A DNA stretch of 64,000 nt, taken from positions 1 through 64,000 of IMG/VR virus record IMGVR_UViG_3300007214_000060. One strand, 5' to 3'. A program made the position numbers and the translations under genes. This DNA comes from a virus. The notes under the pieces are model-generated. The model was not told the DNA's origin and did no database searches. It saw only the letters and a program-made list of their open reading frames with translations. Positions 1-64,000 of this stretch are shown here, in pieces (position 1 is the first letter of the stretch; the number at the start of each line of letters is the position of its first letter).

Positions 1-816
1 AATAGAACCTATCAGGTTTTGCCGGATCATATTAACTACAAGATGATTCTTGAGGCGTTGCCAACAGCGACCGCTGATGAACTTCTTGATATTGTTGATG
101 TGGAAAAGGCTGTGGCTACTTTTAGTGATGGTCTTGTTGAGATTAAGAATGGTCAAGTCACCTACGAGGGTGAGGTTGTTCATGGTAGTATCAGCAAGCG
201 TATTCTTGAGTTTATGAGCAAGGGTCTGCCTTTTCAGCCTCTTGTTAATTTCCTTAATAATTTGATGGAGAATCCTAGTATGCAGAGTCAAAAGGAACTC
301 TATGATTTCCTTGAACATGAGCATCTGCCTATTACTGAGGATGGTCACTTCTTGGCTTATAAGGCTGTTAGGAATGACTACATGGATAAGTATCGTGGAA
401 CATTTGATAATAGGGTTGGCAAGATTTGCAAGATGCAAAGAGCCAAGGTTGATGATGATCGTGCTAGGGGTTGTTCTAATGGGCTTCATGCTGGTGCATT
501 GAATTATGTTGCTGGTTACGGGTCTGTGGAAAGTGGTGATCGTATCGTGATCGTCAAGATTAATCCGCGTGATGTTGTTAGCGTTCCTAGTGATTGTAAC
601 TATGAGAAACTTCGCACTTGCCAATATGAAGTTGTTGGAGAGTATCAAGGCGAACTTCTCAAGCCTCTTTATTCGGCTAACTTTTCTGAGGACGAGTATG
701 CTGATTATGAGGATGAGGACGATTATGATCTCGACAATGATTACTGGGATCAGTTTGATGATGACGAGGATGATTACGAGGACGAGGATGATTACGACAA
801 CTCGTACCCTGGCTGA
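1..816 (+). CDS. rIIB: rIIB-like protein (5'-truncated; frame open from base 1), acidic C-terminal tail
   Basis: Motifs LPITEDGHFLAYKAVRNDY, M-x-R-x-x-VDDD, CSNGLH and IVIVKINPRDVVSVPSD..KLRTCQYEV typical of T4 rIIB homologs. Confidence 0.85.
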   Translation, partial: NRTYQVLPDHINYKMILEALPTATADELLDIVDVEKAVATFSDGLVEIKNGQVTYEGEVVHGSISKRILEFMSKGLPFQPLVNFLNNLMENPSMQSQKELYDFLEHEHLPITEDGHFLAYKAVRNDYMDKYRGTFDNRVGKICKMQRAKVDDDRARGCSNGLHAGALNYVAGYGSVESGDRIVIVKINPRDVVSVPSDCNYEKLRTCQYEVVGEYQGELLKPLYSANFSEDEYADYEDEDDYDLDNDYWDQFDDDEDDYEDEDDYDNSYPG

Positions 817-824
817 TTAAGGTT

Positions 825-890
825 AAAGGAATAGTCTGGGGACTGGACTAGTTAGTGCTAAGTCTTAGGGTTCGATTCCCTAATTCCTTT
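825..890 (+). ncRNA. tRNA-like four-way-junction element (not a canonical tRNA)
   Basis: AAAGGAAT(825-832)/ATTCCTTT(883-890) closing stem; T-arm TAGGG-TTCGATT-CCCTA (866-882); hairpins AGTC/GACT and GGACT/AGTCT. Confidence 0.55.
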
Positions 891-957
891 TATATTGCTA
901 ATGACGGTAGAGGTTGCTGTCCCAATATACATTTTTATTTACAGGAAATGGTGAAGT

Positions 958-2115
958 ATGTTTAGTGATAATATTGGTTTTAATCCTTTTGACAAGAATA
1001 ATAATGTTCATGCTGGCGGTAATGCTCACAATAGGGGCAGGTTTTTGAATTCATTTAATCAGAACCATATTTATGCTTATAATGGCGATCCTCGAAAGAA
1101 GATCAGCAGTATGAATCATACAGGATTTTTGGACGATGCTCTTACTGCTAACGTAGAAAAAAATTCCGATGTTTACTTCTACATCAATGGTGGTCGCAAA
1201 ATGTACGCGATCAATGAGTTCTCTTGTTGCTTCTGCGATATGGATGCTGGTCGAGACAACGAAGGCAAGTATTTTAAGCCCAGCGTTGTAATGCAGAAGA
1301 AGAAGCAGTTTCTTGATAAGATCAATAACTTTCCGGTTGCTCCTAGTTGGGTAGTTGATACTCGTAACGGATATCAGTGCTACTGGATTTTTGATGATCA
1401 TTCCCGCAAACTTGTTGGCAAAAATAAGACATACTGGAATGGTCTACAAAAGAAACTAGTAAATTACTTCGGTGGCGATCCAAGAGCGATCAAGGCCAAT
1501 CAGATTTATCGTGTTCCTTATACTTGGTGGCGTAAGTGCTGGGAGAAGAAGGCTCCTTATTTTACCAGTATTCTTCCTGGCTCAACTGGTCAAAAGATTC
1601 AGGTTGAACAATTACAGTCCGCTCTTACTGGTCAGACCACAAATATTGTGATTGATCCGGCGAAATGCAGCGACGAATGGTACAAGGGTTATGCTAAGGC
1701 TTATAAGAGAGCCGACGAGAATGGTTTACCAGTGCCAGTTGATGTTGCTCAACAGATTCTTGCTGAATTAACAAATTCTGGTAGAAATAAGTTTACTAAT
1801 CAAGTTCTTGATATGCCAATGAATAACGCCTGTTCTTCAGTCAAGAATGTTTATAACAATGATGATGAGGATACTCTGGACGATGAGTATGTTGGCCGAA
1901 ATAAGGCTTACGGAGAACCGCAGCCGGTTGAGCCAGTTTCATGCGACGGGAAGGGCTGTTTAAACCTGACCCACCAGCAGACCAAACTTTTAAAAACGGT
2001 CGTGGAGTACCTCAATCAAGCGTCCACAGCGTTGTATTTCAGCAACAACCGATTCCTGAGTAGTGCGGCAAAAGACCTTGCTGCTCAACTTGGTGATCAA
2101 TTTTGTGTGGGGTGA
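958..2115 (+). CDS. RepB'-like (AEP superfamily) DNA primase
   Basis: CFCDMD, PSWVVDTRNGYQCYW and GGDP...QIYRVP motifs resemble the RepB' primase N-terminal domain. Confidence 0.65.
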   Translation: MFSDNIGFNPFDKNNNVHAGGNAHNRGRFLNSFNQNHIYAYNGDPRKKISSMNHTGFLDDALTANVEKNSDVYFYINGGRKMYAINEFSCCFCDMDAGRDNEGKYFKPSVVMQKKKQFLDKINNFPVAPSWVVDTRNGYQCYWIFDDHSRKLVGKNKTYWNGLQKKLVNYFGGDPRAIKANQIYRVPYTWWRKCWEKKAPYFTSILPGSTGQKIQVEQLQSALTGQTTNIVIDPAKCSDEWYKGYAKAYKRADENGLPVPVDVAQQILAELTNSGRNKFTNQVLDMPMNNACSSVKNVYNNDDEDTLDDEYVGRNKAYGEPQPVEPVSCDGKGCLNLTHQQTKLLKTVVEYLNQASTALYFSNNRFLSSAAKDLAAQLGDQFCVG

Positions 2116-2118
2116 AAT

Positions 2119-2547
2119 GTGCATGATCCATATGATGAGGATGATGGATATGATGATGATCATTATGATTATGACAATAACGATCAATACGATCCATATA
2201 AGTTCTATTTTACATTCAATTTAGATCAAAATACTCCTTTATCAGACTGGATCACTAAAATGATTAATGATATGATTCAAAATCCAGAGATCAATGATTA
2301 TAAAATCACTAATATACCTGGATTTCCATCGTATGTGTTTCCTGTGAATAGTTGGAATCCCAATACTGCTGGAAAAAATACTCCACAGTATTTGGGATCC
2401 AATTACTACAAGGAGCCGGTTTGGAAAAGCAAATATTTTGCTTACAACCCATTTGATGTAGAGTACAAATTTCATCTTCAATCAAACGCCGCACACTTTT
2501 TGCAACAACCAAAATATTATAAAGGATTATTTGAAATCTTAAATTAG
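2119..2547 (+). CDS. hypothetical protein with acidic D/Y-rich N-terminus
   Basis: ORF tightly packed after primase; GTG start. Confidence 0.6.
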   Translation: MHDPYDEDDGYDDDHYDYDNNDQYDPYKFYFTFNLDQNTPLSDWITKMINDMIQNPEINDYKITNIPGFPSYVFPVNSWNPNTAGKNTPQYLGSNYYKEPVWKSKYFAYNPFDVEYKFHLQSNAAHFLQQPKYYKGLFEILN

Positions 2548-2555
2548 GGATTTTT

Positions 2556-2987
2556 ATGTCAAAATCAGAGTGGTTTGTTGTTCCAAATATAGATGAATTT
2601 GCCCTTAAAGCTAGATCAATAGTCTATGCCAACTTTGGGTCATGGGAAAATAATGACAACTACAATATTCTTATAGATAGTCTAGAAGAAAAAGATCAAG
2701 AGGAATTAGATAAAATACTTTCTCAGCAGGAATCACTGGTAATAATAATAGAAAATCTTAGAAAAGAAAAAAATAAACGAACAAATAAAACTAGGTATGT
2801 TCTCAATGATCAAATTTTTGCAGACATTATAGCTAAATTGAATGAAAGAATGGTTAGTAATATTATAAGTAATTTAGTCCAAAAAGGTTTGGTCGAAACA
2901 GCATTTGATAGTGAAGCAAACGACTTTGTTTTTTGGGTAAAAGAAAATGAATCAAATATTGAAAAAGAAAAACCTGAAACCGATTGA
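2556..2987 (+). CDS. hypothetical protein
   Basis: ORF in operon, preceded by GGGA. Confidence 0.6.
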   Translation: MSKSEWFVVPNIDEFALKARSIVYANFGSWENNDNYNILIDSLEEKDQEELDKILSQQESLVIIIENLRKEKNKRTNKTRYVLNDQIFADIIAKLNERMVSNIISNLVQKGLVETAFDSEANDFVFWVKENESNIEKEKPETD

Positions 2988-3426
2988 GTCTGATGTAAAC
3001 TTCAAGTATAGATGCCCAAAACCAGAGTGCGGTTACTATCATTGGCTTTCACTAAAAGAAGCTCAAACAAAAAATTTTAAGATAGTCTGCGACTGCGGAA
3101 CGGTATTTAAGCCGAAACAAATATCAATAATAAATATTGTATACGCAGAAGACGATAGTACAAAAAAAGATTTACCAAAACAATCTGACTCACAAAAACT
3201 AGAGAATAACAATGCAGACAATTCTGATATATTAACTATCTCAACTAATATTCCCAGTATGCCAGAGCAACTAAATAATAAGTGTGTCAAACTATTAGTA
3301 GAATATGGATTTACAGAACAAGAATCAAAAAAAATTGCGCAAAATGCTTATAAAAAACTGCAAATAAACGATCCAGTATGCTTGGTAAGACAAATTATGC
3401 AAAAATTGGAGGAATATGATGAATAG
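2947..3426 (+). CDS. Zn-ribbon protein with C-terminal RuvA domain III-like helical domain
   Basis: CPKPEC...CDCG N-terminus, low-complexity linker, C-terminal KLLVEYGFTEQESKKIAQ...LVRQIMQKL; overlaps ruvB start. Confidence 0.6.
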   Translation: MNQILKKKNLKPIESDVNFKYRCPKPECGYYHWLSLKEAQTKNFKIVCDCGTVFKPKQISIINIVYAEDDSTKKDLPKQSDSQKLENNNADNSDILTISTNIPSMPEQLNNKCVKLLVEYGFTEQESKKIAQNAYKKLQINDPVCLVRQIMQKLEEYDE

Positions 3427-4312
3427 TCTAAAGAGGCCGATATCTTTCGAAGAAATTATAGGACAGAAAAACGTTGTTGACAGGCTAAGAATATCCACAG
3501 TAGCATGTAAAAAAACCAACGGAGTTTTACCGCATGTTTTAATAGACGGCCCTCCCGGACTTGGTAAAACAACTATTGCTGGGGCAATAGCGAACGAAAT
3601 GGAGGTTAATCTTTATACGGTTAACGCCGCTAATCTAAGGAGTGTAAAAAATATTATCCCGTATCTATTAAGAATGACGCACAGAGCGGTATTTTTTATA
3701 GATGAAATACACAGGCTCTCTAAATTAGTAGAAGAATTTCTTTATCCAGTAATGGAGGATTTTAAGATAAATATTATTCTTGATAAAGAACCAGAAGAAA
3801 TAGATATACCAATGTTTACCCTTGTTGGAGCAACAACGAGTGGAGGTAGTCTTAGTCAACCGTTCTATGATCGTTTTCAAATTAAGGAACATTTATCGTT
3901 CTACTCAGATAATGAACTAGCCAAACTAGCCGGATTGAATGCCACTAAATTAGGATTAGTCATAGCGGATTCAGACCTTTTAGAAATAGCAAAAAGGAGC
4001 AAGGGGACTCCAAGAATATTGAACGCTAGACTACAATGGTATAGTAATTATATTTCTTGTCATCCAAAAGGATCTTATTCTGTTGATGATATTTTTAATG
4101 TTCAGGGAATAGATAGTCTAGGTTTGGATCTATATGATAGAATGTATTTGGATATTCTTAAAAATAATAAAGGAAATCCACTAGGTCTTAAGTCAATATC
4201 TTCGTTAACCGGAATAGCAATTGAAACAATAGAAAATAGCATAGAACCATATCTAGTTAGAAAAGAATTTGTTGTTAGAACCCAAAAAGGAAGAGTTTTA
4301 GGTAAAATATGA
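3416..4312 (+). CDS. ruvB: Holliday junction branch migration ATPase RuvB
   Basis: RP..F.E.IGQ, HVLIDGPPGLGKTT, FIDEIHRL, EEFLYPVMEDF, FTLVGATT, GTPRI, IEPYL, RTQKGR. Confidence 0.95.
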   Translation: MMNSLKRPISFEEIIGQKNVVDRLRISTVACKKTNGVLPHVLIDGPPGLGKTTIAGAIANEMEVNLYTVNAANLRSVKNIIPYLLRMTHRAVFFIDEIHRLSKLVEEFLYPVMEDFKINIILDKEPEEIDIPMFTLVGATTSGGSLSQPFYDRFQIKEHLSFYSDNELAKLAGLNATKLGLVIADSDLLEIAKRSKGTPRILNARLQWYSNYISCHPKGSYSVDDIFNVQGIDSLGLDLYDRMYLDILKNNKGNPLGLKSISSLTGIAIETIENSIEPYLVRKEFVVRTQKGRVLGKI

Positions 4313-5067
4313 TAACTGTTCCAAACGAGACTATCGCAGCCATAGCCTATAATCCATTTTGGCAATCTGAAGATAATATAAATAAGATTTTTTGTTCTCT
4401 TAAATATAAAAACTCTAGAGATTGGTTCACCAATCATGCTTATCATTGTCTTCCTTTAGTTATTGGTAACCAATATGGTTTTGTTGTTAAGTCTATTTAC
4501 GATTTTGAGGTAGAGTGGAACGGTGGAGATTCAGTAGATGATGTGAAAGTAAAAATTCTTAGTGACCAAGATACTTATACAAAAAATCATAATCTACAAA
4601 ATATAAATTCCCATTTCGGTATGGGTGTTGTTACTGTTCAGACAGCATTCTCGTTGAGAACTCCGCCAGGAATTAACCTGATTACGATCAATCCACCAAA
4701 TTATTTTATTGACGGATTATATCACATGACTGGTGTTGTGGAAACTGATAATCTACGAAGGGATTTCACATATAATCTAAAATTAACTAGACCAAATTAT
4801 AAAGTTACTGTAAAAACTGGAGATTATATAGGATGCTTTATACCGTATCCAAGACATTTTATTGATAAATTTGAAATAGTAGATAGCAAACAAATTTTTA
4901 ATGAAAAAGAAATATCAGAGGAAATGCAGTGCATGATAGATTTTGCCAAGGAAAGATCGGAGTATGATAAAAGTAAACCAAACCATAATGGCAAGAGGTA
5001 TTGGCGTGGCGAAGATATTTATGGAAATAAATTTTCTGATCATCAAATATCTCTAGATAAAAAATGA
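4309..5067 (+). CDS. DUF6065-like protein
   Basis: HAYHCLPLVIGNQYGF, SHFGMG, GVVETD..FTYNLKLTRP motifs. Confidence 0.65.
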   Translation: MITVPNETIAAIAYNPFWQSEDNINKIFCSLKYKNSRDWFTNHAYHCLPLVIGNQYGFVVKSIYDFEVEWNGGDSVDDVKVKILSDQDTYTKNHNLQNINSHFGMGVVTVQTAFSLRTPPGINLITINPPNYFIDGLYHMTGVVETDNLRRDFTYNLKLTRPNYKVTVKTGDYIGCFIPYPRHFIDKFEIVDSKQIFNEKEISEEMQCMIDFAKERSEYDKSKPNHNGKRYWRGEDIYGNKFSDHQISLDKK

Positions 5068-5846
5068 AAGTCGCACTCTGTTTATCTGGACAAACTAGAA
5101 ATTTTCAAAAATGTTTTGATAGCCAGAAAAAATATATACTATCAGTATTAAACCCAGATATTTTTATTCACACATGGTCTTACAGAGGTACTTCGAAACT
5201 TCTTCCGTGTCATTGTAAAGAATACAACATATTAGATTTTCAAACGCATCTAATACCAGAAAACAGAACTCATGCTCAAAATTTATTAGAGTATTATGAT
5301 CCTAAATTTTGTCTTATCGAATATCCTGATCATAAGTTTTTTTTAGATAAAATAAGTAGCTCAAAAACTCAGAACGCAAAATATTGGTTTAATGGATTGA
5401 TGATGTATTATAGCATATATATGAGTAATTCTTTAAAAAAACAATATGAAACATTCGCTAATTTTACTTATGATCTAGTTATTAGATGCAGAATGGATCT
5501 ATGCTTTGAGGACGCAAATTTCGGAGACACAGTAAAAGACGCCATAGAAAACAACACAATATATCTTGCGCCAAATGAAAATATAGACAGACCCTTCAAC
5601 CAACAAATGAAAAAAGAACTAAATCATAAAGGTATTTCATATATGCCAAATGATCAGTTCGCATACGGTAGTTCGGAAGCTATGGACTATTATAGTAGCG
5701 TATATACAAAATTTGCAGATAATATCGATTATGCTCCCCACCACGGAGAAGCAACACTGTCTGTACATTTATGGAAAAAAAATTATTCTAAATTTAAAAT
5801 AATCAAGACTAATCCAGATATTAAAATGAAAATAAATTCTTGGTAA
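5064..5846 (+). CDS. putative glycosyltransferase-like protein
   Basis: MKVALCLSGQTR, FIHTW, YDLVIRCRMD, NDQFAYGS..AMDYY motifs common in phage glycan loci. Confidence 0.6.
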   Translation: MKVALCLSGQTRNFQKCFDSQKKYILSVLNPDIFIHTWSYRGTSKLLPCHCKEYNILDFQTHLIPENRTHAQNLLEYYDPKFCLIEYPDHKFFLDKISSSKTQNAKYWFNGLMMYYSIYMSNSLKKQYETFANFTYDLVIRCRMDLCFEDANFGDTVKDAIENNTIYLAPNENIDRPFNQQMKKELNHKGISYMPNDQFAYGSSEAMDYYSSVYTKFADNIDYAPHHGEATLSVHLWKKNYSKFKIIKTNPDIKMKINSW

Positions 5847-5876
5847 TAAGTTATAAAATAAAACCACAATCAGCAT

Positions 5877-6266
5877 ATGGTCAGACTATCAATGAAAAAT
5901 AAAATGATAAAAAATCTTATTGTAGCAATAATACTTTTAATAACAAACTATGTCTATGCCGCCCCGTCTATCGTGGCAAATAACTACGCAGATGCGACTG
6001 CTTTATCGAAAGAAATAGATTTACCAATATTGGTAATTTTTTCTTCTGCTGATTGTAGATTTTGTGATCTTCTAAAAAATAATATGCCAGTAACGGAAGA
6101 TTTAATTATTTGTTTTGTTGACTATAATAATAACAAATCATTAGTTAAAAAATATGGAGTTTCTCTTATTCCAGATTCTTTACTAATAGATAGCAAAGGT
6201 AAAATTGTAAAAAGATTAAAAGGATTTAAAGATAAAAAAACATATACTGATTGGCTAAATCAATGA
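5877..6266 (+). CDS. secreted thioredoxin-fold protein
   Basis: Signal peptide, CRFC motif, YGVSLIP cis-Pro motif. Confidence 0.75.
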   Translation: MVRLSMKNKMIKNLIVAIILLITNYVYAAPSIVANNYADATALSKEIDLPILVIFSSADCRFCDLLKNNMPVTEDLIICFVDYNNNKSLVKKYGVSLIPDSLLIDSKGKIVKRLKGFKDKKTYTDWLNQ

Positions 6267-6571
6267 AATTTTTTGGCATAGAATTATTTGGAACACGATC
6301 ATCTGGTTGGACAAAATTAAGAAAACAATATCTATCAAAATTTCCAAAGTGTGCTGCTTGTGGACGATCCAGCAAAGTGGAAGTCCATCATATAATTCCA
6401 GTTCATGTAGACTCTGACAAAGAACTGGATCCAGACAATCTAATCACACTATGCGATGATCCCTGTCATCTACTGTTTGGTCATTTAATGCATTATAAAA
6501 GTTGGAATGAAAATGTTGTACAAGACTGTGCGATGTTTTATAATAAAATATTAAATAGACCTTACAAATAA
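6251..6571 (+). CDS. HNH endonuclease
   Basis: CAACG, VEVHHIIP, NLITLC..CH. Confidence 0.85.
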   Translation: MAKSMKFFGIELFGTRSSGWTKLRKQYLSKFPKCAACGRSSKVEVHHIIPVHVDSDKELDPDNLITLCDDPCHLLFGHLMHYKSWNENVVQDCAMFYNKILNRPYK

Positions 6572-7174
6572 TTACTTATACCAAGTAATAAACCTGTGAT
6601 CCGCCACAGTTCGCTCAAGCCAATCTTTATTTTGTGGAATATCATGGTATCTATTATGGTTAAAAAACTTTAGATCATCAAAATACTTATTGTTCGAATC
6701 ATTGTAAAAATCAAAACCATAAATATCCACACTACTAGCTTTGGATCTAATAATATGATTTAAAGCCGCATTTCCAGAAAGAGGTCTCGTCGCTTTCGAA
6801 GTTTTATTCCCTAGTCTTAAAGATCTAACTATATTTGATGAATATATAAATTTATTTTTTAAATTATAAAATTTTAACATATCATATAAATATTGTTTTT
6901 TTTCTACGCTTAAATACCAAGGATTAAACACAATTAATTTAAAATCTATTTTATTTGACAAGAAAAGTAGTAGTTTAGACAAATCTTCCCAGTCGCATGT
7001 ACTTAAGTTGTAATATAAAATATGTATTTTATCTTTTAAGTATGTTTTATATATTCTATTTATACCTACAACTAAATCATATGATTGATATTGTATATCA
7101 TAATTTTTAATTGATGGACCGTTACCCAATAAACAAACTTTTTTATTGAGATAAATATTATTAGATACTATCAT
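6572..7174 (-). CDS. GT29-like sialyltransferase
   Basis: VCLLGNGPS...YDLVVGIN (sialylmotif L-like), PLSG...VDIYGFDFY (S-like), C-terminal His. Confidence 0.6.
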   Translation of the reverse strand: MIVSNNIYLNKKVCLLGNGPSIKNYDIQYQSYDLVVGINRIYKTYLKDKIHILYYNLSTCDWEDLSKLLLFLSNKIDFKLIVFNPWYLSVEKKQYLYDMLKFYNLKNKFIYSSNIVRSLRLGNKTSKATRPLSGNAALNHIIRSKASSVDIYGFDFYNDSNNKYFDDLKFFNHNRYHDIPQNKDWLERTVADHRFITWYK

Positions 7175-7466
7175 TGATTATATCCGTTAAACTAGAAATT
7201 GCTTTGTCGTCTATAAATATATCATAAATAGGCTTTCCAAATCTAAGCTCATGGTATTTTACGCCCCACTCATCAAATTGAGATATGGTTATATCCCGCC
7301 AGTCTATACCTGTTCCAGAGCCACGAGCTGTCCAATATACGATGGTATTTCCTTTATCAAATAATGAATTTGCAATTTTTATATTATCTTTTATAGGAGT
7401 AGCTTTGGAATAGTCTTGATCAAGATTATAACAAATTGTATTATCTATGTCAATAAATATAATCAT
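7161..7466 (-). CDS. small HAD-family phosphatase (capsule biosynthesis type)
   Basis: FIDIDNTIC, YWTARG, GKP..IDDKA. Confidence 0.8.
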   Translation of the reverse strand: MIIFIDIDNTICYNLDQDYSKATPIKDNIKIANSLFDKGNTIVYWTARGSGTGIDWRDITISQFDEWGVKYHELRFGKPIYDIFIDDKAISSLTDIINDSI

Positions 7467-8124
7467 TATTTAACCTTAATTTTAGTAAATGCTCTACAAT
7501 TATCCAGTCACTTGGTTCATCTATTTCATAGAAACTTTCTTCCGAGCATTCTACGATGCCAATTTTACCAGATATTCTGCATTGAGAACTCAATATGTCG
7601 CGCACCCTACTAATGTAAAAAGCTCCGTTCTCCACAAAATATCCTTCCCAGTCTTGGCGTCGTGGTCGTTGATTTATGTTATAAGAAGGAACCCCAGACT
7701 TATCCCAAAGGAATCTTTTTTGCCTAACAACACTTAAAACAGAGTCAAAGTTACCACTCTCTATGAGGTCTATGCCGCTACTTATTTCTAATGCCGTTAG
7801 CATAGGAGATGTTGCTTGAATAAAAATAATAATATCTTCTGGATTAACAATATTGGATTTACAAAATTCTATTAGCGCTAATTCTGATGAAGCAATATCG
7901 GTAGCGGTTGTGTCGGATCTCCAAAATATTTCACATTTTTTTACGGTGTCTGATATTCTCTCAGAGTCAGTCGAAACTACAACTCTATCTATTTTATTAC
8001 AATTATTTGCTGCGTCTATAACCCATTGAGCTAACGGTTTTCCACAAATTACTTTTATATTTTTAAGAGGTATTGACTTTGAACCACCTCTTAATGGTAT
8101 GAATGCTGTAATCATAATTGTCAA
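7450..8124 (-). CDS. neuA: CMP-nonulosonic acid (acylneuraminate) cytidylyltransferase
   Basis: IPLRGGSKSIPLKNI..GKPL, VSTDS, QATSP, ENGAFY, EID...DW. Confidence 0.92.
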   Translation of the reverse strand: MTIMITAFIPLRGGSKSIPLKNIKVICGKPLAQWVIDAANNCNKIDRVVVSTDSERISDTVKKCEIFWRSDTTATDIASSELALIEFCKSNIVNPEDIIIFIQATSPMLTALEISSGIDLIESGNFDSVLSVVRQKRFLWDKSGVPSYNINQRPRRQDWEGYFVENGAFYISRVRDILSSQCRISGKIGIVECSEESFYEIDEPSDWIIVEHLLKLRLNNDYIY

Positions 8125-8702
8125 TCCTTATGCCATATAATTTTATCTAAATATTTTTGTTGTAAATTTATAAAAAACTCTTTATTAGATGATATATCAT
8201 GCAGCGCACTATGATTATATTTTTGTAAATTATTTACATAGTTTTTTGTGTAAAAATCAAAACCATAAACATCAACAGACTCAGCATCAGATAACATAAT
8301 GTGATTAAGAGCAGCAACACCCGTAAGCGGTCTTTTGTTGATTTTCACACCTCTCACTATATTTCTACAATATATAAATTTTTTTGTATCACAAAAGCCC
8401 TGTTGTTGCACAATATATTCTATATTTTTAGTTCTTGTTTTTGACCAAGGACATGCGATTAGTAGCTGAAATATTGGTGTCAATTTTAATTTATTTACCA
8501 TCCCGTAGACATTATGCCAGTCAACCCGACTTAAAGATGTATATAATACATTAATGCTATTTATATAATTAGTTTGATAAATTCTATTTATACCAACAGT
8601 AACATCATATTTGTTAAAATCTATATTTTTACTCTCTAACGATGATCCGTTTCCAATTAAACAAATTTTTTTATCTTTATATAAGTCTGGTAATAAAATC
8701 AT
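8121..8702 (-). CDS. GT29-like sialyltransferase (paralog of 6572-7174)
   Basis: ICLIGNGSS...YDVTVGINRIY, RPLTGVAAL...VDVYGFDFY, HDISSN. Confidence 0.6.
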   Translation of the reverse strand: MILLPDLYKDKKICLIGNGSSLESKNIDFNKYDVTVGINRIYQTNYINSINVLYTSLSRVDWHNVYGMVNKLKLTPIFQLLIACPWSKTRTKNIEYIVQQQGFCDTKKFIYCRNIVRGVKINKRPLTGVAALNHIMLSDAESVDVYGFDFYTKNYVNNLQKYNHSALHDISSNKEFFINLQQKYLDKIIWHKD

Positions 8703-9285
8703 TGTGTATTAATTTTCTAATAATATCTGTTTCAATTCTTACAGCATGTTTTGTATTAAAATTTTTAGCTTTAGAATAATAATGTGGCATATATCTTCTA
8801 TTTTTTATTTTTTTAACAATTCTATCAAATCCGTATATAAATATTTTGTAATCTTTGTATTTATTTAAACAGTAAAAAATAGCCATTAGTCCTAGTGTTG
8901 GATTTTGTATCCTATTCGGCATAGTTATTATTTTATTTTCTTTTGATGCTTGTCTATAAATTTTTTTATAATATATGATATTATCAATATTGTGGTTATT
9001 GGACAGTAAAACTTGGTGTACTGGTTTATTTTTTCTTGTTCTTTTCACAATAAATTTAGTTGTATCATTATATATTTTAGGATATTTTTGAAAATGAGAC
9101 ACGCTAGCTTTGGTGTTGTTAGAGAAAATAATATCTGTTTTTGTTCCAGCATACTCATCATATATACCAAGACCGTTTTGGTATCCATTGAATCTAACAA
9201 CGATATCAAAAGCATCTATAGTATCACCAACTTTATTATCTAAAACGGTTTGACCACTACCTACTATAATTAATTTTTTATTCAT
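8677..9285 (-). CDS. GT29-like sialyltransferase
   Basis: IIVGSG...GDTIDAFDIVVRFN...GTKT (motif L), PTLGLMA...IYGFD (motif S), HYY, H-x4-E (VS). Confidence 0.75.
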   Translation of the reverse strand: MNKKLIIVGSGQTVLDNKVGDTIDAFDIVVRFNGYQNGLGIYDEYAGTKTDIIFSNNTKASVSHFQKYPKIYNDTTKFIVKRTRKNKPVHQVLLSNNHNIDNIIYYKKIYRQASKENKIITMPNRIQNPTLGLMAIFYCLNKYKDYKIFIYGFDRIVKKIKNRRYMPHYYSKAKNFNTKHAVRIETDIIRKLIHNDFITRLI

Positions 9286-9301
9286 TTTATTATTGCGCTA
9301 A

Positions 9302-9937
9302 TTATGTTTCATCATATATTTTAAAAAATTCTCCACATTGTTTTACAGCAACACAGTTATGTTGAGTTATGATAGATTTTGTTAAAATATGTTTATGAAT
9401 TCTATGAGCATCCCTCGGCTGCCTAGATATAAATTTTAAAAATTCATCGTATTTCATTTTAGGTACAATATGTATAATATCAACAGACCTATCTCTACTA
9501 TTCGCTTCTTTACACAAAATACTTAAACGATCATTATCAAAATTTGAAGACAATATTAAATTAATAAAATTTTCTGTTAATATTAAATCTGAACGAATTA
9601 CTATAGTATAGTCACTTATTTTATTATCATTTTTTATTTTATTCAAAATATTAATTGACGTAGTAAATTGACTAGACCTAGCCTCATCCGAAAAAGAAAT
9701 ACTTGCAGAGGAGAAATTATTACGAATATAGTTTAACATGAAGTCCGGGGTTGATGAGTAGGTACTAAAATATAATTTTGCATTAAATTTTTCTGCCAAT
9801 CGATTAAATAGTATAGAGTATCCTTTATGACATTTTATAAAATTAATAGTATATGATCCCTTCTTATTCCTAGTAGAAAGTGGCCGCCAGTTTTCTTTAT
9901 ATAGAAATCCTCTAATAATAAAATTCAATGTACTCAT
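9302..9937 (-). CDS. hypothetical glycan-related protein
   Basis: IRG..Y, STY, VIRSDL pattern similar to 5064-5846; lies within the glycan island. Confidence 0.4.
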   Translation of the reverse strand: MSTLNFIIRGFLYKENWRPLSTRNKKGSYTINFIKCHKGYSILFNRLAEKFNAKLYFSTYSSTPDFMLNYIRNNFSSASISFSDEARSSQFTTSINILNKIKNDNKISDYTIVIRSDLILTENFINLILSSNFDNDRLSILCKEANSRDRSVDIIHIVPKMKYDEFLKFISRQPRDAHRIHKHILTKSIITQHNCVAVKQCGEFFKIYDET

Positions 9938-10884
9938 AACATTTCAGCAATATTATTTACTATACTAATATAGTTAGGATTATACTTACACACCCTTAAA
10001 CCCTCGGACACAGCATACTTCATAACTTCTTTTCCGAATTCATTAACCAATAGATTAGCTTCTTGTATATTCTTTTCATAAGCAACAATAGAAAAATATA
10101 ATTTAGCAGCATCAATTATGTAGTTTCCAAAAATATATTTATAGTTTGAATCTATCAGATAAATATTTTTATTATTGACAATTATATTATTTCTTGTAAA
10201 GTCACCATGAAAAAACGTTGGTTCGATTGGTTGTTGCGCTAGATCGCCTATTATAGCTAAAGTTTTTTTTGATGATCCATCTATTATTTTAATATTATTA
10301 ATATATGTTTTATATTCAAAATTCTTTATTGATAAATTCTTAAATTTATATAGCAAATCTATACATTGTTCTATTGAAGCCTCCGCTGTTTTTTGAATTT
10401 TTTCGGTTATCAGTGTTGAGTCATTGCAAAACAAAACTTTAGGAGTATTAAAGTACATGGAAGCTATACTATACCACTGATTCTCAAAAATAGATGTTGG
10501 CGCAATTTTAATCACAGATGCGTCTGTTGTAACGATATGATTTTTTGTAAAATTACTTATAAATCCAGTAAAATAATCATTTGGATTTATTGTCATATCA
10601 TCTATGTATAAATCTGCATATTCTTTATTAAATGAAATTTCGTCGTATGGCACATCGTATTGAGCACAAAAATTTTCAATCAATACTTTATATTTAGCTA
10701 TTTTTTCTTTTTCTGATAATTTATTTTTTGATCCTCTAGCAGTAACGATTTTAATGTATGCATTTATATTTTGTTTTATTTCTTTTAATCTTTCTATTAA
10801 TATTCTGTTTGGTTCTCCCAAAGTTATATGGCTCTTATTTCCTAGACACAAAGTCCCATCAAAATCAACACATATAATAATCAT
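9934..10884 (-). CDS. HAD phosphatase fused to aminoglycoside/choline kinase-like domain
   Basis: VDFDGTL, VTARG, YIDD N-terminal; HGDF..NII...YLID C-terminal. Confidence 0.75.
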   Translation of the reverse strand: MIIICVDFDGTLCLGNKSHITLGEPNRILIERLKEIKQNINAYIKIVTARGSKNKLSEKEKIAKYKVLIENFCAQYDVPYDEISFNKEYADLYIDDMTINPNDYFTGFISNFTKNHIVTTDASVIKIAPTSIFENQWYSIASMYFNTPKVLFCNDSTLITEKIQKTAEASIEQCIDLLYKFKNLSIKNFEYKTYINNIKIIDGSSKKTLAIIGDLAQQPIEPTFFHGDFTRNNIIVNNKNIYLIDSNYKYIFGNYIIDAAKLYFSIVAYEKNIQEANLLVNEFGKEVMKYAVSEGLRVCKYNPNYISIVNNIAEML

Positions 10885-11429
10885 AGTCCTATAGCCTCAT
10901 AATAATCATCAACATCTCCGAATCTTTTAAATGAATTTTCAAAGATGGCCTTTGGATAATTCATGCCAGAAATTATACTATTAGGATCTAACATATTTTG
11001 CATAGTCAATTCGAGATTTTTACAAAAATAAACACCACTACATTTTATATTAGATATGTTATTTTTTTCATCACAAGATACTACTATATTTTTATCCAAA
11101 ATAACAGAACTATACTTTTGCTTATCAGAACTAAATACATATACACAATCTGTTGATACATCAATGTCTTTCAAATTAAGACCAAATGGAATAATATCGC
11201 AATCTATTATAAGAACATTAGTTCGATTACAATCTGGTATCTGTTTTAATGTTTCTAATCTATTCTTTGTTTTTTCATATCCAATAATCCTGGCTTCCGG
11301 AACAATACACATAATATGATCAATAATTTTTTTATTTATATAATATAAATTATATTTTTCCTCTAATGAAATAGATTTAAGTCTGGATCCAATTCCGCCA
11401 ACTGTTATGAATGTATTTATATAATTCAA
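10881..11429 (-). CDS. sugar nucleotidyltransferase-like protein
   Basis: GGIGSRL...K, IIDCD, SGVYF, FGDVDDY. Confidence 0.65.
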   Translation of the reverse strand: MNYINTFITVGGIGSRLKSISLEEKYNLYYINKKIIDHIMCIVPEARIIGYEKTKNRLETLKQIPDCNRTNVLIIDCDIIPFGLNLKDIDVSTDCVYVFSSDKQKYSSVILDKNIVVSCDEKNNISNIKCSGVYFCKNLELTMQNMLDPNSIISGMNYPKAIFENSFKRFGDVDDYYEAIGL

Positions 11430-12061
11430 GTTCTGTCTCCGTTTGATTCTGATCTGACTATAGTATAAAAATTTAAATTTTTAACAATTTTACCAGGCTC
11501 ATTATACAAGTAATTAATTTTTCTAAAATTATGCATTAATGCATTTTTGATCCAATGCAAATTACTACGTTTATTATGTAAAATAATATTTTGTAATACT
11601 TTTAATTTATTAAATGGTAAAATATATAAATTATCATCAATCGCAGCTCCCTCCAACTGAGATACAATATTAATGGTGGAGTAATCTATTACAATAGTAT
11701 CAAATTTAACTTTAAACAATAAGTCAAATCTAGTAATAATAACAATATCATAATTGATATTAGAATTTAGACATAAATCTATCACAGACACAATTTTTTG
11801 ATTGCGATGAGAGGAACCATCGTTTACAATTACAACTCCTTTTGGTCGGTAGTCCGAAACCAACTCGTCAACAATAGAGCTATCATCGGTGCATAAATAT
11901 GTATCAATTATCTTAAATATATTTTTAAAATAATCATATATATAGATATTATAATTATCTATAGAGTGTCTATAATCAATATCGACATATATTTCATTAA
12001 CAGGATTGTAATATTGTTTACAATAATGTTTACCAAAAAATAATATCGCTAGTCTATACAT
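11426..12061 (-). CDS. putative glycosyltransferase-like protein
   Basis: AILFFG.H, YDIVIITRFDL, IDDNLY. Confidence 0.5.
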   Translation of the reverse strand: MYRLAILFFGKHYCKQYYNPVNEIYVDIDYRHSIDNYNIYIYDYFKNIFKIIDTYLCTDDSSIVDELVSDYRPKGVVIVNDGSSHRNQKIVSVIDLCLNSNINYDIVIITRFDLLFKVKFDTIVIDYSTINIVSQLEGAAIDDNLYILPFNKLKVLQNIILHNKRSNLHWIKNALMHNFRKINYLYNEPGKIVKNLNFYTIVRSESNGDRT

Positions 12062-12098
12062 AGTTAGTTTACTTATTTATTGGTTCTTATTATAGGTT

Positions 12099-12695
12099 TT
12101 AATTCTTTACTTTCCCAAAAACACACACCCTGTCAACATCTGCGACAAGAACCATGTCTTTTCTCATTTTAATTTCTGTAGTTAGTAACCAAGGCCCACC
12201 ATCAATTTTGTTGTATAGGTCCCAGTCTGGCTTGCCGTGTGTTGAACAGTTATGAAAAGCTATAAATCCCGATTCATCTAGAACTAGTAAAGCTTGTTCG
12301 TAGTCTTTTTTAACAGCTTCGTATTTATGATTACCATCTATAAAAATTAAATCAAATTTTTCATTATTTTTATGTAAATCAGATAAAACTAATGAACTAT
12401 CTCCTTTAATAAGTCTAACGTCTGATCCAAGAAAATCTTGAACCATTTCTTTACTAAAAGTATTTCCGATATGAGTATTATTTTGATTCTTATGAAAATC
12501 CTCAAACAAATCTATCCCTGTACAATCAATACCCTTGGCATGATCTTTAACAAATTTGATAGTTCCCCCGCCGTATATTCCTACTTCCAAATATCTTGAC
12601 TGTTTTTTCCTTTGCAACGACATAGCGAAACAAGCTATTGTTCTCATCTCGCCAGCTGTTAGATCCAATCTACCTTTTGTTTTGTCTAAACTCAT
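12099..12695 (-). CDS. class I SAM methyltransferase (Methyltransf_24-like)
   Basis: YLEVGIYGG, GDS, FDLIFIDGNHKYEAV. Confidence 0.85.
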   Translation of the reverse strand: MSLDKTKGRLDLTAGEMRTIACFAMSLQRKKQSRYLEVGIYGGGTIKFVKDHAKGIDCTGIDLFEDFHKNQNNTHIGNTFSKEMVQDFLGSDVRLIKGDSSLVLSDLHKNNEKFDLIFIDGNHKYEAVKKDYEQALLVLDESGFIAFHNCSTHGKPDWDLYNKIDGGPWLLTTEIKMRKDMVLVADVDRVCVFGKVKN

Positions 12696-12707
12696 GCGAT
12701 CTTCCTT

Positions 12708-13328
12708 TCATAATAATTTATAATGTAAAGTACAATAATTTGATATTTTATCAATATCGCTAACAGATATTATTTGATAATTAAGTAAAATGCTACTAAT
12801 ATAATTATTGTTAGTATAACAAGCAAACTGAGCATCTTTTTGGGATCTATATTTTTTAGAAAATTTATTTCGATCACAGTGACGTATTTGAAGTATTAGT
12901 TCTGAAATTTTACTATTATTTAAATTAGTCAAAAAGCTGTCTAAATATTTTTGATCTGGAAAGTGTTGAATAACGGCAAAAGAACAAAACATATCAGCAT
13001 TAAGACTAGAAAAGTCTACAGGAACCAAAAAAAATTCTGTTTTATCCTTGAACAAAGACAAATTGTTGCTAGCCGCATCCAGTGATCTCTGAGCTATATC
13101 TATTCCTATATATTTTTTAATTAAAAAATTATTAAATAAATACATCCCCAAGTATCCAGCGCCGATTCCATAATCAACTATAACTTTATTTGTTGGGTTA
13201 AAATGAGTAAAATTATGAGCAAAGCTACTCAACAAATTATCAACACTAACCAACCATTTATCGGCGGTTATGTGAGCAAAAGTTTTATCGCATTTTTCCC
13301 AAAACGATCTTAATTTCTTCATAAGCAA
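12708..13328 (-). CDS. class I SAM methyltransferase
   Basis: VDYGIGAG, YIGIDIA, AVIQHFP. Confidence 0.75.
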   Translation of the reverse strand: MLMKKLRSFWEKCDKTFAHITADKWLVSVDNLLSSFAHNFTHFNPTNKVIVDYGIGAGYLGMYLFNNFLIKKYIGIDIAQRSLDAASNNLSLFKDKTEFFLVPVDFSSLNADMFCSFAVIQHFPDQKYLDSFLTNLNNSKISELILQIRHCDRNKFSKKYRSQKDAQFACYTNNNYISSILLNYQIISVSDIDKISNYCTLHYKLL

Positions 13329-13331
13329 TAG

Positions 13332-14171
13332 CTACTTTCTTAGACTATTTCTTTTTAACTGTTCTCCTTTAAGCAAGTGTCTGGGACCTATCGGTAGCGA
13401 CAAACCCTGCTCAATATCTCTTACGCCTTTTACTAATTTTAATAAACCAGACGGTTCCAGACTGCTCGTATGATCGCTACCCCACATAGTATGATCCAGA
13501 GTAATGTGTCTTTCTATCCAGGTAGCCCCCAACAAAACAGAAGCGAATGTTGTTACTAGTCCATATTCGTGTCCACTGTAGCCAACTTCTTTACCGACAT
13601 ATTTTTGTTTTAACCATTTAATATAATTTAAATTTAATTCGTCAACAGGACAAGGATAAGTACTATTAGTATGCATAATTATGTCTGGGTCGCAGGCGCG
13701 TACACATTTCTCTATTTCTTGCTCAGTACTCATCCCAGTACTTATAATTAATTTAGAAAAACTTTTACGAGCATATTTACACAGATCTAAATCTGTTATT
13801 AATGCTGATGGTATTTTTGTGATAGAATTATATTCTTTCATCACATCAACACTATCGGTATCCCACACACTAGCAAAAAAAATTATTCCGATATTATTAG
13901 AATAATCTATCAATTCAGCTATTTGTTTACTATTAAATTCTATCTTTTTTTTATAATCAAGATATGTCATATCGCCCCAAGGTGTTGAACGAATTTTATT
14001 TTTTTGATCTTCTGGAACACAAAGATCCGGATTTCTTTTTTGAATTTTTACATACTGACAACCAGCAATTTTTGCCAAAGAAATCAACTCTTTGCATATC
14101 TCCATGCTGCCATTATGATTGATGCCTATTTCAGCTATTATGTTTATTTTATTTAGTTTATTATGTGACAT
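13332..14171 (-). CDS. neuB: nonulosonic acid (N-acetylneuraminate/KDN) synthase, lacking C-terminal SAF domain
   Basis: IIAEIGINHNG, KIPSA, ISTGMS, HTNSTYP, GYSGHE, IERHITLD..WGSDH. Confidence 0.93.
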   Translation of the reverse strand: MSHNKLNKINIIAEIGINHNGSMEICKELISLAKIAGCQYVKIQKRNPDLCVPEDQKNKIRSTPWGDMTYLDYKKKIEFNSKQIAELIDYSNNIGIIFFASVWDTDSVDVMKEYNSITKIPSALITDLDLCKYARKSFSKLIISTGMSTEQEIEKCVRACDPDIIMHTNSTYPCPVDELNLNYIKWLKQKYVGKEVGYSGHEYGLVTTFASVLLGATWIERHITLDHTMWGSDHTSSLEPSGLLKLVKGVRDIEQGLSLPIGPRHLLKGEQLKRNSLRK

Positions 14172-14740
14172 AATCCATCCCCTTGTTCTTTAGCAAAAAA
14201 ATCACGCTCTCCCTCAGCATTATGTTTATTTTTATTCATTTTATGTGTAAATCCAATCAAATATATTGTGTCTTCTGGTGATTTATTTTGTTTCAAAAAT
14301 AAATATCCTATTAGTCCCATACTCATATTTGAAATTTTGTTATGTCTTTGGGACAAAAATTTTCTTGTTTCTACAGTTAACTTATTCTGCCCAAATCCCG
14401 GCATGTGACTAATTTCGTCTAAAGAAAAAGATGTGTGGTTTTTTATGTAGTCGTGAACAGTTTTTTTTTGTTGTTGGCGAATAGAGTCAGGATGTGGGTA
14501 TAAAAAAATCTTTTCAAATTTATCTTTAATTTTATCTATAATATGTAAACCACTATATGGAATCTTTCTATTAAAACTTCTTCTAGAAAAATGATATAGA
14601 CTATATTCATTTATATCTAAAGAATTCATTGGCAAGCAATGATTAAAAGTAACAACAATATCTGTTGCCGCAATATGTGGAATTTTATTAAACGTATTCA
14701 ATTTTATATCTGGATTATTTGCTATTAAATAATAATTCAT
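14153..14740 (-). CDS. divergent GT29-like sialyltransferase
   Basis: YLIANN..DIVVTFN, SMGLIG..IYLIGF, HNAEGE (H-x4-E). Confidence 0.45.
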   Translation of the reverse strand: MNYYLIANNPDIKLNTFNKIPHIAATDIVVTFNHCLPMNSLDINEYSLYHFSRRSFNRKIPYSGLHIIDKIKDKFEKIFLYPHPDSIRQQQKKTVHDYIKNHTSFSLDEISHMPGFGQNKLTVETRKFLSQRHNKISNMSMGLIGYLFLKQNKSPEDTIYLIGFTHKMNKNKHNAEGERDFFAKEQGDGLCHIIN

Positions 14741-14783
14741 ATATTAATATAATCCACGAATATGTATTAATACCAGAATAGTT

Positions 14784-14793
14784 GTGTATATTA
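14784..14793 (+). promoter_or_regulatory. GTGTATA motif, putative phage-sigma promoter
   Basis: Motif recurs in intergenic gaps upstream of gene blocks. Confidence 0.5.
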
Positions 14794-14809
14794 AAATGAA
14801 TAAGCCCTA

Positions 14810-15151
14810 ATGAAAGATACACCAAATATGATTAATCACACTATAGTAGCCGTGCTCATCATACTGTGCATAAATTCTATTATTATAGGCTACATCTTGT
14901 GCAAAACTATTCACTCTGATAAAACAATCCACTCCAATGTTGTAAAATTTGGTTCTCATAAAGACACCAATCCAAAAAGTAATAGTTTGCGCGTCAATGA
15001 ACCTCAAAATATTATTATAGATGATTCAAAATTTGTTGTTAGTCTTGACACAACAAAACTAGAAAAAAAGTATGATAGTCTTGGCAAAACAACGCAATCG
15101 TCAGAAAATATATCTGGATCGATTGATAAACTCAAAAAGATGAAAGGTTAA
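14810..15151 (+). CDS. N-terminally membrane-anchored small protein
   Basis: Hydrophobic helix TIVAVLIILCINSIIIGYILC; basic C-terminus; 2 nt before the actin gene. Confidence 0.65.
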   Translation: MKDTPNMINHTIVAVLIILCINSIIIGYILCKTIHSDKTIHSNVVKFGSHKDTNPKSNSLRVNEPQNIIIDDSKFVVSLDTTKLEKKYDSLGKTTQSSENISGSIDKLKKMKG

Positions 15152-15153
15152 AT

Positions 15154-16161
15154 ATGAGCAAAGGCTTAGATGTGGGTACTAGTTATATAGTTTTATCATC
15201 AGAAGATAACACTAGCGGTAAAATAATCTATAAGGATTTTAGGGATGCATTTTACGTTATAAAACCAACCACTCCTGTAGCAACTAAAATGATAGAAAAA
15301 GGATTAAACGGAAAAACATTTATAAAGGATACTGATGGATCTTTTATACTTTTGGGCCAAGACGCTATTGAAAAAGCAATAGAGAGAAACGATAACGCCA
15401 GAAGGCCAATGAGAAAAGGCGTCGTATCTCCTAAAGAAAAAGATAGTAGAAAAATTTTAGCTTTTATTCTTCAAGAGGTTTCTGGAAAACCAGACCACGC
15501 TGGAGAAAAAATAGTATTTTGTGTACCAGCGCAGCCAGTAGATATTCAAGATGAAGATTTTGATGTCGGATACCATGAAGATGTTGTTACCAGCATACTT
15601 TCTGATATTGGATATGATCCCAAAGCAATAAATGAGGCAGAAGCTCTGTGTTACGCTGAATTGGGTAATGATGATTACACTGGATTAAGTATAAGCTGTG
15701 GCAGCGGTATGCAAAATATATGCGTTATGTTGAATGGAGAACCGACAGTAATGTTATCTGTTACCCACTCAGGAGATTGGCTAGATAGAATGGTCGCAGT
15801 TGCTACAGGAGAAAAAGATAGTGTTGTTCAAGCAGAAAAAGAGAATGGTGACTTTACTATTGGAGAACCACATGACAACCCAGTACTAAATGCCATGTCT
15901 GCTTATTATGTTAGACTAATTGATTATGTCACAAAAAATATAAGCGTTGCGCTAGACGGGCATCCACTACTACCAAAATTTAAAGATCCATTAACCGTAG
16001 TAATAGCTGGTGGAACATCTTTGGCTAAAGGTTATGTCGAAATGTTTAGAAATAAATTAGTAGAAAACAATTTTCCATTACCAATAAAAGAAGTTAGACA
16101 CGCCAATGATCCTCTCCATGCTGTGAGTAAAGGTTGTTTGATAGCGGCAAAAGTTCTATGA
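15154..16161 (+). CDS. actin-like ATPase (volactin/MreB/MamK-type ASKHA fold)
   Basis: GLDVGTS (phosphate 1), INEAEA, SCGSGMQN (phosphate 2), EKE, IAGGTS (adenosine), AVSKG. Confidence 0.85.
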   Translation: MSKGLDVGTSYIVLSSEDNTSGKIIYKDFRDAFYVIKPTTPVATKMIEKGLNGKTFIKDTDGSFILLGQDAIEKAIERNDNARRPMRKGVVSPKEKDSRKILAFILQEVSGKPDHAGEKIVFCVPAQPVDIQDEDFDVGYHEDVVTSILSDIGYDPKAINEAEALCYAELGNDDYTGLSISCGSGMQNICVMLNGEPTVMLSVTHSGDWLDRMVAVATGEKDSVVQAEKENGDFTIGEPHDNPVLNAMSAYYVRLIDYVTKNISVALDGHPLLPKFKDPLTVVIAGGTSLAKGYVEMFRNKLVENNFPLPIKEVRHANDPLHAVSKGCLIAAKVL

Positions 16162-16937
16162 ATCATGACATTCTTATCGTATTGCCAGTCTGTTATTTGG
16201 ATATAGACCTTTGCGAACAGCTGATAGATAATATTGCATCACTAGACGATTATATAAATACTGATGTTTTACTAGTTTTTAAAGTTATTGATAAGAATAT
16301 TGATATTAAAAAAATTAATAATATAAAAACTAAATTAGACAAATTATTTAAATCGGTTGCTTTGATATATTGTGAGGAGCCAAAACAACTACCCTGGTCG
16401 ATGTCTGTTAGCAATACATTTACAAATGTAATGAGATATTTATTATTTATCAATAATGATAGACCATTTTATTTTATGGAGTCAGATAATACAATTATAA
16501 AACCTGGCTGGTATGAATTAATAAGAAAAGAATATTTTTCTGAAAATCATAAATTTTTAGGAAACATAGCTACAATAAATCCATATTATCAACCGAAGTA
16601 CGGAACAACCACACTTGTTGGCGGAGCAATATATCCAGCAAATTTTATTGAGTATATTGGTGATATTGTTCACATAGATTTTAATCAATCCAATATCGAT
16701 GACTATTATAGTGGACCGTTTGGCCTGTGCATATCCAAGCATGTGCTAAACGACAGCAAGCAATCGCGACACATGCAAAATTTGTGGGGTTCTTCAAAAT
16801 TTAACAAAATTACAAAAACAAACTACGAGTGCTATAAATCTAATACTGTTAGACAAATCGAAATAAACAACGACATCGCTATTTTTCATGGATGTAAAGA
16901 TGGATCCTTATTAAGGTGTTTAAAAAATGAAATCTAA
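16158..16937 (+). CDS. putative glycosyltransferase (GT-A-like)
   Basis: FYFMESD, GGAIYP, IFHGCKDGSL; start taken at the in-frame ATG. Confidence 0.45.
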   Translation: MNHDILIVLPVCYLDIDLCEQLIDNIASLDDYINTDVLLVFKVIDKNIDIKKINNIKTKLDKLFKSVALIYCEEPKQLPWSMSVSNTFTNVMRYLLFINNDRPFYFMESDNTIIKPGWYELIRKEYFSENHKFLGNIATINPYYQPKYGTTTLVGGAIYPANFIEYIGDIVHIDFNQSNIDDYYSGPFGLCISKHVLNDSKQSRHMQNLWGSSKFNKITKTNYECYKSNTVRQIEINNDIAIFHGCKDGSLLRCLKNEI

Positions 16938-17838
16938 TATAGGTTTGCTCCCATACACAAGAGAAGATATTTATGGGTTGAGTGTGTCTGATCCAGAATT
17001 TTATGGATGGGAAATTACTAAATTCAACATACCAGAGAGATGGTCAAAATCTATGGGGGAAGACACCGTTGTTGCTGTTATAGATACTGGCGTAGATATA
17101 TATCATGAAGACCTTAAATCAAATATATTAAATGGCAAAAATTTTGTAGAAAAAAATAAAGACCCAATAGATGTTTGTGGACACGGAACGCACGTCGCAT
17201 CCACAATAGCTGCGACAAAAAACGGAAAAGGAATGGTTGGAGTTTCGCCAAAAACAAAAATTATTCCTGTTAAAGCGCTAAATGATAGTGGTTATGGCCA
17301 TATGAAACATATCATTGAAGCGGTTGAGTGGTCAGCAAATATTGGTTGTGATTTTATCACCATGAGTCTTGGTTCAGTCGAAAACAATGACAAATTACTA
17401 AAAGTAATATCCTACGCTAATAAAAAAGGATCTGTAGTTTTTTGCGCTGCTGGTAATAGCGGAGAAGAAACAGATATAATGTTTCCAGCCAAGTATGAGA
17501 ATACAATATCTATTGGATCTATCGATCAAAATATGCAAAGAACAGATTTTACCTGTAGTGGTGATAGTCTAGATTTTTTAGCCCCAGGACACGAAATACT
17601 TGGTTGTGTACCCGGAAATAAGTATGCTATTATGAGTGGAACCAGTATGAGCAATCCATTCGCTGTTGGCTGCGCCTGTCTTGCTCTTAGTTATTTTAGA
17701 AAACAAAAACTTAACTACAAATTGAAAACATATATAGATTATATAGATTTATTCAAAAAAAATGCTATTAGTTTAACAGATAAAAAATATTGTGGCGTTA
17801 AGAAATTTGAAGGGTACGGGATAATAAATCCTATATGA
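16927..17838 (+). CDS. subtilisin-family (S8) serine protease
   Basis: VAVIDTG, GHGTHVA, AAGN, SGTSMSNP catalytic triad. Confidence 0.93.
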   Translation: MKSNIGLLPYTREDIYGLSVSDPEFYGWEITKFNIPERWSKSMGEDTVVAVIDTGVDIYHEDLKSNILNGKNFVEKNKDPIDVCGHGTHVASTIAATKNGKGMVGVSPKTKIIPVKALNDSGYGHMKHIIEAVEWSANIGCDFITMSLGSVENNDKLLKVISYANKKGSVVFCAAGNSGEETDIMFPAKYENTISIGSIDQNMQRTDFTCSGDSLDFLAPGHEILGCVPGNKYAIMSGTSMSNPFAVGCACLALSYFRKQKLNYKLKTYIDYIDLFKKNAISLTDKKYCGVKKFEGYGIINPI

Positions 17839-17845
17839 CAACAGC

Positions 17846-17874
17846 TTGACCGTTTTGGATCCACATAGTATAAT
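17846..17874 (+). promoter_or_regulatory. sigma70-type promoter
   Basis: TTGACC-N17-TATAAT in intergenic gap. Confidence 0.75.
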
Positions 17875-17901
17875 TAGTTAGTTATCCTACATTTTACAAC
17901 A

Positions 17902-18096
17902 ATGAACAATTTCGACAACAACAGAAAAGACGCAAGAAGACAAAAGTTTAACTTCACGAAAAATAAGAAATACGAAATTTCTGAAGAACAAAAATTTGTG
18001 TCTAAGTCTAAAAAACAGTTAAAGAAAAAAATTGAGGAAATAAAGTCCGAAGAATTATGGGAAGACTGGGAAGATCCAGAACAAATGGATAATTAG
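17902..18096 (+). CDS. hypothetical small charged protein
   Basis: ORF directly after the promoter. Confidence 0.6.
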   Translation: MNNFDNNRKDARRQKFNFTKNKKYEISEEQKFVSKSKKQLKKKIEEIKSEELWEDWEDPEQMDN

Positions 18097-18099
18097 TAA

Positions 18100-18327
18100 A
18101 TGAAATATTTAGAAGAATTATCTCATGGAGATACGTTTTTATTAGAAGAAAATGTTTTTATATTGACATCAGATTACAAATCAACAAATAAAAAATTGTG
18201 CTATTCTATGTTAACTGGATTTCCAAGATGGTTAGACGATAAGACGGTTGTTGAGCTATGTCCGGTATATACTCTGGATAAAGACAATAATGTTGTAGCT
18301 GTAAAACCGACGCCCAAAAATGACTAG
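18100..18327 (+). CDS. hypothetical protein
   Basis: ORF in operon. Confidence 0.6.
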   Translation: MKYLEELSHGDTFLLEENVFILTSDYKSTNKKLCYSMLTGFPRWLDDKTVVELCPVYTLDKDNNVVAVKPTPKND

Positions 18328-18550
18328 ATTATTTGTTTTTATAAAAAGTTTATGGTGGCATATTTGGGCAGGATTTCCAAAGTCTACTCAGGATGAAATA
18401 AATTATAGATTTTCTATTTGTAATAGATGTGATTTTTTAGATACTAAGCAATCTATATGTTTACAATGCGGATGTAATATTAGTAATAGAAAAAAATTTT
18501 TAAACAAATTAGCATGGAAAGATCAAAAGTGCCCAATAGATAAATGGTAG
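18320..18550 (+). CDS. small Cys-rich protein
   Basis: RFSICNRC...CLQCGC...KCPIDKW. Confidence 0.6.
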   Translation: MTRLFVFIKSLWWHIWAGFPKSTQDEINYRFSICNRCDFLDTKQSICLQCGCNISNRKKFLNKLAWKDQKCPIDKW

Positions 18551-18599
18551 TACTGAAAATCAAAACTCACTCCTATTCTTACAAAATAAAACTTAAATC

Positions 18600-19157
18600 A
18601 TGACAGCTATCAAACACAATCGAATCATCACACTAAACGATAGAGATATTTTCGAGTGCTCAAAACAAAGAGTCAAAGCAGCAATCAACGGCAGCAGCGT
18701 AATCATACCGCATGTTTGCAACAATATTGGTGTTTTTGGTGGTGGATTCACTGGCGCTATAGATAAAATGTATCCAATAGTAAAAAACAATTATGAATTG
18801 CTAGGAAAAACTTTTTTACAAAAAAATCCAGGTCACACCCAATTTATTTCTGTTTTGCAGGACGATGGTAGTAAGCATAAACTAATATTTGCCAATATGA
18901 TAGCGCAAAATGGAATTATTGGTCAAAAAAATAAAAGACCAATCAACTACGCTTTTCTAGTAAAAAGTATGATAAATGTCAAAACATATATTTTATCTAA
19001 TTTCGATTCTGAGTCTCAGATTGAAATCCATGCGCCCAAGTTTGGTAGCGGTTTAGCTGGTGGAAACTGGTCATTTATAGAGAACATAATCGAAGACGTT
19101 TGGGGTCAAATTCCTGTTTATATCTACAATTATAAATCAAAACTAAGATCATCATGA
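18600..19157 (+). CDS. macrodomain (ADP-ribose binding/hydrolase) protein
   Basis: IPHVCNNIGVFGGGF, ANMIAQ, IHAPKFGSGLAGGNW. Confidence 0.85.
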   Translation: MTAIKHNRIITLNDRDIFECSKQRVKAAINGSSVIIPHVCNNIGVFGGGFTGAIDKMYPIVKNNYELLGKTFLQKNPGHTQFISVLQDDGSKHKLIFANMIAQNGIIGQKNKRPINYAFLVKSMINVKTYILSNFDSESQIEIHAPKFGSGLAGGNWSFIENIIEDVWGQIPVYIYNYKSKLRSS

Positions 19158-19795
19158 AAAAAGTTTTAACAAGTTTTGGTTTTGGTAGCCAGTCCGAACT
19201 ACTCAGTATTAGCTCGCCGACCCTACTAAAATATGCGCAAAAACAAGATTATGATTTATTTATACCTACAGAAAACTTTTTTAGCGATAACACTAAAACA
19301 AGACACTACTCTTGGTGGAAAATAGAGCTTATATCCAGACTTTTTGAACAATATGATAGAATTTTATGGATTGACGCCGATGTTGTTGTGTGCTATTTTG
19401 ATATTGATATTATGGCAGAGTTAGCCGAAGATAGTCATGTAGGTATGGTTGTGCATAAAACTAATATAGGATATGTGCCAAATTGCGGGGTTTGGGTTTT
19501 GGATAAAAAATGTATGGATTGGTTTCCGGACTTATGGAATCATGATAATTTACCAAGAAGCGACGGGTTTTGGGAACAAGACGCTATGCTATACAAACTT
19601 GGTATAGATACATCGTCCAACAATATACGGCTCCCAGAAACATTCCCTATTCCTTGGACACAGTTAGATTATTCGTGGAACCCCCATGTGCATGACTATA
19701 GAGGAATACCAAATAAATTAAGATTTTTCCATGCAACAATGTTTAATGATAGAGCAAAAATAATGAGACACATTATCTCTCAGATACAATTATGA
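19154..19795 (+). CDS. GT34/galactosyltransferase-like protein
   Basis: SWWKI, WIDAD (DxD), NCGVW, WEQDA. Confidence 0.75.
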   Translation: MKKVLTSFGFGSQSELLSISSPTLLKYAQKQDYDLFIPTENFFSDNTKTRHYSWWKIELISRLFEQYDRILWIDADVVVCYFDIDIMAELAEDSHVGMVVHKTNIGYVPNCGVWVLDKKCMDWFPDLWNHDNLPRSDGFWEQDAMLYKLGIDTSSNNIRLPETFPIPWTQLDYSWNPHVHDYRGIPNKLRFFHATMFNDRAKIMRHIISQIQL

Positions 19796-19929
19796 TTATT
19801 ATATTTTCAATAGCTATGCTTATTGGGTTTTTCCAGGGATTGAATAATTTATCTTTTTCTCAGCCAGCTTATCCAAATCTCATAAGCTATTTATTTTTTT
19901 ATGATATAAGAGACGATAATTATGAATAG
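19792..19929 (+). CDS. small membrane peptide (45 aa; not in ORF track)
   Basis: MIIIFSIAMLIGFFQG...; overlaps both neighbours in operon fashion. Confidence 0.45.
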   Translation: MIIIFSIAMLIGFFQGLNNLSFSQPAYPNLISYLFFYDIRDDNYE

Positions 19930-20455
19930 ACTACTAGATCAAAGAGTTTATCTTGCTGGTGCTATGGATAGAGTTGCCGACAGAGGAAACGGATGGAGAG
20001 ACAATATAACCCCATTTCTAGAATCAATTGGAATTATTGTTTTTAACCCAATCAAAAAACCAACATCCATAGGAGTAGAAGACGAAGAAACTCATAAAAT
20101 AAAGCTAAGACTAAAGTCGGAAGAAAATTACGATGAGCTGTCTCAGTTAATGAGAACTGTAAGATCTGTCGATCTAAGATTAGTTGACATTAGTGACTTC
20201 TTGATAGTTAATCTAGACCTGGATATTCACCCATGTGGCACATACGAAGAAATCTTTTGGGCAAACCGTCAAAAAAAACCTATAATAATACACATGGTAC
20301 AGGGTAAGTCACAGGCCCCAGATTGGTTGTTTGGTACAATTCCTCACCAGATGATTTTTTCTTGCTGGGACGAAATTAAACATTATTTAACCAATATAAA
20401 TTCTGCAAAAGATATTACCTACTATAATAGATGGTACTTTTTTAATTTTAAGTAA
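19922..20455 (+). CDS. nucleoside 2-deoxyribosyltransferase-like protein
   Basis: VYLAGAM, FNP, DL..V..SD, GTYEE. Confidence 0.75.
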   Translation: MNRLLDQRVYLAGAMDRVADRGNGWRDNITPFLESIGIIVFNPIKKPTSIGVEDEETHKIKLRLKSEENYDELSQLMRTVRSVDLRLVDISDFLIVNLDLDIHPCGTYEEIFWANRQKKPIIIHMVQGKSQAPDWLFGTIPHQMIFSCWDEIKHYLTNINSAKDITYYNRWYFFNFK

Positions 20456-20461
20456 ACAACA

Positions 20462-20659
20462 ATGCCAAAATATTATATAAAAATTAATCAATCTAAATTC
20501 ATTGTAGATCAAAAAAGCTATGATAATGCTATTAAAACAATTTTGTCTAAGTATAAAAACACATTCGAACTAGGATCCAAAGTTTATATTAGCGAGATTG
20601 GATTTGATTACACTTCTTGGATATGTTCAAAGATAGATAAGTATTTACTTAATAGATAA
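20462..20659 (+). CDS. hypothetical protein
   Basis: ORF in operon. Confidence 0.5.
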   Translation: MPKYYIKINQSKFIVDQKSYDNAIKTILSKYKNTFELGSKVYISEIGFDYTSWICSKIDKYLLNR

Positions 20660-20671
20660 TAAAAAATAAAT

Positions 20672-21799
20672 ATGATTATAGAACCAGAATTAAAATTAGA
20701 TTTTGACGATGTTTTAATTATCCCACAGAGATCGACGCTGACCAGTAGATCAGAAATTATAGTAGAAAGAACATTTAAATTTTACCACAGTCCAAGAGTT
20801 TGGTCTGGTGTTCCTATAATTTGCTCTAATATGAGTTTTGCTTCATTTGAAATGAGTAATGCTCTTATAAATCACAAAATGATAACCTGTTTGCATAAGT
20901 ATCATGACATAGATAGTTTATGTAATTATTACTCTTCTGATAATAAAGAAAATAAAGTAAATTACGCTTGGGTATCTATTGGGTACAAAAATTCTGATCT
21001 AAATAATTTAATTCAGTTTAAAAGTATCACTAATATTCAACCAAATATATGCATAGATGTACCTAACGGGCATATGGATGTTTTTTTTAAATATTGCAGA
21101 AAAGTTAGAGAGAATTTTCCGCAGTCAATTATTATGGCAGGAAATGTAACAAACAAATCCTCCACGCAAGAGCTTCTTATTCATGGTGGAGTTGACATAG
21201 TTAAGTGCGGTATAGGCGGGGGCTCTGCTTGCACAACCAGGTTTATAACAGGGTGCGGCGTACCACAGTTATCGTGCTGTATAGATAATGCTTATATAGC
21301 TCATGGGTTATCTAATGGCGATAAAAAATTAGGGCTAATATGTTCTGATGGTGGTCACAAAAATAGTGGCGATGTTTGTAAGGCTTTATGTGCCGGATCT
21401 GATTTTGTAATGCTTGGTGGTTATTTTGCTGGTTCAGAAGAATGCAAAGGAGATTGGGATTATGAATATAAAATGCGAAGTGGTGGATGGCAACCATTCG
21501 ATCCAGGTGGAGAGAATGTAGAGAAACGTAAAACAAAATTTACTTACTATGGCATGAGTACTCATCATTCTCAAAATATTTTTGAGGGCACAACAAAAGA
21601 TTACAGAGCGTCGGAAGGAACTAGAATTACAACAAAATATAAGGGGAGCGTAAGCTCTATTATACAGGAATTACTCGGCGGTGTTAGATCGTGCTGTTGC
21701 TATATAGGGGCGGATACTATTAAAAATATGAGTAGGTGCGCTCAGTTTGGAAGAGTTTCAAAAATACACAATAATACAAATCCAATATTTGGTACATAA
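20672..21799 (+). CDS. guaC: GMP reductase (IMPDH/GMPR family)
   Basis: KLDFDDVLI.PQRSTL.SR, CIDVPNG, GIGGGSACTTR, SDGG, YGMS, YRASEG. Confidence 0.88.
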   Translation: MIIEPELKLDFDDVLIIPQRSTLTSRSEIIVERTFKFYHSPRVWSGVPIICSNMSFASFEMSNALINHKMITCLHKYHDIDSLCNYYSSDNKENKVNYAWVSIGYKNSDLNNLIQFKSITNIQPNICIDVPNGHMDVFFKYCRKVRENFPQSIIMAGNVTNKSSTQELLIHGGVDIVKCGIGGGSACTTRFITGCGVPQLSCCIDNAYIAHGLSNGDKKLGLICSDGGHKNSGDVCKALCAGSDFVMLGGYFAGSEECKGDWDYEYKMRSGGWQPFDPGGENVEKRKTKFTYYGMSTHHSQNIFEGTTKDYRASEGTRITTKYKGSVSSIIQELLGGVRSCCCYIGADTIKNMSRCAQFGRVSKIHNNTNPIFGT

Positions 21800-21800
21800 A

Positions 21801-22919
21801 ATGAAATCAAGAATAAATATATATTGCCCAATAGGTAAAACCGGATACGGTGTCACATCGCTTAATATATTCAAGAGTCTGTCAGATATTGGAGTAGACA
21901 TATGTTTGTTTCCAATTGGACAAAATATAGAATTAAATAGCGAGGAAGAAAAACCAAACGTTCTAGAGGCCATAAGAAAAAACAAACTCTTCGACCCAAC
22001 AGCGCCATGTTTAAAAATATGGCATCAAAATGATTTAGCGCTAAGAATTGGTCGTGGACATTTTTATAGTTTCCCATTCTTCGAATTAGATTCTCTCTCT
22101 GAACAAGACGTACATCATATTAATTCTTGTGATGGTGTTTTTACGGCTTCTAGATGGTCAAAAAATATTATGATATCAAATAATGTTACTGTCCCAATAA
22201 CGGTGGCTCCTTTAGGTGTTGACATGAACATATTTAAAACGCCAACCAAAATCAAAATAGATAACGGATCTTATGTATTTTTTCATATAGGAAAGTGGGA
22301 AACAAGAAAAAGTCAAGATTTTTTACTAAAAGCATTTGAAACAGCTTTTGATGTGAACGATAATGTAGAGTTATGGCTAGCTCCACACAATATGTTTCTT
22401 AACGAACAAGAAGAAGCAGAATGGCTAAAATTAGCAGAAAATAATAAATTAAGAAATAAGATAAAAATTTTTAGTAGATTTCCAACTCAATATAATTTAG
22501 CAGAGTTTATTTTTTATGGGGATTGTGGAGTATTTTTATCTAGGGCTGAGGGGTGGAATAACGAAATTCTGGAATGTATGGCTATGGATAAACCAATAAT
22601 AGCCACAAACTATTCTGCGCACACGGAGTATCTTAACCAGTCTAATAGTTTTATGATAGATATAGATGAGCTAGAGGTTGCTAATGACAATAAATGGTTT
22701 TTTGGTAATGGAAAATGGGCTAAATTAGACCACAAACAGTTAGAGCAAACTGTTGAAGCCATGAGAATGGTGTACTATGATAACATTAGAACAAATCAAT
22801 CTGGCTTAGAAACAGCTAAGCTTTATAGCTGGTCTAATACTAGTAAAATTATTCATGACACATTAACTAAAAACGGTAGCTACTATGCCAATCCCACAAA
22901 GAGAAAAAAACGAAGATAA
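21801..22919 (+). CDS. GT4 (RfaB-like) glycosyltransferase
   Basis: TGYG, IGKWETRK, SRAEGWNN..LECMA..KPIIATNYSAH. Confidence 0.85.
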   Translation: MKSRINIYCPIGKTGYGVTSLNIFKSLSDIGVDICLFPIGQNIELNSEEEKPNVLEAIRKNKLFDPTAPCLKIWHQNDLALRIGRGHFYSFPFFELDSLSEQDVHHINSCDGVFTASRWSKNIMISNNVTVPITVAPLGVDMNIFKTPTKIKIDNGSYVFFHIGKWETRKSQDFLLKAFETAFDVNDNVELWLAPHNMFLNEQEEAEWLKLAENNKLRNKIKIFSRFPTQYNLAEFIFYGDCGVFLSRAEGWNNEILECMAMDKPIIATNYSAHTEYLNQSNSFMIDIDELEVANDNKWFFGNGKWAKLDHKQLEQTVEAMRMVYYDNIRTNQSGLETAKLYSWSNTSKIIHDTLTKNGSYYANPTKRKKRR

Positions 22920-23400
22920 ACAAAAATTTGTTAGTCGTTGTATGAGCAACGAAACAATGAAAAAAGATTATCCAGACACACAACAACGAGTGGCTGTATG
23001 TCTGAGTCAAACACGACAAAAAGGTAAATCTCAAATCTTAGAAGAAGTCCATGATGAGCTATTTGCAAAAAATTGCTCTTGGGATGACGAGTGGGATGAA
23101 TTTGTTTGGGAAATCGAGACAAAACAAGTTTATGATGAAAATGGCGTAGCTCTTGGCGCAGAATATCAAGGCAGAAAGGTGTCTCTAAATAAACCCTTTA
23201 GAACACCGGACGGACCCAAAAAATTTAGTGTGTATGTTATGAACGACAATGGAAATGTTGTAAAAGTAAATTTTGGTGATCCAAATATGAAAATCAAAAA
23301 ATATATACCAGAAAGACGAAAAAGCTTCAGAGCCAGACACAAATGTGATCAGCAAAAAGATAAAACAACACCAGCATACTGGTCTTGTAAAATGTGGTAA
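22885..23400 (+). CDS. modular phage protein with DUF6321-like C-terminal module
   Basis: AEYQGRKV.LNKPFR...VKVNFGDPNMKIK...RRKSFRARHKC...YWSCKMW. Confidence 0.6.
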   Translation: MPIPQREKNEDKQKFVSRCMSNETMKKDYPDTQQRVAVCLSQTRQKGKSQILEEVHDELFAKNCSWDDEWDEFVWEIETKQVYDENGVALGAEYQGRKVSLNKPFRTPDGPKKFSVYVMNDNGNVVKVNFGDPNMKIKKYIPERRKSFRARHKCDQQKDKTTPAYWSCKMW

Positions 23401-23407
23401 TATTCAG

Positions 23408-24061
23408 ATGAATCTAAGTAGAATATTATTCAAAAGCAAAATAGATAGTCTTGGATTCGACACAGTATATGTTGAAAAACCCATGTCTAATCTTGTGGAT
23501 TTTGATTGGAAAAAAATTCTTAAAGCTCCACGAGACAACTCGAGTTCAGATACTATTAAAGAGCTTCATTTAATATCAAAAGTAACATCGAGCAGAAACC
23601 AAAAAGATATTGAGCTTATTCACAACATAGATCAAGATATACATCAACCATTTATTAATTTATTAAAACAATATAATCTAAAATATCCGCAAAATTATAT
23701 ACAATCATTTTATGATATCGTTAAGCCTGTTCTATTAAACACAAAAAGCTATTGGAATAGGCCAAGACCCAAACAGTTGGCCGATATGTACGATATAGAT
23801 ATAAAGATAATTTTAACAGACACCATACATAGCGCATCCTACCCATCAGGACATACGGTGTATAGTAGTTTAGTGGCTAATATACTTAGAGATATCTATC
23901 CACAAATTGTAAAAAAAGAATTGGATAATATAGTTCTACAAACAGCAAAAGCAAGAGTACTACAGGGAGTACACTATCCAACAGACAATAAAGCATCGAT
24001 AATTTTTAGTAAATTTATATTTGATAATCTAAACCCAAAACTCAGGAAACTAATACAATGA
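23408..24061 (+). CDS. PAP2-family acid phosphatase
   Basis: K..WNRPRP, SYPSGH, ARVLQGVHYPTD. Confidence 0.85.
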   Translation: MNLSRILFKSKIDSLGFDTVYVEKPMSNLVDFDWKKILKAPRDNSSSDTIKELHLISKVTSSRNQKDIELIHNIDQDIHQPFINLLKQYNLKYPQNYIQSFYDIVKPVLLNTKSYWNRPRPKQLADMYDIDIKIILTDTIHSASYPSGHTVYSSLVANILRDIYPQIVKKELDNIVLQTAKARVLQGVHYPTDNKASIIFSKFIFDNLNPKLRKLIQ

Positions 24062-24825
24062 CAAGATATAATGATATATTAAATGGTATCAAACAAAGTA
24101 TAGAAACAGAAGCCGCTCAAAAAACCTATAAGGGTAAAAAAAGAAGTGAGCTTAAAGATACCGACTTTTTGTTTCCAGAAACGAGATCTTTTCCGATTGT
24201 ATCTCCAACAGATATTCCGGATGCTATTAGTAATTTTGGGAGAATGAAAGGACAAATGAGCTATGAGGCTTTCTTAAAGAAATTGTATGATATGGCTAAA
24301 AGAAAAGGGCCAGAGTTTGTTGCCGCTTTACCAAAAGCAACAAAAGAAAAACTAGGAATTAAAACAGCAAAAGCAGAATGTGAACCAGATGATTCTCCAG
24401 AAGAATGCCAAAAGGAAAAGATGGAAGACCAATTAGAACTAGAAATGATGAAGCAAAAATTACAAAAGATGCAAAGCGAAAAAACCGATATTTATCCAGA
24501 AAATGAATACCAAGAGGATAGACTGAGCTTGTTATCAGAAGATGAAATGGAAGAAGAAGAGCCAGAAGAAGAAATGAAAGAATATAAACAAGACTTTTAT
24601 GAAATGAGTGTTGGTTCTATTAAGTCGATCATGACACACGCATATAATATACTCAAAGCATTAGACAACCCTTCGGTAAAAAACAATTTGACAGAGAGCT
24701 GGCTGCAAGGTAAAATCGCTGTTACCGAGGATTACATGATAACAATTCATAATTTTGTAATGTTCGGCCCCTCAGAGACCGATACTGATGGTAGCGAAAC
24801 CGAGGGTGTCGAAAAAAAAAATTAA
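24058..24825 (+). CDS. modular acidic/basic phage protein; likely extended to 25031 by a -1 shift
   Basis: Ends GAA AAA AAA AAT TAA in an A10 run; the -1 frame continues with protein-like sequence. Confidence 0.65.
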   Translation: MTRYNDILNGIKQSIETEAAQKTYKGKKRSELKDTDFLFPETRSFPIVSPTDIPDAISNFGRMKGQMSYEAFLKKLYDMAKRKGPEFVAALPKATKEKLGIKTAKAECEPDDSPEECQKEKMEDQLELEMMKQKLQKMQSEKTDIYPENEYQEDRLSLLSEDEMEEEEPEEEMKEYKQDFYEMSVGSIKSIMTHAYNILKALDNPSVKNNLTESWLQGKIAVTEDYMITIHNFVMFGPSETDTDGSETEGVEKKN

Positions 24826-25031
24826 AGATAAAGGATCTTCCTCACTATAGTTATTACAACAAAAATTATCCGGGAGTTACAACGCCAAATAGTTTTGGTC
24901 AAAGTGATAAGCCTGGGCTTTGGGAAAATATAAGACAAAAAAAACAAAAAATGGGTAAAAACTATAGACCAGCAAGGCCCGGAGAAAAGGATAGACCAGA
25001 TAAAAAAGCGTGGAAAAAAGCTCAAAAATAA
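24822..25031 (+). CDS. -1 frame extension (LKIKDLPHYSYYNKNYPGVTTPNSFGQSDKPGLWENIRQKKQKMGKNYRPARPGEKDRPDKKAWKKAQK)
   Basis: Open frame 24795-25031 with no ATG before the PGLWENIR motif; fills the gap to the next gene. Confidence 0.55.
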   Translation, partial: LKIKDLPHYSYYNKNYPGVTTPNSFGQSDKPGLWENIRQKKQKMGKNYRPARPGEKDRPDKKAWKKAQK

Positions 25032-25045
25032 TTAAGGAATAAAAT

Positions 25046-25681
25046 ATGATATATAAAATATTATTTGTTATAATGATATGCATCATTGGCGATATGTCTT
25101 TCGCTGAGACTTTTGATTTGTTGTCCACTAATGAGCAAATAAAAGTAAAATTTATTCCACAGAATGAAAAACAAGCAAATATTGTTATTGAAAATAACAC
25201 AGATAAACCTGTCTCGATACGTTTACCAAGATCATTCGCCGCTGTTCCCGTTTTAGCTCAGGCTGTTGGGGCTGGATTTAACAACGGCGGAATACAACCA
25301 TTCAACAATGGTGTTGGCTTCAATAATGGCGGTATTCAACAACCACAGAGGGTTGCTGGCGGATTCGCATCTACTAACGAAATACATATTAAAGGTAATG
25401 GTAAAAAAACAATCCAGGTCAACACTCTTTGCGTTGACTATGGCGCTCCTATTCCTAATCCTAGGATAACATATGAGCTGGTAAATATTGATTTTGTGTC
25501 CTCAGACTCTAGATTATATTCTGTAATAGATATGATGACAGAACTAACAATAGATCAAAAATCTGCACAAATACTAGCTTGGCACATTAATAGTAAAATA
25601 TCTATAGACTCTCTGGTAAAAACCGGAGAAATCTCTATTGATCAAGCACAACTAGTGAATTCATACGTATCTCAACTATAA
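25046..25681 (+). CDS. secreted protein resembling a planctomycete-type hypothetical family
   Basis: Signal peptide; IRLP.SFAAVPVLAQ, Gly-rich linker with GFNNGGIQ x2, LCVDYGAPIPNPRITY. Confidence 0.5.
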   Translation: MIYKILFVIMICIIGDMSFAETFDLLSTNEQIKVKFIPQNEKQANIVIENNTDKPVSIRLPRSFAAVPVLAQAVGAGFNNGGIQPFNNGVGFNNGGIQQPQRVAGGFASTNEIHIKGNGKKTIQVNTLCVDYGAPIPNPRITYELVNIDFVSSDSRLYSVIDMMTELTIDQKSAQILAWHINSKISIDSLVKTGEISIDQAQLVNSYVSQL

Positions 25682-25688
25682 AACTATC

Positions 25689-25880
25689 ATGAATAATTAT
25701 AAGAATAATAGATCTGCCGAAATATTAAATGAGATTCAGAAACAAAAAATTACAAACGTTTCACAGAACCAATACGAGTACGAGTGCTCTAAATGTGGAT
25801 TGACATTGGTTTTTAATAGAAATCAAACTAATGTTATTTGTCCAAATGATGGAAAAACGATGAGAAGAGTAAGTAGATAG
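25689..25880 (+). CDS. small Zn-ribbon protein
   Basis: YECSKCG...CPNDG..M. Confidence 0.6.
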   Translation: MNNYKNNRSAEILNEIQKQKITNVSQNQYEYECSKCGLTLVFNRNQTNVICPNDGKTMRRVSR

Positions 25881-25957
25881 TATCTTATAAATAGTTAATT
25901 ACTATAAGATGCAAAACGATTTGTTACAAGGATTATTTTATCTAGGAGGTATAATAT

Positions 25958-26608
25958 ATGTTATTAAAGATTCAGGGTGTTGGTAATCAAAAAATTAAAT
26001 ACAAAAATGCTAATGATATCAGTTTTGACAGCTTACAGAGCTATCTAAAAATAGCAAAAAAAGCCATATCCAAGTTTAGCAATAGTATTTATAGTGGATT
26101 GTCTAAAAAAATGTTGAGCGACGAGGACGCAATATCAGATGTTGCAAACGCTATTATGATGGCTGACTGGAGGTGGGATGAAAACTATCAAAACACAAAA
26201 GGAACAAAAAAAACCAAATATTCCTATAGAAATCAATGCGCTATATGGGCCATACAAAGTTATGCTACAAAATATACAAAAAAACTCAAGAAAATAAAAA
26301 ACGTATATTCATTGAATCATCACTCGGATAGTTCAGATAACGCGGATATGTACAACGTCATAGCGGATAATAGAGCAGAGTCCCCGGATTGTGTTGCTGA
26401 GAACAGTGAGAAAGAACACGTACTAAAGAATTTGGTACAAACATTAATTAATAATGATTGTTTATCTGACAGGCAAAAGGACTATATTAAACTATACTAT
26501 TTTGAAAACCTGACCTTTGATAAAATTGGTAAGAAATATGGTATTACACGCGAAGCAGTTAGACAGGGACTCAACAAGGCCCTAGAATTAATAAGAGGTA
26601 TGATTTGA
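25958..26608 (+). CDS. phage sigma70-like factor
   Basis: Region-2-like DAISDVANAIMMA.WRWD...TKYSYRNQCAIWAI; region 4 LSDRQK...LTFDKIGKKYGITREAVRQ. Confidence 0.8.
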   Translation: MLLKIQGVGNQKIKYKNANDISFDSLQSYLKIAKKAISKFSNSIYSGLSKKMLSDEDAISDVANAIMMADWRWDENYQNTKGTKKTKYSYRNQCAIWAIQSYATKYTKKLKKIKNVYSLNHHSDSSDNADMYNVIADNRAESPDCVAENSEKEHVLKNLVQTLINNDCLSDRQKDYIKLYYFENLTFDKIGKKYGITREAVRQGLNKALELIRGMI

Positions 26609-27012
26609 TGGGAAAAAATAAAAAAGACAAATTCTCTGTCTGCTGCCATTGCGTAATGATAGGCACGGACATAAAGAATATTAAACAATACATACTATCA
26701 ACTAAACCAGATCAAATTGATATACCAAAATTCTATATAAATCATGAGAATCTAAAAGATTTAGACACCAATATAGTAACATATATGCAAACACTGGTTG
26801 CTATTAGTGACATAGAATTAACTCCTCAGCTAATAGCTTTGCACTCGTCACATATAGAAACTAAAGAAAACGAACTCAATACCGTCTATGGATTTGTATC
26901 AAATTATACGGACAGCATAGACCATGATAAGGTGCATTGGATAGAATTTAAATATAACGAATATACTCCATACAGCTATTTAATAGCTGAGGTAACGAGA
27001 AAACTAAAGTGA
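26605..27012 (+). CDS. hypothetical protein
   Basis: ORF in operon. Confidence 0.55.
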   Translation: MMGKNKKDKFSVCCHCVMIGTDIKNIKQYILSTKPDQIDIPKFYINHENLKDLDTNIVTYMQTLVAISDIELTPQLIALHSSHIETKENELNTVYGFVSNYTDSIDHDKVHWIEFKYNEYTPYSYLIAEVTRKLK

Positions 27013-27407
27013 TAAATAGACTTTTTGAATATTTTGGATACAGAAAAATAGAAGAATGTCAAAAAGAATTTCCTTATTCGAAATCCAATTACATATGTTT
27101 TATTGTTGATCCAAAAAATAACGAACCAACAATTAGAATTAATATAGCAGATCTATCCGATATTGGATGTTTGAAATATTCTGAACTTATTCTTAATATG
27201 AATTTTGGAGCCTATCAAAAAAACATAGGAAGCATACTACAAAATCTTAGTAAAAAAGATCCCGATATAGAAGCGTTTGTGCATAATTTAACTCTTAATC
27301 TCGATAATCTTTTACAGGAAATAAGGCTGCAAGAATTAGATAACATAAATAAATTATCTCTAAAACCATTAGTCAAACCAACTCATTTTCAAAATAATGT
27401 CAAATAA
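27009..27407 (+). CDS. hypothetical protein
   Basis: ORF in operon. Confidence 0.55.
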   Translation: MINRLFEYFGYRKIEECQKEFPYSKSNYICFIVDPKNNEPTIRINIADLSDIGCLKYSELILNMNFGAYQKNIGSILQNLSKKDPDIEAFVHNLTLNLDNLLQEIRLQELDNINKLSLKPLVKPTHFQNNVK

Positions 27408-27831
27408 TTCTTTCGAACCTAAGATAGTTTGGGAAAAATGGGTTGATCCATTTGGAGAAGATATTGATGAAGTTAAGTGGAATGATTACGAAGATGAAGA
27501 CAATGAGATATATGAGCAGTCCGAACAGCTAAAAAACCACTTAAAAAAACCGGTAAAGGTTATAGCTTCTCCGCTCGGATTAATACCATATAATGAATAT
27601 ACGGCTAGTGGAAAAATTTTTAATTTTTGGATTGGTCATACAAACTTTAATATTTCTCAAGAGCTTGTAAATTGTTTAGAGGAAATAGACGGGATAGAAA
27701 TTTTGGATGTGTTTACTAGATACAGATTTAGAATAGCAATAGGTAAATGCTTTACTGATCATGGCGTAATGAATAATATAAAAGAATCTATTTATAGTTT
27801 TTTTAATATACCAATCTTTTATGATGAATAA
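27397..27831 (+). CDS. hypothetical protein
   Basis: ORF in operon; FWIGHTNFNI, TRYRFRIAIGK. Confidence 0.6.
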   Translation: MSNNSFEPKIVWEKWVDPFGEDIDEVKWNDYEDEDNEIYEQSEQLKNHLKKPVKVIASPLGLIPYNEYTASGKIFNFWIGHTNFNISQELVNCLEEIDGIEILDVFTRYRFRIAIGKCFTDHGVMNNIKESIYSFFNIPIFYDE

Positions 27832-28534
27832 ACTAAATAAAAATAAAAAAAATTCCGATATTTGCGAGAATCAAAGATCAATAGCTGAATTATCAGATTT
27901 ACATTATTTTGGTATAGATGTTCAGAATAGAGAAATATATCTTCATTCTTACTTAGATACAGAAGATGAAGCTGGAGTTGATTATAGATCAGCAATTATA
28001 TTTGAAAAAAATCTACGATATCTGAATTTATTATCTTTAGACCCAATAGTGGTTCATATGCATTTGCCGGGAGGCGATTGGCAAGATTGTTTGGGAATAT
28101 ATGACAATATAAAAAATAGTAGAGCAAAAGTTGCTCTGGTTGCATATGCAAAAGTAGAGTCAAGTAGTAGTGTTTTATTGCAAGCTGCCGATCTCAGAAT
28201 ACTCAGTCCTAACACAAATTTTTTAGTTCACTATGGATCCATCAGCGTTGATAACGAACATAAAGCTGCTCTGAGCATGGTACAATGGAGCGAAAAAGAA
28301 AGTGAAAAAATGATAGATATATTTACCGAAAAGTGTATGAATAGTATTATATGTAAAGAAAAAAATTGGAAAAGAATGATGGTCAAAAAACATATTGTAA
28401 CACAATTAGCAACAAAACGAGATTGGATTTTAGACGCAGAAGAGGCTGTGAAATATAACTTTGCAGATGGTATTCTGGGCAGTAAAAAATATCCAAATAT
28501 AGATTATATTAAAAATATGCTAAAGAAAAAATAA
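27821..28534 (+). CDS. clpP: ClpP-family serine protease
   Basis: REIYL, PGGD...IYD, VESSSS (Ser), LVHYG (His), RDWILDAEEA..Y.FADGI. Confidence 0.8.
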   Translation: MMNKLNKNKKNSDICENQRSIAELSDLHYFGIDVQNREIYLHSYLDTEDEAGVDYRSAIIFEKNLRYLNLLSLDPIVVHMHLPGGDWQDCLGIYDNIKNSRAKVALVAYAKVESSSSVLLQAADLRILSPNTNFLVHYGSISVDNEHKAALSMVQWSEKESEKMIDIFTEKCMNSIICKEKNWKRMMVKKHIVTQLATKRDWILDAEEAVKYNFADGILGSKKYPNIDYIKNMLKKK

Positions 28535-28535
28535 T

Positions 28536-29210
28536 ATGTATATCGATTTTATCATCAATGATATCGAAATAACAGAACACGAGGCCAAATCAAGAATAAA
28601 AGATGTTCTTGATACACAGTGCATCAACAGCATCACTGTTCCATACTTTTTAATAAGATCTGTGAGACAGCCCATAGAAGATTTTAATGGAAATATAAAT
28701 TTTTCATGTCTAGTAGATTATCCATTGGGTATATCGGATCCAAAGACAAGACAATTTGCTGTTTCTCAAGCAATAAGAGCAGGGGTTAATAGTATCGATA
28801 TTGTTATACAGCAAAATTTAGCAGCTAATAGGAAATACGATAAAATTAGAGAAGATATTAAGAACGTAATAGACTCTTGTTTAGAAAAAAATATTTGTAT
28901 AAGATACATCTTGGAATATAGAAAGTTTGATCACCATTGTTTGAAAAAAGTTTGTGAAATATTTGATGACTTTGGAATCCAGTATTGTTTTCCTTCGAGT
29001 GGATATTTTATAGATAATTTAGCCGATAATATTATTGCTGGGGCATTTTTACATCAAAATTCTAAAAATATAAATGTTATTGTTAGCGGAAATATATGGA
29101 ATAATAATCATTTTGATACAATAATAAAAAGCGGTATTAGTGGTTTCAGAACAAATAGTATTTTTGCTATTAAGAATTTTATACAATTTAATTCGAGCTA
29201 TAAAAAGTAA
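28536..29210 (+). CDS. DeoC-like aldolase fold, catalytic lysines apparently lost
   Basis: VDYPLG, AIRAGVNSIDIV, IRYILEY, CFPSSG, VIVSGNI align to DeoC motifs. Confidence 0.65.
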   Translation: MYIDFIINDIEITEHEAKSRIKDVLDTQCINSITVPYFLIRSVRQPIEDFNGNINFSCLVDYPLGISDPKTRQFAVSQAIRAGVNSIDIVIQQNLAANRKYDKIREDIKNVIDSCLEKNICIRYILEYRKFDHHCLKKVCEIFDDFGIQYCFPSSGYFIDNLADNIIAGAFLHQNSKNINVIVSGNIWNNNHFDTIIKSGISGFRTNSIFAIKNFIQFNSSYKK

Positions 29211-29216
29211 AAGTTG

Positions 29217-29226
29217 GTGTATACAA
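29217..29226 (+). promoter_or_regulatory. GTGTATA motif
   Basis: Intergenic, upstream of 29268. Confidence 0.5.
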
Positions 29227-29267
29227 TACTGTTTAACAAACATAACACACTAATTATAGGTTAAATC

Positions 29268-29813
29268 ATGATATACAAAATAGTTGCAGGCGACCCTCTT
29301 AACAATAATGGCGGAACGATCAGAGCGGCTGCTGGGTCGAAAACTAACGATAACTTTAACCTACTCCAACCAAACACTGACGACGTTATCGCATTTGCGT
29401 CAACCGTCGTAGAGGGCGTTAACACAGACAAGGCTCTTTCCGCTGGAACATTTGCTAAAAATACCCAGAGGCCAGTTGGTAAAAAAGTTACTGGCGTTAT
29501 AAATACAATACTAAATACATATCTATTGACTGGCGCTGCGGAACCAACTTTAATTCAGTCGGTTAAAAAGTCAAAAGTTTGCAATACTGGTACTTGCGTT
29601 GATGGCGTTAGATCAAGATTGTCTAGTACCGCATTCCGAGATAATAAATACAATATTTATACTGGAAAATTTGAACTTGGATACCCAACGGTTCAGTCAG
29701 ATGAGTTTGAAGCAGACGCCGCCGCAAATGTTACAAGAGAAACTCCCGGTAGTTTAGTTTTCAATACTCAAAAGGGATCGTCTACTGTTAATTACAGCAA
29801 AAAAACTGGCTGA
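29268..29813 (+). CDS. putative virion protein
   Basis: G/T/A/N-rich composition, upstream of fibre genes. Confidence 0.45.
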   Translation: MIYKIVAGDPLNNNGGTIRAAAGSKTNDNFNLLQPNTDDVIAFASTVVEGVNTDKALSAGTFAKNTQRPVGKKVTGVINTILNTYLLTGAAEPTLIQSVKKSKVCNTGTCVDGVRSRLSSTAFRDNKYNIYTGKFELGYPTVQSDEFEADAAANVTRETPGSLVFNTQKGSSTVNYSKKTG

Positions 29814-29840
29814 TTCAGTAAAACACACTGGTTTTAAAAT

Positions 29841-30161
29841 ATGACAGACCACGTTATCCATTTGTGGAGCAACATTGCTACCACCAGTATTGGAATCATA
29901 GTTACTATGATGGGATTTTGGGTGGCCGTTGGTAGGAAAATGGTAACAAAAGATGATGTTATCGATCTAATTAAGAGTGAGAACTCTTATGAAAAAGAAA
30001 AACAGTTTATAATGGAGAGATTGAATAGCAATAAAGAAATTCAATCCGCATTCGCTAATGCATTACAGCGTAACACTGATGTGCTAAATGAATTAAAGGT
30101 TCAAATAGCAACCCTGGGCAAAACACTAGAAGCTTTAGAAGACAGAATTGAAAAAAGCTAG
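29841..30161 (+). CDS. membrane-anchored coiled-coil protein
   Basis: TM helix followed by heptad-rich C-terminus. Confidence 0.6.
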   Translation: MTDHVIHLWSNIATTSIGIIVTMMGFWVAVGRKMVTKDDVIDLIKSENSYEKEKQFIMERLNSNKEIQSAFANALQRNTDVLNELKVQIATLGKTLEALEDRIEKS

Positions 30162-30177
30162 ACTAGTAGTTTAGTAT

Positions 30178-30187
30178 GTGTATATTA
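30178..30187 (+). promoter_or_regulatory. GTGTATA motif
   Basis: Intergenic, upstream of fibre gene 30233. Confidence 0.5.
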
Positions 30188-30232
30188 TATACGAGCATAC
30201 CCTATATCTGTATAATATTTAGGATATTTTAA

Positions 30233-32974
30233 ATGTCTACAAATCAACATACTATTATTCAATTACGTCGTGGAACAGCCGCTGAATGGAGCGCCAGCAG
30301 CCCTCAACCGGGTGGAGAGATTCTTAAGCTTGGTGAACCAGGTTACGAAAAAGATACCGGTAAGCTAAAAATAGGAGATGGTTCAACTCCCTGGAATAGT
30401 TTGCCTTATGTTGCTATTAGTGGTGGCGGAAGCACAATAGCCGCTGCTGTAGAATGGACTTCCAACCATACGACTGCCGACGGAACCAGGTATTTGGCTG
30501 GTGATCTTGTTTATAGTGCAGGATATTTGTATAGAGCTAAATTTGATAATGAAAGTGAGCCGGTTTCGAACACAACATACTGGCAAAATGTTGGTGCCGG
30601 CTACAGACTCAATATAGATGGGAGGGACATACAAAATATCCCATATCCAGTGACAAGTGTTAATGGTCAGACCGGAGAAGTAGAGATTAGTGGTGGTGGA
30701 GGTCCCTCAAATTTATCAGATCTAGAAGATGTACTTATTCAGGATTTATCTAATAATCAAATATTGAAATTCAATGGATCAGATTGGATAAATGCTCAGG
30801 ATGGGTTGGGTAACATAACAGTAGACGGTACCCCTGGAACAACATATAAGGGTTTTCAGGCTAGCTATGGTAGGGTTTATTCTAATAGCTCTAGCGAAGA
30901 GCTTAATTTAAGTAAAATTATTATCTATAAAGAAACCCCAACCCCGGTAACAACAACAATAGATCCAACAAGTAGCAACGATACTTTTCAAGTAGAAGGA
31001 TTAAATCCAAGTAATATAGTAGCTATGTTTGTGCTGTACGGGGATACTAACGGACCAAAAGAAATAGAAACACTTAAAAGTTTTACTGAAAGCGTTATTG
31101 ATAACGTGTTGTTAGATGGCGGCATTGAGGGATCGTTCAACACAATATCGGATATGAGATCCGCATTCTACAATAGCGCATCAGCATTAACAACAACTGC
31201 TGACGGACTATATACTCAGTTTCAATTTTTTAATAACACATATACAGTGACAACTACCGGTGGAACTGGTTTTAATCTTAGTATATACTTTGAAAGAAAT
31301 CCAACAAACGGTTTATTAATAAATCCGTCAATATCAGATGGTGGTTATGGATGGACTAATGGGTCAAACACAACCATACCAGGAACATCTATTGGTGGGG
31401 TTAGTCCGGATGATGATATTGCGATAACAATTGATGGCGTAGATGTGTCTGGTAGTGCTACCGCCATTACCATTGAACCCGGAGCGGTCATACCAGGAAT
31501 ATGGCCAACAAATAGTATTAGCGATGGAGGAGAAGACCAATACGATACTGCTAATTATATTAGTACAAACTTAGCGTCTAATATTAATTATGACGGCGGT
31601 CAAATCATAAGTGATGGAACAAGTAAGTTTGGTTACGGATCATCATATTGTTTCACATATATTCCTGGAATTTTTGGCTTACTCGTTACTGGAAATAGCG
31701 CCAACTATGTTAGAACAAGCGGAAATAGCGGTGCTGATGGTAGTAGTTTAACTGATTGCGGAGACCTATACTCCCCCTCCACGTCCGCACAAACTTTCGA
31801 CAATGCTATAAATCACATAAATTTAACGGGTACTCCGTATGCTAGTGGGCCAGTAGATTTTGTTCACACGGATAACGGTACAGAAATTGATATTTTAATT
31901 GCTGATGATGGATCAGGATCAGGCGTTGGAATAACAAGAAATAGTAATCAAGGAATATTTAATCCATATAGAGAAGAGGGTTGGAGTTCTAGCATTAGTC
32001 CAGACGGAACGTTGTGGAATACTGACGGGTGGTATAATTTATCGAATGTAACAACTAGATCGTATTCAAACCTATATACCGCATTTGGTTCCGGCGGACT
32101 AGGAAACAAAATAGTTGGAACACAGTGCGTTATGTATTTACCAGATAACGGGAAATACTACACTGTAAAATTTACACAATGGACACAAAATGGAAATGGT
32201 GGTGGATTTGCTTATACAAGAAGAGAGTTGGATATTTCGCAATTACAAGAGGGTATAAGATTTGCTGATGGAACACGACTAACATCTGCTTCTGGTGTGG
32301 GTCCATTAAAATCCACAGCCGCTAGCAATAGACGAATAGAAGAAGCTGTTGGATACAAGGTTGTTAATGTTACTTCTAGAAATCCTGAAACAATATCAAC
32401 AACATTATCAAGATCTGTTACTAATGATTATGGTATATGGATAGATATTCCCACAAGTCTTATTGATGAAATAATCGATAATCCTACAGCTAATGGGGCA
32501 GTAGCTGATACTTTCTATTTTAGCTTGGACAATAACACATGGTACAAATGGAGTGGTAGCACAGGATTTTCTGGTAGTGAGAGGAACTACAGCTTACAAG
32601 GCGATCCGTCTTTAACTTACAATGCTGGAGACACAGTTTATTTTCGTTATGATACTGGTGGATCTCCTGTAGTTTGGTGGGATGCAGCAGAACTGCCGAG
32701 CGGTTCAACCAATTTTAGAGGAGCTATTATAGATTATCATGCTTATAGTGGAGAAGCAACAATAATCGGGACTATTCAGATTGTGGATGATAGTGGAGAA
32801 AAACACATATCACATACCGAAGTAGCTAGTGGTAGCACAGATAGTGAAAACGACGATTTATGGCTCGTACAAAATGAGGGTACTATTAGCTATCGTAGAA
32901 TAGATGGTGAAAGTAAAACCCTTAAAGTTCACTGGAGCGCTAAAGTATTTTATGGTAGTGAATTTTACGACTAA
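30233..32974 (+). CDS. tail/head fibre protein with Mtd-N/hyaluronidase-type N-terminal anchor
   Basis: IQLRRGTAAEW...GEPGYEKDTGKLKIGDG..WNSLPY; VTSVNGQTGEV; LSDLEDV..QILKFNG..W. Confidence 0.8.
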   Translation: MSTNQHTIIQLRRGTAAEWSASSPQPGGEILKLGEPGYEKDTGKLKIGDGSTPWNSLPYVAISGGGSTIAAAVEWTSNHTTADGTRYLAGDLVYSAGYLYRAKFDNESEPVSNTTYWQNVGAGYRLNIDGRDIQNIPYPVTSVNGQTGEVEISGGGGPSNLSDLEDVLIQDLSNNQILKFNGSDWINAQDGLGNITVDGTPGTTYKGFQASYGRVYSNSSSEELNLSKIIIYKETPTPVTTTIDPTSSNDTFQVEGLNPSNIVAMFVLYGDTNGPKEIETLKSFTESVIDNVLLDGGIEGSFNTISDMRSAFYNSASALTTTADGLYTQFQFFNNTYTVTTTGGTGFNLSIYFERNPTNGLLINPSISDGGYGWTNGSNTTIPGTSIGGVSPDDDIAITIDGVDVSGSATAITIEPGAVIPGIWPTNSISDGGEDQYDTANYISTNLASNINYDGGQIISDGTSKFGYGSSYCFTYIPGIFGLLVTGNSANYVRTSGNSGADGSSLTDCGDLYSPSTSAQTFDNAINHINLTGTPYASGPVDFVHTDNGTEIDILIADDGSGSGVGITRNSNQGIFNPYREEGWSSSISPDGTLWNTDGWYNLSNVTTRSYSNLYTAFGSGGLGNKIVGTQCVMYLPDNGKYYTVKFTQWTQNGNGGGFAYTRRELDISQLQEGIRFADGTRLTSASGVGPLKSTAASNRRIEEAVGYKVVNVTSRNPETISTTLSRSVTNDYGIWIDIPTSLIDEIIDNPTANGAVADTFYFSLDNNTWYKWSGSTGFSGSERNYSLQGDPSLTYNAGDTVYFRYDTGGSPVVWWDAAELPSGSTNFRGAIIDYHAYSGEATIIGTIQIVDDSGEKHISHTEVASGSTDSENDDLWLVQNEGTISYRRIDGESKTLKVHWSAKVFYGSEFYD

Positions 32975-32988
32975 TAAGGTAAAAAATA

Positions 32989-35900
32989 ATGACAACTATT
33001 AGAAAAATAACAACAAGTCAAATAGATGGCAATGATGCCAACACCGACAACACAAGCGAAATTCGTCCTTATGGTGAAATTGGTTTGTATCAAGGTAACA
33101 ACAATAAATTAGAACTATTAATTAGTGATGGCCAGCGCACCCATTTTAAAAGTAAGGTGCTAGCCAAGGGAACTTTCTATGGTGGCGATGCTGATAGTGC
33201 CGACGGTAATAATTATGATACAATTAAACTAATTCCAGATGTTGGATTAGTAGGCGGTGGTAGTGATCAATATATTATCGTTGATCCAACAGCGCCAGGT
33301 CATGTTCACTTACGAGCTGGCGGAACTATAGACAACAGCAATGCTGACCTTATGATTGGCGGAGAAAATAGTTATGTTAGAATTAATAGCGGAAGTAATC
33401 CTCCGATACAGATATCGTCAAATAGCAAGATCTGGACTTTTGGTCAAGACGGATCGCTAACAGTGCCGGGGCCGGTTCAGAACGAAAACAATCTTGAATT
33501 AAAAGCCGGAACCGCAACGTATACCGTTCAATTTATAGGTCAAATAGACAACGGGTTTGGTGGCGAGCCTGGAGCAACTCTGCACGTTACTTCCATAATT
33601 AATGGAACAATTACTGATGGTATGACCATATATGGACAAGGATTACCGTCAGAAGGCTTAGTATTAAACTTCGGCACAGTTATGGCTCCTCAAGGCGATG
33701 GAGGAATTGGTAATTATTATCTTCCAGGAGCTAACTATCTAATAGAATCACAAACATTCAATAATGGAGATGGTACAAATAACACTTGGACATTTACCAC
33801 TACTAATAGGGAATTTATATCACCAAACGGAGCAACAATAGGAGCGGCTGGTGAAGGATTTCCAGCTTTTTATAATACCGGAACTAATAATCCTGTGGTG
33901 GTATTAAATAAAAACATAGATAGTGGCGCAGATGTAGCTGGGATAACTCTTCAACAATCAATAACATCCGACAACGGAGGCTTGGCTAGTGTTGTTGTTG
34001 CGGCAACAGGCGTTGATTCTTATGAATATTGGCATTTTAAAGATACTGGTGTTTTAGAATTAGGATCGGGCGGATTAAAATTTAGCGATAACACAACGCA
34101 GAATACTGCACCAGTTAGTCCTGGTGCTGTTGATTGGACAGCTAATCACACCACTATTGATGGAACAAGATATTTAGTAAATGATATTGTTTATAGTTCT
34201 GGTACTATCTATAGGGCTAAATTAGAAAATGAAAGTTTGCCAGTTACAGATGATACATACTGGGAAAGCTTAGGGTCCGGATACAGACTTAATATTGATG
34301 GAAGAGATATACCTAATATTCCATATCCGGTTGAAGATATAGTGGCCGGCACCAACATTTCTGTAACAGAAGATCCAACCGGCACATTTACCATTAATGC
34401 TTCTAATGATATAGCTCTGGATACTTTAGAACCAGATGGATTTGTTAATAGAACCGATAGCCAAATATCTTTCAACGATAGTAGTAGAGAATTTACTATA
34501 TCTCCTAAATCTCCAGCAACAAGTTATGCTATATATAATAATGGACTAAAGGTTGTTAAAAGCTCTACAGAAACTGTGGCTTTACCAAATACAACCGCGC
34601 TATATTATATACATTTTGATAAGAGTGATAATAGTCTATCTTATAAAACCACAGGATTTGATTTCTCAACAGATATTCCAATTGCTCAGATCTATTACAA
34701 TACCGATTCCGGTAAGGCGGTATATTTTGGTGAAGAGCGTCACGGAATTCGCATGGACGCTGCTACTCATAAATATTTACATAATGTTTTTGGTACTCAA
34801 TATATAAATGGATTAAGCATTAGTAATTATACATTAAGTGGAGATGGATCTAGTAATAGTGATGCTATTATAGCAATTAGTGATGGCTTAATATATGATG
34901 AAGATATTGAAGCAAATATTGCTCACAGCGATACTCCCAACGATCCATTTGAGCAAATTCTTTATCCTATAGCTCAATTACCGGTTTATTATAAAGCTGG
35001 AGCATCTGCCGCGTGGACAGATACCACCGCCAACAACTATCCTGTAAAAACCGGAACAACTATTCAGTATAATCTAAATACTGGTGGAACTTGGACACCT
35101 AGCGACAGTCCTAATCCAAATAACAATAGATACATAGCTTACTGGATATGTGCAACAACCCAAGAAAATGCCCCAGTTATTAGCATTATGGGTCAAAGAA
35201 TAGATAGTAGTCTAGAACAAGCACAAAGTAACAACAGTTGGGGCGGCCTTGATTTAACTGGTCTACCAATAGTGGAACTAAGACCACTATATAGACTAAT
35301 ATACGATACAAAAAGCACATTCACCAATACTCCAAGGGGATTTTTAGTAGATATATTAGATATTAGAAGTCATATTGATACTGTTACCGGATTAACTCAA
35401 AATGATCATGGAAGTTTGTACGGGTTGGCTGATGATGATCATTCACAATATGTTCACATCGATAATGCTAGAACAATTAGCGCCGTTCATACATTTACCG
35501 ATGGATTTAATGTTGGCAACCTAAATGTGGATGGTAATACTATAATTAGTACTGATACTAATGGTAATATAGCAATTACTCCTAATGGTACTGGCGAAGT
35601 TGATATTAGCAAAGTAGATATAGACGGTGGGTCTATAGATGGAGCGGCTATTGGCGCAAATAGTGCGTCCACAGGCAAATTTACCCAACTATATCCAACC
35701 GTTGTTAATAATGGTAGTGTTAGTGGATCAGTAGGTACAGATGTTAGTACGGGACAGATTTTTGATATGACTTTAACAGGAGCAACAACACTAAATCTTC
35801 CCACAAACCCTGTTGATGGTGTTACAATTCGTTGGAGAATAACTCAAGATGGCACTGGTGGTCACTCTGTTTCTCTACACGCTGATTTTGTTATTCCATC

Positions 35901-36018
35901 ATCTGCTAGTAGTCCGTTGCCTTGGAGCACAGCAGCTAACGCCACCGACATATTAGCAGCAACTTATCATGCTACCAGAGCCAAGTGGGATGTGGTAGCT
36001 TTCGTACCCGGTTATTAA
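32989..36018 (+). CDS. fibre/receptor-binding protein
   Basis: G/T/S-rich; NDHGSL.GL.DDDHSQY; GNIAITPNGTG; C-terminal ITQDGTGG...WDVV tip domain. Confidence 0.75.
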   Translation: MTTIRKITTSQIDGNDANTDNTSEIRPYGEIGLYQGNNNKLELLISDGQRTHFKSKVLAKGTFYGGDADSADGNNYDTIKLIPDVGLVGGGSDQYIIVDPTAPGHVHLRAGGTIDNSNADLMIGGENSYVRINSGSNPPIQISSNSKIWTFGQDGSLTVPGPVQNENNLELKAGTATYTVQFIGQIDNGFGGEPGATLHVTSIINGTITDGMTIYGQGLPSEGLVLNFGTVMAPQGDGGIGNYYLPGANYLIESQTFNNGDGTNNTWTFTTTNREFISPNGATIGAAGEGFPAFYNTGTNNPVVVLNKNIDSGADVAGITLQQSITSDNGGLASVVVAATGVDSYEYWHFKDTGVLELGSGGLKFSDNTTQNTAPVSPGAVDWTANHTTIDGTRYLVNDIVYSSGTIYRAKLENESLPVTDDTYWESLGSGYRLNIDGRDIPNIPYPVEDIVAGTNISVTEDPTGTFTINASNDIALDTLEPDGFVNRTDSQISFNDSSREFTISPKSPATSYAIYNNGLKVVKSSTETVALPNTTALYYIHFDKSDNSLSYKTTGFDFSTDIPIAQIYYNTDSGKAVYFGEERHGIRMDAATHKYLHNVFGTQYINGLSISNYTLSGDGSSNSDAIIAISDGLIYDEDIEANIAHSDTPNDPFEQILYPIAQLPVYYKAGASAAWTDTTANNYPVKTGTTIQYNLNTGGTWTPSDSPNPNNNRYIAYWICATTQENAPVISIMGQRIDSSLEQAQSNNSWGGLDLTGLPIVELRPLYRLIYDTKSTFTNTPRGFLVDILDIRSHIDTVTGLTQNDHGSLYGLADDDHSQYVHIDNARTISAVHTFTDGFNVGNLNVDGNTIISTDTNGNIAITPNGTGEVDISKVDIDGGSIDGAAIGANSASTGKFTQLYPTVVNNGSVSGSVGTDVSTGQIFDMTLTGATTLNLPTNPVDGVTIRWRITQDGTGGHSVSLHADFVIPSSASSPLPWSTAANATDILAATYHATRAKWDVVAFVPGY

Positions 36019-36033
36019 TAGTGGAGAAAAAAG

Positions 36034-36354
36034 ATGAATTTAAATCAACCAATAATTGTTACTCCTGATCCTATTCGCAAAAGAAACGGATCGTTAAAAA
36101 ATCTACCAAGTATTACTCTTAATAGTCTATATTTTGTTATACTAGATGATGTTAATAAAAAAACTTGCAGTGTGAGAATTAAACCGTTCCCTGTTCCGCT
36201 AGTATTGTGGAGCGGAGATTCGTATGATCTTGCTGGTGATTATACTCAAGCGGCCTTGGAGGCTAGACTTTTAGAAGTTTTAGGAAATGATCCAGCATCC
36301 GTACTAAAAGGACTGGTTCCAAAGAACGAAATAGTTGTACAATCATTAACATGA
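36034..36354 (+). CDS. small fibre-associated protein
   Basis: LVLWSGDSYD..GDYTQ; between fibre genes. Confidence 0.5.
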   Translation: MNLNQPIIVTPDPIRKRNGSLKNLPSITLNSLYFVILDDVNKKTCSVRIKPFPVPLVLWSGDSYDLAGDYTQAALEARLLEVLGNDPASVLKGLVPKNEIVVQSLT

Positions 36355-36362
36355 GGATATAA

Positions 36363-39032
36363 ATGGCCACATATTATTTTAGAGGTAGCGTAGACTCCAA
36401 TTGGGACACGCCAAACAACTGGTGGGATGATCCTTCCGCTGGAAATCAAGGATTTACTCCATCATCAATCGATGATGCCGTAATATTGGCTACTCTTACG
36501 ACAGCATCTAGCTCCACCATAACTGTTAATTCTATAACTATTAATAGTGGTGGATCAATAAGTGGACTTAGTGTCCCGGTTGTGGCAAATGTAGAGTGTG
36601 CGAATGGCGGTACTATTGAGCCGCTAGGCGTTTTTACAATGACCGGTGATCTATTATTTTCCGGTTCTGGATCAACATTAAATTCATCGGCAACAGATTA
36701 TATTTATATAATCACCGGGAATTTATCGTTTAGTGGTACGTGGTCTGGAAGTGTTGATTATATCAACGGTAGTGGCGGCGACACTATATATTATTATGGA
36801 TATACTGGAACAGCTAGTAATTTATCTGTGGTGGGCAGTGTTCTTTATGCTGGGTATCCGACTTTATACTACAATAATTCATCTGCTGATGGCGATTGGG
36901 GAAATTATTTAAATTGGTGGGTAGATAGCGGATACTCTCAACGATCAGCTAATATCCCAGGACCATCTGATGATGTTTATGTGGCTGGTACCGTTACTGG
37001 AGGTAGTGAAACGGTCAATAGTGCTACTTTTTCTGGTGGATATACCATAACTATTAATTTGAATGTAACTAATGATGTTACATTTATAGATAATAATTAT
37101 GGAGACGGTTTGTCAAATGTAGGCATAGTAGCAAATAATGTTTACTTTAATAGTCCAAACGGATCATATTCAATACAAGCAAGTGCTTCTATTAATTTTG
37201 GAAATGAATGTAGACTTACTGGTTCCTCAACCAATTCTGGTACGATAGCGGCAAACGGAAACGGATTAGGTGCTACGTATTTTGATGATACTAGTATTAA
37301 TGATGGATATGTAGGTACTAACCCTAGTCTGCCATACACTGTGGATTTTAGTGATAGCTCAACAAACCTCGGTACTGTAAATATAAACACTAATGTTAAC
37401 TATCCAGTAAATCGTAACACTTTTAATGCTGGTACTATTAATGGTGCTATAACTTATGTGAATTATCCTAGCAATTTTTATTTTTATGGTGGAAACGACT
37501 GGAACAACACATCGTTCTGGTGGACAGGTAGTTTAGGAACAGGAGATAATGCTGGTTATGTTCCTGGCGCTCTTGATACCGTTATCATACAAGCTGCTCC
37601 AAGCATCACAGCAAACGATATTTATGTGGATAATATGACCATAGATGGCCCAGCATTTATTCTAGCGAATAACTCATATACTGTTTATGTTACCAATCTT
37701 CTTACTGTGCAAAACGGGTCAGTTGGCGACGGAATGACCGGAACAAATATAGTTTCAGCATCAGCAACATTTAATAATGCTTCTAGAATATGGACCGGAT
37801 CCAATTTAACGGTTTCAGCTGGATGTTCGTTTAATGGCACTAGCGATATAGATAATGGTTCTGTAACTGGAGAAGTTTACTTCTATGATAGCAGCACATT
37901 TAGCGGCGGAACAATAACGGGAAACGCTACTGTATATTCTCCTCATCCAGCCCCACTAGTGGTTGGTGGCACAATAACCGGATCACTAAGCTATAGTGGA
38001 TATCCTAATCGAACAGTATATTACAACGGCGCTGTTGATTCAACATGGTCAACAGTTGGCAATTGGTGGGATGATGATACTTATAGCACACCAGCAGCAT
38101 ACGCCCCAGATAGTGCAATATCTTTGGACCATGTTGTTATTAGTTCCAATATAACCTCAGGTACTACACCCGCCCCAACGGTTGATTCAATGCTTGTAAA
38201 AGGTAGTGCGGATGTGAGTATAGATATTACTTGTTATACAGCAACATTTGAAGATAGTTCAACATTTAGTTATTACAACCATACCTATTTATATCCACAA
38301 TCCGTTTTAACACAAGTTAATGCTGGTACTGTTAGCATAACATTTAGTGAATTGTCTGGTAATTATGGTACGATCTATGTTGCAGATTATGGAGCAGCAA
38401 ACACGAATAATCCGCCCGTAGTATTTGAAGACGGAGCATATGTGGGTGGTGGTGGTGCTATTTATGGAAACGTACACATATACTATCCAGTAGATTTACC
38501 ATATGATATGACAATAAATTATGGCTCAGTAACATATTTCGGATATACATATTATTTTAATGATAGTGTTGGAGCTTCTCCTAGCAATGATGGAGATTGG
38601 AATAATGGTAATAATTGGTATTTAGATAGCGCCAACTCGGCTGGTGCTGGTAATCCTCCTACAGAAACTTATCCTGGAGAGAATGTTATTCTACAAACAT
38701 CCGTAACAACAAGTACTGGTGGCTCACCAACAGCCTACAATCTTAGTTGTGGTGCTAATAGTTCATTATCAATAACTAATATAGGTATAACTGTGAATGG
38801 ATTAGCAACCTTTGAAAACGGCGGAATTCTTGGAAACGCAGCAACCATTAATGGCCACGCATTATTTAAAGATACTAGCACATGCCAAGACGGTTCTGTT
38901 GTTTATTTCACCACTTTCACGTTATCGTCAGCAGCAGAAATGATATATAATGGATACAATGGCAGTTATGTAGTTGTGCAATTTGAATATGGTAAGGGAG
39001 TTAACGGATCTAGCATTCTTGGAATAGTCTAA
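36363..39032 (+). CDS. repetitive beta-rich adhesin-like virion protein
   Basis: Five repeats starting Y(Y/F)-x(n)-W-x(4-5)-(N/F)W(W/Y). Confidence 0.7.
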   Translation: MATYYFRGSVDSNWDTPNNWWDDPSAGNQGFTPSSIDDAVILATLTTASSSTITVNSITINSGGSISGLSVPVVANVECANGGTIEPLGVFTMTGDLLFSGSGSTLNSSATDYIYIITGNLSFSGTWSGSVDYINGSGGDTIYYYGYTGTASNLSVVGSVLYAGYPTLYYNNSSADGDWGNYLNWWVDSGYSQRSANIPGPSDDVYVAGTVTGGSETVNSATFSGGYTITINLNVTNDVTFIDNNYGDGLSNVGIVANNVYFNSPNGSYSIQASASINFGNECRLTGSSTNSGTIAANGNGLGATYFDDTSINDGYVGTNPSLPYTVDFSDSSTNLGTVNINTNVNYPVNRNTFNAGTINGAITYVNYPSNFYFYGGNDWNNTSFWWTGSLGTGDNAGYVPGALDTVIIQAAPSITANDIYVDNMTIDGPAFILANNSYTVYVTNLLTVQNGSVGDGMTGTNIVSASATFNNASRIWTGSNLTVSAGCSFNGTSDIDNGSVTGEVYFYDSSTFSGGTITGNATVYSPHPAPLVVGGTITGSLSYSGYPNRTVYYNGAVDSTWSTVGNWWDDDTYSTPAAYAPDSAISLDHVVISSNITSGTTPAPTVDSMLVKGSADVSIDITCYTATFEDSSTFSYYNHTYLYPQSVLTQVNAGTVSITFSELSGNYGTIYVADYGAANTNNPPVVFEDGAYVGGGGAIYGNVHIYYPVDLPYDMTINYGSVTYFGYTYYFNDSVGASPSNDGDWNNGNNWYLDSANSAGAGNPPTETYPGENVILQTSVTTSTGGSPTAYNLSCGANSSLSITNIGITVNGLATFENGGILGNAATINGHALFKDTSTCQDGSVVYFTTFTLSSAAEMIYNGYNGSYVVVQFEYGKGVNGSSILGIV

Positions 39033-39248
39033 ATCCATTGAGTGTCTTCTTCAAGATCTTTAGAAACTTTGATTTTTGGTTCAGAAGATCCACCAGAATA
39101 ACACCGTAAATCAAACATCGGTACTTCTTTGCCAAACTATTCCAAAAGTTAAATTTTCTGGGTATTTTGCGTTACACAAGGCGCTATTAAGCGTTGGTAA
39201 AAGTTCAGGATCTCTATAGGACGCGATTTGTATAAAAATTTTAGTCAT
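39029..39248 (-). pseudogene. internally deleted GlcNAc-transferase (GT60/PF11397-like) remnant
   Basis: 39248-39111 encodes MTKIFIQIASYRDPELLPTLNSALCNAKYPENLTFGIVWQ then stops at 45 aa; a short ORF-like tail in another frame ends at 39029. Confidence 0.7.
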
Positions 39249-39252
39249 AATG

Positions 39253-39262
39253 GTGTATATCT
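39253..39262 (+). promoter_or_regulatory. GTGTATA motif
   Basis: Upstream of the membrane-protein cluster. Confidence 0.5.
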
Positions 39263-39299
39263 ATACTAGTTGTTTATTTACCACGAGAAAGGCTATATT

Positions 39300-39524
39300 A
39301 TGGCTAATGATATTATGTCTATAGATCCCACCAAGCCAATCAATGTTGAATATGTTGTTTGTTCAGCATTGCCAACCGGCAAAACAAGCAAACTCCTAAG
39401 ATTTGGTTATTATTCTCAAAATTTAACAATAGAAAATATAGAAAATAAATATGAGAATAGATTTGATGATCCTAGTTATTATTATGGTAGTGGTGGTGTT
39501 GATGGTGGAGACGTATCAACATGA
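39300..39524 (+). CDS. hypothetical protein
   Basis: ATG at 39300; first gene of cluster. Confidence 0.55.
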   Translation: MANDIMSIDPTKPINVEYVVCSALPTGKTSKLLRFGYYSQNLTIENIENKYENRFDDPSYYYGSGGVDGGDVST

Positions 39525-39880
39525 AGATGAAAGCCGGATATAAAACCAGTGAGTTTTGGTTTACATTAGTAAGCTTTGTATTTAGTGGATTATATCTAAC
39601 TGGCATATTAACAGAGAATGAACACAAAGAAGAGCTAATATCTGTTGTATCACACGCAGTAGAAAGCATTATACTAATCAGTGGACAGGTGTTTATACTA
39701 GCAAGATATATAAGAGGTAGAAGCGAAGTTAAAAAAATAGTTGAACAAGAAAATTTGGAGATTATTAAAACAGAAGAGGTAAGCAATGAACCAAAAAAAT
39801 CTAATACTAAATCAAGCAGAAAAAATTCATCAGGAACTAAAAGAAAAGCTGCAAAGCCTAAAAAGCGTAGCACTAAGTGA
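39521..39880 (+). CDS. holin-like two-TM protein
   Basis: GYKTSEFW followed by two hydrophobic helices and a very basic tail. Confidence 0.55.
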   Translation: MKMKAGYKTSEFWFTLVSFVFSGLYLTGILTENEHKEELISVVSHAVESIILISGQVFILARYIRGRSEVKKIVEQENLEIIKTEEVSNEPKKSNTKSSRKNSSGTKRKAAKPKKRSTK

Positions 39881-40169
39881 AGTTTGGAAAAATCTTCAGC
39901 TTTTGGTAGCAAGCACGGTACAAATAACAGAATCAATAGGTCAAGATTTAGCTGGCCAAGAAAAAAAAGATATAGTTATAAACTACATTAATAGATTTTA
40001 CGATACAGTATTTTTAGTAGTAGATGTGCCACTTGTGCCAAATTTTTTAGAACCTATAATACATAGCTATGTAAAAAAAATACTAATGATATTAGTTTCC
40101 TCTACCATAGATGCTACTGTCTCAATTTTTAAGCAAACAGGAATTTTCCTCAAGAAAGGTGTCACATGA
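39786..40169 (+). CDS. hypothetical protein
   Basis: LAGQEKK motif; overlaps upstream gene. Confidence 0.55.
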   Translation: MNQKNLILNQAEKIHQELKEKLQSLKSVALSEVWKNLQLLVASTVQITESIGQDLAGQEKKDIVINYINRFYDTVFLVVDVPLVPNFLEPIIHSYVKKILMILVSSTIDATVSIFKQTGIFLKKGVT

Positions 40170-40561
40170 ATTATTCTCAAACGTTCGATGAATTTGCTTC
40201 TTCTCTAGGTCCAACGGATATAGCGTTGTACGCTGGTGCGGCAATTATAGCTTGGGTTTTATTCAAGGATAGACTAAACCCGGTAACTAGCGTAGTCTCT
40301 AAATTTCTGGAAAACCTAAGACAACAAACAGTTGCAAAGACTCCAGTAACAGATAGCGCCAAAGAGACTGTTAATAATAGTGTTAAGCCAGATCCAAATC
40401 CTGTTATCGATGACGTTCAAGACGTTTTCTTTCAGCTTGTTAGTAGCTGGAAAAAAACTCGTGATTTAGCGGTCCTTGCTGGTTGTGTTGAAGCGGTCAA
40501 GGCCGCTGATGCGATGTTTCCATATTTAAGTCCAAATATTTGCAATGAGGAAAATGTATGA
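40166..40561 (+). CDS. membrane protein
   Basis: TM IALYAGAAIIAWVLF. Confidence 0.6.
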   Translation: MNYSQTFDEFASSLGPTDIALYAGAAIIAWVLFKDRLNPVTSVVSKFLENLRQQTVAKTPVTDSAKETVNNSVKPDPNPVIDDVQDVFFQLVSSWKKTRDLAVLAGCVEAVKAADAMFPYLSPNICNEENV

Positions 40562-41070
40562 TATCAACAGTTAAAGAAAATAAACTACTAATAGCCTTAT
40601 CTATTGCTTTAATAGGATTTGGTTTATTTAAACCAGATATCAAATCTATATTTTCTCCAAATAACAATAATGTTGTTATAGACTCTGAAAAAGATGTTGC
40701 TAAACCAACTGACCCTATACTGCTAGAAGCTTGCGAACCAGTCACAAAATTATTGAAGTCTGGATCAACCAGAAAAGCCGATTCGCAAAGATTGTCTTCA
40801 TTATATTTTGATTTAGCAACATTGATATCTTTGGATAATGATGAAGAAGTAATAAAAACAACTATGGAAATTAGGGAAGCTAATAAATTGGCTGGATCAA
40901 TGAGCAGACTAAACTTAAAAGATAAATACCCAGGATTAGCAGAGGCTTGTAATAGCCTTGTCGTTGCTGGTATTGGAGAAAATGATGTTGTTCTGGACAA
41001 AGAAACCAGACAAAGAGCCGTTGAAACTTTTATGGCTCTTAGCTGGGCTTGTTCTCAAGGAGCAAAATAA
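40558..41070 (+). CDS. signal-anchored protein
   Basis: N-terminal hydrophobic helix. Confidence 0.6.
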   Translation: MISTVKENKLLIALSIALIGFGLFKPDIKSIFSPNNNNVVIDSEKDVAKPTDPILLEACEPVTKLLKSGSTRKADSQRLSSLYFDLATLISLDNDEEVIKTTMEIREANKLAGSMSRLNLKDKYPGLAEACNSLVVAGIGENDVVLDKETRQRAVETFMALSWACSQGAK

Positions 41071-41993
41071 TGTCTAGATTAAGTCCTAATGATCTTTATA
41101 ATGAATACAGAAAAGGTTTTTCTGGATGTCTTTGGGAAGAGCACATATTTAATGAACTTTTAGAAAGTTCTAAATATGCTTATTTCTCTGATGGATCTAA
41201 GCGTATTAAAAGTAGCGGAAAAGGTAAGCTTAGCACACCATACAAAAGCGTGTTAAAGTTTGATAAAAATCCATATAATGAAAGACAAACAACTGGAGAT
41301 TGTGTTAGTCACGCAACACGCAATGCTGTAGATGTTAGTAGAGCGGTAGAAATTGATCTACACGGAGACAAAGAATCTTGGATAGCTCGTGGCGCTACAG
41401 AAGCCATCTACGGCGCTCGTGGTCATGGTGGCCAAGGCATGAGTTGTTCGCGAGCAGCTACTTTTGTTAGTCAAAGTGGTGGTGTTGTTGTAAGGAAAGA
41501 TTACAAGGGGGTCGCTGATTTTAGCAAATATAACGGTAGTCTAGGAGCTGGTTGGGGATCTAGAGGTCTACCAGATAAGGTTATAGATTTGGCCAATGAT
41601 CACCAAATAAAAACTGTTAGTTTAGTACGAACTATTGAAGAAGCGCGAGACGCTCTTGCTAATGGCTATGGATTATCAGTGTGTTCAAGTTATGGATTTA
41701 GTAATAAAAGAGATAGTAAAGGATTTGCTAGAGTTAGTGGTAGCTGGGCTCATGCTATGGCCTGGATAGCTTGTGACGATACTGGCGCCGAACCAGCGTT
41801 TCTTGTTCAAAATAGTTGGGGAAAATGGAATGATGGTGGTCATCCAGAATGGGGCAAGATACCCGATGGGTCATTTTTGATCCATGCGGAGGCTGCTGCT
41901 GGAATGTTGAGCCAAAATGGGGCTTATGCTTTTAGCGACTTCGACGGGTTTCCTCCACAAAAATTACCAGACTACGGTTTTACATACCTATAA
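41070..41993 (+). CDS. papain-like (C1A) cysteine peptidase
   Basis: QTTGDCVSHA (Gln/Cys), WAHAM (His), QNSWG (Asn). Confidence 0.85.
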   Translation: MSRLSPNDLYNEYRKGFSGCLWEEHIFNELLESSKYAYFSDGSKRIKSSGKGKLSTPYKSVLKFDKNPYNERQTTGDCVSHATRNAVDVSRAVEIDLHGDKESWIARGATEAIYGARGHGGQGMSCSRAATFVSQSGGVVVRKDYKGVADFSKYNGSLGAGWGSRGLPDKVIDLANDHQIKTVSLVRTIEEARDALANGYGLSVCSSYGFSNKRDSKGFARVSGSWAHAMAWIACDDTGAEPAFLVQNSWGKWNDGGHPEWGKIPDGSFLIHAEAAAGMLSQNGAYAFSDFDGFPPQKLPDYGFTYL

Positions 41994-42007
41994 TAGGGCT
42001 ATAAAAA

Positions 42008-42241
42008 TTGCTTAACTTAATCAAAGAATATATATTAGATAATTATTTCGTTGAGCTGTACCAGGAATCAAATGCTCAACCAATACCAGACGAGCTATTG
42101 GAATCCATAAGACAAACATTAAATAACCAAAAGTATGCAAAAGATATTGTTGAGCAGCTAGAGGCGATAAAGGGTATCAAGCAGATAATTATCTATGATT
42201 CTAATAAAAACGTTTTACTAATTAGCGATAATGAATTTTAA
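42008..42241 (+). CDS. hypothetical protein
   Basis: ORF, TTG start. Confidence 0.45.
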   Translation: MLNLIKEYILDNYFVELYQESNAQPIPDELLESIRQTLNNQKYAKDIVEQLEAIKGIKQIIIYDSNKNVLLISDNEF

Positions 42242-42296
42242 TGCTTTGTATAGTTTTAGTGTATTATAAAGTGTCATATTAGAATTGGATATAATT

Positions 42297-42485
42297 ATGA
42301 AACTAATAGATAAAATAGCTCTTAATAGAACACTATCCATTATTTTTGGTTTTATCATATCTTTACTAAAATTCTTTTCGCCAAACCTTGGCAAAGAATT
42401 AGATGATAACAACCCCATTCCTCCAATTCCAAAACCACCACTTAGAAAAAGACTACCAAGACCGTGGAAAAAATCTGATGAGTAA
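42297..42485 (+). CDS. small membrane protein with Pro/Arg-rich tail
   Basis: TM then PIPPIPKPPLRKRLPRPW; GTGTATT motif at 42259. Confidence 0.6.
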   Translation: MKLIDKIALNRTLSIIFGFIISLLKFFSPNLGKELDDNNPIPPIPKPPLRKRLPRPWKKSDE

Positions 42486-42846
42486 ATTACTAATAATTGT
42501 ATTGTCTATGACAACCATAATAGGTTATTGTTCACTATCCTATGATGGATCAACAACGGCTCCTGTCATATTAGCTGGCGCAATAATAAAAACAACAGGA
42601 TCGGATATAGGAAAAAAATATCCAAGAAAAGATTGTCCAGTATGTAAAGGCACTGGAAAATATCTAAGTGGAGATACAATATCTTGGGTCGATTGTGGAT
42701 ATTGTGATCCAGCGATCAAAACAGACTCAGAGGTTACTCATCCACCGATTATTCTAAAAAGCGAAAAGATTTCGTGTCAAAATAAAAATTGTAAATGTAA
42801 GAATTGTTCATGTCATAAATGCGGATGTTTACCATCGGTAGAATAG
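42478..42846 (+). CDS. secreted Cys-rich protein
   Basis: Signal; CPVCKGTG...CGYC; metallothionein-like tail C...NCKCKNCSCHKCGC. Confidence 0.6.
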   Translation: MSKLLIIVLSMTTIIGYCSLSYDGSTTAPVILAGAIIKTTGSDIGKKYPRKDCPVCKGTGKYLSGDTISWVDCGYCDPAIKTDSEVTHPPIILKSEKISCQNKNCKCKNCSCHKCGCLPSVE

Positions 42847-42859
42847 GATATTTTTAAAA

Positions 42860-43258
42860 ATGAAAAAAAATACTGCTCTAGAAAAAATAGCCAAAAAAGT
42901 TATTTCTAATATGCATCTTGAAAAAGATAAAGAGTATGGAATAGATCCAATTACAATAATACTTGTAATAAGCGTTATACTTACTCTAATCAGAGTGATA
43001 CAGGAATGCAGAAAAAATCGCAAATTATTAAAAGATAAAAATGAATCAGTGTCTTTAATGAAGAAAGATATTCAGGAAGCTGTGTTAAAAGATTCTTGGT
43101 TAAATAGACTAAGGCTGCAAAGAATTATAAAAAATAATTTGACCAAAGATCAGTACAAAGCTTATGGTAAGTCGTTACAAAACAGTATAATGGAAACTGG
43201 AATTAATCTCACGGAAGACGAAGTATGCACTTTAATGGAGGCAACAAACGATGCTTAG
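42860..43258 (+). CDS. membrane protein
   Basis: YGIDPITIILVISVILTLIRVIQEC. Confidence 0.6.
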   Translation: MKKNTALEKIAKKVISNMHLEKDKEYGIDPITIILVISVILTLIRVIQECRKNRKLLKDKNESVSLMKKDIQEAVLKDSWLNRLRLQRIIKNNLTKDQYKAYGKSLQNSIMETGINLTEDEVCTLMEATNDA

Positions 43259-43502
43259 TTTATTAATATGGTTAGTATACGGTCTTCTAGTAGGTAGTAT
43301 AGCAAAAGCAATTGTTCCTGGCGAAGAAAATTTTGGATTTCTAAAAACGATTGCTCTAGGAGTGGCCGGTTCCTATATGGGCGGCGCTATACTGTATTTA
43401 ATGGGACAGTACAATAGTCTGAGCCCCGCTGGTTTGTTTATGGGTGTTGCTGGCGGCGTTCTCAGTTTAGTCCTATACAATAAGCTAACAAGTAAAAACT
43501 GA
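43251..43502 (+). CDS. GlsB/YeaQ/YmgE (transglycosylase-associated) membrane protein
   Basis: WL..GLLVGSIAKAIVPG...TIALGVAGSYMGG. Confidence 0.85.
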   Translation: MLSLLIWLVYGLLVGSIAKAIVPGEENFGFLKTIALGVAGSYMGGAILYLMGQYNSLSPAGLFMGVAGGVLSLVLYNKLTSKN

Positions 43503-43504
43503 GC

Positions 43505-43532
43505 TTGACCACCACGACCATACTGCTATAAT
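43505..43532 (+). promoter_or_regulatory. sigma70-type promoter
   Basis: TTGACC-N16-TATAAT with TG extended -10; ATG 6 nt downstream (possibly leaderless). Confidence 0.7.
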
Positions 43533-43538
43533 GGTAGT

Positions 43539-44009
43539 ATGAATAGACCATCGTGGACTGATTATTTTTTAGGGCTGGCTACAGTGATCTCTAAGCGCAG
43601 CCACGACATACACACTCAGCATGGATGCGTTATTACGGACCAACAAAATCGCATACTGGGTGTGGGATACAATGGTTTTCCTCACAGCTTAGACGATTCT
43701 AAATTGCCAACTTCAAGGCCAGAAAAATATTCTTGGATGATCCACGCAGAACGAAATGCCCTATCTAATTGTGTTGTGAGACCAGATAACGGTATAGCAT
43801 ATGTCACAGGACAGTGCTGTAATGATTGTGTTATGGCTCTTTGGCAAGAAGGAATTAGAACAGTGTTTATGGCAAAACAACACGGCACAATTTTATTTGA
43901 CGACGACGCTAAAAACAGATTTGATCTTTTTGTTGGTATGAGCGGCATAAAAATTGAATATGTTGACTCTGATCTTTCTTGGCTGAAACAATTGTGTGGT
44001 GTATTATGA
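43539..44009 (+). CDS. dCMP deaminase
   Basis: RPSW..YF, GYNG, HAERNA, CNDC. Confidence 0.9.
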   Translation: MNRPSWTDYFLGLATVISKRSHDIHTQHGCVITDQQNRILGVGYNGFPHSLDDSKLPTSRPEKYSWMIHAERNALSNCVVRPDNGIAYVTGQCCNDCVMALWQEGIRTVFMAKQHGTILFDDDAKNRFDLFVGMSGIKIEYVDSDLSWLKQLCGVL

Positions 44010-44143
44010 GTGTACATATATTTTATATTAGTTGTTTTATATTTTTGTATCATTTTATTTTTATTGATAACACACAAATGATTAACTTTTCTTTTTATAT
44101 GGCTGTGTTATTAGGCATTATTGCAATTCTGAACAGGAGATAA
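44006..44143 (+). CDS. small membrane peptide (45 aa; not in ORF track)
   Basis: MSVHIFYISCFIFLYHFIF...MAVLLGIIAILNRR; overlaps upstream stop. Confidence 0.5.
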   Translation: MSVHIFYISCFIFLYHFIFIDNTQMINFSFYMAVLLGIIAILNRR

Positions 44144-44144
44144 T

Positions 44145-46337
44145 ATGTCCGCACTTCAAGAGCTTCAAAATTATACGTTTGTTAGTAAATATGCTCGTTG
44201 GATCCCAGAAAAAAATCGTAGAGAAACATGGAAAGAAGCTGTTGAGCGCGTTAAAAATATGATGCATACTATGTATGCTGATAAAAATATATCTGAAGAT
44301 ATTGATTGGGCGTACGATATGATGCACAAAAAGAAGGTTCTTGGTAGTCAAAGAGGGTTACAATTTGGCGGCGAACCAATACTAAAAAGACATGCAAAAA
44401 TTTATAACTGCACATCTTCCTATTGCGATAGATTAAGATTTTTCCAAGAATGTTTTTGGCTACTTCTTTGCGGTAGTGGAACAGGTTTTAGTGTGCAAAA
44501 GCATCATGTTGCCAAGCTTCCAACATTAGAGCACGATGTTGAAGAAGGTGAAGGAACGAAGTATATTATAGAGGATAGCATAGAGGGCTGGGCAGATGCT
44601 CTTGGCGTACTATTAAGTAGCTACTTTAGTAAGCCTATAGAAGAATTTAAGATGTATAAGAATACATATGTAATATTTGATTATAGCAATATTCGTCCAA
44701 AGGGATCGGATTTAAGTTCTGGTGTTGGAAAAGCTCCTGGATTTGAACCATTGGCTAATGGACTAGAAAAAATACGCACACTATTAGATCGCTGCATAGC
44801 TAATGGTCAAAAGAAGCTACGACCAATAGACGCATATGATATTATTATGCATAGTAGTGATGCTGTGTTAAGTGGTGGTGTAAGACGATCAGCTAGTTTA
44901 GCATTATTTAGCGCTGACGATGAAGAAATGGCAAAAGCCAAGACTGGAAACTGGTATATGGATAATCCTCAGAGAGCACGAAGCAATAACTCTGCTCTTT
45001 TATTGAAAGACGAAACAACATTTGAGGAGTTTCAAAATTTAATGGAGAGCGTTAAAGAATTTGGAGAACCAGGATTTATTTGGAGTGACTCTACAGAGAT
45101 GACTTTTAATCCGTGCGTTGAAGTCGGAATGTGGCCAATTGATGAAACCACAGGTAAGAGTGGATGGCAGGGATGTAACTTATCAACCATTAATTGCTCT
45201 TCCATAGAGGATGAGAATGATTTCTATGAAAGGTGCAAAGCGGCCGCTATAATAGGTACACTACAAGCAGGATTTACAAAATTAGATTATTTGGGCGAGG
45301 TAAGTTGCAGAATTTTTGCTAGAGAAGCTTTGTTGGGTGTTTCACTAACCGGTATTATGGAAAAGCACGATCTTGTTCTATCAGAAAAAGTATTAAAAGC
45401 AGGAGCAAAAATAGCGGTTGAAACTAATAAAGAAATGTCTAAAAAAATAACCATCAATCAGGCTGCTAGAGTGACCTGTTTAAAACCTGAAGGAACCAGT
45501 TCAAGTATGCTTGGAACAAGTTCTGGTATTCATCCGCATCACGCCAAACGCTATATCAGACACGTACAAGCAAATGTTTTAGAAGCACCATACCAACACT
45601 TCAAGAATTATAACCCGCAAGCCTGCGAAAAATCAAGATGGTCGGCCAATGATACCGATGAGGTTATAAAATTTCCAGTAGAGGTTCCAGATGGAGCAAA
45701 ATTAAAGAATCAATTACCGGCTGTTGATATGCTTGCTATTGTTAAGGATACTCAAAAAAATTGGGTTTATTCTGGTAAAAATAAAAATCTATGCACACAA
45801 GACTATTTGAGTCACAATGTTAGTAACACCGTCACGGTAAAACCAGACGAGTGGGGGAGTGTCACGAAGTATATTTATGATAATCGTAAATATTTTGCTG
45901 GTATTAGTCTTATTCCACAAAGCGGAGACAAGGATTATCCACAGGCTCCTTTTACAACAGTATATACTAGTCGTGAGATAGTCAAAGAATATGGTGATGC
46001 AGCCTTGTGGTGTTCTGGATTGATAGAACTAGCATTAAATGCGTTCAATAATAACCTTTGGGCCGCTTGTGACTATGTGGGTTTAAATCAGGCAAAAGAA
46101 AATGATGTACATGAAAAACTAGTGTTTATTACAAAGATGAAAAATTTTGCTGGTAAATATTTTGATGGCGATATTAAACGATTAACGTATTGCATGAAAG
46201 ATGTTTACAACTGGAAGATCTACTGTGATCTTTATAATAGCTTCAAGAAAGTTGATTATACACAACTCCTAGAAACAGAAGATAATACTAGAGGTATTGA
46301 AGAAGTTAGTTGTGCTGGCGGCGCTTGCCTTATTTGA
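44145..46337 (+). CDS. nrdJ: class II (B12-dependent) ribonucleotide reductase
   Basis: YNC, GGVRRSA, RSNNS, GEPG, NPCVE, CNL, TCLKPEGT, C-terminal CAGGAC. Confidence 0.92.
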   Translation: MSALQELQNYTFVSKYARWIPEKNRRETWKEAVERVKNMMHTMYADKNISEDIDWAYDMMHKKKVLGSQRGLQFGGEPILKRHAKIYNCTSSYCDRLRFFQECFWLLLCGSGTGFSVQKHHVAKLPTLEHDVEEGEGTKYIIEDSIEGWADALGVLLSSYFSKPIEEFKMYKNTYVIFDYSNIRPKGSDLSSGVGKAPGFEPLANGLEKIRTLLDRCIANGQKKLRPIDAYDIIMHSSDAVLSGGVRRSASLALFSADDEEMAKAKTGNWYMDNPQRARSNNSALLLKDETTFEEFQNLMESVKEFGEPGFIWSDSTEMTFNPCVEVGMWPIDETTGKSGWQGCNLSTINCSSIEDENDFYERCKAAAIIGTLQAGFTKLDYLGEVSCRIFAREALLGVSLTGIMEKHDLVLSEKVLKAGAKIAVETNKEMSKKITINQAARVTCLKPEGTSSSMLGTSSGIHPHHAKRYIRHVQANVLEAPYQHFKNYNPQACEKSRWSANDTDEVIKFPVEVPDGAKLKNQLPAVDMLAIVKDTQKNWVYSGKNKNLCTQDYLSHNVSNTVTVKPDEWGSVTKYIYDNRKYFAGISLIPQSGDKDYPQAPFTTVYTSREIVKEYGDAALWCSGLIELALNAFNNNLWAACDYVGLNQAKENDVHEKLVFITKMKNFAGKYFDGDIKRLTYCMKDVYNWKIYCDLYNSFKKVDYTQLLETEDNTRGIEEVSCAGGACLI

Positions 46338-46360
46338 CCCCATTTTACAAGGAGTCTTAA

Positions 46361-47092
46361 TTGAGAAAAAAAACAAAAAATAACCAGAAAAAATCTAGGG
46401 TTATAGATGCAACCAACGATATTAGTTTTTCTGGAGCGGTATATAGGAATAGGCTGAAAGCAAGAACAGAAAATCAAAAACAATATATTAAAACAATAGA
46501 CGAAAACACAATTACGTTTTGTCAAGGCGTAGCTGGTAGTGGAAAAACGCATATAGCAATAGGAACAGCTTTAGAGTATCTATTAGAGAATAAAGTTAAT
46601 AAAATAATAATTACTAGACCGGTTGTAGAAAGTGGAGAAAAGATTGGATACCTTCCTGGTACAGCAGAAGAAAAACTGCACCCATATCTGCTACCTATAA
46701 TAGATGAAATATCTCATTTTATACCCATGAGTCATTATGCTAGTTTAAAACTGAATAATAAAATAGAGGTTGTTCCTCTTGGCCTAATGAGAGGTAGGAA
46801 CTTTCACAAAAGCTTTATTGTGGCTGATGAGTGTCAGAATGCTACATATGATCAATTAAAAATGCTATTAACTCGCATAGGCATAGATAGTAAAATGGTG
46901 TTAACAGGAGATATAAGTCAGTCCGATCTACATAAATCAATGCGTGGAGGATTTCTTGATCTAATTAGTTGTTTAAGAATAGTTAATGGAATCGGATTTT
47001 CTGAATTATTTAATGGAGACATTGTCAGAAATCCAATAATAGGATCTATACTAGAGGCACTCAAACACTATGAGTCTGGAGAAGCAACATAA
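46361..47092 (+). CDS. phoH: PhoH-family ATPase
   Basis: GVAGSGKT, ITRPVVE, GYLPG, MRGRNF, DECQN, GD..QSD. Confidence 0.93.
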   Translation: MRKKTKNNQKKSRVIDATNDISFSGAVYRNRLKARTENQKQYIKTIDENTITFCQGVAGSGKTHIAIGTALEYLLENKVNKIIITRPVVESGEKIGYLPGTAEEKLHPYLLPIIDEISHFIPMSHYASLKLNNKIEVVPLGLMRGRNFHKSFIVADECQNATYDQLKMLLTRIGIDSKMVLTGDISQSDLHKSMRGGFLDLISCLRIVNGIGFSELFNGDIVRNPIIGSILEALKHYESGEAT

Positions 47093-47657
47093 GAGTTGTC
47101 TTGTTCTTAACAATGACTATACGCCATTAAGTATAGTTAGTTGGAAAAAGGCAATCGTGTGGTATTTTAGAGGTATGTACGAAAAATCATTCGGTATCGA
47201 AATAATAGGTTTTTATTCCGATGATATAATCTTAGGTACTAATAAAAATTTTCCTATACCAGCAATAGCAAAAACCAAAAAGTTTTTTAGAATACATAAG
47301 CAGAATTTAAAATTCTCTAGAAAAAATATCTTCATAAGAGATAGTCATACGTGTCAGTACTGCGGAATTAAATTTGATTGTAGCAAATTGACTTATGATC
47401 ACGTTATTCCAAAATCTAAATGGAACTATAACAGGGGATCTCCAACAAGATGGACAAACATAGTAACATCCTGTTTACAGTGTAATAGGAAAAAGGGAAA
47501 TAAAACACCAAAAGATGCCAATATGCCTTTGATAGCTTTGCCTTATCAACCAGAGAAAAATTCCAAATACTTGCCTATATCCTACAAACTGCTTAATATA
47601 AACCATCAGATACCTGAGGAATGGAAACCTTTTATACCGCCTTCTTATATTACTTGA
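47070..47657 (+). CDS. HNH endonuclease (McrA-like)
   Basis: RD..TCQYCG, LTYDHVIP, W.NIVTSC..CN..KG. Confidence 0.88.
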   Translation: MSLEKQHKSCLVLNNDYTPLSIVSWKKAIVWYFRGMYEKSFGIEIIGFYSDDIILGTNKNFPIPAIAKTKKFFRIHKQNLKFSRKNIFIRDSHTCQYCGIKFDCSKLTYDHVIPKSKWNYNRGSPTRWTNIVTSCLQCNRKKGNKTPKDANMPLIALPYQPEKNSKYLPISYKLLNINHQIPEEWKPFIPPSYIT

Positions 47658-47658
47658 T

Positions 47659-48015
47659 ATGCCAAACTATACTTACACTTGCGATATTTGCAACGATAAA
47701 TTTGAATTATTCTATCGCATCTCAGAATACAAAGAAAATCCAAAATGTCCTCAATGTAATAATTCTACACACACACATAGATGTTACATTTCTGATGCAA
47801 TGACACAGTTTACATCTGTTAAGAAATCAGACTCAGAATTAAAAACTTTAGGAGATTTGGCTAAAAGAAATTCAGATAAAATGAGTCAAGATCAAAAAAT
47901 AGATTTACACAACAAACATAATAGCTATAAAGAAAATAAAATTGAAACAAAACCACTGCCAAGTGGTATGAGTTATAAGAAGAAACCACCCAAACCCAAA
48001 TGGCCAGGAACCTAA
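47659..48015 (+). CDS. FmdB-type zinc ribbon protein
   Basis: MPNYTYTCDIC..FE...CPQC. Confidence 0.75.
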   Translation: MPNYTYTCDICNDKFELFYRISEYKENPKCPQCNNSTHTHRCYISDAMTQFTSVKKSDSELKTLGDLAKRNSDKMSQDQKIDLHNKHNSYKENKIETKPLPSGMSYKKKPPKPKWPGT

Positions 48016-48017
48016 AC

Positions 48018-48404
48018 ATGAATGAATATCTATTCTCTCCAAATAAAAATAAATCCGTGAATGAATCAAATACCATTGAGTATTTTACAATATCGGGAAA
48101 TCAAGACTATTACGATAACGAGCAGATGCCAAGACTAAGTTCGCCTAGCGATCTTGTTTACGCTAAGAAAGTTATAAATTCTGAGGGCATTACCAGGTAT
48201 TTTATTAGATTATCGTTAAGTAATAAACTATATGATCCAACTTCTCCATACGGATTAGATAAAACAAAAAGTTTTCTAGATAGTACCGTTAGAGATCCAG
48301 ACAGATTTAAAGCGGTAAATCAAAAGACATTTACTTTATATTTAAGCTTCTTGAAAACAAAAAACACATCATATTTACATAATGCTGAAAGAGAGAGTGA
48401 ATAA
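48018..48404 (+). CDS. hypothetical protein
   Basis: ORF in operon. Confidence 0.55.
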   Translation: MNEYLFSPNKNKSVNESNTIEYFTISGNQDYYDNEQMPRLSSPSDLVYAKKVINSEGITRYFIRLSLSNKLYDPTSPYGLDKTKSFLDSTVRDPDRFKAVNQKTFTLYLSFLKTKNTSYLHNAERESE

Positions 48405-48745
48405 TGCCAAGATCTTCAAAAACAGAAATATACAGTGTATTATGGTTAAACTACAACAAAAGATCAGTTGCTGAGATATCAAAGGAATTGAATCTTGAAG
48501 AAGAAAAAGTTATCAAAATTCTTGAAAAACACAACGCTACTAATACAACAAATAAAACCATCACAGCATCTGAGAAAATAAAAAACAAACCTTCAAACTT
48601 AATGATAAATACAACGGCTAATAAACAAAGTAAAAATGTGTCCGTTATGACTCAGGCTGCGTCTATGGCTTTTGATGAGCATAAAAAGTCTATTAGCAAT
48701 AGACCAAACAAAAACAATAAGAATATATTCAAACCCAATGGCTGA
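48404..48745 (+). CDS. hypothetical protein, possible N-terminal HTH
   Basis: SVAEISKELNL. Confidence 0.5.
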   Translation: MPRSSKTEIYSVLWLNYNKRSVAEISKELNLEEEKVIKILEKHNATNTTNKTITASEKIKNKPSNLMINTTANKQSKNVSVMTQAASMAFDEHKKSISNRPNKNNKNIFKPNG

Positions 48746-49160
48746 TACATATCCGTCAAAATATTCTAATGGCAAGTACGTAAGCGCAGCTCAATACATA
48801 ACCGAGCTAATTTGTGAAAACAAAGCCAAGCGAGACAAAGAAGATTTACACTATAGATTTTGGTTAAGTAAAAAATGGGAAAAATACTTTAGAAATCAAA
48901 TAGCCTCATCCCATAAGTTATTACAAACTTATTCTCCACAAGCAATAATTGGCGCATTAAAGAGCGATAAAGCTAAAAATACATACTCGCTAAGATCACC
49001 ATTTTTAAAAACCATAATAGAAGAACAAGAGAAGGTACTAGAAAGTAAAAATTCTAGTCTAAATATATCTTTTGACAGGTCGTCGGACAAAAAGTTTGAA
49101 ACAAATAAAAATATAAAGGGATTACTATCAAAACTAGAGGACATAGACAATGAGCATTAA
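48738..49160 (+). CDS. hypothetical protein
   Basis: ORF immediately upstream of recA. Confidence 0.55.
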   Translation: MADTYPSKYSNGKYVSAAQYITELICENKAKRDKEDLHYRFWLSKKWEKYFRNQIASSHKLLQTYSPQAIIGALKSDKAKNTYSLRSPFLKTIIEEQEKVLESKNSSLNISFDRSSDKKFETNKNIKGLLSKLEDIDNEH

Positions 49161-50169
49161 AGAAGATGTTGTTAAAAATTTTGGTGAAGATATAATCTTG
49201 AGTGGAAATGCTATTATTGACAAAAAAGTACTAACAGTACCAGTTAGCCCTGCTTTGGATATGATACTAGGAGGAGGTATACCAGAAGGAAGTTTTGTGA
49301 TATTAACTGGTCAACCAAAAGGCGGAAAAAGCGTAACGGCCCTAGATTTTGCAGCAACAGCACAAAAAGAAGAATACGCATACGGATCTTTTAAGGAGGG
49401 AAGACAAGTCTACTACTTCAATGTGGAAGGAAGACTAAAGAAAAGAGATATAGAAGGTATACCAGGTCTAAATCTAGATAGATTTCATGTTATAGGTTCG
49501 CAACAAGGTAAAATTTTACACGCAGAAGAGTATTTGCAAATTGCAGAAAAAGTAATAAACGAGGTGCCTGGATCGGTCGTAATAATAGACTCGTACTCTG
49601 CTTTATGTACAGAGGCGGAAATAACTAGCGATATGGATAAGATGCAAAGGGCAGACGGAGCCAAACTTCTTGCTAAATTTTGTAGAAAAGTAGCTAATGT
49701 TATACCGGTTAATAAAAATATAGTTATAGGTATTACGCACTTAATGGGTAATCCAACTGGTTATGGGGCAGAATTTAAAGAAAAAAGTGGTCAGGCTATA
49801 GCTTATCAAACCGACGTAAAACTTAGAATCAAAAAATTTAGTCCGTGGCTAGTGGGTACTGATAATACACAGATAGGGCAAGAGGTTGAGTGGCAAGTTA
49901 TTTGCTCGGCTCTTGGTCCTCCTGGTGGGTCTATAACAAGTTACATACGGTACGGAGAGGGCATAGATAAATATACAGAAGCTATATGTTTAGCTTCGGA
50001 TATTGGTCTGATACACAAGGGCGGCGCTTGGTACACCTTAACTTCTTTGGCCGATAAGCCAAAGTTTCAAGGTACTGAAAAAGTAAGAAATTATTTGATT
50101 GAAAATCAGTCGGCGTACACGGATCTGGTTAACTCTATCAAGAATACTATGGGCATAGCCACAAAATGA
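49150..50169 (+). CDS. recA: RecA recombinase
   Basis: LD..LGGGIP.G, GQPKGGKS Walker A, IIDS, GAWY. Confidence 0.88.
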   Translation: MSIKEDVVKNFGEDIILSGNAIIDKKVLTVPVSPALDMILGGGIPEGSFVILTGQPKGGKSVTALDFAATAQKEEYAYGSFKEGRQVYYFNVEGRLKKRDIEGIPGLNLDRFHVIGSQQGKILHAEEYLQIAEKVINEVPGSVVIIDSYSALCTEAEITSDMDKMQRADGAKLLAKFCRKVANVIPVNKNIVIGITHLMGNPTGYGAEFKEKSGQAIAYQTDVKLRIKKFSPWLVGTDNTQIGQEVEWQVICSALGPPGGSITSYIRYGEGIDKYTEAICLASDIGLIHKGGAWYTLTSLADKPKFQGTEKVRNYLIENQSAYTDLVNSIKNTMGIATK

Positions 50170-50573
50170 AAGTTATAGATCTAAATGGACACCATAGTAC
50201 TTGGAGCTTGACCGGCTGCTCTGCCAAGGCTAAACTAGATCATAAGTCATCATATCACATGAAGGCTAGGGGTTTGGTAAAAGAGCTTTTTCCAACACTG
50301 CAAATATTGGAAGAGGTCCCTATTTATATCAGAAAATCTGAAATATTATATCTAGACTTTTATTTGCCTCTTAAAAAAATGTGCATTGAGGTTCATGGCG
50401 AACAACACTATAATTTTGTGAAATTTTATTATGGAACAAAACTAGATTTTCTAAGAGCACAAAAAAGAGATAAAGAAAAAGAAGAGTGGTGTGTACTAAA
50501 CGGTATAGAATATAAAGTTTTAAAGTACAACGAAACAATAGAGGAATGGTCTAATAGATTAAATACAATATGA
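50166..50573 (+). CDS. DUF559/Vsr-like PD-(D/E)xK endonuclease
   Basis: LDFYLP..CIEVHGEQHY...RD..K..WC..NGI. Confidence 0.75.
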   Translation: MKVIDLNGHHSTWSLTGCSAKAKLDHKSSYHMKARGLVKELFPTLQILEEVPIYIRKSEILYLDFYLPLKKMCIEVHGEQHYNFVKFYYGTKLDFLRAQKRDKEKEEWCVLNGIEYKVLKYNETIEEWSNRLNTI

Positions 50574-51058
50574 CAAAATCTGCAAAAGAAGATCTACAGC
50601 ACTGGGATACTATTCTTGACGAGTATGAGAATAATATAAGTCTACCAGCCTATGTTGCTGACGGATTGCCGTCAGATGAGCTAAACCAATATTTATCAAT
50701 GAACAGAAACGAGATAGAAAAATTGGCGCCAGAAGATTGCGCACAAATATCTTACAGGTTGGGTCAATATAGTTTCCATATTCAAAGAACTCTAAACAGA
50801 GAATTAGCCAGATATAATTGGGCAGAAGAGACGATCAAAGAGATCATAGCCGACGAGATCAACAACTACAAAGGCTACGGATATGTAGAAAAATATTATC
50901 AGGCTGTTAAGCACAACGATAGGGCTGGAGCGCTATCTACTATAAAAAAATACGCTAAACAAAGATCAGACAGATTAAGTTACCTATCGAGCGGAATTAA
51001 AAATTTAGCTGATATTTTACTAAATGTACAAAAAATAAAGGTGAAACATGGAAATTGA
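50570..51058 (+). CDS. helical protein, possibly recombination mediator
   Basis: Coiled-coil character; near recA. Confidence 0.4.
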   Translation: MTKSAKEDLQHWDTILDEYENNISLPAYVADGLPSDELNQYLSMNRNEIEKLAPEDCAQISYRLGQYSFHIQRTLNRELARYNWAEETIKEIIADEINNYKGYGYVEKYYQAVKHNDRAGALSTIKKYAKQRSDRLSYLSSGIKNLADILLNVQKIKVKHGN

Positions 51059-51503
51059 TGAGGGCGATTTTAAGCAACTAATAGTCCTACTGCAAAAGTT
51101 GGTAGAAAATCAAACGCCTAAACGCGATACCTCTGTTGACGAACAACAACAAGGAACCAGCGCTAACGGCACAAAGAAAAAAAGCAAAAAAGCAAAAGTT
51201 GCCAAAAACGACACAGAATCAGATGATAATGTGACGAATGAGTCTGTGCTCGTCACAAAGTCTAGGTCATACAGACCAGCGTTTTCTAATAAGTTCTCTG
51301 ATATGCCAGAGAGCAAAATGCATAAAGACGACTCAATAATAGACAAAAAGCTAAATAGATTGCCTCCATCGCAAAGAACAAGAAGATACGAGCCAATAAG
51401 TGTTTCTTGTCGGGTATGTGGTAGAAAAGAAAAGGTTAATCCTGTATTCGTAGAATCTAGTGAGCGATATAAGTGTAACAAATGCTCCACATCAGCAGGA
51501 TAA
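51048..51503 (+). CDS. hypothetical protein with C-terminal Zn ribbon
   Basis: CRVCG...CNKC. Confidence 0.55.
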   Translation: MEIDEGDFKQLIVLLQKLVENQTPKRDTSVDEQQQGTSANGTKKKSKKAKVAKNDTESDDNVTNESVLVTKSRSYRPAFSNKFSDMPESKMHKDDSIIDKKLNRLPPSQRTRRYEPISVSCRVCGRKEKVNPVFVESSERYKCNKCSTSAG

Positions 51504-51530
51504 TAAATTAAAAACTAGGTATAAACCAAT

Positions 51531-52991
51531 ATGATGATATTATGCGATACGGCGGCGGAGAGAGCGGTTTTAGCTGGAATATGCTCCTATGGAGAAAATG
51601 CATATTTAGACATAGCAGATATTATTCAAGAAAGCACGTTTACTGTAGATAGTAATGGAGTGATATTTAGATGTCTTAAAAGACTGTGCGAAAATGAACA
51701 TAGGCCGACCATAGACATAGCTTCTATATACTCTGCCGCACAAGAGCTAGGAGTTTCTCATCTTTTGGCAAAAAAGGATGAGGCACAACATCTAAAAGCT
51801 ATATTAGACTTTCCGGTTAGCCTTGATAATGTGAGAAAATTTGCGGCCAAGATACGAAAATTAGAAATAGCCAGACTTTTACGCAAACAACTCGAAACTG
51901 CCGCCGATAAAATCTTAGAAATTAATGGTAGTGAGTCCATAACTTCTATTCTCGGAATAGCTGAAGATACGATATTTAATTTCTCATCTCTGCTAAACGA
52001 CACAGACAATAATCCGGTTCATGTGGCGAAAGACATTGATAATTATATAAAAGATCTAGTAGAAAATCCTATAGATCAAATAGGTATACCAACTGGTTTT
52101 CCGGTATATGACCAGTCTATAGGAGGAGGATTTAGAAAAGGAACAGTTAATGTTATAGCTGCTAGGCCAAAGACCGGTAAGACTCTACTAGCCGATAACA
52201 TAGGATTCCATATAGCAAATAAATTAAAAATACCAGTATTGAATATGGACACAGAGATGAATGTTAAAGATCATATCAATAGAATATTAGCTATGATGAC
52301 AGAAACAGAAATATCCACAATAGAAACTGGTAAATTTGCATCGTCGCCAGATCAAAAGAATAAACTAAGCAATGCTTCCAATGAATTAAAAGAAACGCCA
52401 TTATTTTATAAAACAATAGCGGGAAAAGCTTTTGAAGAGCAATTAGCTTTAATGAGAAGATGGCTTGTTAAAGAGGTTGGTCTTAATGAAGACGGAACAG
52501 CTAAACAGTGTTTGGTAGTATACGACTATATTAAACTAATGGATAGCGCGGGGATAAGTCAGGATATGAAGGAGTATCAAATTCTAGGATTCATGATGAC
52601 AGCATTACATAATTTTGCTGTAAGATACCAGATACCAATACTTGCTTTTGTTCAGCTTAACAGAGACGGTATAACTAAAGAAAGCACAGACACGGCAAGC
52701 GGATCTGATAGAATAATATGGTTATGTAGTAATTTTAGTATTTTCAAAAGAAAAAGCGACGAAGAAATAGCTGAAGATGGGCCGTCAAATGGTAATCGTA
52801 AACTTTTACCACTAGTTAGTCGTCATGGTGGAGGTCTGGATGATAATGATTATATTAACTGTCATATGAAAGGGTGGTGCGCTAAAATTACAGAAGGTAG
52901 CACAAGATTAGAGTTATTAAATGGTTCAAACAATTCCTCTCGCGGAGACTTTGCGTTAAATGACAACGACGATGAAATCCCATTCGCTTGA
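51531..52991 (+). CDS. dnaB: replicative DNA helicase
   Basis: AERAVL, GIPTGF, AARPKTGKT, DTEM, DYIKLM, QLNR. Confidence 0.93.
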   Translation: MMILCDTAAERAVLAGICSYGENAYLDIADIIQESTFTVDSNGVIFRCLKRLCENEHRPTIDIASIYSAAQELGVSHLLAKKDEAQHLKAILDFPVSLDNVRKFAAKIRKLEIARLLRKQLETAADKILEINGSESITSILGIAEDTIFNFSSLLNDTDNNPVHVAKDIDNYIKDLVENPIDQIGIPTGFPVYDQSIGGGFRKGTVNVIAARPKTGKTLLADNIGFHIANKLKIPVLNMDTEMNVKDHINRILAMMTETEISTIETGKFASSPDQKNKLSNASNELKETPLFYKTIAGKAFEEQLALMRRWLVKEVGLNEDGTAKQCLVVYDYIKLMDSAGISQDMKEYQILGFMMTALHNFAVRYQIPILAFVQLNRDGITKESTDTASGSDRIIWLCSNFSIFKRKSDEEIAEDGPSNGNRKLLPLVSRHGGGLDDNDYINCHMKGWCAKITEGSTRLELLNGSNNSSRGDFALNDNDDEIPFA

Positions 52992-54117
52992 TCAAAATAA
53001 GTTAAAAATAATGTGCGATGATCTTTGCGACAACATAGAAGAACTACTCGATGTTCTAAATTTAGAATATAGATTTAATCAGAAAATGATAACAATGTCC
53101 TGTCCTATCCACAACGGGGATAACGCATCGGCCGTAAATATCTACCCAAGTGGTGAAAGATATAGGGGGAACTGGGTATGTAGAACTCATAGTTGTGAAA
53201 AGATTTTTAAACCATCTATTATAGGTTTTATTAGAGGAATTTTGTCTAATAGAAATCTGCATTGGGAAAAATCTGGAGACAAATTTTGCTCATTTATCGA
53301 GGCTGTTAAGTGGTGTGAAAACTTCTTGAAGAAAGATTATAGTTCAATAAAAATTGATCATCTTGATAAAGAAAAGAAAACATTTGCTAATATGATTCAC
53401 TATATTAGTAATAATAAATTAAATGATACAACTATACCTAGGATAACAAGAAAACAAATAATTAACACTATAAAAATTCCAGCTAACTACTACATAGACA
53501 GATCATACTCAGAAGAGATATTGTGTAAGTACGATGTTGGATTATGTACAAACCCAGATAAAGCAATGCACAACAGGGTTGTTGTTCCAATCTATGACAA
53601 TGACTACAAATATATGGTTGGCTGTACCGGCAGAAGTATATTTGAAAAATGTAATAGATGCTCATCCTATCACGATAACACAATGAGTTGCCCAACAGAA
53701 GACAAAAGATATATGTTTTCTAAATGGAAGCATAGTCAAGATTTTAAAAGTCAAAATCACTTATACAACTTCTGGTTTGCTAAAAAATTTATACTACAAA
53801 GTCAAACAGCTATTGTTGTTGAAAGCCCAGGAAATGTTTGGCGATTAGAAGAAAATGGTATACATAATAGTATTGGTATATTTGGTTCTTCTCTTAGTGA
53901 CAGACAAAAAATTTTACTAGATTCATCTGGCGCTATGTCTTTGGTGCTTTTGACAGATAACGACGAAGCTGGTAAAAAAGCGGCTGAACAAATTAAAGCA
54001 AAATGCCAAAATACTTATAGAATTTTTATGCCGCAAATATCGAAAAATGATGTTGGTGAAATGTCAAAAGACGAGATTCAAACAGAAATTAAAGATTATA
54101 TAAAGAGAGTAGTATGA
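52960..54117 (+). CDS. dnaG: DnaG-type primase
   Basis: CPIH Zn finger, RVVVPI...GCTGR, toprim VES...TDND. Confidence 0.85.
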   Translation: MTTTMKSHSLDQNKLKIMCDDLCDNIEELLDVLNLEYRFNQKMITMSCPIHNGDNASAVNIYPSGERYRGNWVCRTHSCEKIFKPSIIGFIRGILSNRNLHWEKSGDKFCSFIEAVKWCENFLKKDYSSIKIDHLDKEKKTFANMIHYISNNKLNDTTIPRITRKQIINTIKIPANYYIDRSYSEEILCKYDVGLCTNPDKAMHNRVVVPIYDNDYKYMVGCTGRSIFEKCNRCSSYHDNTMSCPTEDKRYMFSKWKHSQDFKSQNHLYNFWFAKKFILQSQTAIVVESPGNVWRLEENGIHNSIGIFGSSLSDRQKILLDSSGAMSLVLLTDNDEAGKKAAEQIKAKCQNTYRIFMPQISKNDVGEMSKDEIQTEIKDYIKRVV

Positions 54118-54704
54118 CAAAAATAATTGCTTTTGCTGGAAGAAAACAATCTGGGAAAACCACTTGTTCAGAATTTGTTTCTAACTATTTTATTTCTAAA
54201 TTTGGATCAAAAAAAACAGCTAAAATATATAATTTCGCAGACCCATTAAAGAGGGATATTTGTATAAATATACTTGGCTTAACTTATGATCAGTGTTACG
54301 GATCAGATGAGAAGAAAAATGAGATTGTTGATTGCGAATGGGAAGGAAAGAAATTAACAGCCAGAGAGGTCATGCAGTTTGTTGGTACCGATATATTTAG
54401 AAAAATGCAAAAAAATGTGTGGGCGGCAGCGACAATGAATAAAATAATGTCCGAAAAACCAGATCTAGCAATTATTGCTGACTGTAGGTTTCCCAACGAG
54501 GTTGATGTTGTTAGAAAAGCTGACGGAGTTGTTATTAAACTTAACCGAAACCCATTTAACTCGGACCATCCTAGCGAAACGGCATTAGATTTATGTAACT
54601 ATGATCATAGTAATTTTAATTGTACTATTTCTAATAGTAATATATCAATAAATGAACAAAATGAATTGATAAAGCAATTTTTAATTGGTGTAAATATACT
54701 ATAG
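54114..54704 (+). CDS. deoxynucleoside monophosphate kinase
   Basis: GRKQSGKT, FADPLK, REVMQFVGT, DCRFPNE. Confidence 0.88.
   Translation: MTKIIAFAGRKQSGKTTCSEFVSNYFISKFGSKKTAKIYNFADPLKRDICINILGLTYDQCYGSDEKKNEIVDCEWEGKKLTAREVMQFVGTDIFRKMQKNVWAAATMNKIMSEKPDLAIIADCRFPNEVDVVRKADGVVIKLNRNPFNSDHPSETALDLCNYDHSNFNCTISNSNISINEQNELIKQFLIGVNIL
54688..54698 (+). promoter_or_regulatory. GTGTAAATATA variant motif
   Basis: Upstream of the large subtilisin within the replication block. Confidence 0.4.
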
Positions 54705-54753
54705 GGTCTAATGGGCCTAATTAAAATTTACATCAAATCTTAGAAAGAGAAAA

Positions 54754-57213
54754 ATGCAAGAGTATGCCGTTATTGTCAAAAATTTTGAACAATTAGATTC
54801 TTTGTATAGAGACATGGAAAATAATGGATGCGGAGTTCACGATTGTTGTCCAGATAGGGTGGTTGATTGTTCGATCAGAAAACCGTATAGCAGAGTAACT
54901 TATTACAGATTAACAGAAGAAGAAGTTGATGTATTAAAAAGGGATCATAGGATAGAATCAATAGAACTAAGTTTTAAAGAGCAAAATATAGTAATTAAGC
55001 CGAATCATAGACAAACCGGAGTTTTTTCTAAGGTGCCATCGGCCAATAACCACAAAAACTGGGCTCTGCTATACGCATCAGATAATGGAACAGATGTGCC
55101 TTACTGGGGGCCGTTGGGATGGGCATATGCACATAATAATATACAAGCAACTATAGATTTCGACACAAATGCTCTTGGTGAGGGAGTAGATATTGTTATT
55201 GTTGATGGGGGTGTTGATTTTGATCATCCCGAATTCGCTGTTAACGATGACGGAACTGGCGGCTCTCGTTTCGTTCAGTACGATTGGTTTCAACACGACC
55301 AAGCCGTCAAGGGTAGTCCGCAAACAGTATCTTATAACTATAACTCGAATGCGGAAAAAAGTCATGGTACTCATGTGGCCGGTATAGCTGCTGGTAATAC
55401 GCAAGGGTGGGCTAGAAAAGCTAACATATATAATATTAATATTTTTGATAACCAAATTAGTGGTTATATGATTTTTGATTATATTAAAGCTTTTCATAAT
55501 AGTAAAAATGGTAGTAGGCCGACCATTGTAAACTGCTCTTTCGGATATGAAGCTCCAGAGTATATTAGAGTAATGAGCGAAGGCCCAGATCATATGCCTG
55601 GCCTCATAACTACAATACCTTTTGATAAAAATAATCCATATATACCTCAAGAGATTACTAACATACATTACCAGGGAACAAATTACAACGAAAGGTTTGT
55701 TTATGGCGGTATCGAACCTAGATGTGAGCCCTCAGAGTATGCTGATGGATTGCCTGTAGAAATTTTTTGGAATACCGGTTACGAGTATTGTTGCGAGGTG
55801 GACACCCCCACTTGCTATCCTCGTGGTGGTGGTTATTGTCCATGCCAGACAGAGAGGGAAATATTTAATGATACAATATGTGGTCAAGACGTTGGTTTCG
55901 AACCATGCCCACCCGGCGGGGGCTGGTGCTTCTGGAGAATATATGAAAATGGCACTTTAGATGGGATTAATTATTATTATGTGCGAGATGTTCTGCCAGT
56001 TGCTCTTTCTCAAATAGATGTTGATGTTGCTGATTGCGTATCGGCCGGAGTTGTGGTGGTTGCCGCAGCTGGGAACGAGGGTAGATATATTGCTAACAGC
56101 GACGACATTAATTACAATAATAGGATTGATACTCATCAGGGTCTCTCGTTCTACTATATGAGAAGAGCTAGTCCCGCCACAAATGCATCTTTGGTAGTTG
56201 GTGCTTTGGGAACGGAAAGAAAAGAAGACTTGGCGCCCGGGGCGCGGCCCGGGAGGTATCCTAGTCCGCAAAATCACATAGCTAGATTTTCTAATAAAGG
56301 TACCGGAGTAGATATTTGGGCTCCTGGAGAAGCTATAATCAGTTCTGATTTTGGACCACAAAATACAGCTAGTACTTTTCCGGATCCAAGAAACAATAAT
56401 TTTACTATAGGCGTCAAATCAGGAACGAGCATGGCTTCGCCGCAGATAGCAGGACTAATCGCTTGCGCAATGTCGATAGACAGTACAGTAAATTCGTCCA
56501 ACGTAAAAACATACTTACTTAATAATGGAAGACAAAACGAGATATACTCTGGATGGCGGTCCAAACCTAAACCAATAGGGGCTGGTCCAACTTTCTCAAA
56601 TGTCCAAAGTACTCTAAGTCCAAATAGTGTATCTAGTAAAAACTCTTACTCGTTAACATATGGTCCGTTGATTACGAACACAACCCCGCATGTAAATACT
56701 ATAAACCATATTTTTAAATATGGTGGAAAACAAAGTTTTTCATTGTCTAGTCTTAATAATACAAATAAAGTAAGAAAAATCTATAAATTTACTGGCAATA
56801 ACAACTCTAACATAGCCAGATGGACCCCCAATAGTCCATTTTCTCAATTTAATCAACTTTTACCAAATGAAATATACTGGATAGAAAGTATATCTACAAA
56901 TTTTGCGGAGTACTGGTTAGGCGATGTCTATTCGGTATCTATAACGAACGACACATTAATTACAAATATAAATCAAATCATAGCATATTCTTGTTCAGAT
57001 ACATTTTATTTGTCTGATTTAAATACAAGCATACGTGCCAAAATTAGAAACATATACACTTTTACTGGGACTAACGGTAGCAACCTATCAAGATATACTC
57101 CAGGCAGCTTATTTAATCAATTCGATTCTCTTACTCCAGGAAAAATTTATTTTATAGAGAGTATATCTGAGGGGTTTTCTCAATACGAGCTACTACCAAA
57201 CCCGTGTGTGTAA
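54754..57213 (+). CDS. large S8 subtilisin-like protease with Cys-rich insertion and tandem C-terminal repeats
   Basis: DIVIVDGG, HGTHVAG, AAGN, SGTSMASP. Confidence 0.88.
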   Translation: MQEYAVIVKNFEQLDSLYRDMENNGCGVHDCCPDRVVDCSIRKPYSRVTYYRLTEEEVDVLKRDHRIESIELSFKEQNIVIKPNHRQTGVFSKVPSANNHKNWALLYASDNGTDVPYWGPLGWAYAHNNIQATIDFDTNALGEGVDIVIVDGGVDFDHPEFAVNDDGTGGSRFVQYDWFQHDQAVKGSPQTVSYNYNSNAEKSHGTHVAGIAAGNTQGWARKANIYNINIFDNQISGYMIFDYIKAFHNSKNGSRPTIVNCSFGYEAPEYIRVMSEGPDHMPGLITTIPFDKNNPYIPQEITNIHYQGTNYNERFVYGGIEPRCEPSEYADGLPVEIFWNTGYEYCCEVDTPTCYPRGGGYCPCQTEREIFNDTICGQDVGFEPCPPGGGWCFWRIYENGTLDGINYYYVRDVLPVALSQIDVDVADCVSAGVVVVAAAGNEGRYIANSDDINYNNRIDTHQGLSFYYMRRASPATNASLVVGALGTERKEDLAPGARPGRYPSPQNHIARFSNKGTGVDIWAPGEAIISSDFGPQNTASTFPDPRNNNFTIGVKSGTSMASPQIAGLIACAMSIDSTVNSSNVKTYLLNNGRQNEIYSGWRSKPKPIGAGPTFSNVQSTLSPNSVSSKNSYSLTYGPLITNTTPHVNTINHIFKYGGKQSFSLSSLNNTNKVRKIYKFTGNNNSNIARWTPNSPFSQFNQLLPNEIYWIESISTNFAEYWLGDVYSVSITNDTLITNINQIIAYSCSDTFYLSDLNTSIRAKIRNIYTFTGTNGSNLSRYTPGSLFNQFDSLTPGKIYFIESISEGFSQYELLPNPCV

Positions 57214-57247
57214 TGTGTGCAAACTAGGAATTTTATAAAGGAAAGTA

Positions 57248-58294
57248 ATGATAATAACATATCTGAGAAGCAGCTCATATGGAACCCACTGTATGTGCGA
57301 ACAGCAATACTTCATAGAGTACGTGCTTGGATACAGAAGCCCATCAAATAAAAAAGCTGACAAAGGAACCATAGTACACAAAGTTCTCGAAATTTTAGCC
57401 GGTATAAAATTAAGTCAGCAAAATAATGAATTAGAATATATTGATGATATTTTATCCAATATAAGCGTTGATAACTATGATTTAGACAATATTACGGAAC
57501 GCGTTTACAATTACTATACGTCACAGTTTAAACACCACCAATGGGAACTCAAAGATTTTAAAGATTGTCACAAGTGGGTCTATAAAGCCCTCACTGACCA
57601 CAATGGTGTCTTTGACCCAAGATCAAGAACCATACTGATGCCGGAGCAGCACTTTGATATAGTGATCGATAAACCTTGGGCAGATTATAGGTACGAAACA
57701 AAAGATGGTGCTATTGAGGGAAAATTGGCTATTAAGGGAACAATTGATCTTATTACAAAAGTTAATGATTCCACCCTAGAGGTAATAGACTGGAAAACCG
57801 GTAGACGACTAGACTGGGCAACAGGAGAAGAAAAAACTATTGAAAAACTGTATAAAGATCCTCAGCTCAAGATATACCATTATGCGCTCAGTAAATTGTA
57901 TCCACAATATGACCATATAATAATGTCCATCAATTTTATAAATGATGGTGGAGCATTTAGTATGTGTTTCGATAAGTCAGATTTATCTAGCACAGAAGAC
58001 CTGATAAGAAAAAAGTTTGAAGAAATCAAATCGTGTAAAAAACCAAGATTAAGTAAAACATGGAAATGTAGCAAGCTCTGTCATTTTGGAAAAAACACGT
58101 TTCAAAATAATAACTCGGTTTTGCCTATAATAGAGTATAGAGATGGTCAAGCCTGTAAAAAGGGAGATTATATGACGGTGTGTGAACAAATCAGACACGA
58201 TATAGAGCTTAACGGTATGAAGTCGGTGGTTGACACATACACGACCAAAGGTTATACTGTTGGTAAGTACAAAGCTCCGGGAAGCACAGAATGA
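57248..58294 (+). CDS. PD-(D/E)xK RecB/Cas4-like exonuclease
   Basis: C..QY, GTIVH..LE, GTIDL, IDWKTG, QL.IY, C..LC...C. Confidence 0.85.
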   Translation: MIITYLRSSSYGTHCMCEQQYFIEYVLGYRSPSNKKADKGTIVHKVLEILAGIKLSQQNNELEYIDDILSNISVDNYDLDNITERVYNYYTSQFKHHQWELKDFKDCHKWVYKALTDHNGVFDPRSRTILMPEQHFDIVIDKPWADYRYETKDGAIEGKLAIKGTIDLITKVNDSTLEVIDWKTGRRLDWATGEEKTIEKLYKDPQLKIYHYALSKLYPQYDHIIMSINFINDGGAFSMCFDKSDLSSTEDLIRKKFEEIKSCKKPRLSKTWKCSKLCHFGKNTFQNNNSVLPIIEYRDGQACKKGDYMTVCEQIRHDIELNGMKSVVDTYTTKGYTVGKYKAPGSTE

Positions 58295-60186
58295 GTTATA
58301 GCGTATTGCATTGTCATTCGACATACTCTCTGTTGGATGGACTTTCTAAGCCTGATCAGATAGCTTCAAGATGCAAAGAAATAGGTGTTAATAATTGCGC
58401 CTTAACGGATCACGGCAACATATCCGGGGCTGTTAAATTTTATTCTGCTATGAAGCGAGCTGGAATAAAACCTATTTTAGGGTGTGAGCTATATATTTGC
58501 AACGATCATTCGTCAATTAAAGAAACATCAAATAGAGATCTAACTCATTTTATAGTACTAGCAAAAAATTATAATGGCTGGAAGAGTCTAATTAAATTAG
58601 TATCAGAATCAAATAAAATTGATAATTTCTATCACAAACCAAGACTAAGTTTACAGCAGCTATCTGAGTTTGCTAATGGGCAGAATCTTATAGCAATAGT
58701 CGGTCATCTTGGCTCATTATTAGCAGACAAAATTATAATAAATAATTCTATTGTTGGTAATTGGAAAGACATTGGAGTTGAAACAATAAATAAAATTAAA
58801 GAAATTTTTGGTGATAATAATTTGTTTTTGGAAGCACAGTTAATGGACAAGGAAAATATACCAATACAAACAGAGCTAACAGAATGTATTAGAGAACTTG
58901 GTAAATTAACAAACACAAAAGTTATCTGCACTCCGGACGCTCATTATTGCAGGAAAGAGGACGCTGTTGATCAAAGAGTTTTGTTGTGCAATAATCTGAA
59001 AACAACTTTCCCTGAAATAAATAGAAAAATTAGTAATAACGAAGACGTACCAATGTCTTGCTTTTTCTTATCTGATAATTATCACATATTGTCTTACGAG
59101 GAAATTAAAAATTTACATACCCAAGAAGAAATAGACAATACGAACTATGTAGCATCTTTGATAGACGAATACGACATATTGAGTGGGCCAAACCTACCTA
59201 AATATCAATGCCCAGATGATCTAGATCCGGATGAATATTTAAGACACCTTTGTAGAAAAGGATGGAAAGAAAAGATAGAATCAAAAATTCCAAAGGAAGA
59301 TCAAACAAATTACGTTGACAGGATCAAACACGAACTAGATGTTTTGCAAAAGGCTAAATTAAGTAGTTACTTCTTAATTGTACAGGATATTCTGAGTTTT
59401 GTAAAAAGTAATGGGTGGCTACCTTCTCCTGGTAGGGGTAGCGCAGCTGGTTGCCTTGTGTCCTATTTAATAGGTATTACTAATATAGATCCTATAAAAT
59501 ATGATTTATTATTTGAAAGATTTTATAATGTTGGAAGATCCTCTGGAAACAAAATTTCTTTACCAGATATTGATGTTGATGTGCCGATATTAAAAAGAGA
59601 ATATGTAATAGAATATATAAAAAATAAGTATGGATCAGATAAGGTTTCTCAGATGATAACGTTTAATACTATGAAAGGAAGAGGTGCGTTAAAAGACGTA
59701 CTAAGAGTTTACGGGAATATTAGTTTTGAAGAGATGAACAATATAACAAAATATATTCCAGACGAAGCTAAAATTTCTGATGAGCTTCAAGAAATGAAAG
59801 AGGAAACTGGAGAAGCTTCAATTATAAGATGGGCTTTAGAAAATAATGGAGACAAACTAAAAGAATGGTGTTACTTAGACGAAAATAATGAGCTTCAAGG
59901 CCCACTGTCTAAAAGATTTGAGCAAGCAATGCGATTGGAGGGAACAAAAACTAATCAGTCTAAACACGCCGCCGGTATAGCTGTTAGCTCCATGCCATTG
60001 CACGAGTTGTGTCCTATGATATATGATACAAAGACACACCAACCCATCGCGGGTATGGAGATGCAAGACCTGGAGAGTATTGGGATCATTAAACTAGATA
60101 TCCTCGGCATAGCCTTGCTAGATAAAATTATGAATATATCTGAATTACTAAAAGAAGGAGTAGAATATGTCAACCAAAAAATTTAA
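58291..60186 (+). CDS. dnaE: DNA polymerase III alpha, N-terminal part (PHP, palm, thumb)
   Basis: LHCHS.YSLLDG, TDHG, DAHY, GRGSAAG, FERF, PDIDVD, HAAG, KLDILG. Confidence 0.93.
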   Translation: MSYSVLHCHSTYSLLDGLSKPDQIASRCKEIGVNNCALTDHGNISGAVKFYSAMKRAGIKPILGCELYICNDHSSIKETSNRDLTHFIVLAKNYNGWKSLIKLVSESNKIDNFYHKPRLSLQQLSEFANGQNLIAIVGHLGSLLADKIIINNSIVGNWKDIGVETINKIKEIFGDNNLFLEAQLMDKENIPIQTELTECIRELGKLTNTKVICTPDAHYCRKEDAVDQRVLLCNNLKTTFPEINRKISNNEDVPMSCFFLSDNYHILSYEEIKNLHTQEEIDNTNYVASLIDEYDILSGPNLPKYQCPDDLDPDEYLRHLCRKGWKEKIESKIPKEDQTNYVDRIKHELDVLQKAKLSSYFLIVQDILSFVKSNGWLPSPGRGSAAGCLVSYLIGITNIDPIKYDLLFERFYNVGRSSGNKISLPDIDVDVPILKREYVIEYIKNKYGSDKVSQMITFNTMKGRGALKDVLRVYGNISFEEMNNITKYIPDEAKISDELQEMKEETGEASIIRWALENNGDKLKEWCYLDENNELQGPLSKRFEQAMRLEGTKTNQSKHAAGIAVSSMPLHELCPMIYDTKTHQPIAGMEMQDLESIGIIKLDILGIALLDKIMNISELLKEGVEYVNQKI

Positions 60187-60361
60187 AGATATTAATATTG
60201 ATCAAGTTTTTACATATAAAAACACACAATATAAAAAAATTCCAGAAAAAAAGATAAGTTGCTGCAAGCGACTGAACGCTTGTGCTGTTGGGTCTAAAAA
60301 AACAGAGATACAAATCAATCCACTAGAAGATGTAGAGGTTGATGATAATGAACAAAAATAA
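60167..60361 (+). CDS. small hypothetical protein between dnaE halves
   Basis: AGGAG RBS; overlaps neighbours. Confidence 0.6.
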   Translation: MSTKKFKDINIDQVFTYKNTQYKKIPEKKISCCKRLNACAVGSKKTEIQINPLEDVEVDDNEQK

Positions 60362-61034
60362 AATTTGCGTATTTGATATGGAGACCGACGGATCCGACCC
60401 CAAAATATGCAGTCCGGTACAATTGGCTGCTGTAATGGTGGATCCAGTAAATTTGGAGATAATAGAAGATTCAGAATTCAACATTAAACTAAAACCAGAA
60501 ACGCTTGAGCAGGATGAGTCTTATCAGTATACTACTGACATCTTAGATTTTCACGCAAAGGTCAAAGGCTGTTCAAAAGATGATATTTTAAGAGACTGGA
60601 AAACATATCAATCCCAACAACACGGATGGGATATGTTTGTAAATTATCTAGATAAATATCATACAAGATCAACTAAAAAAAGTCAATTTAGTGCGCCAAT
60701 AGCCGCTGGGTATAACATCTATAGGTTCGATTTGGTTATAGTTAATAGATTAAGTAATAAGTACAACAACACCAATAAAGAAGGTCAAACAGATCTGTTT
60801 TATCCTAGAGATGTTGTTGACATGATGAATTTAGTTTTTTATTGGTTTGAAAATAGCAACGACTTAAAAAGCTACACCTTGGATAATCTTCGTGATTATC
60901 TTGGTATCAGTAAAGATGGTGCGCACGACGCAATGAAAGACGTATATGATACTGCTAATATATTAATTAGATTTTTAAGACTACATAGAAATTTATCTCA
61001 AAAAATTAAGTTTAAATCTGCTTTTCAAAAATAA
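60339..61034 (+). CDS. DEDDh 3'-5' exonuclease (DnaQ/epsilon-like)
   Basis: FDMET, GYN..FD, AHDA..DV. Confidence 0.85.
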   Translation: MMIMNKNKICVFDMETDGSDPKICSPVQLAAVMVDPVNLEIIEDSEFNIKLKPETLEQDESYQYTTDILDFHAKVKGCSKDDILRDWKTYQSQQHGWDMFVNYLDKYHTRSTKKSQFSAPIAAGYNIYRFDLVIVNRLSNKYNNTNKEGQTDLFYPRDVVDMMNLVFYWFENSNDLKSYTLDNLRDYLGISKDGAHDAMKDVYDTANILIRFLRLHRNLSQKIKFKSAFQK

Positions 61035-61035
61035 A

Positions 61036-62655
61036 ATGTCAAATAGCCAGTTCACATATCCTTGCGGATGTTGTTTTGCGACGGATGTGGTTGATAACAA
61101 AAAAAGTTTAGTATTTGATACAAATATAGATAATATTAATCTTGGTTGTTCTAAAACTTGGGATATTATTGCGTCTGGAAATACAAAAGGAATTTTTCAA
61201 TTAGAATCTAGGCTAGGAAGATCCATAGCAAAAAAATTGAAACCAGAAAATATAGATCAACTATCTGCTCTTATAGCAATTTTAAGACCAGGAACACTAG
61301 AGGCTTATAGAGATGGTAAAAGTGTAACACAACACTATATAGATAAAAAAAATGGTTTAGAAAGCATTGATTATTTTCACCCATCTTTGGAACCTATACT
61401 TAAAAGCACTCTCGGGGAGTTAATCTATCAGGAGCAAGCCATGAGAATAGCGTCCGATATAGCCGGATTTACTTTACAGGAGGCCGATGAACTAAGAAAA
61501 GCTATTGGTAAAAAATTAGCAGATAAAATGGCTCAGGTCAAAGAAAAGTTTATAGACGGATGCAACAAACTAAAAATAGTGACTAATGACGAGGCTCTTC
61601 AAATTTTTGGTTGGATAGAGAAATCACAAAGATATTTATTCAATGCTAGTCACAGCGTTAGCTATGCAATGAACGCGTACCTGTCAGCCTATGCAAAATC
61701 TCATTTTACAAAAATATTTTTTGCATCCTATTTAAAATTTGCTAAAGATAAAATGAACCCTCAGGAAGAAATTAAAGCATTAGTTCAAAACGCAAACGAG
61801 ATGGACATAACAGTTAGCACTCCAGATATACGATTAATGAATCAAAACTTTGTTTTAAAACATAATAAGATCTATTTTGGATTAACAGATATCAAAGGTT
61901 TCGGAGATTCTGTTTTTAGTAAATTAAAAAATATCATAGATTCTACAAAAATTAACCCGTACGAATCATGGCTAACAACACTGTTTAATGTATTGCTAAA
62001 CATCAACTCAGTAGCAGCAAAATCTCTAATAGAGAGTGGCTCGGTGAGTTTTCTTGGTAAATCAAGAAATAGTATGTTATTTGAACTAAATATAGCGCAA
62101 AAATTAACCAATAAAGAAATAGAGTTTATTTTGGGCATATTAGATAATGCAAAAACATTAAAGGATTGTTTGTGTCTGTTGAAAAATAAACCAAGAACAA
62201 CAAAAAATAGACTCAAAGCTATAGATGATTTAATCGTATCTATAAATAATCCACCATATTCACTACAGGATACGCCGGAATGGATAGCAGATGTTGAAGA
62301 CAGTTGCCTTGGGTGCTCGATAACTTGCTCAAAGCTAGATCTTTATGACATAAGTATGTGCAATTGTTCTTGTAGAGACTTTAAAAATGGAAAACAAAAA
62401 AGCGTTATAATAGGCGGTGAAATAGATTATATTAATGTTACAAAAACAAAGACTGGAAAATCAAAAGGATCTGATATGTGTTTCGTTAATTTAACTGATC
62501 AGACCGGTAGCATTGATAACGTTATATTTTTTCCTGAACAATATAAAAAACATAAAAATTTGTTATTCCAAGGAAATATCGTTATATTATTTGGAGATAG
62601 AAGCAAAAGCGGCGACGGCCTAATCGTAGAAAAAGCATATGTAGCTAGAACTTGA
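61036..62655 (+). CDS. dnaE: DNA polymerase III alpha, C-terminal part (fingers, HhH, OB fold)
   Basis: T.GIFQLES, AILRPG, IYQEQ, ADELRKAIGKK, FNASHS.SY, FGL..IKG.G, M.F..L.D.TG. Confidence 0.92.
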   Translation: MSNSQFTYPCGCCFATDVVDNKKSLVFDTNIDNINLGCSKTWDIIASGNTKGIFQLESRLGRSIAKKLKPENIDQLSALIAILRPGTLEAYRDGKSVTQHYIDKKNGLESIDYFHPSLEPILKSTLGELIYQEQAMRIASDIAGFTLQEADELRKAIGKKLADKMAQVKEKFIDGCNKLKIVTNDEALQIFGWIEKSQRYLFNASHSVSYAMNAYLSAYAKSHFTKIFFASYLKFAKDKMNPQEEIKALVQNANEMDITVSTPDIRLMNQNFVLKHNKIYFGLTDIKGFGDSVFSKLKNIIDSTKINPYESWLTTLFNVLLNINSVAAKSLIESGSVSFLGKSRNSMLFELNIAQKLTNKEIEFILGILDNAKTLKDCLCLLKNKPRTTKNRLKAIDDLIVSINNPPYSLQDTPEWIADVEDSCLGCSITCSKLDLYDISMCNCSCRDFKNGKQKSVIIGGEIDYINVTKTKTGKSKGSDMCFVNLTDQTGSIDNVIFFPEQYKKHKNLLFQGNIVILFGDRSKSGDGLIVEKAYVART

Positions 62656-62680
62656 CCTCCGCTACCCAACGACATATAAT
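62652..62680 (+). promoter_or_regulatory. sigma70-type promoter
   Basis: TTGACC-N17-TATAAT upstream of ssb. Confidence 0.75.
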
Positions 62681-62725
62681 ATTGCTAGTTGGTATTTGGT
62701 TTTTTACTTTAAAAGGAGATATCTA

Positions 62726-63115
62726 ATGAATATCGTTATGTTAAGGGGTAACCTTGCTCGTGATCCGGAACTAAGAACAGTAAATATCGGCAACAAGTCT
62801 ACTTCTGTTGTAAACTTCACAGTTGCAACTAACAGGGAGTTTACAAAAGCCGACGGAACAACCGACAAAGTAACTTCTTTTATTCAGTGCGAGGCTTGGG
62901 ATAGCGGAGCTGAGGCTATTGCTTCATCTTTTAGTAAGGGTGATCTGGTAATGGTCGAGGGGAGTCTTCGTAACGACTCTTGGGAAAAGGATGGTGTTAA
63001 GCACAGCACTATTAAGGTTAGGGTAAATAATTTTGGCAAAATTGTCAAGTCAAAGAGACAAGATAAGCCAGCTAAGAACGATCCAGAGACTGCCGAGGAA
63101 ACGGTTGCGTTCTGA
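62726..63115 (+). CDS. ssb: single-stranded DNA-binding protein
   Basis: MN.V.L.GNLARDPELR, KGDLV.VEGSL, acidic tail ending AF; AGGAGA RBS. Confidence 0.93.
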   Translation: MNIVMLRGNLARDPELRTVNIGNKSTSVVNFTVATNREFTKADGTTDKVTSFIQCEAWDSGAEAIASSFSKGDLVMVEGSLRNDSWEKDGVKHSTIKVRVNNFGKIVKSKRQDKPAKNDPETAEETVAF

Positions 63116-63137
63116 TCGAGATTAATATAATTCAATT

Positions 63138-63175
63138 GGTGGCGGGATATCTCTTACTAGGGGTATCCCGTCACT
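63138..63175 (+). terminator. long stem-loop after ssb (terminator or processing site)
   Basis: GGTGGCGGGATATCTCT-TACT-AGGGGTATCCCGTCACT, 17 bp including G-U pairs. Confidence 0.65.
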
Positions 63176-63209
63176 ATTATTGAACATAGAATACCATTAT
63201 CATATATTT

Positions 63210-64000
63210 ATGAAAAAATATAAAGTTCTAGTAGCAACAGATGCAAGTTTTTTGGCTAGCGGATACGGAATCTACGCCAAAGAAATATTGTCAAGAATGC
63301 ACAAAAGCTCTAAGTACGAAGTTGCAGAGTTGTCGTGTTACGCTATGACCAACTCCGATAAATTAAAAACAATACCGTGGAAAACCTATCCTAACGCTGT
63401 TGATACGAAAGACGAAAGATACAAAACTTACTCAGAAAACAAAATAAATCAGTTTGGAGCATGGAGATTTACAAGAACTCTTCTGGATTTTAAGCCAGAT
63501 ATTGTGTTGACATGGACAGATTATTGGATGTATTCTTATCAAGAAACGAATCCTCTTAGAAAGTATTTTTATTGGATTCAAATGCCTATGGTAGACTCTG
63601 CTCCACAAAAAATTGAATGGCTATATACTTACGCTAATGCCGATGCGGTGATACCGTATACCATGTGGGCTAAGAAGACTCTGTCCGACGCTTGTGGAAA
63701 TCAAATTTCTTTGTTTGATAAACCCGCTAATGCTGGTATAAATAGTAATGAGTTCTTTAGATTAGATAATAAAAAAGAGTTAAGAAAAAAATATTTTGGT
63801 GAAGAAGATGTGGATGTAATAGGAACAGTAATGAGAAATCAAAAAAGAAAACTGTTTCCAGATATTTTGCAAATTTTTCGAGATTATCTTAAAAGATTAA
63901 AAGATGAAAATAAACTAGATAAATATAATAAAACATACTTATATCTACACACATCATACCCAGAAGAGGTGGGGTGGAATTTTCCTACATTATTACTAGA
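63210..64000 (+). CDS. GT4-family glycosyltransferase (3'-truncated; not in ORF track)
   Basis: MKKYKVLVATDASFLASGYGIYAKEILSR..., FKPDIV, VMRNQKRK; open to window end. Confidence 0.75.
   Translation, partial: MKKYKVLVATDASFLASGYGIYAKEILSRMHKSSKYEVAELSCYAMTNSDKLKTIPWKTYPNAVDTKDERYKTYSENKINQFGAWRFTRTLLDFKPDIVLTWTDYWMYSYQETNPLRKYFYWIQMPMVDSAPQKIEWLYTYANADAVIPYTMWAKKTLSDACGNQISLFDKPANAGINSNEFFRLDNKKELRKKYFGEEDVDVIGTVMRNQKRKLFPDILQIFRDYLKRLKDENKLDKYNKTYLYLHTSYPEEVGWNFPTLLL

Follow-up and report, generated by a model that had tools for sequence, protein, structure and literature searches.

A RuvB motor of an uncultured freshwater phage is paired with a small zinc-ribbon protein that appears to retain RuvA domain III

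RuvAB is the textbook branch-migration machine of bacteria, and to our knowledge the three-domain build of RuvA is regarded as nearly universal. A large, uncultured freshwater phage that encodes its own RuvB raises the question of what partner this motor uses, as the gene overlapping the start of ruvB resembles RuvA in its last 50 codons or so. The window analysed here is a stretch of 64,000 nucleotides (positions 1 to 64,000 of IMG/VR record IMGVR_UViG_3300007214_000060, which is 93,396 bases long). An earlier reading, made from the sequence only, had proposed that the two genes, at 2947-3426 and 3416-4312, overlap and that the first product consists of a zinc ribbon, a low-complexity linker and a C-terminal module of about 50 aa; both the gene calls and this three-part build were confirmed. 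We refer to the first product as the adaptor, and the features of the locus are as follows.

2556..2987, + strand: ORF143, a conserved gene 5' of the adaptor gene; possible winged helix
2947..3426, + strand: adaptor gene, an ORF of 159 aa (zinc ribbon, linker and RuvA domain III-like module)
2947..3144, + strand: Lys-rich leader and C4 zinc ribbon, adaptor residues 1-66 (from invariant columns and AF2)
3145..3258, + strand: disordered low-complexity linker, adaptor residues 67-104 (from pLDDT)
3259..3423, + strand: three-helix RuvA domain III homolog, adaptor residues 105-159 (from profile, hhalign and fold searches)
3408..3414, + strand: Shine-Dalgarno sequence GGAGGAA of ruvB, within the final adaptor codons (from the sequence)
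3416..4312, + strand: ruvB, an ORF of 298 aa encoding the AAA+ branch-migration motor
3767..3808, + strand: N-domain beta-hairpin of RuvB, residues I118-I131 (from alignment to E. coli RuvB); predicted docking site of domain III
49150..50169, + strand: RecA-type recombinase of the phage (Pfam RecA 1.1e-19 plus RecA_C)

The adaptor gene and ruvB overlap by 11 nt, with ATG codons of ruvB at 3416 and 3419 and the adaptor stop codon (TAG) at 3424-3426. This overlap and the GGAGGAA inside the last codons of the adaptor gene indicate translational coupling of the pair. The start of the adaptor gene is in turn overlapped by ORF143, by 41 nt.

The motor itself is canonical. RuvB_N (2.6e-46), RuvB_C (6.8e-19) and AAA_lid_4 were matched in Pfam with 157.7, 68.0 and 30.8 bits, exceeding the curated cut-offs of 27, 24.7 and 27, respectively, and residues 7-294 are 41% identical to E. 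coli RuvB. Walker A and B, sensor 1, the arginine finger, sensor 2 and the C-terminal DNA-contacting Arg/Lys residues are present and align with the E. coli motifs. Walker A (GPPGLGKTT, 45-53), Walker B (D96/E97), T140/T141, R153, R200, R282 and R293 are invariant in 38 relatives, in which R288 and K291 are nearly so; for the arginines of the C-terminal hairpin, the role is taken from PMC10071043. The contact of RuvA on E. coli RuvB is the N-domain beta-hairpin (PMC2628435, PMC10272136). By alignment, this hairpin is kept in a shortened form, since I118-I131 align to L135-L152 of E. coli RuvB and are shorter by 4 residues, and I120, L122, I129 and I131 are conserved hydrophobic positions in it.

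The C-terminus of the adaptor had been likened to RuvA domain III (D3), the RuvB-docking module. Residues 105-156 form a three-helix domain of about 50 aa, and four independent comparisons all placed RuvA D3 first. When the A1 (adaptor) profile was searched against the PDB, the first match was 1ixs_A (E 0.0032), followed by 1ixr, 7pbp and 7pbl, and six of the nine matches were RuvA. Alignment of the adaptor with seven RuvA sequences by hhalign gave a probability of 71% (E 3.6e-5) and covered residues 147-199 of RuvA only. The first four places in a VIA-align comparison over 48,161 chains were all RuvA D3 (Z 6.1-6.3, the next chain having a Z of 4.8), and the top Foldseek matches were RuvA 2ztc_A and 7oa5_D (rmsd 1.7 A over 48-50 columns, probability 0.99, E about 0.4). 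These are values of remote homology: E ranges from 1e-3 to 1e-5, and Z is about 6, for a helical domain 50 residues long. The proposed RuvA_C search gave a divided result: the adaptor of the window stayed below the Pfam threshold, but the family was matched by 4 of 48 adaptor homologs (best 3.8e-4). Two homologs are annotated by JGI as RuvABC DNA-binding subunit, and RuvA_C is found in 50% of the members of one nearby ESM Atlas cluster.

Residues L117, Y120, G121, F122, E126, L146 and M151 of the adaptor correspond to L167, L170, G171, Y172, E176, L194 and L199 of E. coli RuvA, respectively, and all seven invariant columns of RuvA D3 have conserved, chemically similar counterparts in the adaptor. 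In the 48 homologs the counterpart of L167 is L or M in 100% and that of L170 is Y, F or L; G121 is invariant, position 122 is only F or Y (F in 45/48), and the counterpart of L199 is L, I, M or V without exception. The L167A and L170A substitutions in E. coli RuvA abolished RuvB activity in vivo (PMC2628435).

Docking of the module on RuvB was also modelled. Prediction of RuvB with adaptor residues 100-159 gave an ipSAE of 0.41-0.43 in three runs, with 100% contact agreement and a partner pLDDT of at least 84, while the best of three controls reached 0.02 (range 0.00-0.02). The mark that this pair passed is passed by 58 of 80 solved complexes and by 2 of 110 mismatched pairs, and the passes at 0.60 or under comprise 7 of the 80 solved complexes and both mismatches. 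As similar complexes have been solved (1IXS, 7PBL), the pass may reflect memory of those structures. The multimer prediction that had been proposed thus came out positive, in the weak part of the range, and lends weak support to docking of D3 on RuvB.

A generic UBA-like bundle without a RuvB interface, belonging to a small zinc-finger regulator that merely sits in the ruvB operon, is the alternative that the sequence-only reading had itself named. UBA and CUE domains share a small three-helix topology with RuvA D3 and appear in both fold searches, the RuvA matches of Foldseek fall short of significance by E-value, and the adaptor is dispensable (see below). However, UBA/CUE chains rank below RuvA D3 in both of these searches (Z 3.6-4.7; Foldseek probability at most 0.41), have no match by sequence profile against the PDB and have no link to an AAA+ motor. 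The first rank of RuvA D3 in all four comparisons, the counterparts of the seven invariant columns, the complex prediction with its near-zero controls and the strict adjacency to ruvB described below also speak against this explanation, which we consider quite improbable. By profile and modelled fold, the module thus appears to be a true relative of RuvA domain III rather than a generic UBA domain.

The remainder of the adaptor is unlike RuvA. Its zinc ribbon has the pattern C23-x4-C28 ... C48-x-C50-G with the motifs HW and TKNFK(I/V)VCDCG, is modelled by AF2 with a pLDDT of about 95, and contains nine positions that are invariant in the 48 homologs (C23, C28, C48, C50, Y21, W33, K42, F44 and V47). 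Conservation of the N-domain (mean column identity 58%) exceeds that of D3. Residues 1-66 carry a net charge of +7; the family mean is +7.9 over about 64 residues (range +4 to +13), compared with -1.1 for D3. The linker (residues ~67-104) has a pLDDT of 44-49, below 50 throughout, and varies from 10 to 48 aa among the 48 homologs; it parallels the flexible 15-aa linker that joins domains II and III of RuvA (PMC2628435). Comparison with zinc-ribbon families (IBR, GRF, zf-CCCH_12, ZitP, LysW and ribosomal zinc ribbons) gave weak likenesses. In Pfam, residues 10-66 matched IBR with an E of 0.0052, under the cut-off, with weak matches in 18 of 48 members. Searched by fold on its own, the N-terminal domain matched only generic zinc ribbons (Z at most 3.1; Foldseek E at least 0.7) and no functional relative. 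The best fold match was ZitP, a protein-binding zinc finger (Z 3.1, rmsd 3.4 A over 46 residues).

The zinc ribbon could bind DNA or a protein, and DNA is favoured because of the net charge of about +8. A protein target would leave the docking of D3 on RuvB the same and make the adaptor a bridge from RuvB to ORF143, RecA, the DnaB/DnaE replisome or endonuclease VII. A conserved protein partner would be expected to make the N-domain more conserved than D3, as observed; ZitP as the best, weak, fold match fits as well, as does ORF143, which overlaps the adaptor start and adjoins it upstream in 76 of 78 adaptor loci. Against this stand the positive charge, which is found in all members and suits nucleic acid better, and the persistence of ORF143 and the other neighbours, unchanged, after loss of the adaptor. 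We regard such a bridge as unlikely, if worth keeping in mind. Redirection of RuvB to another DNA structure or protein through the ribbon, as the sequence-only reading had it, is at most a possibility.

The sequence-only reading had also held that RuvA domains I-II are absent and that the window contains no other ruvA or ruvC. Both claims held over a wider range. The adaptor had no Pfam match to the domain I OB fold (PF01330) at E <= 1 and no HhH family of domain II among its matches, residues 67-104 being disordered. Six-frame searches of the whole 93,396-base record found no RuvA_N, RuvA_C or RuvC, leaving no canonical ruvA elsewhere in it, and canonical ruvA and ruvC were likewise absent from 10 complete relatives; the RuvA_N search gave a signal in 10 of 14 control genomes. 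The six-frame search with PF07499 was silent even in five adaptor-bearing genomes, so that its silence in adaptor-less genomes means little, this profile being too insensitive for a diverged D3. Absence of the adaptor was therefore judged with the A1 profile (positive control 5/5).

Domains I-II could in principle lie in a separate nearby gene whose product assembles with the adaptor. The candidate was ORF143, which is directly upstream in 80/80 loci and whose 143 aa are close to the length of RuvA domains I and II together (140 aa). It was rejected, as hhalign gave a probability of 0.3% against RuvA and its profile found no RuvA in the PDB. Its structural look-alikes are MarR/PadR winged helices, which are weak matches, and the six-frame search for RuvA_N found nothing in the record and 10 complete relatives when controls gave a signal. 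A split RuvA is thus hardly credible. A profile of ORF271 searched against the PDB returned nothing.

Other recombination functions are present in these phages. RecA is encoded in all five genomes searched and endonuclease VII in all four complete relatives tested, while searches of these phage genomes for RusA, RuvC and RuvA_N found none. With RecA and endonuclease VII encoded by the phages themselves, the simplest assumption is that the motor takes part in the usual processing of Holliday junctions or forks, in preference to an exotic substrate.

The adaptor family comprises 88 homologs found and 440 clusters at 50% identity, and the two-domain build is present in all of the best 150 of these clusters. 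The family is restricted to large phages that are uncultured: a tblastn search with the adaptor gave no match in 50,697 records of deposited phages, Pfam and PHROGs scans returned no RuvA_C and no informative PHROG, leaving it unannotated, and we found no description of the family in the literature. Longer, fused versions were sought and not found, a negative that carries little weight. A scan of genome contigs gave one 1.1-kb contig from an Alphaproteobacteria MAG, too short to name a host. The closest RuvBs of deposited phages are at most 42% identical and mostly from unverified records. Four of these records whose flanks were read (Staphylococcus, Enterococcus and two fecal contigs, all unannotated) have an ordinary RuvA ORF upstream, and Wolbachia and Acinetobacter RuvB records have an annotated upstream ruvA.

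Synteny of the pair, which had been put forward as a check, was strict from one side only. Every adaptor locus with room for it has ruvB immediately downstream (76/76), and the adaptor abuts ruvB in 57 of 80 related ruvB loci, but it was cleanly lost from the other 23, which are scattered over lineages. In these relatives ORF143, present in all 80 loci, directly abuts ruvB. Five complete genomes encode RuvB and lack the adaptor by the A1 profile search. RuvB is therefore independent of the adaptor, which is accessory and not obligate; in its absence, the motor may work by itself or with the RuvA of the host.

Loss of the adaptor has mostly left the hairpin of RuvB as it was. Its positions 120 and 122 are both hydrophobic in 89 of 91 adaptor-bearing RuvBs and in 17 of 23 adaptor-less ones (Fisher p 0.0008, uncorrected for phylogeny), and an independent-pairs test had five well-supported pairs, no power and a median p of 0.5. 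These comparisons of sequences are only suggestive of co-evolution between hairpin and adaptor.

Phages often encode decoys of subunits of host complexes, and the D3 of the adaptor, which keeps the RuvB-binding residues of bacterial RuvA, might accordingly bind the RuvB of the host, sequestering or recruiting it. This anti-host role is very improbable in view of the phage ruvB that always follows the adaptor gene immediately, the translational coupling of the two genes, and the hairpin of the phage RuvB, which is 4 aa shorter than that of E. coli and suggests a co-adapted pair.

The reading that we prefer is that the adaptor is probably a dedicated accessory subunit of the phage RuvB, a "mini-RuvA". 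As bacterial RuvA does, the adaptor would dock on the beta-hairpin in the ATPase domain of RuvB, through the hydrophobic face of D3 (L117, Y120, F122 and M151), and the flexible linker would tie D3 to the basic C4 zinc ribbon, which stands in place of the OB and helix-hairpin-helix junction-binding domains of RuvA. By binding DNA, the ribbon would load or anchor RuvB hexamers on the branched intermediates that the phage RecA produces, presumably during recombination-dependent replication or repair, and the junctions would be resolved by endonuclease VII, not RuvC. The adaptor would be helpful and not essential, as its repeated loss in related phages that kept RuvB suggests.

Comparison with bacterial RuvAB (E. 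coli, T. thermophilus and S. thermophilus; PDB 1IXS/1IXR, 7PBL-7PBT and 7X7P/7X7Q) showed that both systems have a canonical RuvB with a beta-hairpin in its N-domain, a partner gene immediately upstream of ruvB and overlapping it, and a partner that ends, on a flexible linker, in a domain III fold with hydrophobic RuvB-contact residues. However, neither the OB fold (domain I) nor the two HhH motifs (domain II) occur in the phage partner, which therefore lacks the regions known to bind junctions and form tetramers in RuvA; their place is taken by a C4 zinc ribbon, about 60 aa long and basic. The phage RuvB has a hairpin shorter by 4 aa, endonuclease VII is found in place of RuvC, and related phages can dispense with the partner. 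T4-type recombination (UvsX; UvsW or gp41 for branch migration; endonuclease VII) is similar in its own RecA-family recombinase and, in the complete relatives, an endonuclease VII-family resolvase, whereas branch migration here would fall to a RuvB hexamer of bacterial type and its D3 adaptor and not to an SF2 helicase like UvsW. A bacterial-type RuvB pathway would thereby be added to phage recombination; in a comparative review of jumbo phages, RuvC is described as uncoupled from a RuvB-like ATPase (PMC7824862).

By sequence and model, the pair is a natural stripped-down RuvAB and a new variant of it, in which evolution appears to have retained the RuvB-docking domain alone and substituted a zinc ribbon for the junction-binding core. 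It offers a small natural system for studying the role of D3 on its own, whether as tether, allosteric activator or stator, and the minimum of DNA recognition with which a RuvB motor can work. More speculatively, a basic ribbon of about 60 residues tethered to D3 might suffice to load and anchor a RuvB hexamer on branched DNA, as a natural minimal RuvA without OB fold, HhH or RuvA-type tetramer. Such a case would separate the stator or loader role of D3 from junction recognition, and the ribbon might also steer RuvB to a substrate other than junctions, such as replication forks or D-loops, in recombination-dependent replication of the phage. The repeated clean losses of the adaptor provide natural knock-outs for comparison. 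In one sediment metatranscriptome library, where the adaptor had no coverage and DNA carry-over is possible, a single 208-nt contig was identical to ruvB at positions 3620-3827.

The two open reading frames proposed in the sequence-only reading, ruvB and an overlapping gene for an adaptor made of a zinc ribbon, a linker and a C-terminus resembling the RuvB-docking domain III of RuvA (D3), were borne out in the IMG/VR virus record of which the window makes up the first 64 kb (93,396 bases, ~68% complete according to CheckV). DNA of this record was found in aquaculture and freshwater-sediment metagenomes.

2947-3426, + strand: adaptor ORF, 159 aa
3408-3414, + strand: GGAGGAA Shine-Dalgarno sequence of ruvB, within the final adaptor codons
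3416-4312, + strand: ruvB, 298 aa

The two genes overlap by 11 nt, and the candidate ATG codons of ruvB are located at 3416 and 3419, 3' of the Shine-Dalgarno sequence. This overlap and the position of the Shine-Dalgarno sequence inside the adaptor gene indicate, as read from the sequence, translational coupling of the pair. The 3' end of the upstream gene ORF143 overlaps the start of the adaptor by 41 nt. The order ORF271, ORF385 (primase-like, variable), ORF142, ORF143, adaptor (variable) and RuvB is conserved as a module, and the genes downstream of ruvB differ between related loci.

Comparison of the adaptor family profile with all PDB sequences placed D3 chains of RuvA at the top (1ixs_A, E-value 0.0032, followed by 1ixr, 7pbp and 7pbl), RuvA chains being six of the nine matches. 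When aligned profile to profile with seven bacterial RuvA sequences, the family scored a probability of 71% and an E-value of 3.6e-5 over 53 columns, which correspond exactly to RuvA 147-199. RuvA chains also ranked first when the C-terminal domain was submitted to Foldseek (rmsd 1.7 Å over 48-50 columns, probability 0.99, yet an E-value of ~0.4, the domain being small). VIA-align, which is independent of Foldseek, placed D3 of RuvA at positions 1 to 4 among 48,161 chains (Z 6.1-6.3, rmsd 1.8-2.1 Å, 48-50 residues), with a next-best match at Z 4.8 and UBA/CUE domains at Z 3.6-4.7. In the ESM Atlas, RuvA_C was found on 50% of the members of one neighbour cluster, and two adaptor homologs are named RuvABC DNA-binding subunit by JGI. 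The expected match to RuvA_C (PF07499) was obtained for the family, with 4 of 48 members matching directly (best E-value 3.8e-4), but not for the protein of the window, which on its own did not reach this Pfam family.

Residues L167, L170, G171, Y172, E176 and L199 of E. coli RuvA correspond to L117, Y120, G121, F122, E126 and M151 of the adaptor, and the family carries L/M at 117, Y/F/L at 120, G at 121 (100%), F/Y at 122, E at 126 (100%) and L/I/M/V at 151. The L167A and L170A substitutions of RuvA abolish RuvB activity in vivo while junction binding is unaffected (PMC2628435). All seven invariant columns of the RuvA D3 alignment have conserved, chemically similar counterparts in the adaptor. 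From these several, largely independent comparisons and the mapped conserved residues we conclude that the C-terminal domain is very probably a diverged true homolog of D3.

A word-indexed search retrieved 88 adaptor homologs of 110-168 aa, and scanning 1.84 billion representatives exhaustively with the profile gave 440 clusters at E <= 1e-3, of which 253 reach E <= 1e-10. Nearly all of the best 150 of the 440 clusters were 105-184 aa long and matched the profile end to end, a few shorter ones covering only part of it; no fused longer forms were found. The invariant columns of a 48-sequence alignment are Y21, C23, C28, W33, K42, F44, V47, C48, C50, G121 and E126. The predicted structure of the adaptor is divided as follows.

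Residues 1-66: Lys-rich leader and C4 zinc ribbon (AF2 pLDDT ~95)
Residues 67-104: disordered linker (pLDDT < 50)
Residues 105-156: three helices, slightly acidic (pLDDT ~90)

The linker varies from 10 to 48 aa across the family, and the N-domain has a net charge of +7 (family mean +7.9, range +4 to +13). No adaptor homolog was present in 50,697 deposited phage records, no PHROG family corresponded to it, and among 185,579 species genomes it occurred only on one 1.1-kb MAG contig. Full-text literature searches found no description of a zinc-ribbon/D3 partner of RuvB. The adaptor and its RuvB are a real, conserved and unannotated variant of the RuvAB system.

By its sequence, the phage RuvB is canonical. 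It matches RuvB_N (2.6e-46), AAA_lid_4 (2.4e-07) and RuvB_C (6.8e-19) and shares 41% identity with its E. coli counterpart. No variation was seen across 38 relatives in Walker A, Walker B, sensor 1, the Arg finger, sensor 2 or the C-terminal residues R282 and R293, and almost none at R288 and K291. The N-domain beta-hairpin, through which E. coli RuvB contacts RuvA (L135-L152; PMC2628435; PMC10272136), is kept at I118-I131 with a tip four residues shorter. In one subclade of related loci (L044, L049, L053-L056, L059, L061, L064, L066, L070 and L075), with members both with and without the adaptor, the tip is 5-7 residues longer than that of the window and rich in Asp, Glu and Lys, e.g. KDEEDKDKEKPE.

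The conservation of the pair, on which the sequence-only reading partly depended, was evident from both sides: the adaptor adjoins ruvB in 57 of the 80 viral loci that a RuvB search had recovered (66-82% identity), and ruvB abuts the adaptor in 76/76 loci with at least 300 nt downstream, out of 79 others obtained by means of the adaptor profile. Hence no adaptor was seen apart from RuvB. Complex prediction with full RuvB and adaptor residues 100-159, each with an alignment, gave an ipSAE of 0.41-0.43 in three runs (controls 0.00, 0.00 and 0.02), with 100% contact agreement and a partner pLDDT of at least 84. The mark was reached by 58/80 solved complexes and 2/110 mismatched pairs; those reaching it with values no higher than 0.60 were just 7 of the 80 complexes and the two mismatched pairs. 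We graded the result as weak support. Because RuvA-D3/RuvB complexes have already been solved, resemblance to them may account for part of the pass. Genomic linkage is the stronger argument for the partnership, and the adaptor probably binds RuvB physically.

RuvAB uses D3 as a tether: through hydrophobic contacts it binds the hairpin of RuvB, holding the rotating hexamer to the RuvA core that sits on the junction (PMC10272136; PMC10071043). The adaptor copies this logic, with a proposed nucleic-acid-binding module followed by a flexible linker and D3. Beyond the observed domain homology, canonical motor, gene coupling and synteny, we propose that D3 of the adaptor would dock on the phage hairpin as in RuvAB while the basic zinc ribbon holds DNA, that the adaptor would load or anchor RuvB on branched intermediates made by RecA, and that endonuclease VII would then resolve them. 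For DNA binding by the ribbon the chances appear about even. A protein target remains a serious rival, since conservation is higher in the N-domain than in the other half of the adaptor and the N-domain fold matches generic zinc ribbons only (ZitP, Z 3.1; LysW; ribosomal proteins). The strict coupling of the adaptor to the ruvB of the phage itself makes a host-directed decoy unlikely.

The adaptor is dispensable. It is cleanly missing in 23/80 RuvB loci, where ORF143 ends 10-60 nt before ruvB, and was found nowhere in five complete genomes of this kind, while the same search recovered it in 5/5 complete genomes known to carry it. In a RuvB tree with E. coli as the root, the lineages lacking the adaptor are scattered (the best tree has 11 changes, at least two of them forced by strongly supported branches) and every major clade has members with it, a pattern indicative of repeated loss. 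Adaptor-less lineages mostly retain an intact hairpin. A polar residue at hairpin position 120 or 122 occurs in 6/23 sequences without the adaptor versus 2/91 with it (Fisher p 0.0008); this hints at relaxed constraint and no more, since the phylogenetically independent test, with just five usable pairs, lacked power.

As anticipated from the window, no RuvA_N, RuvA_C or RuvC was detected in the whole record or in ten complete relatives (154-238 kb), nor RusA in the record or the four complete relatives tested. A survey of jumbo phages described phage RuvC as uncoupled from any RuvB-like ATPase (PMC7824862). The phage also encodes DnaB, a Toprim primase and the following genes.

49150-50169: RecA with RecA_C domain
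57248-58294: PD-(D/E)XK nuclease (2.3e-18)
58291-60186: DnaE (DNA polymerase III alpha), one half, PHP and NTPase domains
60339-61034: DnaQ-like RNase_T exonuclease
61036-62655: DnaE, other half, finger, HhH and OB domains

DnaE is thus split around the exonuclease, the region as a whole spanning 58291-62655. An endonuclease VII homolog was found in all four complete relatives tested. The PD-(D/E)XK nuclease, RecA, RuvB and, in complete relatives, endonuclease VII form a recombination kit of largely bacterial type, carried by a phage.

ORF143 (2556-2987, 143 aa) lies directly upstream of the adaptor or ruvB in 80/80 loci and is a possible second factor linked to RuvB. Most of its invariant positions are grouped in a C-terminal '...RMVSN...LV.KG...D...NDFVFW' segment. 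It was rejected as a hidden RuvA I-II (hhalign probability 0.3%, nothing in the PDB profile search), its look-alikes being only weak MarR/PadR/DsrD-like winged helices. ORF271 (1-816), which heads the module in 75/80 loci, is very highly conserved (column identity averaging 77% across 22 relatives), has a long acidic tail rich in Asp, Glu and Tyr, and had no match in Pfam or the PDB. ORF385 (958-2115, 385 aa), present in 51/80 related loci, some of them cut short upstream, had no Pfam match and resembled DNA polymerase/primase families of PHROG only weakly (E 0.023). Downstream (4309-5846), a DUF6065 protein (4.7e-41), whose gene overlaps the stop codon of ruvB (ATGA), and a following ORF of 260 aa form a pair that is not conserved (3/80 and 2/80 loci, respectively); relatives carry a thioredoxin-like or an HNH gene at this position. 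A 913-aa protein (30233-32974), probably a tail fibre or a protein for receptor binding, carries an Mtd_N (major tropism determinant) domain at its N-terminus (9.3e-12).

Follow-up and report, generated by a model that had tools for sequence, protein, structure and literature searches.

A phage gene pair encodes a volactin-family actin and a co-inherited membrane-anchored adaptor and probably builds membrane-tethered filaments in the host

Phage cytoskeletons are known from few cases, namely PhuZ, TubZ and the AlpC protein of one prophage, and the volactin family of actins was named only in 2024, in an archaeon. In Haloferax volcanii, live imaging revealed dynamic polymerization of volactin (VolA, HVO_2015) in cells, with dynamically unstable filaments that touch the membrane with their tips (PMC10869688), and the volactin gene adjoins that of HVO_2016, a four-helix membrane protein (PMC12126565). 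The actin AlpC of prophage CGP3 of Corynebacterium glutamicum is co-transcribed with an upstream adaptor, AlpA, which binds AlpC, and the pair is required for efficient phage replication (PMC4446434). In nucleus-forming jumbo phages (Chimalliviridae), the PhuZ tubulin spindle is a large-phage polymer that organizes the infected cell (PMC7950403, PMC8314001). In the literature searched, neither a volactin from a phage nor an actin from a jumbo phage is described.

Here we describe an actin gene and the gene of its membrane-anchored partner, hereafter the adaptor, in the first 64,000 nucleotides of the IMG/VR virus record IMGVR_UViG_3300007214_000060 (this whole stretch is called the window below). 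The locus is laid out as follows:

14784–14790, plus strand: GTGTATA, which may be a -10-like promoter element and lies 26 nt ahead of the start codon of the adaptor gene
14810–15151, plus strand: adaptor gene (113 aa; from ORF translation), without a Pfam or PHROG family
15142–15147, plus strand: GAAAGG, a Shine–Dalgarno-like stretch, read from the sequence, that would serve the actin gene from inside the end of the adaptor gene
15154–16161, plus strand: volactin-family actin gene (335 aa; from Pfam PF25216, the AlphaFold2 (AF2) model and the tree)
16158–16937, plus strand: downstream gene, function not assigned, with a start codon that overlaps the stop codon of the actin gene as ATGA

The two genes lie 2 nt apart (TAA-at-ATG), and their coordinates and spacing, like the GTGTATA ahead of them, are as an earlier note on this DNA had claimed. 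The position of GAAAGG, a putative ribosome-binding stretch, suggests that the actin gene is translationally coupled to the adaptor gene. An actin gene beside a membrane-protein gene is common to H. volcanii and the phage (PMC12126565), but HVO_2016, which is CdpA-like, has four helices, whereas the phage partner has one, is 113 aa long and matches no known family, the two being compared by description only. The pair also recalls AlpC–AlpA, likewise a phage actin co-transcribed with an upstream adaptor; AlpA, however, binds phage DNA, whereas the adaptor here is membrane-anchored, and AlpC and the phage actin belong to different actin families, a distinction drawn by description only. CGP3 is a temperate actinobacterial prophage, whereas the phages considered here have genomes of 200–300 kb with terminal repeats.

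The 335-aa protein is an actin of the volactin family, with an actin (ASKHA) fold of four subdomains. It matched the Pfam profile PF25216 (Volactin) at 209.4 bits (E = 1.2e-61; cut-off 35 bits), with residues 1–332 covering positions 1–321 of the 321 in the profile; a six-frame search with PF25216 returned the same volactin result, and in a control of 14 genomes H. volcanii alone exceeded the cut-off. Against MreB_Mbl (PF06723) the protein reached 26.1 bits, below the cut-off of 27 and over residues 65–133 only; the true MreB proteins of Binatia and Terriglobia scored 481–491 bits with the same profile. Pfam gave no ParM/StbA match at E up to 0.1, PHROGs held no family for either the actin or the adaptor, and a sequence search of the PDB found no significant match. 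These results uphold the assignment in the earlier note, which had favoured volactin over ParM or MreB, and every motif on which it had relied (MSKGLDVGT, ARRPMRKG, PAQPVD, GYHED, GYDPKAINE, ELGNDDYTGLSISCGSGMQN and GDWLD) is present in the translation. VolA belongs to the same Pfam family over its full length and has the motifs S-x-G-x-G and GDW.D in common with the phage protein. An intein was seen in the actin of one relative, directly before the GDW motif.

In a FastTree phylogeny of 138 sequences rooted on two MreB proteins, a set that does not include H. volcanii VolA, a long branch split the volactin family from MreB, even from the MreB of bacteria that also carry a volactin homologue, and a tight phage-only clade was nested inside the family. 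The actin had been read as phage-encoded, and this clade agrees; the phage copy is viral, whereas VolA is archaeal with a role in cell shape. A tblastn search of 50,697 phage records found matches in only two uncultured huge phages (31–33% identity), and viral contigs scanned with two distant family representatives yielded the same clade only, or nothing. Matches of 66–73% identity also turned up in metagenome-assembled genomes (MAGs) that carry the labels Chitinophagia, Alphaproteobacteria, Flavobacteriales, Thermoplasmatales and Saccharibacteria; these lie on short contigs and were taken as mis-binned phage DNA, and we rejected the labels as indications of the host. The phage itself occurs in lakes and aquaculture ponds.

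The AF2 model of the actin (pLDDT 96.3, pTM 0.93) placed it closest to the solved chains of MamK (VIA Z 28.1; rmsd 2.8 over 291 aligned residues), BeeR (27.7), MreB (about 26.5) and F-actin (about 25.5). MamK, BeeR and MreB, all of them filament-forming, adopt the same four-subdomain fold, with Z of 26–28 over about 280–300 residues but only 16–22% identity. The parts of the protein that bear on nucleotide binding and on the contact described below are:

15169–15180, plus strand: phosphate-1 motif D6-V-G8-T9 (D6 and G8 invariant, T9 nearly so; n = 51)
15652–15678, plus strand: residues 167–175, one wall of the IA/IIA cleft (least-error contacts in the complex prediction)
15694–15717, plus strand: phosphate-2 motif S181-C-G183-S-G185-M-Q-N188 (S181, G183, G185 and N188 invariant)
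16009–16017, plus strand: adenosine motif G286-G287-T288 (G286 and G287 invariant, T288 nearly so; n = 51)
16120–16155, plus strand: C-terminal helix, residues 323–334, the other wall of the predicted cleft (AF2 helix; complex contacts)

Across 51 diverse relatives (alignment A1), D6, G8, E161, S181, G183, G185, N188, G286 and G287 were invariant. Y167 lies six residues past the catalytic E161, the spacing that separates Y143 from Q137 in actin. In MreB, ParM and actin, the phosphate-2 motif has Asp where the volactin family has Ser. This Ser is one ground for reading the protein as an ASKHA ATPase of the chaperone or kinase type, which would not polymerize and would act together with the membrane protein; another is that its best matches in a library of predicted viral structures were mostly Hsp70-like proteins. 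We regard this as highly improbable. The Ser is invariant throughout the family, whose founding member polymerizes in cells (PMC10869688), and the best 50 solved-structure matches are chains of MamK, BeeR, MreB, actin and Arp that span all 335 residues. Pfam detected neither an Hsp70 substrate-binding domain nor a sugar-kinase match. A grouping with non-polymerizing ASKHA enzymes, which the earlier note had named as contrary to its reading, was thus not what we found, the nearest solved folds being filament formers.

The adaptor consists of a membrane helix, a linker that AF2 modelled as disordered and a terminal helix, with these features:

14828–14917, plus strand: membrane helix, residues 7–36, with a hydrophobic core at 12–30 (AF2, pLDDT 93–95)
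15008–15148, plus strand: conserved cytoplasmic domain, residues 67–113 (IIDDSKFV...LG...KLKKMKG; alignment A4)
15110–15145, plus strand: last helix, residues 101–112, the predicted actin-binding element (AF2; complex contacts)

The best 19-residue Kyte–Doolittle mean was 2.85, and the protein ends in the basic tail KLKKMKG, so that both the single membrane helix and the basic tail anticipated by the earlier note are borne out. In 29 of 29 adaptors the C-terminal flank of the helix was richer in K+R than the N-terminal flank (2.31 versus 0.21), which by the positive-inside rule gives an N-out, C-in topology and leaves 0–13 residues outside the membrane across the family. The invariant positions of alignment A4 are G92, L108 and K112, with I70, D71 and V76 close to invariant. 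A search with the adaptor family profile collected 302 relatives of 96–131 aa, none with a Pfam domain, and a protein atlas returned virus-only clusters of hypothetical proteins alone, with scores below 0.9; judged by sequence, the adaptor is a new family with neither a Pfam nor a PHROG assignment. The profile matched none of the N-terminal extensions of distant volactin-family members, nor did it match anything that adjoins the homologues of Terriglobia and Binatia or those of the two huge phages.

Membrane-tethered filaments might serve to take over the host envelope, altering cell shape or size or blocking division in the manner of MreB or FtsA, rather than to organize the phage. Volactin has a part in cell-shape transitions (PMC10869688), pull-downs recovered it together with CdpA, a division anchor (PMC12126565), MreB is among the closest solved folds, and the cellular volactin homologues of Terriglobia and Binatia adjoin bactofilin, another shape-related polymer. 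The topology of the adaptor argues against this reading, because with only 0–13 residues outside the membrane it cannot reach wall-building enzymes as RodZ does. Moreover, co-polymerization with host proteins is unlikely because the phage actin is only 13–22% identical to MreB, MamK or actin. Its translation also has no N-terminal amphipathic extension. We consider envelope take-over unlikely.

In 48 of 49 related viral loci the adaptor gene immediately precedes the actin gene, and the remaining one (L048) has a weak match to the family profile; the synteny of the membrane partner, which the earlier note had left to be checked in homologues, is upheld in these loci. All other neighbours vary among these loci, so that the pair is the only conserved unit, and its two genes are 1–30 nt apart in most of them. 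For 25 loci that range from 0.29 to 0.60 in GC, median identity was 75% for the actin and 30% for the adaptor, and the divergence of the two proteins was correlated (r = 0.73). As far as sequence comparison goes, the actin is strongly constrained in the phage clade and the adaptor is not. Four complete relatives of 197–298 kb, three of them with terminal repeats, each carry one volactin gene, as does a fifth record of 204,651 bp that is 60% complete. A search for tubulin (PF00091) gave no match in these five genomes.

Structure prediction for the actin and adaptor together gave a score of 0.66, compared with 0.00 for the best of three controls. Among solved complexes, 58 of 80 come up to the mark applied to this score, whereas among mismatched pairs 2 of 110 do; these counts are only rough because our own alignments were used. 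Three runs shared at least 75% of contacts, with an adaptor pLDDT of at least 62. In the prediction, the last helix of the adaptor lies in the cleft that separates subdomains IA and IIA of the actin. Adaptor residues 101–112 make the best contacts, with actin residues 167–175, 194–196 and 318–335; those of least error join actin 167, 168, 171, 174 and 175 with adaptor 104, 107 and 108, and residues 326, 329, 330, 333 and 334 of the actin C-terminal helix touch adaptor 101–109. The score expresses the confidence of a model, and solved complexes with a helix in the IA/IIA cleft exist (ParM with a ParR peptide, actin with WH2 domains), so part of this pass could reflect likeness to structures that the model has learned. 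The most conserved adaptor stretch, IDDxKFV (residues 69–76), is absent from the confident contacts, and the adaptor thus probably has a further activity that the complex model does not explain.

The two proteins could also be mere neighbours, the membrane protein having a separate role (holin-like, or in superinfection exclusion) and making no contact with the actin. Phages often encode small membrane proteins with a single helix, and within the phage clade conservation is no higher at the predicted interface than in the rest of the actin (0.81 versus 0.83). No longer form of the adaptor, fused to another protein, turned up when one was sought, which is weak evidence in the same direction. 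Set against these points are the complex score relative to its controls, the short gap between the genes, the correlated divergence of the proteins and the persistence of their adjacency while every other neighbour changes, in loci of 29–60% GC, and we judge independence of the two proteins very unlikely.

The predicted binding mode invites comparison with ParM–ParR–parC, likewise an actin and a small adaptor encoded side by side. According to Gayathri et al. 2012, ParR reportedly binds ParM in the IA/IIA cleft, the same cleft in which the C-terminal helix of the phage adaptor is predicted. The system could be a ParMRC- or AlpAC-like machine for positioning DNA. The actin would then move or segregate the genomes of the phage, as it might in a carrier or pseudolysogenic state, and the membrane protein would be only one of several adaptors. 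The phage and plasmid actins known so far act on DNA, AlpC and AlpA of CGP3 tie phage DNA to filaments (PMC4446434), the terminal adaptor helix is predicted at the site that ParR occupies on ParM, and the conserved IDDxKFV stretch would be available to a further partner. However, we found no tandem or centromere-like repeats within 12000–19000 or in the spacer, and neither the adaptor nor the neighbouring genes matched a DNA-binding family in Pfam or PHROG, in line with the earlier note, which had seen no centromere-like repeats or ParR-type gene nearby. The sole co-inherited partner of the actin is membrane-anchored, so that the 'cargo' here is membrane, and the actin lies outside the ParM family. 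We think a DNA-positioning machine quite unlikely.

Our preferred explanation, which we hold to be likely if by no great measure, is that a dedicated adaptor keeps phage actin filaments at the cytoplasmic membrane and that these filaments organize the infected cell; inside its host, the phage would thus probably assemble filaments tethered to the membrane. The analysis establishes the family and fold of the actin, the topology of the adaptor and the joint inheritance of the pair, and it predicts the contact between the two proteins; we infer that the 335-aa protein polymerizes as a volactin-family actin, that the adaptor binds filament ends and that the pair has the role in infection given here. 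The 113-aa adaptor would sit in the host cytoplasmic membrane with few residues outside, span into the cytoplasm through a flexible linker and dock its last helix in the IA/IIA cleft of the actin, with the extended stretch before this helix lying along subdomain IA. In actin and ParM this cleft also receives the next subunit of the strand, so the adaptor would retain the ends of filaments (or monomers) at the membrane or nucleate them there. The outcome would be dynamic, tip-anchored filaments that span the cytoplasm, as imaged for Haloferax volactin; the contact of volactin tips with the membrane in H. volcanii is what a cleft-binding adaptor of the predicted kind would be expected to produce. 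Such filaments would most likely organize the interior of the infected cell by positioning DNA as it replicates or particles as they assemble, and would be an actin counterpart to the PhuZ spindle in a clade of 200–300 kb phages without tubulin. PhuZ differs in having a tubulin fold, where the phage protein has an actin fold, and in lacking a membrane adaptor. Much of the interpretation offered in the earlier note therefore stands (a phage-encoded protein of the volactin family with a syntenic membrane partner and without ParR or a centromere), and its proposal that the filament remodels the host cell or positions assembly is one we keep conditional.

On a bolder reading, which we put forward tentatively and rate somewhat below an even chance, cosmopolitan 200–300 kb aquatic phages run their own actin cytoskeleton, with filaments that start or end on a dedicated one-helix membrane adaptor gripping a barbed-end-like cleft. 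Phage cytoskeletons would then be of three kinds, the other two being PhuZ tubulin and the DNA-bound actins of the AlpC/ParM type, and the same tip-anchoring would account for the way in which archaeal volactin filaments meet the membrane. The volactin gene is present here in single copy and strongly conserved across a sizeable, widespread group of big freshwater phages that are uncultured. Should both filaments and tether prove real, they would show that large phages organize bacterial cells by actin as well as tubulin, and the pair would offer a minimal two-protein system for studying the coupling of a bacterial-type actin to a membrane. The short conserved adaptor peptide is a candidate for a general mode of anchoring volactin-type filaments in cells.

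The genes flanking the pair do not extend the conserved module. The gene at 16158–16937 appears from its overlap to be coupled to the actin gene here, yet lies outside that module: Pfam and PHROG searches gave it no family, and in none of the 49 loci does a homologue of it adjoin the actin gene. Upstream, the possible promoter element GTGTATA sits in a 69-nt divergent intergenic spacer (14741–14809). Consensus sigma-70 and terminator scans gave hits at chance level only, and GTGTATA is not enriched in the window (8 copies versus 10.5 expected). Three of its five plus-strand copies nevertheless fall in ORF-free DNA, that is, the portion without ORFs of at least 60 aa, which makes up 3.3% of the window. 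In five close relatives (L006, L009, L011, L017 and L038) GGTGTA[AT]A occurs at -26 to -29, the background for this motif being 3.8% per 80 nt.

The 335-aa protein encoded immediately downstream of a small membrane-protein gene belongs to the volactin family of actins. In Pfam it matched the Volactin profile (PF25216; cut-off 35 bits) with 209.4 bits (E = 1.2e-61) over the entire profile, whereas MreB_Mbl reached 26.1 bits, below its own cut-off and over a short piece only. On 14 control genomes, the PF25216 cut-off was passed only by Haloferax volcanii. A tree of family members from outside the haloarchaea, with two true MreB proteins as root, separated the volactin family from MreB by a long branch and placed the window's actin in a tight clade of viral loci and one unlabelled representative. 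The profile match bears out the earlier note, which had put the protein closest to volactin, not ParM or MreB; the actin-fold motifs it quoted were all found in the translation.

An AlphaFold2 model of the actin, built on 51 diverse relatives, had a mean pLDDT of 96.3 and a pTM of 0.93. Foldseek ranked MreB, MamK and BeeR at the top, and a second structural comparison gave Z-scores of 28.1 for the MamK filament (rmsd 2.8, 291 residues aligned), 27.7 for BeeR, around 26.5 for MreB and around 25.5 for F-actin, with all four alignments spanning residues 1–335 at 13–22% identity. A non-polymerising ATPase is an unlikely rival reading; the nearest solved folds were MamK, BeeR, MreB and F-actin, with no enzyme or chaperone among the top 50 structural matches. 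None of the nucleotide-binding residues varies among the 51 relatives. The phosphate-2 motif, which usually begins with Asp in other actins, begins with Ser throughout the volactin family; judged from these sequences, the Ser is a family-wide trait and no defect of the window's copy.

A word-indexed search returned 1,694 relatives of the actin, the best 120 of which were all 74–91% identical to it and around 333 aa long, the contigs that carry them reaching 230 kb. An exhaustive search found 956 family members among 50% representatives, many with N-terminal extensions and one, P0123 (outside the window; 695 aa, 54% identical), with a probable intein directly before the conserved GDW motif. This insertion of around 360 aa, with Cys at its start and HN then Cys at its end, resembles an intein that has a homing-endonuclease-like middle; it interrupts the best-conserved part of the protein. 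IMG/VR held 49 related loci (actin identity 52–76%). Four large relatives are rated complete (297,894, 243,821, 197,026 and 198,312 bp), three of them with direct terminal repeats, and a fifth (204,651 bp) is around 60% complete; each of the five has exactly one volactin gene, and tubulin is absent from all five. Among deposited phage genomes, a distant copy (31–33% identity) occurs only in two uncultured huge phages of 485 and 595 kb.

Cellular homologues (33–34% identity) were found in Terriglobia, Binatia and Rokubacteria, in bacteria that also encode ordinary MreB. Contigs 66–73% identical in the actin gene (L051–L056) bear MAG labels of Chitinophagia, Alphaproteobacteria, Flavobacteriales, Thermoplasmatales and Saccharibacteria; all are short, so phage DNA binned by mistake with cellular genomes is the likeliest explanation. 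In one Terriglobia and one Binatia genome (loci L057 and L058), both with normal MreB, a convergent bactofilin gene (PF04519) lies 3' of the volactin-family gene (bactofilins at L057:5142-5591 (-), 92.6 bits, and L058:5020-5769 (-), 73.5 bits; actin homologues at L057:3971-5032 and L058:3893-5023), and the pair may form a cellular two-polymer module.

Reading of the window's ORFs gave the following genes around the actin.

14810-15151, + strand: partner ORF, 113 codons
15154-16161, + strand: actin ORF, 335 codons
16158-16937: third gene, a 259-aa protein of no known family, its ATG overlapping the actin stop codon (ATGA)
16927-17838: S8 subtilase (protease) gene, overlapped by the 259-aa gene

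The coordinates confirm the gap of 2 nt claimed between the membrane-protein and actin genes, from partner stop codon to actin ATG, and a GAAAGG stretch lies 7–12 nt upstream of that ATG. A 69-nt spacer lies between the pair and a block of sugar-pathway genes on the minus strand. This layout indicates that the pair heads a tightly packed operon, because the 2-nt gap is followed by the ATGA overlap and then by the overlap with the protease gene. In this phage, translation of the 259-aa protein and the subtilase is coupled to that of the actin; 10 of the 49 related loci likewise have an S8 protease, 1–5 kb downstream of the actin.

The GTGTATA motif reported ahead of the pair is present at 14784. 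Its 8 copies in the window, versus 10.5 expected, show no enrichment, and a generic promoter scan performed at chance level. The 3.3% of the window without ORFs of at least 60 aa contains three of the motif's five plus-strand copies, and a fourth lies 7 nt past a stop codon and 51 nt ahead of the next start. In the five closest loci GGTGTA[AT]A stands 26–29 nt upstream of the partner start codon, often just past a terminator-like hairpin. A role as phage promoter element is plausible. GTGTATA or GGTGTAAA also occurs at 29217, 30178, 39253 and 54687 (+), in short spacers 50–70 nt before gene starts, one of them that of a tail-fibre gene at 30233, and is thus a candidate promoter element of the phage that the actin operon shares.

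The 113-aa partner has no family in Pfam or PHROG. Modelled alone, it is predicted to have a confident membrane helix (residues 7–36) and a terminal helix (101–112), joined by a disordered linker. Conservation of the pair speaks against the rival explanation of unrelated neighbours: in almost every one of the 49 loci the actin gene is directly preceded by a small ORF with this layout, and a profile built from these ORFs found the partner in 48, the remaining locus giving a weak match that also ends in a KL..LKKK tail. The synteny on which the earlier note had staked its reading is thus seen, and no other neighbour of the window's pair is conserved among the 49 loci. Over 25 loci with GC from 0.29 to 0.60, median identity was 75% for the actin, 30% for the partner and 41% for the partner's C-terminal domain. 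The partner alignment shows G[YF]xxGR where the helix reaches the cytoplasm; next come a variable linker and a conserved domain of around 46 residues (IDDxKFV...LG...KL..LK). This domain is placed in the cytoplasm, with only 0–13 partner residues outside the cell, because Lys and Arg are more numerous after the helix than before it in 29 of 29 sequences (2.31 versus 0.21). A profile search found 302 partner relatives of 96–131 aa, some on contigs of more than 200 kb; none has a Pfam domain. A search for longer, fused forms gave none, which is weak evidence. In the 485-kb huge phage LR745208, a 207-aa ORF (L063:3334-3957 (+)) precedes the distant volactin-family gene; it has no membrane helix and a similar basic tail (...AMGALKAVRKK...), and may encode a soluble adaptor using the same kind of docking helix.

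Controlled complex prediction with the actin and partner residues 62–113 (three runs, three controls) suggested that the partner docks into the actin. The best control scored 0.00 and the complex 0.66 (runs 0.65–0.66), a mark attained by 58 of the 80 solved complexes and by 2 of the 110 mismatched pairs; these counts are rough, because alignments made for this analysis were used. At least 75% of contacts were shared between runs, and partner pLDDT was at least 62. The most confident contacts join partner residues 101–112 to actin residues 167–175, 194–196 and 318–335, with an extended partner stretch (79–99) predicted along actin strand 23–30 and actin helix 100–109. The predicted site is the cleft between subdomains IA and IIA, because Y167 follows the catalytic Glu161 by six residues, the spacing of Gln137 and Tyr143 in actin. 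This cleft receives WH2 helices in actin, the ParR tail in ParM and the next subunit along a strand; since complexes of that kind have been solved, the score may partly reflect likeness to them. Two observations weaken the prediction: conservation of the interface in the phage clade is 0.81 versus 0.83 for the rest of the actin, and the best-conserved partner stretch, IDDxKFV, is absent from the confident contacts.

The actin sequence has no membrane-binding extension of its own, and the partner can only serve as an anchor because it has almost nothing outside the membrane. In the simplest mechanism, this adaptor would hold or nucleate filament ends at the cytoplasmic membrane. Such an arrangement would fit the founding member of the family, in H. 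volcanii, where volactin filaments rapidly lengthen and collapse, span the cytoplasm and touch the membrane with their tips alone (PMC10869688). There a CdpA-like membrane protein with four helices is encoded beside volactin, and a pull-down recovered volactin together with CdpA (PMC12126565). Take-over of host shape or division is one rival role for the phage filaments and DNA positioning another; repeat and family searches near the pair revealed neither centromere-like repeats nor a DNA-binding protein, in keeping with the earlier note's statement that no such array or ParR-type gene is adjacent. We favour a reading in which the filaments would play the part that PhuZ has in another group of large phages (PMC7950403) and organise replication or assembly inside the infected cell. 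In the phage clade here, tubulin is absent from all five large relatives. No description of a volactin-type actin, or of any membrane-anchored actin, in phages was found in the literature, and the jumbo-phage reviews examined make no mention of one; the system pairs a known polymer family with an adaptor family that is new, and does so in a new setting.

The source record in IMG/VR (93,396 bp, around 68% complete by CheckV; the window is its first 64 kb) is, by its gene content, a phage, with genes for tail-fibre-like proteins, ribonucleotide reductase, a UvsX-like recombinase, a DnaB-like helicase, primase and a DnaE-type polymerase. The record lacks tRNA genes, and no close cultured phage was found, the polymerase search topping out at 34% identity. 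Four proteins of 550–920 aa without a PHROG family adjoin a single open reading frame that is at least 5,600 codons long and runs off the record end (L061:12521-19999 and L062:3-9395; 76521-93395 of its own genome, minus strand). The polymerase is split over two genes (631 and 539 aa; window 58291-62655); a 231-aa gene lies between the two and matches an exonuclease family, RNase_T (PF00929, 36.5 bits).
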